64,000 nucleotides of DNA from Botryllus schlosseri. Its lineage: Eukaryota. Shown one piece after another: positions 1 through 64,000 of this stretch (positions are counted from its first letter, which is position 1; every line of letters starts with the position of its first letter). The DNA lies in contig CM119381.1 in the NCBI GenBank assembly GCA_051294905.1, positions 21,700,001 to 21,764,000 on the forward strand, read 5' to 3'. The notes under the pieces are model-generated. The model saw nothing but the letters and a program-made list of their open reading frames with translations. It made no database searches and was not told the DNA's origin. The position numbers were made by a program, and so were the translations under genes.

Positions 1-384
1 TTAGATTTGTGGAGGGTATGATACCGAACAGTATAGTAATGGTCATCTAACTTATCGTCGAACGTTTAGGATTTAGGCAAAACGCTGTCACTGTGCGCAC
101 TCACCAACTCACTGCGCGGTCCATTGGACAGCAGTGCGTAACGACTAAAAAAGTCATCACTTTGATTGGACTGCCGAATTACCCATTTTTCTCGGTGGCG
201 TTCGGAACCCCTCTTGCTTTGTCTGCCTAAAATGGGTGTTTACCAGTGTAATATATTTCGACTGCCGAATATGCACGGAATACTGTGATGATACCCACAT
301 GTGGTAAAACGCAGTCTGTCCGATGGTATACAATACACGGCCAGTCTGTATATGCCATCTGCACCTGTCTCTCTTACACTAGTA

Positions 385-1538
385 CAGCGGTTCTCAACCG
401 GGGGTCCGCAGACCCCTAGGGGTCCGCGAAGCAATTTCAAGGGGTCCGCGAGACCTCTAAATTTTTTTTAATGGTTGATAACGTAATTTTTATTTTATTT
501 TTCAAGTTGAGAAAGCATCCAATCCATTTATCCTGTGATATACATAACCACTATTTGAACAGCTTCTTGGAGATACAGAACTTCAATATACAATTGAATA
601 GTATATTCATATTGAAATACACCCGAATATTTTCGGCTGACAATCGCCATAAATCGGACGATGATATACCTGCTCTTGAAGCTCGGCTATCAGATTTGGC
701 GCATTCTTATTGCGGATGCCCTATCGACAAAGCTGCTTTTTTGATGAACAAGGAGTGTTTCGTTGCTATCAAAGCATTACGCTCCAACCCTGAAATTTGT
801 GTCACCAGTTATATTGGTATGCAGCTTTGTCTTGTTAATTCATTCAAGTGTTCATGGTCGAAAATTTTTTGCTCGTAAATATATATGTAAACCCGAACAG
901 AACAAGTCGTTTCATGACAGTCTTTCTCAGGTTGGAAAACTTGGTTCATTATTTGACGCATAAAATTTGTCTACACTATCAGATTAGGATTTCACTTTGA
1001 CGGTGGAAACTCTCTGCGGGCCGATCAAAATGCCGTCGCGGGCCGAATACGGCCCGCGGTCCGTATGTTGCCCGTCCTTGCGCTAGGTACTGGACGTGAT
1101 ATGTTCATAAAATATATTTTTCTTCATTTTGGTGCCATAAATGTTGCGATCACACCAAAAGTATCGTCGGAAGCGTTATGCGTTAATACTGTATTAGCCT
1201 CCATCTATCTTTGCGGAAATGGTTTTCGGCACTCCTCGTTCATATCAAAACGAAGACGCGGATTTTCAAGACACGACCACGTACTTCAAGAAACACAGCA
1301 GCAAAATTAGCTTTGAAATAATAAAAGTCTACCAATTTCTACATAAATAGTATGATGTTATTTTCAAGAAAAATCATGATTTTGCTGTTTATCACAAGCC
1401 TACAGTTCATATTTGCACAACACAGATGAAGGTTGCACCATAATAGAGCTAAAAAATTGATCTAAAACTTGAGGGGGTCCGCGAGGGTTCGTGGCGGTCA
1501 AAAGGGGTCCGCGAAGCCAAAAAGGTTGAGAACCACTG
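385..1538. mobile_element. Non-autonomous hAT (Buster/Charlie-type) element carrying internal fragments of other repeats
   Basis: TIRs CAGCGGTTCTCAACC / GGTTGAGAACCACTG; exact 8-bp TSD cactagta (377-384 and 1539-1546); subterminal GGGGTCCGCG repeats at both ends. Confidence 0.9.
555..806. mobile_element. Probable Penelope-like retroelement fragments inside the hAT element
   Basis: ~555-650 is a reverse-complement copy of ~60850-60940 (degenerate hammerhead-bearing repeat). ~662-806 (+) translates to ...LMNKECFVAIKALRSNPEICVT, resembling from memory the PLE segment just before the K.DKG motif. Confidence 0.5.
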
Positions 1539-3102
1539 CACTAGTATGACTAAGTCACGAATACAGATCCGAGACAAAATAATATAAGTATAGGGATTAC
1601 AGTTCATTTGACACGTAGGGATCCTGTTCAACTAATCCGTACTGGATCGGATACAAAATTTGTACTCACTTCAAGCTTCTGGCATATATTTAACAGCATA
1701 GCAAGAGACAGCCCTGCACTTGCCTTATTATCTTGTTCAATGCTGTCAGTTTTCGTTAGCCGCTCTTTGTCCATTAAGAACTAACACCATAGTCATGTAA
1801 TTCCAGCTCACATTAAATGGTTTCTCGGGTCGCAAGCGACCCGCCGACCCGGGTGATTGACACCTGTGAAAGATGCAGATATATCCATGATTTACATGCT
1901 TTTTGCTTGACCTTGTCGACAGAAACTAAGTGCGTAAGCTTCAAACACTCTTCAGAAAAGCATTATGAGAGCAAAATAACCGTGCCGCCAGCTGAGGCAG
2001 CTCATTGTTTGTACGCAGAAATGTAACTAGGCTAAAACTAACTGCAACAATACTCGTTCCACAGTCCCATCTTCCATCAATGCACCCAGCCATGCTAATC
2101 AAATGAATTTTATTTTCACACAGATATACCGCGAACTAATTTTAAAGGTAAGGACAATGTTATCAAATATATACGCGACTTGTCTTGCAAATGAGTCGTA
2201 TTGACCCGGCTGGTGCCGTAGTAGGCTAGCACACCAATCAACACTGTAAGCAAATGCATTGAGAGCAAGATATACCATATAAACTTAATATAGATATCCT
2301 GAAAAACGTAGCTCCCTACTGCGGTACCACTACTATGTGTTCAAATCGAAGTAAATCTAGGCCAGAGCTGCGTAGAGCTGAAAAAAGATGGATATTTTTG
2401 AACTGACAGGAGCGCATGATTATCACAGATTAGAACATATGGTACAGAGCTTTGCTAAGTTAGACGGTGTTATCCGTAGCGATATGAAATACGTCACGCA
2501 CGCCAGTGCATCATGGCTTGTGCAATATCGCGGCGAAAAGACCAGTCAGACCAGAGCCAGTCGACGCGGGTCGAAAAATGAAATAAATAAATGAAAGTAT
2601 CACACAGAGTTGAAATATATATAGAGATATGTCGGTATTATAACCAGTAAAATCGCCTAACATTCCGAAAATAAAGTTTAAGATCTTACTGCCAGCATAT
2701 CACCGCAAGCGGTGCCGAAGTAAGCGATGTCTCACAATGCATTTCTACGATGGCAGCCAAAACAACCAAAGCGTATTCGTTAGTATGTCGACACGTAGCA
2801 GTGATTACTTCGGCATCACCTTTATTCGTATTCATTCTATCTGATCTACTGTACCAGCCGTCCTACATCCAGATGATTTTAAAAATCAAAAGCGCGCTGT
2901 TGAACTGGGTACCATTCGCGTCAATAGAAAAGTTTCGACGTGACGCGCCAGCTGGCTACACAACGCGCTAGCTCGCGTCGCGACGCGTCAACCAGTCGAA
3001 GTACACGCATTCGTATCATTCCCACACCGACAGAGCACACAGTTCCCATCACGGGAGAGTCGCTGTTGAAAGGTATATCGTTGGAGAGAGGTAAACTCCC
3101 GC

Positions 3103-3497
3103 TTAGAAAGTGGTGATAACGCAATAACTGTCTAGGGCCGACAAAATAATATATAAAAACCAGAAAGAAACGAAAATGAGACTGGAGATGACTTTGTACT
3201 TCCACGGCCCGCCCAGCTCCGCGCCTATCTTCTTCGACTTGCGTCTGATCACGAGGATCGCGATCGCCAGTACGGCCAGAATCGAGAATATCGTCACGGA
3301 GAACGCGAGGTTGCCGGGCTTGACGTGGAATTTTCTCTCCTCCGGTGTCCTGCCGGTGATGGCGTGATAGACGGCGGCGATGGTCCATGCGATGCCAATG
3401 CCGAGGAACACGTTGACAGCGTTGGAGCCAGTCACGTTGCCGATGGACGCGTCCGCGTACTGATCGCCGATAGCGGCTACTTTGCTAGCGAATGTAT
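3103..3497 (-). CDS. SLC8A: NCX last coding exon (DTFASK...ELGGP...YCVITTF*)
   Basis: Acceptor ttccag|AT at 3497 (phase 1); GSNAVNVFLGIG motif; TAA at 3105-3103. Confidence 0.96.
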
Positions 3498-6400
3498 CTG
3501 GAATATAGGGGCGGTTGTTGATTGCTAACGGCTGAAAAGGTCCCGGATTTTCGGCAGTGAATCTAGAATTGTTCACTGGAATCGGGTCCGCATTTTTCAA
3601 GTTCGTTTATGAGTTAATTTTATCGTTGCGAAAGTACTTGGACCTCGAAGGCACATTTCAGGTCGCAATCGGGTTGGAATGTCAAATATTAGTCCATAAA
3701 CCCGCTAACACAGTCCTCGTTTGCAATGTTTTTCTAAGTGTTTTGGGGGCCGCGAATTTCTCCAACGGTTTCCCAAAATTTGGACTTGCAACTATACAGT
3801 CAAGAAGTGATGGTTGTTTCTGGCTATGTCTTGTAGATAATGCGAATATATAGCCTACGATAGTTCACGCCCACAAAAAAGAATAAGTGGAGGTACAGCT
3901 TAACAGCTGAATCAAAGAGATATTCACAAAAGAAGTGCAACTTCGATACTCGCCAATGCTTATTTCTGATTTATGGCGCAGAAACATCAGTTATTACGTG
4001 TAGAAACGTAACAAGCGGAAGCCAACCAGCACACTTTGTTTGATTGTGCAGCAAACTTGTTTGGCGGCCGTGTTGGGCAGGTTGTTTGGTCGCTGTCACA
4101 ATCATTTAAGCTGTGCCTTGTCGAATAATTCAATTTATTTTGCGCTGATAGTACGTAATTTAAATAACTTCAGGTTTGTACCGCATTTTTAGAGATTAAA
4201 TTTTGTCGTAAAGTAACCTTTGAAATCCGAAATGACGTAATAATTGCTTTTCTCGCGAATCCTAGATTCGAGGTAATGATATTCTTTCTGGACTCTTCGC
4301 TGACTTAAACTGAATATTATGAAGCTTACGATGTCACAAACGTGTGGCTCTTTTTTGGTATTGAAATGAAACACTTGCAGTATCTTAAAACTACTTCGCG
4401 CTCACCCCAACGAAACCTTTAAAAAATCTGCTCATGTGTGAGTGTTGTTGGCCATTCGATTTCCAGATACATCGATTTGCTGTTGCTGTATGGCTATGCA
4501 AAATTGAGTATCTCGGAGATTCGATTCGGGGTCGAGTATTAAGCTTTGGGCCCAGTCGAGTAATCGAGCACCACCTATTATGGCGTGTTGACAGTGGACT
4601 AGGAATGCCCAGGAGGGTTCAATTGTGTCAAAATAATGTCAGCTGACAGCTACATGCCATGTAAAATAATTTCGTATCTCCTGAGCATGACTTTTTGGTG
4701 TCGCTGTCTGACAATTGTACCTGATTTATACCACGGTGTAAGTCTGGGGCATGTTCCGGTTTCGTGTAACACGGGTATATATTAACACCCGTATATCACG
4801 GGTGGTACAAAGGTGTGAATACGCACTTTTTAAACTGTGATATTCAATCGCTATTCGAGTATTAAGCTTGAAGCGAAGTTGAGTCGAGTTTTCGAGTATC
4901 AATTACTATGTTAGAAAAGCTCAAATAGGCAGCTTGCGACAAATAAGATATTCTCAGCTCTACTCCCGACGTGAAGACATAACAGTCGCCTAATCGTTAC
5001 AGAGAACCTGCCAGCCATGGGTGTAGCAAGCATGGAAATTTGATGATACGATTTTACGTCTCAATTACATTGTGACGGCGTTATATTAGAATTCACAGTT
5101 TGAGACTGACCGCAGCGCCTTACGACCCTGTCTGGCTGCGACAGCGGTCATCAATATTCATGTGCGATACGGCAAAATCCCAGAATTCAAATTGATTCAC
5201 AATCTACTGTAAAGGCGGTGCGAAACACGATGCGGCGGCCTACTCACCAGGTACGCTCGTTCCCATGGCAACCAGCGTAATAGCAGTGACGGCGTCGTTC
5301 AAGTCGATGGTGCATCCAAAGTGGGAAGCCACGTCGCCGATCACCGCGGTCAAGATGCCGATCACGATGATGGAGCAAGTGAAACACGCCCAGCCTCCGA
5401 AATAATCTGTGGGCGGCACGATCGCGAACAGCAGCTGTTGTCGGGATGTATAGTTTTAATTGCGCGTCCGTTAAAAAGGCTCGACTAGAAATATCGTTGC
5501 TAGAGCTGTAACTTATTACGGTATACTACGAACCCGCTAGTTAGGTCCCCATAAAACAGCTCGCAATGGAAGGACAGAGAGAGAGGGAGAGTCCTTATTT
5601 TTCATCAAACCAAAATGCAACAATGATGATATACAGCGGAAACGCATACACAGTATTCGGTATCGGATATAGCGGTGGTGGACATAACCTTATAGCTCAA
5701 CTAGTCCGATCACATCCGCATCGAACTATAGTACACATTGTCTTTACTTGATCTGGCTACACAAATTTAATCAGGGCCACAGTGTTGATATGTCGATAGG
5801 AGGTAATCAAATATAAATCGTTTTTAAATCTATCATACGGCACTAGGATCAGCGTGGATGCAAAATTAGTGCAGAGAGGTCTGCGGACACGAGTCAGATA
5901 GGAATTGGATTAGGAATTGCGATTCAGTGAAACGAGATATGAATTTATGATATATAATCTTGAATTTTTATGCCTCGGTTCGACGAGCTATGGTCGGAAC
6001 CGGATACGAGCTTGGATTCAAACAGGACACCAGATTTCAAGTTGACTTCAGATCCAGAAAAAGAAACAATCGCTAATTCCTGATACACGACAGAGAAACG
6101 GATTGGAACCTCATTCGAACGGATTTCATCCTTTAGGACAGACCAGAACCGGATCCCATTTGGAATTTGAAATGATCTTGAATAACAATCGCAGCCGGGA
6201 GTGAACTTGAATTTGTCAGCGACATTATCTTATGTATTCATTACTTCGCGTTGTGTCTATTGTATCTTGAGCGGATGAAAATAACATAACCGCCGATTAT
6301 GATTAACAAAACAATTGAGGAGTTTAATTTGAACTCCGACATAGGATTTGGATTTCCAAATGCGAAAATCCGTCTAGCTACGCTTACACGACAGCAGGAC

Positions 6401-9400
6401 GCGATGCCGACTTTTCATCAGGCATTTCATACTATATGTTAAAGACGCAAAATTGCGGCTCGCGTCTCAACACCCACAATCCCACAGTCGCGATTGCTTA
6501 TTACAAACTCTGACGGACGCTCCCGTAGTGCCGATCCCAAAGACTAACCCGTATAACCACAAAAGTGTCGAATATGGCTACGCGGGTGATTTGAAAGGGT
6601 TGAGTAATAGATTATACCTTCCAGAACACTGTGAGAAAATGCATGACATAGTCAAATCCGCTTGGAGCCGCTCTTCCACCGCCTTCATCCTCATCGTCGT
6701 CATCATCGTCACCTGGAAGAAATTTAGACTTGACTTGAGACAAAACCGGTAACAAATGGCGCAGCCGGAGCCGGTGCGGCAGGTTATTCCATTCGGAAAG
6801 CCAAATAAAACGGATGGGCAGTTTGGTGATGTTATTTGCCAGCGGGAGATTGGATTTCGCTAGAAGTGTCCGGTGTCATAAAATTGGCAATTGTCTCAGC
6901 CAAAATCTTCAGGGGGGTGGGTGATACCCTCGAATCGTTTTTTACGCCTCATCGTGGTGGATGTAAGCATGGACCTTACTCAGTACAGTGACGCGTGCGC
7001 TGCACACGCACATTCGCGACAGCGGCATTTTAAGTGCAGCAAGCATTCTGTTTCGGTAAGTCATTAAAAACTAACGAATCGATTGGGGAGTAAACATTGG
7101 AACCCAATCACATAAACTGCGATTAGATTCCGTTCATCTCCAGTTCTTGGCGCATATAAGTAGACCCGGATTAGACTCATACAGAGGTGATCAGAGACGG
7201 AGCACTTCTACTGTGTCGGATTATTTAAGTAGGAATTAGGTAGGTCATTATTTAAGTAGGAATTGTTATCCGTCACATAAAAGATATGTTGGTATTTTTT
7301 CGACCATACCGATTTTATTGCACTTAGTGACAATGTTGGCTTCGAAAATCTGCTAGTCCCAGCAACTTCGTAGCTTTCTACTATATGTTTCGTATGCTAA
7401 GATACGGCCGATCAAGGTTTCGAGGCTTCAACAGTGAAAATTACACTCGAAACTATAATTCTCGTGGATAAATTAACTTCTAGTGGCGAGGAGCGCATAA
7501 TTCCAGTACTCGAAAAAATCGACATTTACTACTCGACTCGAATGATCCCAATTAATACTCGATTCAGATTCGACTACTCGAATCATTATGCCCAGCCCTA
7601 ATGCTTACTCAAGCCGTTATTTCTTGGGCTGCTTCTACTTCTACTTAACATCGTTCACTTTTTAGGTAAAACTAGGGCTTTCCACTTGAGTAGGCTATAT
7701 ATGGCTACTTTGACCACTTTGGACTTATGCTAGATTGTTGGAACAACGTTTTTTGGACAGTTATAGAGTTGATTAGTAGAGAGCGTTCACCACGAACTGC
7801 ATATCCAACCCCTAATTTAAGCGATCCACAACGTATAAACTTTCACGTAGATATTGAGAGAGAGAGAAAAAATAGTATTCATCATCGCAAACAAAGAGAA
7901 AAATAACAGTCAGCCCGATTGGTATCTTTCATTACTTTTTTCGAATCCATCCACGCCACCACTGTAAAAGCCGGTTCGAATTTAAACCCGGCATCAAATC
8001 CCAGAGCGGCGCGACAAAAGCTATTCACTCAATCTAACGCAGAAACAAATCACCGATCTCATTCCCAGCGCGGTCACATTATCGATTCCAGCGGCGATCA
8101 GAAATGCAACGGGAAACCGCGATGACGATCGTTGCCATCAAGTCCCGAAGCGCGCGAACTGAACACGATACCAAGTGGGAAACTCAGTAAATTAATATCC
8201 CGCGACCTGCTAATTGCGACCGGAAATCGATCAATCACGTCTTTACTCGATAATGCAACCCCGACGAATTAGTTTGATTGTCGAGACAGCGCAAAAGTGC
8301 TGCAACACAATCGATAGGGATTACGGCGGACCGTTTTTATATCAGTCCCGAGTGGGCTATGACGAAATTTCCTTTTGCACTGTTACGCTGTAAATACATA
8401 GGCGGAAATAGGTGTATTCACGCGCCTACGTTCATACCTTCCTGCACATCTTATGTACATTGTACAAGCATTATTTGGATTAAAATGTTGTGTTTGATTG
8501 ATACCGTGGTGTAAGTCAGAGGTATAGGTTCGCGTACCTCGGATGTCTATGTACGTAACTCACGGCTGGTACACGGATTATATTTTGTTGAATCACCTTT
8601 TAGATTGTTTTAGAAGTGCTATATTAAAAGAGAATCCACTCCACGCCCGAGATTGATCTCCATAAGTAATGGTGTAAATATTCATAATCACTAATGCAAC
8701 TTTTTGTCAACTTTTGCAACTTTTTGCAGCAGCTTCCGGCAGATTTCTAAATACTCGAAAGTTATGTAGAATGGTGTTTTAAGCTGTAACAAGGAATATT
8801 ATATTGCAACTTTTCTCCATTTTTTCATGCAACTATTTTCAACTTTTTCGATTTATCGTGCAACTTTTTGCAAGTTTTTTTTCGATTTATCATACAACTA
8901 ACTTTTTACTGGAAATATATGGCACCATATATAAATAGATCGCTTGATTATTTCACTGTTTGAAGCAATTTCTGATTTAAGGTACATTCAGGCTAGACCG
9001 CCGAAAATTATATTTTGACTGGGTCAATTTTTTCGGGCTATTGATTTTGTTGAAGTCGCCAACACTGAGTTTTTCTACAGTGTCTTGCGTACGGATCGAT
9101 TTGAGTATCTCACACCCTAATAATTTCAAAGAACTTTTCCGTAAATGCAACTCTTTAGCGCAAATTTTGCGAAAAATAAATGCAACTTACCACGGTTTTG
9201 ACTGCAATAAAAACTTGCCCTAAGAATCACCCATTGGAATGGGTATGAAAGCAAAATTTTGAACCAAAAAGTGCTATATACCAAATTTGTGCCGGCTATG
9301 GAAGAAATCGGCGAAATAACCGATTTTCGTTTACAGTGTACGCGTGGCGTATGTTTACTGCCTCTTTGGCGTATTTTCGGGATAATACATGAAACCAGAA

Positions 9401-12400
9401 CCAGTCTCACAGCATGCATATGGTCTGAAAATGGGGGTATTGTGTCATGTACTGTACACCAACTAGTATGGGTGCTTTACCGCAAGTCTTATTTACACCC
9501 AATACCATGGTGAATACGAAAACCTGGAAAACCCGCTTCTTGCGTTTACACAAACTTTACAGGGAGGCGACACTACTCAGAAGTACACCAACCTTTACAG
9601 CCACCGAAACGAGGAAGTATTCTACACCAACGCATTGCTTACCTCCCTGCACGGATAGCGCGTCAATGAACTGCTCCCGCCACGAGGAGGTGCCGACGAT
9701 CACGGCCAGATTCGCTTTTTTGATCAGTTTATCGACGGTGCTCTGAATAGAAAGGACATGGGATACTTCGGTAATCTTCGATCGCTCCAATTCTCTGAGG
9801 TATCGCCGCGATTGGGGGAATACCAGGAGATCCGAAACGACTCAAAGCAGGTCAGGTTAAGAATTAGAAGCGAACGTGGTCACGGTGCGCGGGCCGTCTA
9901 TTGGTCTCGGATGCGGAGGTTGAAAAGGTCACGCATACGATTTCACGGATATATTGATTGCGTGGAGTCGGTTTTTTCCGACAGCGATTGAAGCCCTGAG
10001 TCTTCACGTTCGGGAGCAAAGGTCGCTAAATATTTTAGACAATTTACCGCGGTAGAATAAGCTTGTATTTGTAGTTCATTCGGACCGGATTTAGATACTT
10101 CAGCCGAAGTCGTATGCCTGGAGAGAAGCGGATGAAACCCCATGTCGATTGTGGGAGTAACGGGGGGTGCTTAACCCTTTGGAAGGCACCCAAACCCACA
10201 ATCATCATTCATCATACATGAATTCATCGAACCCTTCGCAGTAATCTTACCGCTGGCTAGAGGCTGCCCAAGTGCCCACGCAGTGCCCATAAATGATATC
10301 AAGTCTTAATATAAGTGATCTGCCACACTTATGGAATCGGTTATTTTGACAGAATGCAAGAGACACATATTGTCAACAAGTCATACCAACACTTTGCGGT
10401 ATTTGCAGGTAGGAACATCAATATCAATACTGTTAAAAATGTATTGCTCACAATCCAAATTAGAATACATCATGAGGAACTATAGTATCAATATTCAACA
10501 ACAGGCCATGAGCTATTTTAAGACGGTCAGGCCCAACAATTACCCGGCGATGAATTGCACAGTATCTCAAGTCACGAGAAAAAGTCGCACAGTACACTCA
10601 TCTCGAAACAGCACCACATTATCAGAAACAATGACTACAATCAAAAGACGCTTTGCCCAAACAATGCCCATGACAAAATGGGGGTAGCGATTTCGCTGAA
10701 CTTAAAAATCAAACTCCCGGGTTCACAGCGAAAACACCGTAATCTCGACATATGTCTCTGCGCTCTATGCCATTGTGACGCGCACAATTGACTAAAATTA
10801 TTTATCGAACGCGCGCTTCTCCCCGGAATTGGCGCTCCCGTTAGATTCAATCCGATGGTTCGCAACTGCCAATTCCGCTGCCATTGAAATTTGATGAGGG
10901 GTATTGATTTTTGAGGCCGCGCTAATGAAATAATGATAAGAAAATAAAAAACGATTCGGCCGCGAGTCTATTCCGAGCGCAACACGGTTATAAAGGGCAT
11001 TCTAGATCTATTTCTTCAGATAATAGATATTATACCACTCGGAGATACTGAAACACTGTAAGCCCGCGCCGTGTAATCGAGCTGTCCGATATTTACCAGA
11101 CCCATTGAAGAGGCGTAATCTTTGAACGTCCGACGCGGACCTTATCGAACTGAGATTTGAATAAATTATTGCTTTCCCCGGTATTACTCTCATGAATATT
11201 GTAAGCTTGGAAATAATGCGATGTGGGATCATAAAAAGTGAGGTTTGATTGCAACCCTGCGTGGCACTGTTGCTTGGTGTTGATACCGTGTTTAGCTGAT
11301 AGAAACACATTAAACGCATCAGGCCTGTTTTGTCAATATTATAGCCCAGTGGTTCCCAACGTGGGCGATTTGGCGGCCTAGGGGGGCGAAAATGACGAAG
11401 GGAGCGATAGGGGGCGAAAATGGACAAAGGGGGCGACAGGGGGCGAAAATAGCGAAGGGGGCCATGACGCGTCAAAACGGCTGACCTTTTTTTTTAGTCA
11501 ACTCACGGAAATTTAGTTGCAAAAGTGTCAAATTCGACATCGAACCGAAAAGTTGACTTTTTTTTTCAGTCAACCCGCCGGTGATTACAGTTTGTATGCC
11601 CATTTATCGGTACACAAAATTTGGGGGGCGATGATTGGTGTTGAGCTTGAAAAGGGGGCGATGGGTCGAAAAAGGTTGGGAACCACTGATAGCCTCATGA
11701 GGCTCGGAGCGGTCAAAATACTTACTGATGCCAGCTCATGATGAACACGTGATGCTGTGACATTCTACTCCAGTGCACGTCCAACGCAGGATTAAGTGCA
11801 CCAATTAGAAGCAAAAAAGTAAAGCTTGCTAAAGTATGGTTTATAATATGTTGTTACTCGCCAGAACCGGTACCCACAATAGTCGGCGTTAGAGATTGCC
11901 GGACTTCCCCAATCAACACACGCCACTTCATTTCCATCGCTTTTTCTTTCATGTTATCTCACGTTTCTTTTCATTCAATGCACATGCCTTATATTTACAT
12001 GATGTGGGTCAATGAAGTGCCTGATTGTAAGACTAAAACAAGTCGTTTCGACTCCTCTTATCATTTTATCGCAACCTTGTGATGTTTTGAACTGATTAAA
12101 TTACTTATAAACCGTACACCAATGTTCTGGTGTTTTGAAACGATGAAATATATAATAAACCGAACGGTACTGAACGTTCAAAATTGCAGGGTGCGTCTTC
12201 GCAAACGAGGCAGAATCGCTATTATCGCTGACGGTCAATGCAACTTTGAACTATACTCTATCGCCATGCAAGGGTTGTAAAGGCTATCGGTTGTGACGAT
12301 TTCAATCGCAAATATGGCCGATATCAACTTTCTACTCCGCAAAAATCAGGGGAAACGAGCAATTCAGCTTCAAAAACTGTATAAGTAGCAGTAGTTTACA

Positions 12401-15400
12401 GTCGAAGCCCCAAAAGTCGAGTCACTAGATTATTTATTGACCACATGCACCCGTACGCCCTACCTTGAACTCGTAGCTTTCCTCGATCACGATCGTCAAC
12501 TTGTTAATTTCTCCCAATCGCGGTTTGCCCAATTCGGCGATCCTTTTCGCCTCCTCGCGCTGTTCCAAAGTCAGCGTACTTTCCTCGTCCTCGTTGCCAA
12601 CCACCTCGGAATCGCTGCCAGTGTCGGTACCTGAACGACGCACATCGCCAGATGTCACCACAGAGTACAAATGATTAAGCTCGCAGTTCAGAAACGCGAG
12701 GAGTTGCTATGTTGTGGTACCGGTCAAGATTTGGCTGCGTGACTTCTTTACAAAAAAGGCAGCGAATTTGGAAGGGCATCACGCTATCACGTGGAGAGCG
12801 GCATATATTACTAAAAACATCTGTAATTGCCTACTATAAAATCAGTGATCAGATGGCGGAAAGAAATTCAGACTACGGCCACGCCCCTATTTTAAAACTG
12901 GCATGAGCACTGAGCAGTGCTATCCCTTTTGTAACATTTGCAGACGGTGCCGGTATACTTCACTTAAATCGAATTGTACAATAGTTGCTCTACTCAATAT
13001 ATACCGGACTATACACGTGGGATACCGAGTGGTTGTTACTCAAAGCCCTCGCAGTGTTAGTCCCATTATATAATGCAGCGGGGGTCGTTTGCCATGTTTT
13101 GCAGGTCGCCGAAGTTGTGACTATTTTATTAATAATCAGCTTCCCAAATAGCACCTAACCTTTTTTTAATGAGTAATCAACTTACCAAATTTGGCGGTAG
13201 GCTGTGGAACATTTTCAAATCGGAAATTGGGTCGAGACCGTGATAACGTTGACAACCACTGATCTAGTGGTTATCGTGTCATAACCGCTCAGTTTAGCTT
13301 CTACTCAAAATCATGCGATTCCAACGTGCCGTGGGTGACGGATAAAGTCATTAATAATGATTTAATCTCTCTACTTGACAAACAGCATCGCAGCCTTATG
13401 TGGTTATGGCTGTGCATGTACAAAGGTAACCAGGATATTCACGCCTTGGGCTAGGATACAAGACTAAGTCATGAACAGAAACAAATTACGGCCTCTCGCG
13501 ACAACTGTACAGTACACTAGATAGGGTGTGACATGGGCTGGTATTTTATACAGTAAAAATGAGGGCGAGACACACGGTTCCACGGTCTATATATCGAACA
13601 AGTACCAACAATACCACATGCAGCATGCACTTCTACCGGCACTACGCCACAAATCGATAAATTCGTACGATTCGCGGCTAAAGATTAGGTCTACGACCAA
13701 TGCCAAATCACGACGCATTCTGCATAAAAAAGCACGCGTGATCAGAACACGTGATATCAGGAATGTGCGTAAGGTACGCAAGGACACGGCCGTTTTCTGC
13801 CACACGTCGGTGGCGCGGCGTTCCGTTGTCCCTAACCCGTAGGTCGTAGACACCCCTCTATACGGCACGAAAGGGAACCTCCCGACACAAATTTATTGTC
13901 CATGGGATGTGAAGCGAAACAGAGACACACGCCGGAAATTGCGATCCAATAAATGCACAATCAAATATGTTCATGACGCAATACTAATTAGTCTGTCGAA
14001 GAGGATTTCGACTGCACGAAACCTTTTCGGCTATACAGTCAACATCATCCGTCTGAATCACTCCGTTTCGTGGTGTATTACGTAGGAATATCTACACGTG
14101 CCGGTGCTATATAAATGTGTTGAATGGAATGAGTGTGGGTGGTGCAGATAAGGGGGAAACGTGGGTGGTCTTGGTTATAAGCACTGGTACGGCTTCAGGT
14201 GCGGAAATGGTTGTGTGAAAGTTCGGTTAGCCACGTGAAGAAAATGTTCACGATATACGCTAGTTTAAATGGCGGAAAACAAATGGATTGAAGAGCCTAC
14301 ACTACACCGTTTCTCAGGCGATTTGAGTATAAAGTAGAAGGCTGCTGGTGCTGGTACACACGACAGGTAGTGCGAACAAGGCCACTCAAGTTATGCAAGT
14401 AGAGTAAAGCTAGACAGTCAAAGTACTGCAATGCTTCCTTATATTGACCACCGCGGGGATCTAATTCAAGAGATCGTGGTCACGTCACTTAACGCACACA
14501 GCGCGAGCCACGTAGGTGGATGTATACCTTAATTTACCACCTGAATGAGGGTATCTCCTCGGCGACACTTCGTGCGGTTCCATGAGGTGTAACGACAGAT
14601 TCCGGCGTTTGTAATACTTCATCGTATCACACACGGATATTTGGATTTGCTTCCTGATGATCACGCCACGAACAACATGCAAGCACCACACCAAAATCCA
14701 CATGAAAAACAGAACACGGCAACGCGTTTAGTGAGCTACGGTTGCATGCCGGCCGGTTCCTTTGCCAATGTGTTCGGTGTGCGTTGATAAAGGTACGCAA
14801 CAGCTGAAATGGATGTACGGGCGATTGATGTGGGCGGAAAGGGAGAATAATATATTGAGGACACGATATACCGTGTTGTTTTTAGGTTAAGCCTAGGCTT
14901 GCGTTCTGCCGTCGTCTTTCGAGCCGTTTTGCTAGCTTAACGCCATTCACCTCAACGTTACAGAGTTTGGCCGATGGAACTATCTAACATTCAGATTCCG
15001 AATTCAAAGCCACGTGAAAGAACAGACGATGATCAATTTGCGAGTTCTCAGCAGTATTTTCAACGCAACACTTGATAACCCATATTGCACCGCAAATCCT
15101 TATCATAGAAATTCAAAACGAATAGATTAGTGTTGCCGTCAACATTATCTTCAGCAGCACCATACATATTTAGTTAATGATGTCAACCCCTACCGATGTA
15201 TCGCATAGCAGACTTCAAGCCCCGTGATGTCACGCGTATTCTGCAGATTCTAATTTTAAGCCGGCGGTGATGCGCAAGAATCTTAATCCTAGTGTTGACA
15301 AATTGAAATGCCCGAATAATAAATAGCAGCGACCACAGGGGCGTGGTTACGAAACCGGAACCGCATCGTGTATAATCGATTGTTTGTCCAGATTTCCCGA

Positions 15401-18400
15401 CGAGCTGTAAACATTGTAATGGTGATGTTGTACGTAGGGCAGAATACGACGAGCGGTATCGCAGACAGCAATCACACACAACCCGATATCGATTTTCCGT
15501 GGGTGTATTTGTGACTTGCAGCGAATCGTTCGTCCCGAAGACACCATGCATAAACGTTGTTTACCGCGATCGATTTGGTCCGATTTTCAGCCCGAAAACT
15601 ATACAGTATCAACGGAATTACCGGATTTCCGCTGTAAATTATACAATATATCCCCGTATGATTGTGGGGGAGATCAGCAAAATCAGCCTGTAAGAAATTA
15701 ATGATTACGAATCTATTTTTGTAGTGGCGGCATCTCCGTACCCAATCACGAGGTTAACACTACGCTATAATTCACGCTACAGCAATCCAAGCCGGCACAT
15801 ATAATCCCGCACGGCAATCATGTTACGAATACGATCCGTTCTTGGACACGTCATTCCGCGACACAACAATCGATGGTGTACATGCTCCACAATGCAAAAC
15901 ATATCTACAGGGAAAACCCAGGCACGCATTCCAAACTGAACCTGAATCGGTGGCGGGCGACTTCATAAACTTAGGCGGGCCGAGTTCTAAAAAGAAGCTC
16001 TTGTTTTTCTCGTACTCTTCGTCGTCCATAATTTCGATTCGAATTTCCTTCCTGAATTCGGACAGTAACGAAAAGGGTGAGGCAACCGATCACAACCCGA
16101 AGGCGAGTGAATGCCAAACTTCTGAAATCATTCTGCAGTCGCTACAGATCCCCGCCATACCGGGGTGCAACCCGCAGGCCTCCCATCGATGGAAATCATT
16201 ATAATGTTAAATCAAATCTCAACCACCAGTTAGTGATACATTCACGCTGATGTAAATATTGCTGAGGATAATTTTAAGTACATTGTACAGTAGGGCTGTT
16301 CAAAAATAACGCTTTTTCCCGGATTCCTGCCATTCACTGATTAAATTGTCAGGTTACCCTAAAAAACGCTGCACACCAAATTTGGTTCAATTATAACAAG
16401 TATAGGACTCCGCAGACCCAATTAAAAATTTTAATTTATTACAGAAAATTTGAAAAAAAAAATCAACTTTTTCTGCCAACCCCATGAAATTGTAGAGCTG
16501 TCTTCAAAGACGATGCAAAACAAATTTGACTCAATTCCAACCAGTAGAAGTTATTTCAGTTTTTCGTTGATAATCCTCGGATTATCCTTGATTTAATTTT
16601 CTGTAATAAATTAAAATTTTTAATTGGATCTGCGGAGTCCTATACTTGTTAGAATTGAACCAAATTTGGTGTGCAGCGTTTTTTTAGGGTAACCTGACAA
16701 TTCAGTCAGTGAATGGCTGGAATCCGGGAAAAAAAGTTATTTTTGAACAGCCCTATTGTACAGTGGCGACTAGCCGGCTCCACCAAGTCTACTAAAGTGG
16801 TTGATAATTATACTCATGAAGTAAATAGATGTCATGAATTGAAATGTTTTCCATCAAACTCAAAAGCCGAGTCACTAAACTGGCGGACCGGATTCCGAAT
16901 GAGGACCTTACCTCTGTCAGTATTTACTTAGTTTCTGAACAAAACTAAATCCATTATTGTCGATTTGCAAAAACATACTGCCAAAAATGCCAATTTCCTC
17001 CACGACCTGCGACTTACAGAACTGTAAATGCATTTCGCTTATTGCTTTTGCTAATGTCGTTTTACGCGGATTTATTTCATACAGTTATACCCTATTAAAT
17101 TTGTATGACTGTAAATTATTTTATGTGAGTTATAACCTACTTGAGCAAATTTTAAACTTTTGTAACTGGACCTTTGCTCAGAATACTTCGGTAGGTCTGC
17201 GTTAAAGGGAGCAAAATACTAATACTAATGCTAATACTAATACTAATACTCTACTAATACGTGCAAAATCCTGTCTGTGATTAGCCGATTCCATGGAGCT
17301 TTAGGAAAGACATATTAGGGTGTGAACGCAATTGCACATACAAATATTTACACATTGTAAACGCGCCGTTCATCGATAGTAGCGTATTAGGACCAGTGTA
17401 TTGTTAACGAAAAATAGACGACGCCAAAACATCGCCTTAGCGAGACCAACATCAAAGCGAAGGCTGGCCTTGCAGCGAACCATGTTTGAAGCGCCGCGCG
17501 GGTCGATAGTAATGGAATGACGGTACGGATCGATACAAACAAAGCGTAGTAGCCACTGTCACAAAGCACGGGGCTAAGGAATTTGATGAAACCAAATAAA
17601 GGACAAGAATTTTGTTATTCCAAAACGCCAGGAGATCAGACGAAACTACCAGGCCAGTCGTGTCCTGCTATAGATAGTGTATCATTACCGACAACGCGGG
17701 CTACGTTCTTTTATCTACAGTGAATAATGAATATCCATCCAGATGTTGTGGGCTTCCTACAGCGTCCCAGAAACACATAGCTTTAGCGTAAAGTGCTCAA
17801 GTTCGTCAATTAGCCATGCCTCTGGCTGAATATTTGTCAGAATCAAACGCGTCACAAACACTTCGAAAAACACTGCGCAAATGAACCCAGGCCGGGCCCA
17901 GGTCAATTCGATTAATCTTGCTACAACGCAGCGCACGATTAACCGAACTTACATGTCGCGTACAACGTCATGTCTAATATCCAAACGATCTGTATACGTC
18001 GCGGCGCTACGCGTGTACGTGTTGACGGCTAATTTACATTTCATTATCGACGCAGACGGTTACGGTTAGCGTTGCGGGTTATCCCGTCGGATCAATTAAT
18101 CGTCGATGGAATTCATCTGATCAATTATTACCTGCACGCCTTGGCCTTTAGGGACAAACAGAAATCACAGATTCACGGATAATTATATAACTGAAGGCCT
18201 GCCGTTGAACTACGCGAGGAAGATTGGGTGTATTCGTATTTCAAAGGGAAATCGGAAGTCTGACTTCGCACCGGCATCATATTCAACTTTAACCCCAGCG
18301 AGAACAATGAAAGTTCTTCGAAACGCACCACGGGAAGTCGATATATGTGGAAATTTATACCCGCTCTTACGAAATCTCTAATCCAAAATTGGAGTGCAGT

Positions 18401-21400
18401 GATCGCCTTCGCATTTGCTGAATTCAAGCCGAGACACGAAGTTGCGATCCGCACTGCCCAAAAGTCTCCGAAATCCATCCCGTTGTGAGCGGCGAAATAT
18501 ATACGGCATACGCGCTATTGCGTGTGATTGTCGCCGACGGTGCATTTACGAACTTATTTACGCGGCGGGCGGGGATAATTCACGCATAAGGTCAAAATCA
18601 GCTCAGCTGCGGTGAGGTGTCGCGTCGCATTCCAGCCTACTAGCAAATAAAACGGAGCGTATATTTACGTTATGCGCTGTCACATCGGATATCTCCGATT
18701 GGTTGACGCTAGCACACCGTGCCTGGTTGCCTTCACGTCGACGACAATGGAGATTAACCTCTGCACTTTGTAGACGATATCGGATTATCGCTACCCGGAA
18801 TAGCGTAACTTGAAGATACGAAGCGATTTCATAAACTAACAATAGGATATCACCGTCGCGCTGAAGTATTGTGTCCGCGACACGCATGCGCGACTGGGCC
18901 TTGAACCAGGACGCCGTTAAATGCCCTGAACTTGAAGGTAGTAAATATAGACGCGCAGAATATGTAAGCTTGGCAAGTGGCGCATCAACAAGCTGTTGCA
19001 ATGCGGTGAATAATAGACAACCGGTGCCTACGATAACTTATTAGTAGGGCGAATATTTTTGTCAAAAAACGGCAGGGTTAGGTCAAAAATATCGTCAAAA
19101 TTGCTTACAAAGTCATATTTTTTGTCGGTGCATTCGCCATTTTACATTTACACGTTCTAGTCTACTTTATATGGCTACTGTTGCAGATGGCCCATTGACT
19201 ACTCAATACTCATTGTGAATCATAAACCATCATACGTTGACATGTCGTGACGATCAGCACACCTAAAACGAGTGAAATTTTAGTTGGTCCAAAGTTTTTA
19301 CAAGCTAACGCCGATATCTTAAATCTGAATCTTAAACTTGACTGTGGTGGACATTGGTTCTGATACCACAGTGGTGCTCAACTTGTGGGTGGATCGTGAG
19401 ATGTTAACAAAACTCAGGTTTGGGCTGCGGTCAGAAAAGTGCTAGGTCAACAATTCCACATTATGTGCAACAATGCCTAATTTAGATACTTCAGACGAAA
19501 ATAATGTCAAAATTAAGATTATAGATGTCCAAATTTTCATTTTTATTGCAGAATTTTCCGTGTTTAGGTCAAAAAATAATCGCCCTGCTTATCATTAATC
19601 ATAGCTAGTTATCGTAGGCCCCGATACACCTAAAACCATGCACGTGTCGTACTTTGTTGCCGCAGAAAGATCATCCGGTCAGTTTCTGATTAAATCAAAT
19701 CCGTGCAATCTTGGTAACGTTCATGGAGATATTTTTATCGCAACAAAAACACCTTGACTAACGCACGCCGGTGCCGCAAAGCGAAACCAGCTCGTATAAT
19801 GCAACCGCACGCACTATATTCGCGAGTGAAATTACACTATACATCGCACGGTTTGAATGATGGCTTAGTGTCTGCTCAAAATACTTTATCTCGCCGTAAG
19901 CGCATTCTTCTTTACCAATCAAAGAAATCCACAACTCTTTCAAAGCTACGGTGTTTCTTCCATGGAGATCATGCCCATCGGCTATGCACCAAACGTATTT
20001 CGAAGATACATTGGAGACGTTCTACCGTGACATGTTGAAACAACATTGTGAATTTCGCCATTATGCACCGCCAAGGACGCTGGGGACGCATCGGCTGGTT
20101 ATATCTACATCGTCACAGTACGCCCCATCCCCAGTAAAACGTAACCACATGTCGCAATGGTAGCGCGATTGTACAAACGCAAGCGTCGGTAATACCCTAA
20201 TTACATTACACGCCACAGAAGTGGTTACCATATCCGCGGAGCTTGTACGCGACCTTGAGTTGCTAATGTTATCTTAAAATAAACTCAGCGGATAAGTCTC
20301 TGCGGAGTTCCGTGACCAGGCGGCCTCGTGTCAACGGACGACGTGGACTAATACTAGTCAGATATTATATCAGTGTCATTACGGTACTTAATACCTCGAA
20401 TTAGAGTATATTACCCGACAGCTGGACTATAAAAAACCACGCAGCAACGTAGCCTATAAAAAGCGTTCGGCGAAAGCAATGACGCCAGACTAAAATAACG
20501 AAGTTCAAAGGTTAGATCATCAGTCGTCTTCCCGGTATTCCCGTAGATTAAGGGTTAAACTATGACCAAATCAGATGCAGATAAGGCCTCTGATTAGAGA
20601 ACGAATTGCTCCGAGATGAGAATGATATTCCCTAGTATATGTGATCCCGCGTGACGTGAACGCGTTAATATTCATGTCCAAACCACTGCAAATGATAAGC
20701 ATCACATAGGGCCGAGGATTTAAGTCCTCACTGTGAACTGTTTTGACCCATTCAAGGTAGTTTCAGTTAAGCCCGTCACGTAGGTTACAATTTTACAGCC
20801 GGTTTATGTTGATAAAAAGAAAAACAGGCCTTTCAGTAGCTCGACATCACCGTAAACTTCGAGACGATAACAAGATAAGAGCGGCAAAAGGGCATGGCGG
20901 CATTCCAGCGCAAACTGACGCACACTGTCGTAAGCGAGGCATCATTGCCAGTTCCGGATCATTTAATTACATGGATGTAATCCTCGAACCATCATACAAC
21001 GCTTCGTCTATCTGGATTTGCTGCGTGTGACAGTTTTGGTACAGCTCAAAAGCCGGTTTAATATGGTGACGCATGCTGGCTTGGCATTCTCTGATTATTG
21101 CGGCGAGATTTCGAACAAGTTATCAATCTTTATACTAGAGTCCGACCGATTATCGGTTCGCCGATAATATCGAGTCGATATCACACTCTGAAAGAATTAT
21201 CGGTATCGGCCATCGGAGGTGAAAAATATCGACAATTTTCGTGACGTCACAACATGTTGGTAGGAATTCAGAAAACTCTAATCCTTGACCGCCAGACAGA
21301 GAATATTGCTGCATTTTACTTTCAAGGTGTCCATATGCAGTATTTCTAATTTATTTCATGTTCGAGTATGACAATGGCTGTAAAGCTGTTGAAATAAATG

Positions 21401-24400
21401 CTGTGCAGTTTTGAAAATGTGCCCACCGGTGTTATCGGTGAAGGTGTTAGGCATCGGTTTTATCGGTATCGACTCCAAAATCCAATATCGGCCGGGCCCT
21501 AACTAGTAACTGGCAGATTTTGCATGAGTATATGCGAATGGAGTGGTTCGACTGTGACGTCGCGACGATTATGCGGCTAATTTGTAATCATGGGAGATAG
21601 CTCCATCATATGCTCGATGCTGTGTAGACTAGCAAAATCATACACTTGTACGTCGTAGCCATAAGGCAAAATCGTAATTTAGCGCACTAAATCCATAACA
21701 AGTGCTAGTGCATATTATTAAGCGCAACCGTCAACAGTGTATAGTTGAAATGACTTGAGGAATTGATACTCCGTACCAATTGGGTCAATAGTAACGCATC
21801 AAGCGTAGCACGACAAGCACCTGTCCAAATTAATGCGCCGTAACATACGGTACGCCTACTTCAGAATGCTACTTCACCTCAAATTGTTTAGGTGCGTGAT
21901 TTTGATGTCAATATGCTGAATTTAATTAATCCCCTTCGCTTCGCGATGACATGTAGATATATGATAAAAGAAGCGTAATTGAACTAGAATAAATTGATGA
22001 GGGCACAGACTACTACTACACGGGCAAGCGCCAAATTAACAGCATTTGATCAGGCTCGCAATTTTGATATTATTTCCGTTTATGATTTTGACAGTTTTTC
22101 CGCGTATACGTTTGTGAATTTCTCCGTTCGTAATTTAGATATGTGTACTTATACATCAAACTCCAAGATCCCATGCAATGAGCACCGCGCGAGATGCACG
22201 ATTACAGCAGCAACGAACCGCCGCAGACGCAAACGTATTCTTTATAATGACGACGCAAATATTCCTGTGCAACCGCAGTGACAAGGCCCGCCAGAGGCAC
22301 ATCTGTCCTCTCGAAAAAGGCATACTGCACAAACGGATCAATTCTTCGCGGCAGCGCGCGTGAAGGCGGCTGACAACGGCGCAGGGAGCGACCGCTGTCT
22401 CCAGGGACGGCGATGGAATCCGAATTCGTAAAACGAAATTTCACGGCGCGTGTCGCCGGCGGCCGGTCCAGCCATTGACAGCAAGTCGATTGCTGCGATA
22501 TTATCGGGTTCGAAAAACGGCAACTGGGGATTATTTGCGTGTCAGTTCGTGAAGGTAATCGGACAGTTAGACGTAAGCGGTGCATCAATAGGGTGGAGTG
22601 AAAAATGAAAATTTTTGAATTTCAGAAAAGGGTCTTGATATGTGGTGCCAAATAGTAAACAAATAAATTCTATCATAATTTTGGGTTTGTACACCCTCTA
22701 GTGGTCGTGCAATTTCACCGAACGAGCCAAAAACAGCTAATTTTGCCATATCTTGATCATCACTTACACTAGAAAGTCAGTTTTGGGCTTAAAAGATGCA
22801 GAAGCAACATGTTTCTATCTCACTTCCATAGAACTTACTCTTAAAAATGAACAGAAAAAAAGTTATAGGCAAATTTCTGATTTTATAGGTAAAATTAAGC
22901 ACAGAAGCAGTGGGTAGGATGTCAAAAGAGTGTAGTGATTGATCTTATGACTGAGCAACATACCCTATCAATTAGAACCACTTTTCAAAACTTTCTCAAA
23001 CAAATGAAACCCCCTACAAGCATAAATAGGGCTTGGGCATTGAATAGAGACTGCTAAAACTGTATTTAAAACATCGTCTATTGGTAGTGCGGCATCACAA
23101 TATCGGTAAGTTTGTAACAACGGCCCTCATGAGATTTCTTACCAAAATGCTGTCATAGGGTTTGTATCATATTTGTCACAAAGCTCCTGAATGAAAGCGC
23201 AAGAATTGAAAATACACATTCAAAACACAAACATCAATTCTATACTGGAAACAGAAAATTTTTGTTGCAGTATCACATGAGTATCAGTGTGCACAAACAA
23301 TAAAGTCATGTTTAGTATTGAATGATTTCATCTGCTTTCAAGACTTCAGTTTTGGATTAAACACCTCGTGACGCTGTTGCAATTACGCCGCAATATTACG
23401 AGACGCCAGTCGGTCGTTGCCGACAATTTGTGGTTCCTCAATTGAAATTCGCCGAACTACCCTTCCTTACACCAAGTATTCTGGTAAATAATCACTGAGT
23501 TTAATCGCAGTTATAGGCTCATATTGTCAACTCGCCACTCCCTTTTTATATTTATGTACCCAGTCCCCAAGGTAATACAAAGTTGGGGCACCATGTAGAT
23601 TAGGTGATTATAACCAGCGCGCAATATAAAAGTAAAAAGGTAATTCATAAACACCACTAGCAGTCATGGCGATTACTTTTCAAGACATACGACAAGTATA
23701 GCCAATCATCTTTGGTCCAGTATCTGCAAATCATTTGTTCACGACGGTGAACTGGTAAAGGATGTTATGAACTGAGCAGGCTGTTACTTGGAAAGTCCCA
23801 AGAAAGCTTGATTTAGATGTGTTGTTGCTGTTGTACAAGGTCGTAACCACGAGTCGTAGAAAATAAAGTGAGACTTTTGACGACTAATTTGGAGATCTGT
23901 CAAGCGTATTCTATATCAAATCGTTGCCATAAAAGACCCATAATATGCTTTATTGAACAACATTGCCATCGATTGGCTGGGTTTGGGTACTTAGAACACA
24001 TTTAATACATATACCAAGATAAGATAGTCCATTATGTGGTTTTTATACATACATGCGTCATATGAGATCAATCACGTATTCACTGTACCGACTTACATTG
24101 TTTCATCATTTCCGAATTCTAGTTCTCCGAAGGCATCGACGTAGTCCTCTCCACCGCCGTTGGCAGTGTTCGCGACGGTTTTGTAGGGAACGACCACGCA
24201 ACCTCTCGCGCCTGAGTCGCGTTTCACCGGTACTGAAAGTACCCCTATGCTTTCGCTGACCTGTTGAAATAATAACAAAATGACTCCGCAATCTCCGAGG
24301 ACCGAGTTCGCCGTCAAGCCCCTAAAACCTGTAAAGGGTGGATTTGAAGATCTTTGTCGGATTCCAACATGTAATTCGGAACGAGAACGAATGCTAATGC

Positions 24401-27400
24401 GACTTTTGAACAAATTCCAGTCGCTGTTATGAACTAGCATTTTTCTGCGATAGTAATCAATAGTTTGACCTGCTGATAACGATTCCGTGTCTCACTGACA
24501 CACTGACAAGACGTAACATCTGACGGTAACTCACAATGTGTGTAGGCTGTAAGTAGGTGTTGTGCATGACGTTGAAACTTTAATTATACTTTACTGGACG
24601 CATAGTCCATTAGTTTCATGACTGTACGGCTGGCTTGAAGCGTGGCTTACGAGATGAACAGCCCCACCATATCATGCGTGATATTCCTTATGAGTGATCC
24701 AACATCGCGATGGTAAAATCGTGCGATTACCGTATGCGTTCGTTTTTCGAAATTTTGCATGCATCCATTTATGACAATCGACACTTACAGAACTATGAAA
24801 GTGACAGTAAAGCAAAGGTATCGATCAGAGTTTACGAACCCAAACTTTCTACTCGAACGCGCAGTATACTTTCATGCCAAGATGCGTCATCGGATCAACG
24901 CCGAAACTATTTTGGAGGGTTTAGTTTCAAAATATGTGAGAAATGAAATTGTACTAGCATACTATGTCGGGCTAAGTGAAATCAAATACGCTGCTCATGG
25001 TTACTACGGAAATCTGAAACTACAACTGTCCAAGCACCATATTATTTTACGTCCCATGCTGCGACAAGGTAATAATCATGAGTTCTTTCCAATAAGGATA
25101 ATGCACTCTGGGCAAAATAAATTTTCAGCTTACGCCATCGAGTATAGTTGCCTGCCTGTATGCAAATCGGCATAAAATGAAATATTTACTAGTGATCGGC
25201 GAACGACATACAATTATATGATGTTTACTGTTTTCAGCCGGTTTATCGACAGTTTTTAAATTTATTTAGAGCATTCACTGATGCATGCACCAGGCGTCGC
25301 AGATGAGGATTGCATACAAGGATTGCATTGAATGCCGAATCGCTATGCTATATGCAGTAAGTTATGCACGGTGATTTAGACTGAGCAATGACCATGCTAG
25401 TGAGACCGCATGGTGCTGCAAAGAATGTGAACGTAAAATTGATTGACCGTGGACAAAATACATCCCAGATAGCCAGTTGGTCTTTAGTTGGCTGTCTTGT
25501 TTACGTATTATGGACGCAATCACTGGTGTAGCCACAGCGCGAGCAAAAATCCCTCACCGCCCCAAATAATATATTTCGGACATGAGAGGGTCATGTTCGG
25601 CTGTTGCATAACGGTGTATCCGTGATGTGATTGAATTGCTACAGAATTATTTCTGCTGGCCGCACCCTTCGACACAATATGTCCAGTCCACAAGCACACA
25701 TACACACACCGTGCACGCAATCTAAATTGGGAGTCGGTTGGATGCAATCGGTACCATGTCATCCAACGCCGCAAAATATACCATGCATTATATACCATGT
25801 GCCAAATCTATACCTGGAGTGTGTTCAGTGTGTACAGACACACAATAATAAAAATTCCGACACGTGTGGAGAGGCCGTTTACGAAACAACGCATACATGC
25901 CACTTTACCAACCAAATAACGCACGGATGTAGTATGCTACGAACCAACATCATTGATGAGGAGAGGCGAAATGGTCGTAAAATTAGTGGAGCACTTCAGC
26001 GTGTTTGTTCTACGTTGGGCGTACGTGAGAGTTCGGAATAGATTTTAGTGTGTTCAGATCCCGTCTCTATCGCTTCCAGTATATAGCTATAGCTAGGCTA
26101 CTTCGAAAGAAATCATATTTGGTGAGCGAGCTGTTCCAAGTATTTCCAGGTTACTCGAAACCATTATTATTCAAGTGTACGAAAAACCGCATTTGGAGTG
26201 ATGCGTGCCTGCCCGCTCTGAAATAAACGTTATATGTAGTCAACACCATGACAGATTGCATCTCCGCAAGTTCTTCCATACGAAAACCGGCACGACGGCG
26301 TTGGGTTTGGGCAGAAAGATACTTTTATCAATATACATTTCACCTTCGTTATGTGAAACGTGCCTCAATCGTTTGGCATTCTTTTCACTGCCTATAAATA
26401 CGCAAATCTTGACTCTATTAACGATAATGCGCGGTTGATACGGAACACGGAACATAACATTACACAAGTATATCTGTGACATTCAACGAAAAAAAAATTA
26501 GGCAAATAACATCTGATATGGTCTTTTATCATTTCCCTTAAACTTATTTGTGTTCAAAAGATGAATGTGCAGACTGCTGATTATTTAGTTTCGCATTGCA
26601 CAATCATAGAGCTGTATATAGTTTATTAAACGTTTAGTACCAACGACTGGGCCCGAATTTTGTAAGAGTTGTAATTGAACGCGGGCCAATATTTTCACAA
26701 TGATGAAGTGACGCACGGCATCGAACGGCATAAAACGTTCCAGAAATTGTTCACAACGAAGCGATCAAACAATGTTTACAACGCATAACAGTCACACGAG
26801 CTATTATACGGAGCAGCGCACACATCCACAATAGCACGTACAATAAGATATCAATCTCTTTTGTATTGTCAGGATAAGGTAAGGTATATTCCTTGTATAA
26901 ACACAGATAAATTGCGTGCCTACTATTTTCGTCCGCTTGGAACCTGATGCAGAGACACAATGGAATGCCGACGCATTGCGTCGGCTACGGTGTCGGCGGC
27001 GCGGCCTACAGTAGCAGAGTGATTCTCATCTCGACTAATTGGATCACAGACTGCTGATGAATGTAGTTCGTATGTTGCTCGCGGTTTACCGAGATTGAGA
27101 TAAAACCGGCGACGCAAATGTGGCATTTGTGTGCTGTACAACGCAGCGTGATTTTCCACTGAAAGTCTTCGGGCTTGACGCAAGGCACTGCGACCAATCA
27201 ATAACCGTGACGCTCAATTGCGCGTGCATCGGCGTTGTGCGATTGATTGAAAATACTGATTTACTGCTGCCGTGGTGCCTTTGGCACGGACGTGCAATTG
27301 AACGATTATCTGCCGATATGGAGTATCCCATGCGGGTCACATTGAATCGTACTGCGGCCAGATGGTGCGGGGAATGGTTTGCATTGAACGGGTAGAATCG

Positions 27401-30400
27401 ACAACATGACTTTTGACTATGCTCGATGACAATCCATCAACTGATATATTATGATTGTATCCAGACTGTTTTTACAAGAAATGTTCATTAATTCTGCCAG
27501 AATCAAGTACCGCCTAAACCGAATAACGTATCGAGGCCAACGATACCTGGACTTCGAATTTCGGGTTGGATTCGAAAACAATAACCGCGTTTCCGCATAA
27601 TGTCTTAAACACATTTGGTTGGTTTTATTACAGTAAATAAACGTAATACGTTTGTCCACAATGCATATACAAAATTTGTGGCGCTGTTAATCGAGTGGAT
27701 TGTTGTTGTGGTAGCTGGTTAAGTGGTTTTCTATATTATGAATGGCGTATATACGTTATGCATTCCTCACTAGATCCACACAAGCTTCGGGGTCGCGCTG
27801 GTGAATTGAGTGAGATTACCTGTACCTAGCATCAGACACAGCACGACAAATTACAAAGCAACGCCAAGTCGACGATTACGCGATTCCATTACGCCAAGCA
27901 AGTTCGGCTTGCGTACGAAAAGAAACGATAAATCCTTTCGAATATCCGGGTAACATGACTTTCAAGCGTAAGCAGACTGTAGTTTTAATCGTATTGTTAC
28001 ATCTGTGGGCTTCGAGAGAGCTTGAAAGCATTCGCGTACGTCAAGGTAAACCTTTCGGATAATAATCAGCCGCCTGAGATACATTCGGCACGAACGCGTA
28101 CGCTTGATATGAATGTTCACTGTTCAGTGTTCAGCAATCCTACTTATAGCAAAGTTTGACCGTACATATCTCACAACGCTAAAATATTATTTGATTCATA
28201 CGAAGTACGAAAATCGGATAGTGTACAATCTACAAAATCATGTCTGCGGTAGGGTAGCTTTGACGTGAAGAATAATTTTGGCAATGAAGTGACACGAGTC
28301 TCACCCGTCTCCATTGAAGACTAGCATGCCATACTCATGAATGTGTTGTATACACCGTGGGTTTCGGTATAACTTCACAATCTATGTACAGTGTACACGC
28401 GTTTGAACTTTGAGTTGGTTAGAGTAGAGGCGTGTAGCCAATATGGATCTGAAAATTCTCTAGTATCAGTTCAACAAATTGATTCCCCTGACAGCAATGT
28501 CGTATCGGAATCGTACGCAGATGCGGATTACCTCGTGGAGAGTCGAGCGATATATTAGCTCTATCGATAAATATTGAAAGCCTTAAATCTATTAGTATAC
28601 GTTAAATGCAATAATCTAAGTCATAATGCAAATAATACACACAGTTTCATTAGTCATGCGTATTGAGACGCAGCCGAAAATTCGCGTGGATGAATAAACA
28701 GACAATTGATATGATGAGGTCATAATGGCAAACTCACGAGAAATGACACTTATGAAGCGCCAATATCACCACACTGCAACCTGCAACAGTAACGAGACGC
28801 GGGACGGGCTGCGCAGAATCGAGTAACGGACTTAATATTTCCGCCAAGTTCCTCAAATTTATACTCCTATACTTCTACTCAGGTACTAACGATGACCACT
28901 TTCACCACCTTTGGTCACAAGTCGGATTAGTCATACATTGTTTTGTTCGGTTTACTACAGACCTGCAGGGATGGATTTGTATCGTTTTTAACGCGGTTCT
29001 ACCCATAGGCGGTCCGTGTAGTCGCTTGAGATACAGAAGATGTCACTTCATCATTTGATACTTAATTACAAGTAAAAGTAACGCTTTTCAAAATATTCGA
29101 AACTACTTGAAGTAGGAGCCGAAAAAAAAACATTTCAAAATTACCTAATTAGTTTCAAGGTTACTTCTGCAGTATTGCAGGGGATTTGCTTTAACGCAAG
29201 TCTACCCAGTGGTGGCCCAAGCAATCACTGATAATACACAAGTAGACGCAATTCAAATCGATGCTCAAGCAGAAATAGAAGATCACAATACTGTGACGTA
29301 AATTTGAACTCACCGTTGTGGCTGATTCCGCGAAGCCGAACACTCCGGCGTGGTCGTCGTCTAAGATCACGATGGTGGCGACGACGGGAGGTTCCAGCCT
29401 TGCGGTCCGGCTTGAATTCATTTTCGGGTCGGCGGATCCGTCGGCCGCCAGCACGCGAACGTCGAACAGTCTGACTTTGAAGTATTCGTCCTCCTCGAAG
29501 ATGTCGTCGTCGATGATGTTGATTTTGACGGGGTGCACCGATTCGCCAGGTCGGAAAGTCACGGTGCCTTCGGTGGCCTCGTAGTCGGAACCAGCGTTCG
29601 CGGTGCCGTCCTCGGTGCGGTAGCTCACGCACACGGTGCTGTTCAGGTCGCCGCCGCGACGCACGACCTAAAAAACGTGAGGTCACACACTAATAATACA
29701 TTAGTTGGAAATAGGCTTGTTCACCAGATTTCCATCATGAGCGTAGGGTACAAATCAAACCATCGCTTCCTTCTGATATAGCATGTGGCTTTCACACTCG
29801 TTCCGAGAAATGGAAACGTGTCAAATACATCAATTCTTATGGATATATATAACCTGGGTGAAATGGACTCAGTTTTAGTGTGATAACCCGATAAATCGAG
29901 GTGAAAAGAAACCGCTACACCCCTGGGATATATCTCCATATATGAATAAGTGTATTTGACTGGTTAAAGAAATGGTACAACAGAGGTACGATGGCCTAAT
30001 TTCGAGCTACACTATGGATGAAATCTCGTTAATATAAGTATATCCACCAATCTATTTGCAGCGTGTGGTTATTTCGGTCGTAACAGGTATGCGGGAGTTG
30101 CGAGATGCCTATTGTATTCACACTATAAAAAATACCAATGAGTCGTAACGATTGATGAGCCAACTGTGACGAATATAACGTTATCAAAGTCTTCAGCACG
30201 GTATAGAGGTGCCAATACACCGGATGTCATCATCTTCGCTTTCATATACCATCGCTCTGCGCAACGAGCACGCAGCATAGATTAGAATTATGGCCTCTCA
30301 GAAGCGTCGTACTCCCCGAGGAGTGTGACGACACGGATCTGGGGAACGTGGCGCGACATTTGCATATAGAGATGAGATAACGACCCCATCGCATCGTCAT

Positions 30401-33063
30401 AGTACATCAACCTCCAGTTACCTGAATTTCTGCATAGCCACAATTTTCCATTACTTTGTACTCCGCGGGGTCGCACGAAATTTTGGTAATGAGGTCGTCC
30501 GATTCGCCACCCACGACTACCTCTACGCCGGGATCCTGCAAAGGTGAGTATGGTATTCGTCAATTGATCGGCACAGTTTCGAAGTAGAAACTTCAATAAA
30601 GTGGAGTCGTTCGTACGTTAATAGTGCTCTACATGCTACACTATACGCATCCCTTGAAGGACATCACGCGAATGAGAAAATATGAATGTTGTCTTCTTTT
30701 AAGGGAGACGAAGATGCTTCACGCGGTTGGGAAAGACTCACCATCCCGTACAAATTTTAACAAAAGTATTAATTTTATGTCCGAAGTCAAATACAATTAA
30801 TTAGGTTTCACTAGTTTTGCATTTATAAGTCAGATACCAATTGTGCCAAAATCCTAAAGTTCGTTTTCCTTTACAAATCCAAATTCATTGCTACTATCAT
30901 GGGTATAGGGTTAAAGGCCATTTTGCCTTTAGCCACTCGCTTTTCAAACCATATATCACGAAATACTGATCGTATTCCGTAAGATATGTCTGGAAAATAA
31001 GATATTTACGACTTTTTAAGCATGAAGTTACATTGCGGTGTAGGAAACAAATGCGAATGTGATGTGAATCCTTGACTTTTAGTATAATTTTGATTCATCT
31101 TGACAATGAATGTAATTGACCAAGTCATGCGCTAAACAGGTGACGCATTATGCGTATCCACCGATCGCCAGTTCGAATAGTGAACCCGGGAGCCTTATGC
31201 ATAACAGGTTATTTATGAGACGTGCATATCCAGCGTTCACGACAAAGCCAAGTACGCCACCTCTTTGTGGATTGCATAATTGCGACGTCGCCGTGTGGAA
31301 TACGATGTCGTAATTCGTGCTAATTCAATATTCATGATGCAATCCCGATTGGTTAAAAAGTACATACGGCGTGATCGTAAAACAAATGAATAATAAAACG
31401 CGACGATTGACTGAATGACTGTCGACCCGATAAGACAATTGCATTGCGCAAATATTCTGTATTTCGACTCCTAGACTAGACAATATCCCAACCGAGTTCC
31501 CCTCGATGGCAAGACGAAGCAAGATATCTTATCAGGTTACCATGATAGAGCTTATGTTCCACTACGTTCTACGTTTCTACACTTATGCTCTTTGAACACA
31601 CAAAAAAACTTGAAAGAGCATGAATCTGGAATGATAGTCATACTGACTTATAAATAGATCCTACATGAGTGGGTCGTGGCGAGTAAATAACATATATTTT
31701 GAATCCTGTTCGTGATAGTGACTTGGAACGTTATCTGAGCAGCAGCGCAACGAAAAGAAGTTTGGTTACTCACGGTGTCCCTGGTCATCTGTTCACCGCC
31801 TCTTTTCAAGATATTACCGGCGCCTGTCATTTTTCTAGTGGCCTGAATGCGATAGAACGCCCTGCTCTTGTGCTGTTGGTTCAAGGCTTCCAGGTTCGCG
31901 AGGCGAGCGAGTTCCTGCATGTCCGCGTCCGGGTGCTTCTTTTTCAGGTTCCTGAGCAGGCGTATCATTTCCCTTTTCTGCGCCTCCGTGTCCCAGGAAC
32001 CGTCATCCTCGGCGGGTTCGAAATCGATGGATATGTTCCCTCCCAGAGTGTCGGAGCTTCTGCTCAAGGTGCCGGCTTGGCTCGATTTACCGAGGTCTTT
32101 CATTTCGTGAGATTTTCCGCCCACCATGTCGTGAAGTTCCCCGTCCAAGCTTCCCTCCGTTTCGACGATGATGTGTTTCTTCTTGCGGTACCGTTTGTAC
32201 ATGTACTTGTAGACCAACAATCGCCTGTCCGCGATCCACGCCAACACGACCAGAATCGGGAAAAACAACAGCGTCACCACACCTTCCCAAACTTCCACGA
32301 CGCCCCTTGAAATCACGGCCAAGATGAGGTACAGCCAAATGTACGCCAGGATGCTCCACACAGCCGTGACGAAGAACACTCGGGGATGTTTCACTTTTCT
32401 GTCTTCGTCGTCTGGGATCACGTACATGCAGATGGCGATGATAATGAAAAGATTGAAAGACGCGCTGCCTACGATAGTGGATGGTCCCAACTCGCCAGCA
32501 TCAAATCCCTTTCCCACCACCTCAATCACGGACAGCATAATCTCCGGAGCAGAAGATCCCAGGGCCATCAGCGTCAGGTTGGACACGGTTTCGTTCCACA
32601 CCCGAACTGTGGTGACTATTACTTCTCCGTTAGGTCGAGTGACAGTGACTTCCTTTTCTTTTGAGGTAATGACTTCGATCGAGGCCATGAACCGATCGGC
32701 AATAATCGAGACCCCCAGAAATAAGTAGAATAAACTAACAAAATAAACGATAGCCCTACCGACTTTGTCGATGGTAGGAATTTTGTGGATCTCTTCCGGG
32801 GGCCATGCGGGGAGTAAAACCCCCGGTTTGCAAGTTCTAGTTTCATTCGGGCACCTTTCGGAGGTTGTGTTTTGCGCCGATGCCGAGCAAGACAGTGTCA
32901 GTAGGACCAGGACAACCGCTGCGTACCTGGACAGAATTCCTGTCGTGACGGTACAATGGCGGTATGGCCGTCGGCTGCATTGGGTGCATATTGGTTCATG
33001 CAGCCTTGTTCCTTGCGCCTTGGATTGGTAGGATTTCGTTCCAGAAACATCGGGTCTATCCAT
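3103..33063 (-). CDS. SLC8A: Na+/Ca2+ exchanger (NCX, SLC8A family), complete spliced CDS of 991 aa with exon A
   Basis: Exons 33063-31774, 30535-30422, 29667-29314, 24260-24097, 16051-15942 (or 14653-14541), 12630-12464, 9742-9643, 6712-6618, 5434-5248, 3497-3103 sum to 2976 nt; all introns GT-AG and phase-compatible. Alpha1 LMALGSSAPE, XIP RRLLVYKYMYKRYRKKK, CBD1 DDDIFEEDE/ILDDDHAG, CBD2, alpha2 LVAMGTSVPDTFAS. Confidence 0.96.
5248..5434 (-). CDS. SLC8A: NCX exon (LLFAIVPPTDYFGGW...VAMGTSVP), alpha2 repeat
   Basis: caacag|CTG acceptor, G|gtgagt donor; 187 nt, phase 0/1. Confidence 0.95.
6618..6712 (-). CDS. SLC8A: NCX exon (GDDDDDEDEGGRAAPSGFDYVMHFLTVFWK)
   Basis: ttcttccag|GT acceptor, AAG|gtataa donor; 95 nt, phase 1/0. 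Confidence 0.93.
9643..9742 (-). CDS. SLC8A: NCX exon (STVDKLIKKANLAVIVGTSSWREQFIDALSVQG)
   Basis: tattcag|AGC acceptor, G|gtaagc donor; 100 nt, phase 0/1. Confidence 0.95.
11347..11688. mobile_element. hAT-type MITE with GGGGGCGA subterminal repeats
   Basis: TIRs CAGTGGTTCCCAAC / GTTGGGAACCACTG; only 6 bp (atagcc) are directly repeated on both sides. Confidence 0.8.
12464..12630 (-). CDS. SLC8A: NCX exon (GTDTGSDSEVVGNEDEE...LGKPRLGEINKLTIVIEESYEFK), end of CBD2
   Basis: gttcag|GT acceptor, AAG|gtaggg donor; 167 nt, phase 1/0. Confidence 0.92.
14541..14653 (-). CDS. SLC8A: NCX alternative (mutually exclusive) CBD2 exon, B-like: KQIQISVCDTMKYYKRRNLSLHLMEPHEVSPRRYPHS
   Basis: catcag|G AAG acceptor (phase 2) and TCA G|gtggta donor (phase 1), the same phases as exon 16051-15942; aligns without gaps to KEIRIEIMDDEEYEKNKSFFLELGPP; 113 nt. 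Confidence 0.8.
15942..16051 (-). CDS. SLC8A: NCX CBD2 exon, A-like (KEIRIEIMDDEEYEKNKSFFLELGPPKFMKSPATDS)
   Basis: aattcag|G AAG acceptor; DDEEYEKNK motif; donor G|gttcag is weak but gives the phase 1 needed by the next exon; 110 nt. Confidence 0.9.
16291..16755. mobile_element. Palindromic hAT-type MITE with ~160-bp inverted arms
   Basis: TAGGGCTGTTCAAAAATAAC / GTTATTTTTGAACAGCCCTA termini; arms ~16291-16451 and ~16594-16755 nearly complementary; exact 8-bp TSD ttgtacag. Confidence 0.9.
17213..17260. repeat. (AATACT)n-like microsatellite
   Basis: aatactaatactaatgctaatactaatactaatact. Confidence 0.7.
19045..19587. mobile_element. TAGGGCG-type hAT MITE (related to 53657-54275 and 58826-59408)
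   Basis: TAGGGCGA...TCGCCCTG termini, ttaggtcaaaa subterminal motifs; degenerate TSD cttattag/cttatcat. Confidence 0.7.
21136..21501. mobile_element. MITE with ATCGG-rich subterminal repeats
   Basis: TAGAGTCCGACCGAT / ATCGGCCGGGCCCTA (12/15 inverted match); no TSD recognisable. Confidence 0.6.
24097..24260 (-). CDS. SLC8A: NCX exon (VSESIGVLSVPVKRDSGARG...GGEDYVDAFGELEFGNDET), CBD2 N-terminal part
   Basis: ttcaacag|GTC acceptor, AT|gtaagt donor; 164 nt, phase 0/2. Confidence 0.95.
29314..29667 (-). CDS. SLC8A: NCX exon (VVRRGGDLNSTVCVSYRTEDG...ILDDDHAGVFGFAESATT), CBD1
   Basis: ttttttag|GTC acceptor, ACG|gtgagt donor; 354 nt, phase 0/0. Confidence 0.96.
30422..30535 (-). CDS. SLC8A: NCX exon (DPGVEVVVGGESDDLITKISCDPAEYKVMENCGYAEIQ), start of CBD1; not in the ORF track
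   Basis: ctttgcag|GAT acceptor, CAG|gtaact donor; 114 nt, phase 0/0; contains the conserved MENCG motif. Confidence 0.93.
31774..33063 (-). CDS. SLC8A: NCX first coding exon (signal peptide, TM1-5, alpha1, XIP)
   Basis: ORF 31648-33063; homology ends near RKMTGAGNILKR, with donor ACC|gtgagt at 31773; 1290 nt. Confidence 0.95.
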
Positions 33064-34924
33064 GTTTGCGTACTTATATTGTCTATTGCTTTAGCGTAAG
33101 CCTAAACGCACGAATTACCCATTTTCTGATATAGAAAAGATCATATAAAGACAATTATAATACGGTGAGAAAATAATATAACACGAGAAACTACATACTA
33201 ACGCCGGACTTTTTACCGATCTGCGTCTAGTAGCCGTAGATATTGCTGCCTTCTCTAAGCTCACTCGTGCAGAACCATGCCGGTAATGCTTCGGAAGTAA
33301 CAGTTGCCGCTTGGAATATAATCGTTTAGCTGCAACTTCAAAAATAGATCCGCAAGCTAATTTCTAGTTAATGCACGGCGAGCTCAGTGACCAATCCCTT
33401 GCTGCAGCTGTCGACTTGACGTCACGAAAGCGTAAATTTAGTACTCGTTGAATCGTTGCGCAGCGGGGGACGTGATAGTCTTGCTTTCCTCACCTACTGA
33501 AATCGACTTGTCATTAATCAACGCATGCGATTCGCAGCTCCACACGCAGTTGTTGCTACTCCAGCTGAACTCTTGGAAAAGTCAAACAACTGACAGTAAC
33601 TGAACTATGATGAAGTATGTATGAATCTAAAAGTAACCGTCTTCAACATGACACAAACGATGGGCATCCGCAAAACGCCAAGAATAGAAAGATCATACAA
33701 TGTTTTAAGGATAACGTCCTCCATACGAACCTGTCCGCTCAACGTAAGTGACCTCACTCAATAGGAATCTGGCATATTGCTGTTTGACGCACACAATAAA
33801 AACGCCGTACCGGCAACAATGCTAATCGAGACAATTGAAACAGAGGTAAGAAATTTAGGAAGCCACGCTATCACCAAGCGTTGCGTGACTGCGTCAAACG
33901 TGCAGTGCTGTGCTACCGTCTACTACTTACTGTATTGCATGTGACTATCGAGGGATACGTCTCAAAGCTTAAAAACATACTACCGAACATATGGCGTCAG
34001 CACTGACTGCGACATACATGTACGATATGTATAACACACCCGCTCGTTAATTATGCTCTAAGCGTGGCTGCTGCCCACCGAGTAACGAGTGGGCGAGTGT
34101 CATTCGAATCACAATGAGCACATAGAAAGCGGATTTTGTTTCCCAATACAATATCTTACACTTCATACTTTCTCTCAGCAGTGTTATCGTTTACCGCTTG
34201 AAGCGATTTACGAGAACGGACGCCCGACAGTATACAACACGGATAATATATCGTATACCAGTATCGTCGTCTCTGGCGTTAGTTAGTTTGTTACTGGATT
34301 TATCGGGCATCGCGAAAATACTATAGTTATGCAAGATCTGTGTTCGAAATCTAGAGGTTTCCAATGATTATGATATGCAATCTGAATTTTATCCCTACAT
34401 ACCAGTTGGAGATCTAGTATGCCGGCTGACGGCAAACAGCAACAAAAGAACAAGTTGCCTTGTAATTTGACCATAGGTCGACAAGCTCGAAAGGAAGCTA
34501 ACATTATTCCGATATTAATCAACATATAATATAAGGTAGTGTTGGACGGATTTATTCAACTTGACAACTTTTCTCCGCTCGTAGCGCGATTTACGTTAAC
34601 AGACTACCTGATTTTAATATGAAATATAGGCCTACTTGTTATATACAAGTGAGTCAAACTATGTCTGCTATTGCCAATCACGAAACAGGGGGAGTTTCTA
34701 ATATTGCCTGTTGTCGTTGAGAACTTGAGATGCTTTACTAGCCCATGGATGTGCGAACTGTGGACGGGGGGGGGGCTATTCGGTACTGCAATTGCGGCAC
34801 CAAACATTACGACGACGGACATTTCCGCGTCCGTCGTCTACCAACACGTGAAGCCATAAATTCTCTGACAAAATGACCGGATGCGGCCCCATGAAGGAAT
34901 GCCAATGTATAAAGTGGATGTCAC

Positions 34925-35430
34925 GTCATTATTGGTATATTAGCAATTTTTATCATTTCAATACACGCCAAAATGCGATACAATGAAAAGATAGGAAGGT
35001 GTCGAATAAGCGACTTGGAGTATTCTTTGGAATCAGACACCCACCTTGACCTAGGCGAGGTAAAGAGGAGGTATGCACACTGAATGAAAAGTAAAAGAAG
35101 ATAGTATAGAAAAAAGCAAGCAACAAAAATGGGGTGGCATGTCATGAAAGGCGAGATCGATAGGTCAGGTCGTGGTCTGGTAATCTTGAGGGTGGACTAG
35201 TATTTATTTAGCAGTGATTGCTTGTATTTCGACTTGAATGTGGACACTGGACATGCTCGTCGACTGTCTGATGGCCGGCGGGATACTGTTCCACACGTCA
35301 GGTCCGGCATAATTGATAGAGCGATGGTCTTTTCGGTCGATCATATGATATTTGGACGACGTGGACGCGAGTGTGTTGTACTTGAGCGCTTTTGATTCCG
35401 GTTTTAGTAGGCCATGCCTAGCCATATTCT
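34925..35430 (-). mobile_element. 3' fragment of an L2/CR1-like LINE
   Basis: Minus-strand RSINYAGPDVWNSIPPAIRQSTSMS, typical of a LINE RT C-terminus; related to 35761-36157. Confidence 0.65.
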
Positions 35431-35760
35431 AACTTCGATTGGACTCATGCGTCTCAGCGATTCATCAATTCAACATCTTTTCAGTAACGACAACATGACA
35501 ATCACCAATCAATAATATTTAAATTAACTGAGTCCTCATAATTGTTGGTGCGAAGACAATGTCACACAGTCGACCCTAATAAACTATTTAATTCAAGTAG
35601 GCCTACAAGAATCTGCATTTGCTCGTGGTGTCGTGGTACGGATAAGATACGAATAGATGGTACATGGAGGTTGGCGATGGCCAGAATGAGAAAAGGGGAA
35701 CGGGGAAATAAAGCCTTCCAGGAGGTTGATCACCATGTGGATGGCCCAGAGCAACGCTTT

Positions 35761-36157
35761 TCATCATCATCATCATCATCATCACCATTGGTTTATTAGC
35801 AATTTTAACAGTTCAATACACCACAAAAATGCGATACAATGACAAGATAGGAAGGTGTCGAAGCGACTTAGAGTAGTCTATGGAATCAGACATCCACCTT
35901 GGCCTAGGCGATGTAAAGAGGAGGCATCCACAGTGCACACTGAATAAAAAGTAAAGAAGATAATATAGAAAAAAGCAAGCGACAAAATGGGGTGGCATGT
36001 CATGGAAGGCGAGATCGATAGGTCAGTCGTGGTCCGGCAATCTTGGGGGTGCATTAGTATTTATTTAGTAGTGATTGCTTGTATTCCGACGTGAATGTGG
36101 ACATGCTCGTCGACTGTCGGATAGCCGGCGGGATACTGTTCCACACATCAGGTTCGG
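35761..36157 (-). mobile_element. Second 3' fragment of the same LINE family with a (GAT)n tail
   Basis: Aligns by eye with 34925-35290; (CAT)n run at 35761-35786 marks the 3' tail. Confidence 0.65.
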
Positions 36158-38524
36158 GGCCTGATAAAGTGCTTTCACGGACCTGACCGCAGCAACACTT
36201 CATTTTGTAGGGCTATATGTAGCTTACCAAGATTATAGTGATAGCACTAACATCACATAGATCTGCGAGCTTTATCGGACTCATATTTACATGATATATT
36301 AGACTAGGAGGCTAGGCCTTTATCAGTCGCATCGCATGGAACTAATTCTTAAGCGACTAATTTGTGAACCATATCACTCTAAATCCGCAGAATATTTGCA
36401 TCTTGCCATTGACGTTCGAGAGAGCAACGTCATTCACTCCGTATTTCCAGTATGTAGTATTGCGGTGGAACTACATAGAAACACTCATCGCAATGCACCA
36501 CCGAAGAATTGAGCGTTATAGAAAAAACATAGAGAGCTAATTATCTTCGAGCGATGAGATAGAACGAAAATGAAAATTGTACATCCTGTCAGATGCTGGG
36601 ATAAGACAACATTGTAATAAACACGCGCTTTTCGAGCTACATATCTGTATATTATCCTGCTAACCTTTCATCCTTGTGCTTGGCATTCACCTGTTAGCTC
36701 ATTACGACATATGCTCATTCCCAATGCCCATGTATCACCTTGGAGAGAGCTCAAGTAGTACTAAACCGAAAGTTGTGTTCTATAGTTACATCATCCTACA
36801 TAAAATCGCCTTGTTAGACCAGCGCAATCTTCATCCGAAGGGCTCACAAGTCAAAACAACGGTCTTCGATTATACAACCGCCTGTACTTCGAAAACCAAT
36901 TTCAAATCGGGCACAAACCCTTGAATAATTTATGCAAATAAATCTGTGTGGAGACATCAACATGATAAAATGTTCGCATGAGCCGAAACCGCTTTTCTTG
37001 CGATTGGCACTCGTATTCTTCCTAGGAGTCGCTTGGGAGTCGTCATTTATCTGGCCGAGTAATAATAATGTGTTATTAAAATTTAAAGTCGTTTTCAAAA
37101 CTGCCGCTTTCTTCACTTCCAAATGCGTTTCAGTAAAGAAGTGTCATTTTGCGTTTGCTAAAATTGAGCACCCATGCCGGTTGTCGCTCTATATTCCCGT
37201 ATATTTGCATATTTTCCCCACTACTTCTACTCAGCGATTTTCTCAAAGTCAACGCTTGCCGAAGAGAAATGTGTTCACGAAATGGCCACAATCACAGAGC
37301 GATGTATAGCTCCAGCTCGTGTAGCTTTTCTAGCACTGAGTATCACTCCTCTACGCCATTTATACTTGCGGAACACAAGTACAAGGATCCCTCTTGCACA
37401 TAACTTTGACCAGCCTCCGCATATGTTACTCTCGGAATAACTTTGCACGGCTAGTGAATTTCACAATTAAATAACTTCTACGTCTATTGCAGCAGCTCTA
37501 GGTGTAGTCTTGTATTGGGTGATCTATTATCACCAAGAGATGGGGAGTGCTTTGAATGTAGTTCGAAAAGGATTACAGTGAGAATAACTACTTTCGTAGT
37601 AGGCTACTCTTCTTACATTACAAAACCTCACAAACTACAATAGTGATGCTATCGGTGGATTTACTATGGAAAGAGATATGGAAATGTGCGTCTGCGTAAC
37701 CTTGGTGGGCGCGATTTCGGTGTCAAAGGCCAGGGATTTTACACACGACAATGACAGCGAATTGTCTACTCAAGTTAGAAGTTTGGTGGTGTCTAGTGAC
37801 AACATGCGGATGCCGCAAAATATACACGGTACCTATCGGTACTCTTGTGCTGCGATTCCAGTTGGTAAATTCTTCCACGCGGTTTTATAGCACACCATCT
37901 AGCTAACCCAGTGTTTCCCAAACTTTTTTTCATAACGACCCCCCCCCCTCTACCTGGACAGCAAATCAGGTATCAACGCTCCCTAAACCCCCTCCCACCA
38001 TCGACAGTCACTACATTATTGAGTGTGCTGACCTAGTTTATTGGCATTCCTATATTCGTTATGTAAGCTATCTCAGATTCTCATTTTGTACGAATTCTCG
38101 GTCTGACTACAATCAACGTACAAGGCACTTTCGCCCTCTTCGAGGTCGCGAACGCCACCAGGGGCGCTGGAGCCCACTTTGGCAACCACCGAGCTAACCG
38201 ATAATACATATAATTCTCGTGATAGCCTATACAATAATAATTGACTTGATGCAAGGTGTACAATGTAGGCCTACATAGCGTACCATATCAAATCAAGTCA
38301 CATTACCGAAAAATTGAGAACTCTTTACTAGGGCTGGGCAGCATCATCGAGTATCTGACTGATTCCATTCCGAGTCGATTATTAAACTTCGATTCGAGCA
38401 TCAGTATGGTGACATGACAGTGCGAGTTCCTTCGAAAGTTTCAATATGTAACCATTTGCGGCCACACGACAAATAATGCCAGTTATACGTTATCAATATA
38501 GTTTTAAATAGGTTCCTCGCGGTA

Positions 38525-38970
38525 CAGAGTTTGAATATTGCAACGAACAACACATTCATATTCGCAATTTATTCACTCTAAGCTTTTCAACTGACCCTCG
38601 TCGTCATTTAAAGGTTCTAGAAGCGACTATAATAAAACTCGAGCAACCGATTCTTTGTCGGCTAAAGGACCGACTCTATTCTCTCCGTGTATTTCATTCG
38701 TGTTGCGTCTCTGGCTATATATTACTGCCAATTTGTATTGCACTAATTGCATTTTTGCTTAACGCTCTCGTTTTGTGAATTCTCTCGTTGTTGTTGTTGT
38801 TGTTGTTGTTGTTGTTATACCATTCTTACGTCTCACTACCTATTTCATCTTTATATTTCGAATTGCAATCTCCGTATTTACTGACGGCCAGTCCCGACGA
38901 GGGTCAATTGAAAAGCTTAGAGTGAATAAATTGCGAATATGAATGTGTTGTTCGTTGCAATATAGTTTTG
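38525..38970. mobile_element. MITE with ~70-bp inverted arms, TA-flanked (Tc1/mariner-like), internal (GTT)n
   Basis: 38535-38603 is the near-exact reverse complement of 38895-38963; TA on both outer sides. Confidence 0.6.
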
Positions 38971-40772
38971 TACTTCCTAACATGCAGCAAGCTGTGGCCT
39001 GGTGACATAAATTATATCGTTTCCAGGAATATTCATAGCTTTGCGCAAAATATTTTGTATGCTCTGAATGATATGACCCGGTTTCAACGATAGTCGATAG
39101 AACGCTCGCACGGGACCAATCGCGAAATATCAAACATACAGATCTTCTGCTTTTTTTCTCAGTGGTATCCTTTGGCACAGAGACCACATGAATTAATAAT
39201 GTTCATACGGGATCTATTCTGGCAACATATTCATTCACAAACAATCGAACTGATAAGATATTATTGGTTCATTAAATTCAGTGGAGTAGGCTAAATATGG
39301 ACTGCACAACTATAAATAACTAAACCGATTTAACTCACGTGTATTTTCGTGAATGTAAAGCAATCGGCACATTTACTTTAGGAACCTCTGCTCTATGAGT
39401 GATTTGCTCTTTTTGTAAGACGGTGTGAAGTGTATATTTCTGATAGGTGACAACTTTCTTACTAATGACGCGAAGACGCAGGATTGCTGATGGGTGTTCC
39501 CCGTTGAAACGGCATACGAACATGTTCTTTTTCTGTATCATAGTGGGTTAGAGTGACTATTCGCTTAATCGCTTTGGCGTAATTCATGTTTAGCAAACCC
39601 GAACTTTTGATGAAAAAAGGTGCGGGATCATTTTTTCATAGCTTGGGTTGATTGCAAGTCCTACTTCTGACAGGCCTATTCTCAGTGATATGCTTGGATC
39701 CATTCCCTGAAAAATGTAGGGCCTACTATATATGCAGCGCATAACTAATAAAATGTCATTTCAAAACCGCATCAAAGTCGTACGTTTGACATACCTGATC
39801 TCAGTAATCTGCAATATCTGAGCTGTACTTGGATGCATTCCATAATAAATGTATTATATATGCATCGTATAACTAATAGAATGCAAATTCGAGTCACCTT
39901 AACCTCTCTGAAACTAAATATTCACTGTTCATACCTTATAACGTGAAGGGTGCAAGTTCCGCGAAGTGAGCAAGATGACGCGCCTATAAACATGTATTCG
40001 TGGTTCGCTTGCTGCGTAATGTATATTGATCTACAACTGATTTCGCAAGCGTCGACGTTGTCGAATCTTTCGCTTGATTGAATTAGTATGTAGATTTTAT
40101 ACATTCATAGATCCGTTAATGTCGAATTAACTCAGGTGGGATAGTGGATTAAGGACACATTATATTACGCGCGCTCAATATTTAGGTATCCTGCTACAAT
40201 TTCACATAATCCCCTCCTGTGACAGTATAACAAATCCTGGGTGGAATCCAGGGATCAAATAGCGCAATGCGGCGTTTGCGGATATTAATACTATCTACTA
40301 CACGGATTGCAAGGACAAAGCTCTGTGTTACTAGAAAAAACTAAAGAACGCGGATAGTGCGTTAAAACATAGTAATCTTCAGTAGCAGCAATCATAAAAT
40401 TTACATTTCTAATATACAGCAGCAGTCTTTCTAAACAAGGTCAATACCTATACTATACTCCGTACCCTGTTTTCAAACGAGGCTCAATCAACTGACGAAC
40501 ATGACATTCCGAGAAAGCTCCGTAAACGATAAATAAAAACCAAACTACGTTCTTCAGTAGACGCGCTCAAAGCTCGAAGATCAATCGCCTAATTTGCAGT
40601 CTCGTGGAATGTAAAATCAATTAGTATTGTGAACTTAAAAAATTATCATACTGTAGGAGTCATGTGAATTTCTGTTTACCTAACAAGTTACCGATCCCGT
40701 GACAGATTCGAAATGAATGAAAAGGCAATCTACACAGCAGTTATCCTTGAAGCGATTCTGATTATATGGATT

Positions 40773-42336
40773 CATTTCGATATTGTCACCGTTTGCCACT
40801 CTGCTTGAGAAAATATTATTTGAGAGACTTAACAGTTATCTCAATAAAATGAATCTCTTAAACTCAAATCAATATGGTTTTAGAAATAACCGCACAACCT
40901 CTCAAGCTATATTACATGTTACCTCAAGGATATATGAGCTCATTGACTCTAAAAATGTTGCCACTGGTGTGTTTTTAGATCTGAAAAAGGCATTCGACTG
41001 TGTCAATCATTCCAAACTAGTTGATAAACTTAAATTCTATGGTATACGTGGACTTGCAAAAATGTATTTCGAATCTTACTTAAATAATAGGAAACAATTT
41101 GTTCATATTGGAACAACGCGTTCACAATTACTACCCATACAGACTGGTGTACCTCAGGGATCAGTTCTCGGGCCCCTGCTGTTCATAATTTACATCAATG
41201 ATATTGGTCATTTATTTGACAATGACATCACACTGTTTGCTGATGACACCAGCCTAGTTATACCCGGTAAAAATTTATCTGATGCATTTGACAACATTAA
41301 CACTAAGCTATCGACAGTGTCAAAATGGATGGCATCTAACCAACTTCAGCTCAATGCCTCCAAAACCAAAACCCTCGTGTTTCATACACAAGTCAATCGC
41401 AGTGGAATTATAGTAAATAACGCACATCTTGATACACATAAAACTGTTAGATATCTTGGCATTATCATTGATGATAAACTTGGATGGTCTGATCATATCA
41501 ACAATATAAAAACTAAAATCTCGCGTGGCGTCGGGGCTCTCTATCGCCTTAAAAATTTAATTCCTCATCAAACTCTCAGATCAGTCTACTATGCCTTAAT
41601 TCACTGCTATCTTATTTATGGGATCCTAGTTTGGGGACCTGCTGCGAAAAAACATCTGCAGAAATTGCAAGTCTTGCAAAACCGAGCCATACGAATTCTC
41701 TGTCGGAAATCTAGATATGAGAATTGTAATAGCATGTATCGTAGCGTTGGAATATTGAAAGTGGAAGACGTTTTCAAATTTGAGGTAATGAAATTCATGC
41801 ATAGTTATCATCAGGGTGAACTGCCACTATATTTTGATAATCTGTTCAAAATACCTTCAGATACCCACCAACATCATACCAGATTTTCTTCTAACTTGTC
41901 TCTGTCTGTGCAACACCACTCTACCAGTCTAGTACAAAATTCAATCAGTTTTATTGGTGTCAATGTTTGGAATAAGCTGCCACCTAATCTCCGCAATTTA
42001 GACTCTTGTGCTTTTAAAAAACAATTATTTCATTCTCTTATCTCTAACTACCGCTAAATTGTATTTGTGTTGTATTACAAATTGGTCCGTGATACTGTGT
42101 CTTATTTTTCCTATCGTTCGTTGGATTATTTTAATTTTATTTTATTTTATTTTATATTTTTTCATTAGTTATCGACTGTGAAAATTGCTCCTGTCCCGGG
42201 TGGCTCGGCTCTGAAGACTATGTCATATCGAGCCTCCCGTCTACCTTGCATGTCGCATTTCACAGTTACATTTTTGTAGTGTTATGTTGATATGTAATGT
42301 ATACGAATAAAGATTCTCTCTCTCTCTCTCTCTCTC
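40773..42336 (+). mobile_element. 5'-truncated non-LTR retrotransposon (L2/CR1 group) with an uninterrupted RT ORF at 40783-42057
   Basis: Motifs QYGFR, FLDLKKAFD, GVPQGSVLGPLLF, LFADD, YLGIIID; 3' UTR hairpin GGCTCG...CGAGCC; AATAAA at 42306; (TC)n tail at 42315-42336. Confidence 0.92.
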
Positions 42337-43439
42337 AAGAAGAATTAGAATATAGATTTCATGTTTCATCAAAAGTATGGAAGTTTATTGAAATATAGGC
42401 TACAGGAATGCTACAGACCTTGCATTTGTACGACAAAAAGAATAGATCACATTTCAACTTAACTGCTCCTTTTATTTCTATTACCGTCCAGACATCGCTC
42501 TGTAAATTGATTGTCATGATCGGCTCAGGCTGAAATACATCCACAATCGCTACAAGTACTACGAGAGACGGTGTAAGTAGCTAAACTACGCAAGTTAGAT
42601 CCTGCGTCGAAGACGACCAGTTCAAGTAACGAGCACGATAAGAATACAACGCCACCAGCATGCATTGAATAAACGTGAGCGGGCGTCGCATCGTAAAATT
42701 CTATTTCTGCACTTCGTCAAGAAAAAGACAGGATCGATAAGAGTGCTTCATTACAGCAGCGTTAGACTCGATTCGCTGATGCTCGAAATACTCATTGAAT
42801 TGCGGCTACGTACGGCGCATGCTGCGGCAACGGCAAGCCCGAGGCACAATCAAACTGTGTTGAGTGAAACACGACCATTCTGGAATGATAAGCAAATGGT
42901 CGGGTCGGGTCTCTCGTATAGTATTCGACTGCTTTCCAAGTGTTCTATTTCGCATTGATCACCGCTATGACGTTTTATAAACTCGAGAATAGCACGTCCA
43001 CGTCCGCGAATTCGTATCGCCAACATGCGTCACCGTGATTTCAAGGTTGTAATATTGGAGAAATCAAATCAAAATGTTCTTAAGCATTTGACATTAATTT
43101 TAAGTTTATAGCGAAGCGAATAGTAGCCTATTTAGTAATCCATTCTCATCTTCAGCGTGACTGGACTGGTATAAAGGATTACATCAACGTATAGGCCTAA
43201 TATATAACATACGCGTGTTCGTCGACTAACACGGAGACTCTTGGCCACGTCAGGAATAATGGCAATGAAAGAATGACCATCTCGAAATGGGAGAATGAGT
43301 CGAAGTTTGATGTTGCTTCCTTACACCCGCTCTCGAAAAGACAATGCTGAAATGATAATTGCCCGATTAACTGCCGAAATCATATCACCCCTCGACCAAA
43401 CCTACTTATACTAAAGTATGCTACGTAGGCCTTGATCTT

Positions 43440-43580
43440 CAGGGCTGTGGAGTTGGTAAATTTAACCACCGACTCCAACTCTGACTCCGACTCCATAGAC
43501 ATTTTCAATACCGACTCCAACCCCGACAATTTTCCACACAGAACTCCGACTACGACTCCAACTCCAACTCCAACAGTACT
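43440..43580. mobile_element. Short MITE built of GACTCC/AACTCC repeats
   Basis: CAGGGCTGTGGAGTTGG...CCAACTCCAACAGTACT imperfect termini. Confidence 0.55.
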
Positions 43581-45689
43581 ACAAATTTACTTCGAAAATT
43601 ATATGTCACAGTGATGATTTAATGACTTTCATATTTAACCATTAAACATATGCAAACATATTATTAACGATGGCATGCAAAATTGCTTCATTGTGGCACA
43701 GTTCGAAATACTCAGTACAATTAACACGGAAGTATATTTCGAAATATCCTTTCTTTTTCATATCTTATAAGTTTTTATAACATAGAAAAGCCACGGATAT
43801 TCTAATATGTATGAATCATTCAAACATGATATATATCCCATTCGTAATAATTAATATTGTGCATAAAAACAATAGAAGAGTAGCTCTTGTGCATGAGTCA
43901 GCAATAGTGCGGAGATGTACAAAGTTCTCACTATACACTATGGCAAGCACAAACACTGTCTCACTGTCTCTCATTACTAATAAACGTTGGTCAGAAACGA
44001 AATTTAGAGAGTAGGCCTAATCAAATAATACATGTCTACCTACACTACATGCATGCACTTCGTCAAGTATTCATGGACTAGGGCGATACTTGCACACTTT
44101 CTTCAAAATTTGCTCGACCCAAGCAGCTGAGCTACTTATACTAGAAATATTTTTGATTTTGTCAGGTAGGAATCGGACCAATCGGTGTTTGGTTATATTT
44201 GCGTCGATTTTACACGTGATATTCTCACTTATAGGGATATCTAGTTCAAGATATCCCTGCACTTATAAAACCAAACGATTTATGTAGCCTACTCTTTCGC
44301 AGTATCATGACATAATTCCAAAATTTATTTTCGTTCTGAAGAAGTGGGCGGGGCTCATTGGGACAATTTGACTGGGGCACAGTGGTACATTGATATCCAA
44401 AGGTAGATTTTGCAAAATATAAAAAATCAACAGAGGAGTAGCCTACGCATAAGCAACATTTTAACCAACACTACCTCAAAAAAAATCCCTTGAAGTGTCA
44501 CGCAATAATCGGAGGACATTAAGGTTGCTTTACAACCCCTTACCATCTGTGATTGTGATTAACGTAACAGCTATATGTGTGCCCTCGACGCTCCGGTCAC
44601 GCGAGCGACAGAACGGGCTCGAATGCGAGAAGACTGGTTGTGCGGTTTTACTGGAATGTTTTTAAAATACATTATTGAACTATATTACAAGCTATCGCGG
44701 CACATTGTCGAATATGAAGTTAACTGATATTGTGAGGAGTTATGTAGACTATCCAACATCTGGTGATTTTGCAAAGTGGGTTGAGAAATTGGGGCTGGTC
44801 GCCGAGCTGCAATAAAACTGACGGACACACTGCCAACTATTTTCCCATTGCTGTTCTCTGCATTTGCAGTGTTCAAGCAGTTGCCAGAAGGGGACAGGAA
44901 GGATTAGCCTGCAAGAAGTCGAAACAAGCTACTTTGAATGCGTTTGGAGTAAATTGCTATGACGCGTATATCGAATTCCAGCGAAGAATACTGCTGGATG
45001 AGGAACCTGTCGATGTGTATCTTTTCGATCGAAAAAGGCTTGCGCTATTGATTGGGATGAGAGTGGATGCATCCGAGGCGTTAATTCGGTGCGCGCTTGT
45101 AAATGGTCTCCCCTCAGAGGTGTCATGTCAGTTAAAGTCTTTAGCAGAAGTGCACAAAATGAATTTGAGTGATCTCGTCGCGCGGGCACGAGTAATAATG
45201 TCAGCCAGGAGCAGCTTCAATGTATCGTGCGCGGTCAGCTCGCGTCAGCGGTTTTTTCAGCAGTTTTTTCAGCGGGAAGCGTGGCCCCTGTGCTAACGAA
45301 TGTCCCGTTAAAGAACCAAGAAATGAAGGTAACAAAACGGCCAGGAGACATCCAAGATGTTTTTCCTGTGATAAGCTTGGTCATATAGGTCGACAATGCA
45401 GAGCCGATGAACGTCACAAGATTGCAGCAGGAAAATTGCCAAGGAGAACCGTCAGCACCGGACGCGTTCACCCGTATTCACAAGTAGCAAAAAGGAGCTA
45501 CCGTTTGTTGTGGTTTCAATTGGTGGAAAACCTCTCAATGCTCTGGTGGACACTGGGTGCCAGCAATCTGTTGTTCTTGAAGACGTGTGTCGTCGTCGTA
45601 TGGGAAAGGACGTAGTTTATTTTTTGTCCTTGATGTTTTTGCGGCATATACACCGACTCATGATAGGCCTACATATACACACGATCTGC

Positions 45690-45932
45690 GCATATAGCCT
45701 ACATACCATGAGTGCATGAGGTGCATATGCCGCTGGAAAGGAAGTGCAGATATAGCCTTTACGGCTTTCTCAGTCATGCACCACCCCTCCAAGCTATCCC
45801 AGTAATGCATTAGCGCCAAGCAGGGAAGTCATGGATACCAGTGTTACTAATCAGGTCTTTGGTCTGACCCGGCCGGGGATCGAACCCACGACCTACTGAT
45901 CAAGAAGCGGGACGCTTCACCATTACGCTATC
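45690..45932 (-). mobile_element. tRNA-derived SINE inserted in the Gypsy element
   Basis: Minus strand: A-box TAGCGTAATGG, B-box GGTTCGATCCC, then GGGTCAGACCAAAGAC...TTCCCTGCTTGGCGCT, recalled as similar to a widespread metazoan SINE core. 3' boundary is approximate. Confidence 0.75.
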
Positions 45933-46345
45933 TTGTCAGCTTGGGACATACCTAGGCTTACCATATTTTGGAAATCTAAAAAGAGGACACTTGTTCAGAA
46001 ATTTGAGACTTGCAAAACCGGAGAAGATTTCTCAAATACCGGTGAATTTTTCCCACTTTGTTATCGCTTGACTAAAAAAAAAGGTCATCTTTTCCGCTCA
46101 GAGCTCAAAATACCGTTTTTCTTTCCGCATTGTTACATGGATGACTAAAAAAAAAGGTCATTTTTCCGCCCAGAGCTAAAGTCACCGTTTTTCGCTCCGA
46201 AATACCCGCCGGAGCATCACTTCTGTGCTAGTTTACCTTACGGCCTTAAAAAGCGGGACGTTTGGCTGACTGGTCGGGATGCCGGGACAAGACGTTAAAA
46301 AGCGGGACTATCCCGCCTAAAACGGGACGTATGGTAAGCCTAGAC

Positions 46346-47787
46346 CAGGGGTTCTCAAAGGGTGGGCCATGGCCCACTGGTGGGCCACAGGAGCATTTGA
46401 GGTGGGCCACAGAGCTATTTGTAATATTGTAGAACTAGTGAAAATTTGAGTGTATTTGTTATGTTATTCGCTCAAAAATATATTCATATATTAGCAAATT
46501 ATACGTAGGCTACCTTACGTTTTTCATCCGACGCTGATGGGACGTAATGGCACGTATAGAGTCACAATCTACAAGTCGAAAATGGCAGGGGAAACGGAGG
46601 CTTTTATCCCCCGGCTACGACAACCTACGGCTAACGGCAATGAAAATAATTTCGATTATATATTAACTTGAAGTTAGTGCTGAAGTGATCAGGTATTCCA
46701 GCAGAGCCGTATGCCGTTGAAAAAAAGGTGTGCATTAAACTCGTACAGAAGTGTAGTTGATGTAGATTTACGGTACCTTGGCAGGTCGTATTATTGTAAT
46801 ATAAAAATAGCAATAATCGCAATTTATTATCAATTCAACTTCCTATCGAATTATACGGCGCCACCGCAACGAATCGTAATGTATTGAGTATTTAGAGCAG
46901 TACGAGCATTAATGTTTGAAGTCGGTTTAAAATTTCCGGCCTTGAAATCATTGTACATAATGTAGCCTAAGAGTCACATGAAATGATTGTACCATTGGAT
47001 TGAATGTTCTGACATCGCAACTCAAGTAGATGCAGGACATACTATATGTACATTGTACACCTTGAACATTGAAATATTCTTTCTCCACATCTAAGCAGTA
47101 TCCCTTTCACCAAATAATTGTTTCAAGCTGGTCCAGCCCCAATCCGCACCACAGTGGAAGTAAAACCGCAATCACACAGTGGATGCGGGGATTAGATTAT
47201 TAGGTTTCGCGACGTGAGTGGAACAGCGGCCATATTAATGTAGGCTACACAAGAGTTATACGATCTACCAGGACCGTAACTGCCGCCACATCTATGCAGT
47301 ATCCCTTTCACCAAATAATTGTTTCAAGCTGGTCCAGCCCCAATCCGCACCACAGTGGAAGTAAAACCGCAATCACACAGTGGATGCGGGGATTAGATTA
47401 TTAGGTTTCGCGACGTGAGTGGAACAGCGGCCATATTAATGTAGGCTACACAAGAGTTATACGATCTACCAGGACCGTAACTGCCGCGCCTAAAACCCCA
47501 ATTAGGTGGAGCTCAAAGGGGCCCAATGTTCCTTGGTCGTTTGTTTGTTGGAGGAGATTTATTCAACTTGAAAATTTCGTCGTGCTTCGCGCGATTTCAT
47601 TACTTTGAAGGTCTACATTCGTGATGATCAGTAAGAGAAAAATGCGCATAATTTAGAGAAATAAGCATATCGGCGCCAGCGATGACCACGCCTTGGACGG
47701 GACTATGACTTTAGGATAAGAGGTGGGCCACAGAACATTTTTAAACCGGAAAATGGGCCACGGGCAAAGAACGGCTGAGAACCCCTG
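46346..47787. mobile_element. Non-autonomous hAT element (GGTGGGCCAC subterminal repeats)
   Basis: TIRs CAGGGGTTCTCA / TGAGAACCCCTG; exact 8-bp TSD gcctagac. Confidence 0.9.
47085..47486. repeat. 201-bp tandem duplication (2 copies)
   Basis: 47085-47285 and 47286-47486 differ at about one position by eye. Confidence 0.9.
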
Positions 47788-47845
47788 GCCTAGACATACC
47801 GTTTCGGGTCCGAGAAGGATTGTGGAGATGCTGAATGGGTAAAGC

Positions 47846-50325
47846 CAGTGGTTCTCAACCGGTGTGCCGCGGCACACTAGTGTGCCAATTGGACTGCTCA
47901 AGTGTGCCGCGAGCAAATTGGTAAACTTAGGTCGAAGTATAACAAAAATCCAAGTTTTGAGTGTGTCATTGTTGGTTCTTGTATTGAATTTACCCTAATA
48001 AGACACGCGAAGTACACTCCGATGCAGTGAACAGATACAAGGATGTCGGGACGACCATAGTTACATTATCTCAATCTAGTACAGGGGCCGGCAACCTTTC
48101 GTATGCAGCGTGCCAAAATATCAAAAATTGCGTGCCAACCATTTTTAATTTTGTCATATATTTGGCGTTTCAAGCAAGGAATGACACCAACCACCTATCT
48201 GTTGCTGGCATCGGTTACGTCAGTGATTCTTGTAGTAGGTCTATTGGTCGCGAAGGGTATAAATTTTGGTCGCTACCGACCTAGACCAACCGCCTAATGT
48301 ACGCAATGTGTGAATCATTTAAATTTAGTCGCGTAATGATCGATCTTCTGCGGTTGTCTTGATATTTTCCAAGTAGGCCTATACTCTGTTCGGTACCATA
48401 GCCAATAAGGGACAGACCCATCAAAGACTATATGATGAGATGGCCTGATGGCCTCTGCGAATCATTTTGGGAACGCACACAGCGCATGGAGTCGCACGTT
48501 GCCGAACGTGTGTCTCATATCGTGAAAATGCCCTTGGCCAAAATGCTGATTCCTACAAAAAATATTCGCTATCCCACAGGCTGCACAGTTCACATGCACA
48601 CTCCTAGACTAAAGCACCCGAACGGTTGAATACGATATTATGTTGCCGTATACCGGTATATATTTTTGTGTGTTTCCCAAAATCAAGAAATTAGGTCACG
48701 GTAAATCGCGCGGAGCGTAAACAAAAATGTCTTGGATAACTAAAACCTGCGCCAAAAGTCTGTGTTATGTTGATTTATCAAATTATTTTAGCTTTTTCCA
48801 TTTTGACAATTGATATGACATGTTTTGCAACAAACATGGTTATAATATGTCGTGTTCGTCACATCATTTGGCGTGCCATGAAATATCATCTCGCGTGCCA
48901 CAAATAGCACGTGTGCCGGGGTTTGCCGACCCCTGATCTAGTATCTCAATCTGGCATCCCAATTAGGTCATGGATTGGGTCTTTCTCCGGCTTTTTATTG
49001 TGAAGACGCTCTAAGCACTGCGACGTATAGGGTCGAAGAATCTCATAAATCTGCGGCGCTCCGTAATTTGCTACTGCACTGCCATGAATCAAACTTGGGC
49101 CTCCGCTGTCAATGGGTGTGATACGCTAGTTTGCCCACATATACTAGCATTTAGAGCGGTGATAACTTAACTCGGGCAACTGGACCGTGATGTTGAGGTG
49201 TGGTCGACGGTGTTCACCTTTAACTTGTCACCCCATCAGAACCGGAGGCAGAACAGGGACATGACGCAGATTGATGACCTTTTTCTGTTTCTATTTGTAG
49301 CGGTATTCTTGCCATGTCTTCGTCATCGATGATCATTTTACATCATACCGATATTACTTATTTTGATTCCTGAGATGCCAACTTATAGCACGGCCCACTT
49401 TTTGTAAGACACTGCTTTTGCAGATCGGAGGACGAGTAGGAGACTACATAAACCTCCAACACCTAGGAAGGCATTCCCACCATCGAGAAATGAACTCATA
49501 TGGAAGTGATGTTCTCGTTTACAAATTAGAGTTGCCAACATAGCCATTCACATTGCGATTGTTAGGTAGCGACCCATCACTGCAGGTAAAATGTAGGCTC
49601 AGGGCGCAACGTAATGTTGCAGGCGACAAATTTGAGAATTGTAACTAAAGTTGATCAAGTTACATCAGTTAACAAATTTCCCCGCCGCTGAGCTTCATTA
49701 TGCCGGTTTGTTGTAACTACAATTGAACAACGGCTGACTGCCAGTGACACTATTGAGGTATTGCTATCCTCACAGGTGCTATTACACGATCGGCATTGGA
49801 ATGCGTTTGGCATTCATGTAGGCCTATATACAATATACATACATACATACACCTCTACGCCTCTGTATTTCTTAGTGGCGATTGGACTCTTCGTGCGATG
49901 GTTAATTGCATCGACAATGAGGTAGTAGACAGACTTTATTGTCAAGCCAATCTTATGAAATTAAGCAGAGAAAGTTCTTATTCCGGCCTGCAATAAAATT
50001 GTAAAAAATGTTTTGGAACAATTGAAAACGATTCCCATGTCAAATGATACCATTCGTACACGTATTTGTGACATGTCCGCAGAGACAAAAGAACACTTAA
50101 TTTCTTCTATGAAGCAGAGAAAAGCCTACTTGAGTGCTCCAAAAAGGTAGAACTAGCCTACTTCGTCAGTGACCACCTCTGTAAGACTGTGGTCGCTGCC
50201 ATAGGGATTCTGGTAGTTTTCCTTTGCCGTAAGCCAGAAGAGTTCAGAACTACTGTGCTAGTGTGCCGCGAACTACTTTTCATTCTCAAAGTGTGCCGCG
50301 AGGTCAAAAAGGTTGAGAACCACTG
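47846..50325 (+). mobile_element. Internally deleted hAT (Buster/Charlie) element with a transposase remnant
   Basis: TIRs CAGTGGTTCTCAACC / GGTTGAGAACCACTG; exact TSD ggtaaagc; 49965-50120 translates to AEKVLIPACNKIVKNVLEQLKTIPMSNDTIRTRICDMS, a Buster-type segment. Confidence 0.9.
48082..48935. mobile_element. hAT MITE nested in 47846-50325
   Basis: TIRs CAGGGGCCGGCAA / TTGCCGACCCCTG; exact TSD atctagta. Confidence 0.9.
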
Positions 50326-52600
50326 GGTAAAGCACTAGTTGTTACGGAGAGACAATGGTAATGCTGGTTGTAGGCGAGACCAACGTCAGGATGCAATGCT
50401 TGGTAGCCTAGGAGCTCGTATGTGCTGCTGGCGTGATTCTTGGTATTGACGTTATCCAGCAATTGGGCGGGGTATTCGTTGATTCAAATCTTGACGTGTG
50501 CCTGTGCATGGTTTGGTGCAAAGGTGTGTGTAGCAAGTGCGGTGGCCGGGACGAATAAACTGTTACAAATTGACGTAAAGATTTCGTTGCAAATTTTGAT
50601 GGAGCAAAGTGGACTATGGAGTGGAGATGGGAAAATGGCGAGCCTGAGTTGACGAATCAATGTGGGAGATATCAGATGCCGTCGGAGTGTCGTACATCGT
50701 TTGATGATGAACTCAGCCAATGGATCAGAGACGGATGGTTGGTGGAGTACGATCCTGCCAGTCACGGCTCCCACGGCGGAATAATTCCGCTGTTGGCGGT
50801 CAAGCAACCAAACAAGAAGCAGAAGGTACGGCCAGTGATTGTCTACTGAGAGCTGAATTCCCGTGTCATGAGTCACCCCGGACTGGATGCGGTAGTATGC
50901 CAAGAAAAATAGAGAAATTGGCGAAAACGAAGTAATCGCGCATCTATCTTGGATCTCCGGAAGGCATAGGCTACCTACAGATTCACGTATCCGAGAGGCT
51001 GCAAAAATTCCAAGTAGTGCGGCATCAAGGAAAATGGGCTATTTTCTGTGTTCGGCAAGATCACCGGGCATTATCCCGTGGCCGGGCAGAGGTCACGATC
51101 CGTTAGGTACTGTCGTCGGAGAATCTCGCAGATGCGCTAACGAGGGTCCCTCAACGCTGGTTAAAGCAGATATGTCTTGGAGTAAACCGACCTAATGAAA
51201 ACATTATTGAACAGGTACGGACTCTTCTCTTCATAACGTGCATCACCTAGGCGTGAATCGGACACTTTTCGTGGCCAAAAGAAGTATTGGGGAAGCTGTT
51301 ACTCGTGATGTTGTTCAACGAGTAATCAATGGGTGCAACATCTGTCGGAGAATTGATCCAACTCCGGTGAGGTGGGAACACGAGACGCTTTCTGTTCCTG
51401 TTGCCTGGGAGCGCCTGGCACTTGACATCACTTACGTCAACACCCGACCATACCTGAGTTTGATTGACTGCGGGACTAGTCGATTTGCGATATGGCGGGC
51501 GGTGCGAAATGAAACGGCCGATCAACTCATCCAGATCCTTCAACAAGTCTTCTCGGAAAGAGGTGCACCGAGCGACCGAGTTTTACTAGCCAGAAAATGC
51601 GTCAGTTTCTAAGTAGTTGGGGGGTGGAACATGTTTTCAGTTGCGTTATGTGTTGGTTTCGCTTGTGATCTTTAGATCAAGGGGAAGTGTGATTGTGATG
51701 AACGTAATTATTATTATATGTGTGCCCCCGACGCTCCGGTCACGCGAGCGACAGAGCGGGCTCGAATGCGAGAAGAGTGATTGTGGGGTTTTACTGGAAT
51801 GTTTTTGAAATACATTGAACTATATGACACCATCAATGTGAATCGAAGAGCCGACAGTGATCTTCGTAAGTTTCATTACGATTCCAACGTCGAAATGTAA
51901 ACTAAAACTGGTCTTAGACACCTGCTCAGTGCTCATCCATTATTGTTTCAACATTTCTCAGTTTCTCGCTAATAACTGAAGCGGTGTAATTTTTCTGATA
52001 CTGAGCCATTTCCCCCACCGCCTATGGGGCACAATAGGTACGTTTTTCAAGTGGCTGTGCTTTCGTTACTTCTTCGCATTTTACAATCATTTTTCTTTGG
52101 AAATAGGCGTTTTTATGTTCATCCATCGATTTGCTAAAGGATATTGGTATTTCTGGATCCTAAAAATGTGTTTCTGGCCCACTGCGCTTCACCTTCTCCT
52201 ACCTGAGTGATTCGATTCTGAAATCATGCTGAAACGAATATTAGGCCTCGAAATGTGTATCACTTATTATGCCGTCATAAACAGGACTAAAGATGTTACG
52301 AGTTCTAATACGTACCTGATATCCAATGCCAGTTTAACGCAGCTTTAAAGATTATTTGGAGATTTTTCGACCATGACTATTTCATTCCACTTCGTGACCA
52401 TGTTGTGTGTTGATCAAGGCTTCAAAGAAAGTCCTATGTGATTTCCACGAACGTGCGTAGCCTCGTAGGCTACACGTCTCGTTTGCCGAGATACAACCAA
52501 TCGAGGTTTCAAGAAAATACTCGTGTATTGCATCACGGAAAAACGCACATAGAGAACGATAAAAAGAACTGGCAAGAACTCGCAGCGTCGCCACGTCTGC

Positions 52601-52753
52601 TCATTGTCCGACGATATTCGCGACGATCGGGTTATCGAGAGGGGTCCCGTTTTTCAGGGTCCGCAACTTCGACGCCGCTTCCTCTTCCGCGAGCGAATCC
52701 CAATCGACGGCTCTCACTTTCTGCATGAAGTTTCTCACGACGGCTCGAGCTTC
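52601..52753 (-). CDS. MSH2: MSH2 last exon ([14 protein letters not shown]...NIVGQ*)
   Basis: tttttactcgcag|GAA acceptor; TGA at 52603-52601; 153 nt. Confidence 0.85.
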   Translation of the reverse strand, partial: EARAVVRNFMQKVRAVDWDSLAEEEAASKLRTLKNGTPLDNPIVANIVGQ

Positions 52754-55700
52754 CTGCGAGTAAAAATTCGACTCGTTTTAACGGGCGTGAAGCGCAGACC
52801 ACAGTATCCACAATTCCACATGCGATCGGCGGCACCACAATCGATATGCTGATACATAAAGCCACGACAACGTCACGACACGATACCGATATCACACAAC
52901 GTTGGACAATGGACAGCATTAAAATTTTGAGTATTTCCAAATTAGAGAATGAGAATTACAGCTAAGAAGTCTTTTTAATGAAATTAGAATTACTGAATTT
53001 GCAAAAACTTTGATGGAAATCAGAATTAGAAAAAAACGCAACAAAAAATCAAAAATTAAGCTCAGTTCATATCAGCTTGGCTGGTTTCGCACTATACGGT
53101 TCTCCTGTAGCATTTTTGGAAAACCAGAAATTAGAGCATGGAAACGTTTTACGGATTAGAATTATATTACCGACATTTCGCTTTAATTAGTCAATTTGCC
53201 AACTAGAGTTATTTTACCGGAGCAGAAAAAATCATTTATGAAAAAGCTATCACTGCTAACTCCAGGCTAAATCCACAAAACACAATGCTTCGTTGGGCCC
53301 GTAGGTTTGCGCTGCGGCCGTGGCTGAAATCAGGCGTAGAGTGAAGTTTGAATGAGCGTATGATGGCCGCATTTGCTTCAACAGCAACATAAAATTTCCC
53401 TATTCTTAACTATTCCGTTTTACAAGATAGACGCGATTGTGTCGATAATAGCAACTATCAAGCTAGCACGGCCTTATACGAGTTCATTGTCGATTTTTAC
53501 TACATGAATCGTCTTTTTCTTCACCATAATGACTAATCTTGTGTTAAAACGAACGAAATAATGCTTATTCTGTCATAACACGGGTTTTTAAGTGCAGTTT
53601 TCACTTTTGTTCTGTTCCCAAGGATCCTGACTGAATACGACTGTATGAGTTATCAGTAGGGCGTTTTTTTTCTGACATGTCAAAATTTGTCAAAATTTTG
53701 TCAAAATTGTAGCGTTAGGTCATTCTTGGGCATTGCATCATTCTTATATCAAGAAGCGCATGATAAAAAATTGTGATGTTGACAACATTGTCAGAATGAA
53801 GCAACACGGTGTTTCACCAGCAGTGTACGCTCAACTTGAGTGTTGTCAGCCAACTGCTGCATCTTGAACGTCCTTTGCAAGCTTCTCAGTAAGGACATGC
53901 ACTTTCTAACCAAGAATGTAGGAAAGTATCTCTCGTTGCACTGCAAATTTTTTTATTATTTTTACCATAATACATATTGTAACCACTGTAATTGTTCATA
54001 TGGCCAGATTTCGTTAAAATATTGGTTTTTTCATGTCAAAAATTGCCTGTTTCTGAGCCAAAATCGTTTTTTCAGGACAAACTACTTCGTTACGACAGCC
54101 AGTTCCCACCAGAAATGAAGATAACTGGTACAGTTTTAACATTATGTGGGAGAACACCTAATTTGCATACGTTAGGTCAAAATTTTGTCAAAATTCAGTT
54201 TGTTTAGGTCAAAAGAAGTCAAAATATTGAATTTAGGTCAAAATTTACCTTTTTTTAGGTCAAAAAACCGCCCTAGTTATCAGGTGTCCAAATTAACCAG
54301 ACTTGACTGTCTTTGTTTGGGTGGCAAGATTTTCTTTTCTGAGTCGCCTTAAATCGTGTTGGGAACCACTGGTCTAGGCCACGACGATGACAAAGAAAAG
54401 TCCCAAACAGGCACCTACCTTTTTCATAACCCTCTTCCGTTCATCGGCGTCCACACCACCGCCCTTGCCATCATCCGGGACGCTGTATCTCTCCAACTCT
54501 TCGCACCTGACCCTGGCCCACTCGATCACGTGTTTCGGGAAGCCGACGCATTCCGCCACGTGAATACCGAAGCTCTGATCGCAAACGCCGGGCCTGATCT
54601 GGTAGAGCATAGTCATGGTGGAGTCCGGGTCGTCCAAGTCTCCGATCAACGCGGTCACGTGCATGTTTGACACGGTCCGGACCTGGTCCGCCAGTTCCGT
54701 CAGCTCGTGGAAGTGCGTCGCGAACAGGGTGAACGCCTTGATTTCGGTGGCTATGTGGTGTGAGATGGACCACGCCAGGCCGAACCCGTCGTACGTGGAA
54801 GTGCCCCGACCTGTTCGATACCACGCAGAGGTAGTCAGTAGGGTTGTCCAAAATTTGGAAAATCATACGAATCCTCCGTTGTAATGTCTTATTCTATAGA
54901 TTATTGATAAAAAACGACACTGGGCCTAAAATAAGCTCACAGGAAGGCCGTTAAGATTTCGTGCAAAGCGTTTGAAAGTGGCTGACGAAGAATGGGCGTG
55001 CCACCGACCATAGAACGGCGAGAAGACTAGTAATCACGAAACCAGGCTCTTGATTAGCTAATCGGCTATGCTTCAATGACCACAGCAGCAGCAGCTTGCT
55101 GATTAGGTGATCAAGGAGTCTGCTACCGGCAGCGATTCTGAAAGCGCATTGTATGTAGGTTAACAGATGATGATTTAGGATTGATTCATGGTATGTTCAG
55201 GTGCGAAGTACATGATGAACAACAACAGCTGCTTCACAAAAACGTCTAAACCATGACCGCTTTATTGTGAAGGAAACCGCCGTAGCCTATATCCCTTGTT
55301 TTCAACGAGGGAAAGCATAGGTGCTTAAGCAAGTGGCGACGGATTCCTGGTTTCAGAAAGGATATATCATTATTCAATGCAAATATAGAGCTTGACAATG
55401 ACACTATAATTTGTGTGATCTTATTGGGTTCAGGTTGTAGTACATAGTTGAAATTTTGAATGCTCTAGGGATCGGCTGAATCAGACGGTTAGGCTTGGCA
55501 CTTATCAGATGTTTACAGCAAATTGAATTCGACTTGTAAGTCTTTTCATAGTCCCTAATGATGCCGCAGAAACGGGGTGTAAATGTAAGCAGAGACTATG
55601 CTTGATATGCTATACAAACTATGCTGGATACTATGCACTATGCAGCATTGTCTGTGCTTACCTTTGCACCCCTTTTCTGCGCGATTATTAAGCACTTTGA

Positions 55701-58700
55701 CATATCATATCCAGCATAGTATGTGCCTACTTTTACACCTCTTTTCTGCGTCATCATTAAGGATTTTGACAACACTTGCAAGTGAACACAATTTGATGTA
55801 AGCATCTTGATAAGTGCCAAGCATAACCCGCTGATTCAGCCGATCCATAGGGCTTTCAAAACTTCAACTTTGTACTACAACCTGAGCCCAAAAAGAACAT
55901 ACAAATTATAGTGTCATTGTTAAGCTTTATATTTGTATTCAATAATGATATATACTTTCTGAAACCTGCTATCCGTCGCCACTTACATAAGCGCCTATGG
56001 TTTCCCTCGTTGAAAACAAGACATATAGGCTACGGCGGTTTTCTTCACAATAAAGCGGTCCTGCTTTAGACGTTTTTGTGAAGCAGCTGTAGTTTGTTCA
56101 TGATGTCTTTCGTACCTCAACATACCCCAAATCAATCCTAAATCACTATCTGTCAACCTACATACAATGCGCTTTCAGAATCGCCGCCGGTAGCAGACTC
56201 CTTGATCACCTAATCAGCAAGCTGCTGCTGCCGTGGTCATTGAAGCAGAGCCGATTAGCTAATCAAGAGCCTGGTTCCGTGATTACTAGTCCTCTCGCCG
56301 TTCTATGGTTGGTGGCACACCCATTTTTCGGCAGCTACTTTCGAACGCTTTGCACGAAATCTTAACGGCCTTCATGTGAGCTTCTTTTAGGCTCAGTGTC
56401 GTTTTTATCAATAATCTATAGAATGAGACATTACAACGTAAGATTTGAAAGATTTTCCAAATTTTGGACAACCCTAGTGGTCAGTGATAAAGTACTTGTC
56501 TGTATAGGTTTCGCTTACCCAAACTCAGACTTTGACAACTAGTTACTTCTAGTCTAATTATATTAATTAGAGCGAAATGACGGTAATCTAATTCTAATCG
56601 AATTGTTGAATGTTTCTTTGCTTTGGTTCTAATTCTAATCTAATTTTTGAAATGTTTCTGCATTCTAATTTTAAATCCAATCTGATTTCTTGATTTCCTG
56701 GATACGCTACAGGAGAATTGTATAGTGCGAAACGAGCCAAGTTTGCTGCACAGACATTTGCCATTCTCCTGCTCATCAGAACTTACTCTGTTTTGAAATG
56801 AAATGAATCCGAAGTTTTCACAAATTCATTAATTCGACGGACACCAAATGCAATAAGAGAATTGAAACATCGAATTTTAAATTGATTCGGCAGTTTGGTC
56901 GCATTTTCTGCATGGTGTCACGATAGAGAGATCGTCGTCTACTTTGTGACTATGTAACAATGGTTCATGGACATGTGAAAGCTATGCAGACTATCAAACA
57001 AGTTTCGTTGATTTCCGACAGTTCAGTCATCCGTATAATAGGGGCTATAGCGAACGGAAAATTAAATTTCTTTCAAAGGACACCAAACGATCACAATCCC
57101 AATTATATAGGTGGCCGCTAACGGGACTGTGCGAGCTTCGCCCAGGTATAAATATCTAATATCATAAATGAAGTTTCCAATATTGCGTTTGACTTGCATA
57201 CATTTGTCGTAATCAAATTTATTTGAAATTTTTCACCCGTCACGGATTCCCAACATTTGTTTTCAAGTTTTACCAGTCTGCGAGGTCAGAAAGGTTCCAA
57301 GCCACTAATTTAGACTATTGCGACTTCATAATTTTAATTTCAAATTTAAATTGTTACCGGTACTTTTACTTCTACTTGAGCAGCAGTGATAAAAACATTG
57401 ACAATCTCTGATACCATAATCACGCAATAGAGCTTTAGACCAGGGACGCAGACGGACTATAACGCCGAAACGTCAAAAATATGAAATTTTGGGGATTACA
57501 ATGACGCTACCTACCACCTAAAAAGCGCATACCCAAATGCCGTACCTAGCTCGTCGATAATCACGAGTGAATTGGCGGTGGCAGATCTCAGAATCATAGA
57601 CGCATCCAGCATTTCCGCCATGAAGGTCGACACCCCTCTGGTTTGGCAATCGCCCGCTCCCACCCGAGCCAAGATCGCGTCGACCACCGTTATTTCCGCT
57701 TCGGAGCACGGGACAAACGATCCGATCTGTGCCATCAGCACCACCATTCCGGTTTGTCTGATGTAAGTGGATTTTCCGCCCATGTTTGGTCCTGGGAAAT
57801 TATGGGGTGAGAGTGTTTGTATTGCGACATCAAAGTTGAAATATATTCGATATACGGCAGTGTTGGGACCTGTGCTACTATATCGTGCTGCGTATTAATT
57901 GTACTTCCAAATTGAAAAGTGAATTACATTGTTAATACATGCCGCTCAGTCCATGTATTGATACTAGGTAATGAGAAAGTGACAGTTAATTAACAAAAAA
58001 GAATATTTACTCGCCTTCATAATTCGAAACAATGGTAAACGTGATACAATTAAAACTCCATTTTAACCCACAGAAACGTTTTTTTTTATCGAGACATTAA
58101 AATGTAGGGTATTTAGGATACTACAAACCGTGTCTTGGTCGCTGACTCTCGAGCACGTGGGTGACAGTCAGGGTTAGTTTTGGGCTTATAAAGTGACACG
58201 CTAAATCGTCGCATGCTCAACTGTCACTTTTCATTGTGCCGTATGCTCAATGTTGGGCAACCATACAGTGACGATTGGCATGAATTTTGAAGCAATTTCA
58301 AATACATATTTACCAATCAATTCCAGTTATGACTCGGATTATGACAGGTGTCAAAAGATATTCTGGACTTAGATGAGTAGGTTCGGAAAAAGATTAATTT
58401 CGTTCATCTCTGATACACTGTCAAATTTCAAAGGAAAATTCCGCATCCACACCTGTTATGATTATGAACGTATTTTTCGCTCGGTCAAATATCACATCGT
58501 TGGGAATAAAGGAAACGTCGTTCTGCCGTTCCAGGCACGGATGTCGGCATTCTTTCAACACAATTCCCTTTCCAGCATCAATGGAATGCACGACGGGTTT
58601 TTCATATTGAGTCGGTGCATTTATGGCGGCCTACAGAAACAATGGATCGGATATATGTTAGTTATCAGGCGAGAATATATGCATTTGGTAACAAAAAGTA

Positions 58701-61700
58701 CCAGTTAATGTGACACGGGGCTCAGAAACTAGAACAATATCATCGATTCATGGAGTATAAAATCTAGGATTCTTGAAATAGCTACGTGGCTTGTGTGCGA
58801 ATTGACACAATACAACCGTTATAACTACGTCGATTTTGTTTACCTAAAAATAGGAAGATTTTCACCTAAAAATTTGTTGTAGTGCAACGAAAGAGACTTT
58901 CCTACATTCTCGGGTAGAAAGTATCTGCCCTCACCAACTAGCTTGCCAAGATCGGAGAAAATCGTTCAACAGCAACAGTTGTTGGCTGACAACACTGAAG
59001 TTATGCGTACACTGCTGGTGACACGCCGTGTTGTTTCATTCTGGCAATGTTGTCTACATCATAATTTTTCATTGTGCCCTTCTTGATATAAGAACTTATA
59101 CCCACGCAGTATTGCTTCAGTCAGGATATTGTGGTATGTTGAGCATAACACCATGTCAACATATTTGTTTTATTTGGCCGTTTCCGAATCACAATGAGCA
59201 GACAATGGGCTGTCTACCACCGTAGGCCTATGAAGTAGGCTACAAGCCGTAAAATGTCAAATGATAAGTTCACCGACAGTGCAAACATCTACGGTACAAA
59301 CGAAATGTAGGTTGCAAAAAAAGTTAAACTTTGTAAACAATTCTGACAATTCTTTGACCTAACGCTACAGTTGTGACAAAATTTTGACATTTCAAAAAAA
59401 TCGCCCTAGTTATAACACACTTGTAAAACCCTACACAAATTTTATGTTGCAGCCAAATACACCATTTTATTTTTTTCAAGCCCCGTTTGGATCGCTTAGC
59501 CCCCGAATAATCTAACAAATGAATTCTAAACTTCATCAGTATGCCAACGGTCGATATAACATCTGATACAGCTTGCTGACAACCGACCACACCTAACAGA
59601 ACACAAACGCAACAGGAATCACCTGCGAAAAGCTAGCAAGGACATCCAGCTTTGCGATGAGGTTCCCGAGACGCAGCATGAGATCCGAATAGCCGGAAGC
59701 GATCCCGATAATTTCTGAGACAATGCCCGACTGGTGATCTTCGTAACGGGTTTGACATTCCTCGTACGACGCGCTCAACTTCCTCAGTTTGTCGGTGACA
59801 AATCTGCAAGTCGGAAAAAGAATTTGTTGCCGGTACAAAACGCTCTGCCAGAACTACACTGGAATGACTTGAGGTCGAAAGAGCAAATATTTACCAGTAG
59901 AGTCATCAAAGTAGGGCTATTTTTTGCTTTGCAACCCCATTTAGCTAAGCAAAATTTCTTCTATTAAAATATAGCAGAATTCATGGCCATGGCCTGTTCA
60001 GATTCAAGCTTTATGGGACAAATCTAGGATGACCTTTTTCACACAAAAATCAAACATCATGAATGTATATAGCAAATCATTGAGGCTTCAGTTGTTCCCT
60101 TTCAGATACCAGCAGTGTTGGAATCAAGTCTCTACCTTCGAGTCACGAGTCATTGCACATTTTACTGGGTCAAGTCAATCGATTTTTTAAGGTGACTCGA
60201 GCCAAGTCAAGTCACTCAAATTTTGGAGGTGACTCGAGTCAAGTCACAATTCACAATTCAATTTTTCGAAGTTCGAGGCGTAATTGCGTCATGGCATTTT
60301 GATAGCGGTTTGAAAGTTGCCATTTATTTGAAATCGAGGGACGAATATAGAGTTAAATATACATGCGAAAAAGGCTTCCTGTCGTTCACGCATACGTAGA
60401 ACTGCTAAACTACCTGAAGTAACTGTATAGCCTCAGTCTATAATATCAGCCAAAATAGAGAACAGATGACCTCAAAAAGTTGAAACGAATTCATAGGATG
60501 CAATGCACTAGCCACCTACACGTCTGTGATACAATTTAAGCCTGCGCCGATGGTTGACGAGTGATAAAAACTTATCAACTTCATTAAAATTCGATTCAAA
60601 TCATACACAACGTTTGGTTAAGGTGGGTACCGACCACCATGAGCGTTCTACAGAAAAGAGATGGATACTTTTCCATTAGATTACACGCCTGTCAACAAAA
60701 GGAGTTCGTGTACCACCTGACAATAGTAGGCTACATTGAACGCTCTCTCGTTTGGAATTTCACGCTGATGACATCATATTTTGTGATACGATTGTTGATA
60801 GACAATGTTCGTTCCAATTCTCCACTAGTTCCTGACGATTACCCCTGACGAGTGTCAGCCGAAAATATTTGGGTTTATTTCAATGTGAATATACTATTCA
60901 ATTGTATATTGAAGTTCTGTACCTCCAAGATGCTCTACAACGAATCTATAATTCTTTATGCAACGGTACCTGACGCCATCTTTCTTCGTGTCTATCGTGA
61001 TGTAATTATTTCGCTTCGACCGTAAAGCCTTCTCGTCCTTGCAAGTAACCCGAAAGAAGTGTCCGAACAGCGCATTTGATTCAAACTGTTAACGAAAAGA
61101 GGACACTCGACTCAAACCAAAGTGGATCGGCCGTGCTACGCATCACCTTCAAACCCTTTCCCCTTTCCAACTGTAAATCATCCGCCGCCGCTTCGAAACA
61201 ACGCTCCATTTTCGATTGAATCTGCTCCATCTCCTCTTTCAATTTCGTCAACTCTGGATCGAAAGTCGCCTTCACACGGAAGTGATGTTGAGAAATCTAG
61301 AAATATACGTCAATCAATTTCAGATTAGGCTTGGGACGGGAGGACATGACACACATTTGAATGATTATATTTGAAAAAAAAGAAAAAACTTGGCACAACT
61401 TTGAACAGCAACGGATACCATGGCCTTTATGCAACGAGACACTATTCAATGTTACAAAGTTTAAAACCCAAATCAAGCTCCACTTTAAAACACTGCTGTC
61501 AACCCCTTTTCTCGGAGTTGTTCTCCGCAAGTTTATATTTTTACGGTTCACAGCGTTTCATAATATTGAATTCAGGATGAAAAGCTACCAGAAGATGGGG
61601 AAAACTTGTTGACCAGATGTTTTACCAGTCTTTATAGAATTTGATTTCAGCTTTTACTGATTACAATCCGTTTCCGTCGCTACAAATGGAAAGATTCGCG

Positions 61701-64000
61701 TATATTATCATATTTTGAGTTAACGCACCATTTTAAAATCCAAAGTAGTTTCGATCATGTCAATAAATTTTGCAAACTCCAGAGTCAGCTCGTGCAAAGG
61801 AGTGATGAAAACTTCTTTCATCAGCAGTGGGTGATATTCCTCGTTATTCGCCAGACACTCGCAGAGTTTCGGTACAAATTTCACGGCCTGGTGTGGAAAG
61901 AAAAAGAAACCCGTTATCAGAAAGGCATATGCTAATAATATCAAGTTGAAAATTGGTTTGAAAGTAAAAATTAAAAAAGTTCGTCCGCAATGATAGCCTT
62001 TCACATTCAAGTAGACTCTTGTCAGAAAATCCTCTCTGAAATACGTTATTGAACACAATTCTCATACCGTGTATACTTTGTAGCAGTCTTGAAGATTCGC
62101 TGCCTTTCTGTGAAACTTTTTGGACATCCTGAAAGGACAGTGACATCCATTTCAATATGTAACAAGCAAGAAACATGACAAGAACCGGTGTGGAATTGAC
62201 AAAATAAAAAATCCAAATGCACTATCGCGAATTGAAGGCTCTCAAAACTTAACAAGATTATGAAAATTTAGCATTCTACATGATGTCGTACGACAATTCA
62301 TCATAATCAGTTCATACTTGCTCAGATCGGGAAACTTCTTCAAATGATCCCCAGAAAGTGACAAACGCAGAGTGGTGTCCATCACAAAGGCTTCGACAAT
62401 ATCCAACCTTTCTCGAATGAGATTCACATCGAGCAATGGTTGCTTGATCCATTGAGTCAAAAGTTTTCTTCCCTGCAGTAAGGTAAAGGCGTCTTAATAC
62501 TAACAGCATAGATCTACAAGTTCTCAACAACAACTACAATGTCAGTGTTAACGGCACAAATTTTGGTGTCCGGTCAATACCGAGAAAACCATTACCAAGA
62601 ATGCTATTACCGAGAATGGACATTACCGAGAAGAGACACCACCGAGAATGGACATTACCGAGAATGGACACCACCGAGAATGGACATTACCCAGAATGCA
62701 ATATATGCAATACAGGCATGTTATGCATATGCACAGGTCGTGTGTGTACATCACGGCGTCGCCACATTCGGTATCGATGCTCAGGTATAAATTTCTCGAC
62801 AACGTCAGTCCCAGTAAGCTATATTCTTGACATTGGCCATTCTCGGTAATGTCCATTCTCGGTGGTGTCCATTCTCGGTAATGACCATTCGCGGTAATGT
62901 CCATTCTCGGTAATGTCCATTCTCGGTAATGGGGTTCTCGGTAACGTCCATTCTCGGTAATGGTTTTCTCGGTATTGGTATAGAACCCAAATTTTATGAC
63001 CACAGACCTTGTCTTTCAGACATGCAGGAAATTTGGCATAACGACCTTATTTCAACGACAATGTATTGGTCAGGAAAATGGTGGGATCTCAAAACTTCCC
63101 ACCATGATCCAGGGTGACTCCATCCTGGGATGACATCCACGCATTTACGCATATTAAATGTATTGCTTATTCAACACCCTAGTTGAGCAGCCCTCCCATA
63201 AACCAATTCATCTTTAAGACCATGAAATGAACATTGGATGCGCTTTTATATCACATTATGTTGCTTCCTGCACCTAAAAGGCATAATTTGATTCACGTAA
63301 CTCAGTAATACATTTAGCTTGAATAAATCGCTCATTAGATGGGATTTTCATATTGTTTATACACGTTAACATCTCAAAGGTGATTCAATTCAGTTTTAAT
63401 CGCCAATAAAAGCAAATTTATGAAGATTACGGTCCTGCCTGTGCAGACAAAAATTATCAGTGTTTCACATTTCAAGTCACAAACTTGTACATGCAGAAAC
63501 TAATGAATTATTATAGAATCATCAGATGGAGGACACCACCAGTTTGTTGCAATTTATACCGATGCCAAGGTTTCAAATTAGTTCGAAGGATTACCTCCGA
63601 TGTCTTGCAGTTATCCAGAATGCTGTACAAAGAGTCTGCGTGTTTACGCACGCTGCCCGTCATACTGGCTTGGGCTCCGTCCGCGGAAAAGAGGTTCAAA
63701 GCGGCGTAGGCTGACTTATCAAGTTTCATGAATTGTGACAAGTCAAAGTCAGCGAATGAATATTGATTAAAGTTGTTCTCGTCACTCATAAGGTCTAGAT
63801 AACAGATGCAAGCAGCCAAGCCAGCAGCGGCGGCATCATTCTCGGTTATCATCTTTGAAATGGTGGCCGCGAGAGCTTCCCCAGACCTGGATTGAAAGAT
63901 TACGAGATTGGTTGAATATTGTGAAAAGGTCAAAACCCACTATACCTTCGTTTCTTTTTAACTAAACGCCCCAGGTCTTGCGCCGCATCGGTGGTAACAA
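52601..64000 (-). CDS. MSH2: DNA mismatch repair protein MSH2, 5'-partial (gene continues beyond the window)
   Basis: Exons 64000-63946, 63886-63595, 62472-62318, 62128-62068, 61887-61729, 61296-61147, 61085-60970, 59803-59623, 58630-58453, 57791-57546, 54810-54419, 52753-52601 join in frame. Walker [47 protein letters not shown]. Confidence 0.96.
53657..54275. mobile_element. TAGGGCG-type hAT MITE
   Basis: TAGGGCG / CGCCCTA termini; exact TSD gttatcag. Confidence 0.88.
54419..54810 (-). CDS. MSH2: MSH2 exon ([14 protein letters not shown]...KRVMKK)
   Basis: aacag|GT acceptor, AAG|gtaggt donor; 392 nt. Confidence 0.95.
54839..56476. mobile_element. Foldback-type hAT-like element with ~680-bp inverted arms
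   Basis: Arms 54839-55517 and 55797-56476 are reverse complements (diverged, roughly 85-90% by eye); TAGGGTTGTCC termini; TSD gtagtcag/gtggtcag (7/8). Confidence 0.9.
57546..57791 (-). CDS. MSH2: MSH2 exon ([13 protein letters not shown]...LVIIDELG)
   Basis: ttcccag|GA acceptor, G|gtacgg donor; 246 nt. Confidence 0.96.
58453..58630 (-). CDS. MSH2: MSH2 exon ([12 protein letters not shown]...[19 protein letters not shown]...IITG); not in the ORF track
   Basis: tttctgtag|GCC acceptor, G|gtgtgg donor; 178 nt. Confidence 0.93.
58826..59408. mobile_element. TAGGGCG-type hAT MITE, inverted relative to 53657-54275
   Basis: Internal homology to 53657-54275; CGCCCTA at one end, degenerate TACGTCG at the other; exact TSD gttataac. 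Confidence 0.8.
59623..59803 (-). CDS. MSH2: MSH2 exon ([10 protein letters not shown]...LDVLASFSQ)
   Basis: ttgcag|A acceptor, CAG|gtgatt donor; 181 nt. Confidence 0.93.
60841..60874 (+). ncRNA. Candidate minimal type I hammerhead ribozyme motif in a Penelope-like repeat
   Basis: accc-CTGACGA-G(tgtcagc)C-GAAA-atat-TT-gggt: core boxes, G10.1-C11.1 pair, palindromic AATATT stem III, 4-bp stem I. Confidence 0.5.
60970..61085 (-). CDS. MSH2: MSH2 exon ([22 protein letters not shown]...KDGV)
   Basis: ttaacag|TTT acceptor, AG|gtaccg donor; 116 nt. Confidence 0.93.
61147..61296 (-). CDS. MSH2: MSH2 exon ([16 protein letters not shown]...GKGLK)
   Basis: tttctag|ATT acceptor, AAG|gtgatg donor; 150 nt. 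Confidence 0.92.
61729..61887 (-). CDS. MSH2: MSH2 exon (AVKFVPKL...IETTLDFKM)
   Basis: accag|GCC acceptor, ATG|gtgcgt donor; 159 nt. Confidence 0.92.
62068..62128 (-). CDS. MSH2: MSH2 exon ([20 protein letters not shown])
   Basis: ctttcag|G acceptor, ACG|gtatga donor; 61 nt. Confidence 0.92.
62318..62472 (-). CDS. MSH2: MSH2 exon ([13 protein letters not shown]...KKFPDLS)
   Basis: tactgcag|GGA acceptor, AA|gtatga donor; 155 nt. Confidence 0.94.
62565..62987. mobile_element. MITE whose arms are inverted arrays of a 16-bp unit (ACCGAGAATGGACATT), Merlin-like
   Basis: Array ~62578-62700 and its reverse complement ~62828-62975; GG...CC termini; exact 8-bp direct repeat caaatttt on both sides. 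Confidence 0.75.
63595..63886 (-). CDS. MSH2: MSH2 exon ([10 protein letters not shown]...[10 protein letters not shown]...NCKTSE)
   Basis: atccag|G acceptor, GAG|gtaatc donor; 292 nt. Confidence 0.93.
63946..64000 (-). CDS. MSH2: MSH2 partial exon (..[17 protein letters not shown])
   Basis: QDLGRL matches MSH2 QDLNRL; AG|gtatag donor; 59-nt intron to the next exon. Confidence 0.85.

What the first reader, a model, noticed from the sequence alone, without database searches (positions are those of the whole stretch)
14541..16051. Hidden mutually exclusive CBD2 exon pair: a Ca2+-binding A exon and a B-like exon with the acidic ligands erased
Seen: exon 14653-14541 (KQIQISVCDTMKYYKRRNLSLHLMEP) aligns without gaps to 16051-15942 (KEIRIEIMDDEEYEKNKSFFLELGPP). 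Both begin ag|G AAG (phase 2) and end TCA G|gt (phase 1), so including both shifts the frame. Established: vertebrate NCX1/NCX3 use exons A/B at this position, and in NCX1 exon B removes CBD2 Ca2+ binding through D578R and K585C. Here DDEEYE becomes DTMKYY, a different and more complete loss that makes the segment basic. Inference: an invertebrate NCX Ca2+-sensor switch that either predates vertebrates or arose independently.
Basis: partly seen in the sequence, partly recalled or inferred. Interest (0 to 1): 0.78.

Follow-up and report, generated by a model that had tools for sequence, protein, structure and literature searches.

The report
Sea-squirt NCX alternative calcium-sensor exons
A sea-squirt sodium/calcium exchanger gene really does splice in one of two look-alike exons, one keeping and one lacking the acidic residues that bind calcium in the second sensor domain, which is a tunicate counterpart of the well-known vertebrate NCX1 exon A/B switch rather than a new kind of system.

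Summary
Observation confirmed. On the minus strand, 16051-15942 (110 nt) and 14653-14541 (113 nt) are homologous tandem exons of a vertebrate-type NCX (SLC8) gene. Public RNA data show each one spliced to the same upstream exon (ending 24097) and the same downstream exon (starting 12630). No A-to-B joint was seen. Taking both exons, or neither, breaks the frame.

The genome is an ascidian. Its second NCX gene is 75% identical to a Styela clava protein.

Exon A matches vertebrate exon A (DDEEYEKNK). Exon B reads DTMKYYKRR: Asp578 becomes Thr, Lys585 becomes Arg, and three Glu are lost.

B-like exons with the same acceptor position, the same phase and the same loss of acidic residues occur in four other unnamed, probably tunicate, NCX genes. 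The five form one clade (99/97). So the exon is old and under selection, not noise.

Loss of CBD2 Ca2+ binding is inferred from NCX1 exon B; it was not measured. Whether tunicate B shares its origin with vertebrate B cannot be resolved from 26 residues.

A 2022 supplementary table already dates the SLC8A1 event to "Chordata", so this is a new, better documented member of a known kind.

The parts
3106..33063 (-). Vertebrate-type Na+/Ca2+ exchanger (NCX/SLC8) gene. The span is approximate, from the start codon to the last coding exon.
   Evidence: ORF pieces. tblastn with vertebrate NCX1 proteins finds the exons in order. Pfam Na_Ca_ex, Na_Ca_ex_C and Calx-beta all score above their cut-offs. 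Only the exons listed below were bounded with RNA.
24097..24263 (-). Constant exon for the first half of CBD2. It carries the Ca2+ ligand positions E516 (VSESIG) and D552 (GGGED). Its donor lies after 24097 (AAT|gtaagt).
   Evidence: Calx-beta E 3.8e-13. The 3' end is confirmed by the loose ends at 14653 and 16051. The 5' end rests on homology only.
15942..16051 (-). Exon A, 110 nt: KEIRIEIMDDEEYEKNKSFFLELGPPKFMKSPATDS. It keeps D578, E579, E580, E582 and K585.
   Evidence: It matches NCX1 CBD2 exon A in PDB chains 3us9/8sgi/2fwu, E down to 2e-11. Joint 12630|15942 stands in X9, X3 and X7, and the loose end at 16051 runs into the 24097 exon.
14541..14653 (-). Exon B-like, 113 nt: KQIQISVCDTMKYYKRRNLSLHLMEPHEVSPRRYPHS. 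T578, M579, K580, Y582 and R585. The net charge of residues 577-585 goes from -3 (exon A) to +3.
   Evidence: It is the best non-self match to exon A in the window. Joint 12630|14541 stands in X9, X3 and X7. The loose end at 14653 runs into the 24097 exon in X24 raw reads, X3 and X7. It occurs once in the genome. Homologous exons are found in L002, L006, L009 and L013.
12464..12630 (-). Constant exon, 167 nt, for the end of the FG loop and the last strand of CBD2 (..RIAELGKPRLGEINKLTIVIEESYEFK). It carries the E648 ligand position.
   Evidence: Both ends are seen in RNA. The joints are at 12630, and the loose end at 12464 reads on into STVDKLIKK of the next exon.

Best explanation
This is a regulated, mutually exclusive pair of tandem-duplicated exons in the second Ca2+-binding domain (CBD2) of an ascidian vertebrate-type NCX gene.

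Each mRNA takes exon A or exon B between the constant exons that end at 24097 and begin at 12630. Both exons are 2 mod 3 in length, so mRNAs with both or with neither run into early stop codons. Only single-exon forms are productive.

The exon encodes two beta strands and the loop between them. In NCX1 that loop supplies Asp578, the neighbouring glutamates and Lys585 of the CBD2 Ca2+ sites.

Exon A keeps all of these, and the constant exons keep E516, D552 and E648. The A isoform should therefore sense Ca2+ at CBD2 as NCX1-A does.

Exon B keeps the strand pattern (I.I.V.D...Y.K...L.L..P) but replaces four of the five acidic residues and Lys585. The B isoform should have a folded CBD2 without a Ca2+ site and be regulated by CBD1 alone. 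By analogy with NCX1 exon B, it would lack Ca2+-dependent relief of Na+-dependent inactivation.

Shown here: the exons, their splicing, their exclusivity in the contigs, their use at a substantial level, and their conservation. Inferred: the loss of Ca2+ binding and its physiological effect.
For: Sequence and phases.

Similarity beyond chance.

RNA: both joints to 12630 stand in three runs, and the same upstream sequence sits at both acceptors. X7 contigs of 160 and 157 nt read upstream-B-downstream and upstream-A-downstream. Junction depths put B at about 33%, 43% and 29% of A+B in X9, X3 and X7.

Sample-dependent use: within study P4, X11 holds B words only while X20 and X21 hold A words only. 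Within P3, X8 and X13 hold B only and X9 holds both.

Single genomic copy, so the joints do not come from a retrocopy.

Conservation:
- L002 shares the MSH2-NCX synteny and has A (110 nt) and B (98 nt).
- L006/7/8 have A (113 nt) and B (101 nt).
- L013 has A (107 nt) and B (107 nt).
- L009 has B (101 nt).
- All have AG at the same codon and an in-phase GT, and all lengths are 2 mod 3.
- Position 578 is T/T/N/S/T and position 585 is R/A/G/A/S in the five B exons.
- The five B exons form one clade, 99/97.

Ligand rule: in NCX1, exon B's R578 and C585 prevent Ca2+ binding to CBD2 and abolish the Ca2+-dependent relief of Na+-induced inactivation (PMC9820601 section 5.2).
Against: No Ca2+-binding or transport data exist for either isoform.

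The B loop is basic, not merely neutral. It could mimic the Ca2+-bound charge state instead of the empty one, or it could bind something else.

X9, X3 and X7 are RNA only by the tool's guess. Their exon-only depth and spliced joints argue that they are RNA. Contigs show presence, not absence, so both exclusivity and the reciprocal sample pattern rest on few k-mers and few reads. X24 gave only 8 laid reads.

The relatives are unnamed assemblies. That they are tunicates is inferred from a rooted tree (94/93) and from a shared GSDSGING motif, not from labels.
Confidence: 0.72

Rival explanations
1. Same splicing switch, but the effect of exon B is the opposite of, or different from, that of NCX1 exon B. 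The basic loop (KYYKRR) neutralises the acidic pocket left by E516, D552 and E648. It thereby mimics the Ca2+-bound state, giving a constitutively relieved exchanger. Alternatively, it creates a site for another ligand such as an acidic lipid or a protein partner.
For: Net charge of residues 577-585 changes from -3 to +3 in the window. It is 0 to +2 in the other four B exons. Lys/Arg at 580, 583 and 584 recur: K at 583 in all five, R at 584 in four. The review describes K585 salt-bridging D552/E648 in apo-CBD2, so basic side chains can occupy that pocket.
Against: L013's B loop (DTSSYCKNS) is uncharged overall. The conserved feature is therefore loss of acids rather than gain of bases. In NCX1, R578 does not give a Ca2+-independent active form according to the review.
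Confidence: 0.2
2. Exon B is a decaying duplicate or an unproductive exon whose inclusion is splicing noise or only lowers the output of the gene.
For: No protein-level evidence exists. The 37-residue peptide found nothing among 1.84 billion cluster representatives or in the PDB. Its splice sites are not strong.
Against: Inclusion is in frame. B makes up 29-43% of junction depth in three runs, and in X24 depth over exon B (2.03) exceeds that over exon A (0.49). Frame, acceptor position, phase and a DxxxY.K core are kept in five diverged genes that form one clade. The blank is expected, because isoforms collapse into one 50% cluster.
Confidence: 0.04
3. On origin (independent of function): the tunicate B exon arose by a separate duplication of exon A within tunicates. 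It is only convergent with vertebrate exon B, as has been proposed for Drosophila Calx.
For: Vertebrate B exons of NCX2 and NCX3 keep the acidic cluster (DDEEYEK, DEEEYER; Table 2 of PMC2408596), so the ancestral vertebrate B was acidic. The vertebrate B tail motif W-x-(R/K)-R-G is absent from all tunicate B exons. Related genes L010/L011 and L014 have A only. Table S5 of PMC9741552 scores Calx as 'same region, convergent'.
Against: The exon order (A then B) is the same as in vertebrates. Holding all B exons together costs only 3.0 log-likelihood units (p-AU 0.34), and holding tunicate A+B together costs 4.8 (p-AU 0.19), so neither is rejected. PMC9741552 Table S2 dates the SLC8A1 event to at least Chordata.
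Confidence: 0.5

Closest known systems
[quoted passage not shown]
   Same: The position in the protein is the same: the exon starts at residue 569. The order is the same (A upstream of B). The pair is used exclusively. Exon A is 60-70% identical, with DDEEYEKNK intact. Exon B changes positions 578 and 585, the two positions that abolish CBD2 Ca2+ binding in NCX1.3.
   Different: NCX1-B changes only D578R and K585C and keeps EEYE. The ascidian B also loses E579, E580 and E582 and has no W-x-RRG tail. No cassette exons C-F were looked for or seen between B and the next exon. Orthology of the two B exons is unresolved.
Vertebrate NCX3 (SLC8A3) exons A and B
   Same: A mutually exclusive pair at the same place that sets the number of CBD2 Ca2+ sites.
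   Different: In NCX3 the polarity is reversed: exon B (E585) gives three Ca2+ sites and exon A gives none. Both exons stay acidic.
Drosophila CALX1.1 / CALX1.2
   Same: An invertebrate NCX with alternative splicing inside CBD2. It is scored as a tandem-duplicated exon event in the 'same region, convergent' column.
   Different: The CALX variants differ in five residues of the FG loop. CALX CBD2 binds no Ca2+ in either form. Here the switch is in the Ca2+-binding loop itself.

Membership tests
NCX / SLC8 Na+/Ca2+ exchangers | Two Na_Ca_ex membrane repeats flanking a cytoplasmic loop with two Calx-beta domains | tested here: met
   Pfam Na_Ca_ex (E 3e-22 and 3e-17), Na_Ca_ex_C (3e-41) and Calx-beta (2e-25 and 4e-13) on window exons. 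The exons are collinear with vertebrate NCX1.
NCX / SLC8 Na+/Ca2+ exchangers | Membership of the vertebrate-type branch rather than the general invertebrate-type branch | tested here: met
   In a first-exon tree rooted with invertebrate-type NCX, the window groups with vertebrate NCX1-4 at 100/100. The invertebrate-type set includes this genome's own second gene family.
NCX exon A/B mutually exclusive splicing system | Two tandem homologous exons at the CBD2 strand-loop-strand starting at residue 569 | tested here: met
NCX exon A/B mutually exclusive splicing system | Transcripts carry one exon or the other, never both | tested here: met
   Contigs upstream-A-downstream and upstream-B-downstream were found, with no A|B joint in 4 runs. 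A+B or neither gives a premature stop. Contigs can miss rare forms.
NCX exon A/B mutually exclusive splicing system | The exons differ at the positions that set CBD2 Ca2+ binding (578, 585) | tested here: met
   A has D578 and K585. B has T578 and R585. In the relatives, B has T/N/S/T at 578 and A/G/A/S at 585.
NCX exon A/B mutually exclusive splicing system | The isoforms differ in CBD2 Ca2+ binding and in Ca2+ relief of Na+-dependent inactivation | not testable with these tools
   Needs binding assays and giant-patch recording.
NCX exon A/B mutually exclusive splicing system | Exon B is orthologous to vertebrate exon B (one duplication before the tunicate-vertebrate split) | tested here: inconclusive
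   The tree has 26 columns. Tunicate B is one clade (99/97). All-B monophyly has p-AU 0.34 and tunicate A+B monophyly has p-AU 0.19.
NCX exon A/B mutually exclusive splicing system | Tissue- or cell-type-specific choice of exon | tested here: inconclusive
   There are reciprocal holders of A-only and B-only words within studies P3 and P4. Samples are coded, only 7-9 words are sampled, and absence in contigs is weak evidence.

The most novel reading that the evidence does not exclude
The A/B switch arose once, before tunicates and vertebrates split, with an acidic, Ca2+-binding B exon. Tunicates then erased the site in B. NCX1 disabled its own B independently by D578R/K585C. In one tunicate lineage that has two vertebrate-type NCX paralogues at equal coverage, the two exon types may have been parcelled out to separate genes: L014 has A only, and L009 has a B-like exon with no A within 5 kb.
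Probability: 0.3. Interest if true: 0.55.

Novelty: new member of a known kind. Interest (0 to 1): 0.4.

Why it matters
NCX regulation by CBD2 is understood almost only from mammalian splice variants and from Drosophila CALX. A tunicate gene that toggles between a canonical CBD2 Ca2+ site and a loop with nearly all ligands removed is a natural on/off pair for testing what CBD2 Ca2+ binding contributes. It sits in the sister group of vertebrates, with a single vertebrate-type NCX gene. It also shows that turning the CBD2 sensor off by exon choice was reached by different substitutions in tunicates and in NCX1. Finally, it corrects the 2008 view that the A/B duplication is a vertebrate novelty, if the exons prove orthologous. 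The kind of system is well known, so the gain is comparative, not conceptual.

Tried and rejected
- Exon B against the PDB: no NCX hit, not even NCX1 CBD2-B (2klt). The exon is too diverged for a pairwise search.
- Exon B (37 aa) against 1.84 billion cluster representatives: 0 hits. This is uninformative, because isoforms share one 50% cluster and short exons are rarely called as genes.
- First-exon anchors P0004, P0009 and P0012: introns are too long, and 10 kb flanks reached only CBD1.
- Walking upstream of L009: no exon A within 5 kb before the contig end.
- Walking downstream in L021: exon A was found, but B and the next exon lie beyond the locus. Look-ups were then exhausted.
- Search for competing RNA pairings (docking and selector elements) around the exons in the window and in L002: only 14-16 nt chance-level inverted repeats, none shared. 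Frame and NMD are the only exclusivity mechanisms supported.
- Accession numbers of the relatives' samples in the paper library and in earlier scan notes: nothing, so the relatives remain unnamed.
- Papers on ascidian NCX splice variants: none found.
- Structure prediction of CBD2-A and CBD2-B was not run. The spliced sequences have no reference and would have had to be typed.
- A processed retrocopy as the source of the joints was rejected: exon B and exon A each occur once in the genome.
Full report
**What is in the sequence**

The window carries, on its minus strand, a multi-exon Na+/Ca2+ exchanger gene running from about 33063 to about 3106.
- Its pieces match Pfam Na_Ca_ex, Na_Ca_ex_C and Calx-beta above the curated cut-offs.
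- They lie collinear with vertebrate NCX1 proteins.
- An MSH2-like gene lies upstream.

- 16051-15942 is 110 nt and encodes KEIRIEIMDDEEYEKNKSFFLELGPPKFMKSPATDS.
- 14653-14541 is 113 nt and encodes KQIQISVCDTMKYYKRRNLSLHLMEPHEVSPRRYPHS.
- Both begin cag|G AAG and end TCA G|gt.

**Is the similarity more than chance?**

I scanned every stop-free 26-residue window in all six frames with the core of exon A.
- Exon B scores 44.
- The homologous strand of CBD1 scores 34.
- The best unrelated segment scores 23 (mean -27, sd 10.7).

Exon A matches exon A of NCX1 CBD2 in solved structures, with E down to 2e-11. Exon B on its own finds no NCX chain.

**Is it spliced?**

I laid one raw RNA-seq run (X24) and the contigs of three small runs (X9, X3, X7) on 12300-16300.
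- Two joints stand in all three contig sets: 12630|14541 and 12630|15942. Both have GT..AG on the minus strand.
- Loose ends at 14653 (four raw reads of X24, plus X3 and X7) and at 16051 (X9, X3, X7) carry the same letters. Their reverse complement is the end of the constant exon at 24097 (..EFGNDETM).
- X7 holds one contig that reads upstream-B-downstream (160 nt) and one that reads upstream-A-downstream (157 nt).
- No A-to-B joint was reported.
- Junction depths put B at about 33%, 43% and 29% of the two forms in X9, X3 and X7.
- In X24, depth over exon B (2.03) exceeded that over exon A (0.49), on very few reads.

Each exon occurs once in the 495.5-Mb assembly, so the joints do not come from a retrocopy.

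Translation shows that A alone or B alone is in frame. A+B stops inside B, and skipping both stops in the next exon. I found no convincing RNA pairing that could enforce exclusivity. Frame plus surveillance is the only supported mechanism.

**Sample dependence**

I searched the run index with exon B and then with exon A. The holders are reciprocal within studies.
- In study P4, X11 holds B words and none of A, while X20 and X21 hold A and none of B.
- In study P3, X8 and X13 hold B only, and X9 holds both.

This fits regulated choice. It rests on 7-9 sampled words and on contigs, which show presence better than absence.

**Which organism**

Earlier notes of this scan call the genome a stolidobranch sea squirt. 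I checked this with a second, intronless NCX gene found in the same genome (G000:C8).
- Its 825-residue product is 75% identical to a Styela clava protein.
- It is 62% identical to Clavelina and Ciona proteins.

The genome is therefore an ascidian near the styelids. That second gene belongs to the general invertebrate-type NCX branch. The window gene belongs, at 100/100, to the branch that holds vertebrate NCX1-4.

**Conservation**

Short ORFs covering the exon after the pair served as anchors. I fetched the DNA around relatives and scanned it.

| Locus | Source | Exon A | Exon B |
|---|---|---|---|
| L002 | Logan SRR10746996; MSH2 lies upstream of NCX as in the window; first exon 71% identical | 110 nt | 98 nt, KYIEITISDTTKYYKRAKFLVSLEEPYVPGSI |
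| L006/7/8 | unnamed | 113 nt | 101 nt, TLISVPIVDNHSYYKRGKFRIELGQP.. |
| L013 | unnamed | 107 nt | 107 nt, KWITIPIVDTSSYCKNSSFKLSLLEP.. |
| L009 | unnamed | none within 5 kb upstream, where the contig ends | 101 nt, KSICVKVVDSNKYHKRATFSIVLGEP.. |

- Every B exon has AG at the homologous codon and an in-phase GT. Every length is 2 mod 3.
- In all five B exons Asp577, Tyr581 and Lys583 stay.
- Position 578 is T/T/N/S/T and position 585 is R/A/G/A/S.
- The five B exons form one clade (99/97).
- Two related genes, L010/L011 from a Tara Oceans metagenome and L014, have exon A only, less than 1 kb from the next exon.

- A first-exon tree rooted with invertebrate-type NCX places 13 unnamed genes as sister to the window clade and away from vertebrates (94/93). 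They are probably tunicates.
- L014 lies on the same contig as one of those 13 genes (P0011).
- Of the loci with a B exon, only L002 (P0003, in the window clade) is placed in that tree.
- L006, L009 and L013 are grouped with the window only by the shared B exon and a GSDSGING motif in the next exon.

**What the switch should do**

By the alignment to NCX1, the exon starts at residue 569.
- Exon A supplies D578, E579, E580, E582 and K585.
- The constant exons keep E516, D552 and E648.

In NCX1, exon B's R578 and C585 prevent Ca2+ binding to CBD2. They also abolish the Ca2+-dependent relief of Na+-induced inactivation (PMC9820601, section 5.2).

The ascidian exon B removes D578 and K585 and three glutamates besides, while keeping the alternating hydrophobic pattern of the two strands. 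The most likely reading is a folded CBD2 without a Ca2+ site, which leaves regulation to CBD1. This step is inference. The loop is basic in four of the five species, so a Ca2+-mimicking or ligand-binding role cannot be excluded.

**Origin**

On et al. (PMC2408596) placed the A/B duplication in a basal vertebrate. They counted Ciona only as having one NCX gene.

Martinez-Gomez et al. (PMC9741552) list the SLC8A1 tandem-exon event with an age of at least "Chordata". They list Drosophila Calx as "same region, convergent". They give no sequences or comment.

My 26-column tree rejects neither hypothesis: all B exons together has p-AU 0.34, and tunicate A+B together has p-AU 0.19.

Vertebrate NCX2 and NCX3 B exons are still acidic. 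Whatever the origin of the exon, the erasure of ligands in tunicates and the D578R/K585C change in NCX1 are therefore independent events.

**Verdict**

- The thing is a well-documented new member of a known kind of switch. The functional consequence is inferred, and the question of origin is open but testable.
- I found no paper that describes tunicate NCX splice forms.
- I could not check whether the exon is annotated in this genome.

Noticed in passing
G000:C8:4292878-4295352 (L019:3878-6352, + strand): A second NCX gene with an uninterrupted 825-codon frame, apparently intronless. It belongs to the general invertebrate-type NCX branch and is 75% identical to a Styela clava protein. Its CBD2 loop reads IVNDHKTEKDESF where echinoderm and other invertebrate relatives read IIDDQEYEKDESF, so it too has lost acidic residues.
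   Followed up: partly
window 54377-63939 (- strand); L002:94-4131: An MSH2-like mismatch-repair gene lies directly upstream of the NCX gene. The same MutS-NCX order is kept in the related Logan contig L002.
   Followed up: partly
window 14353-14568 and 14539-14970: In run X9 the intron flanks on both sides of exon B are covered by contigs at depth 42.7 and 21.2. That is far above other intron parts (0-6) and above the spliced B junction (13.3). Possible causes are local intron retention, an alternative end just past exon B (read-through would add 18 codons and stop), or an internal start. It remains unexplained.
   Followed up: no
L014 and L009 (both ERZ25067576); L003 and L021 (both ERZ25067590): Two distinct vertebrate-type NCX genes sit at near-equal coverage in the same assemblies (31x/38x and 32x/35x), so one probable tunicate lineage has two paralogues. 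One (L014) has exon A only. L009 has a B-like exon with no A within 5 kb. This may be subfunctionalisation of the exon pair into genes.
   Followed up: partly
L010:9143-9277 and L011:2263-2397: A very AT-rich (23% GC) planktonic relative from a Tara Oceans metagenome has exon A only. Its exon border is shifted, so that the SDTDSG stretch, encoded in the following exon in the window, is part of exon A.
   Followed up: no
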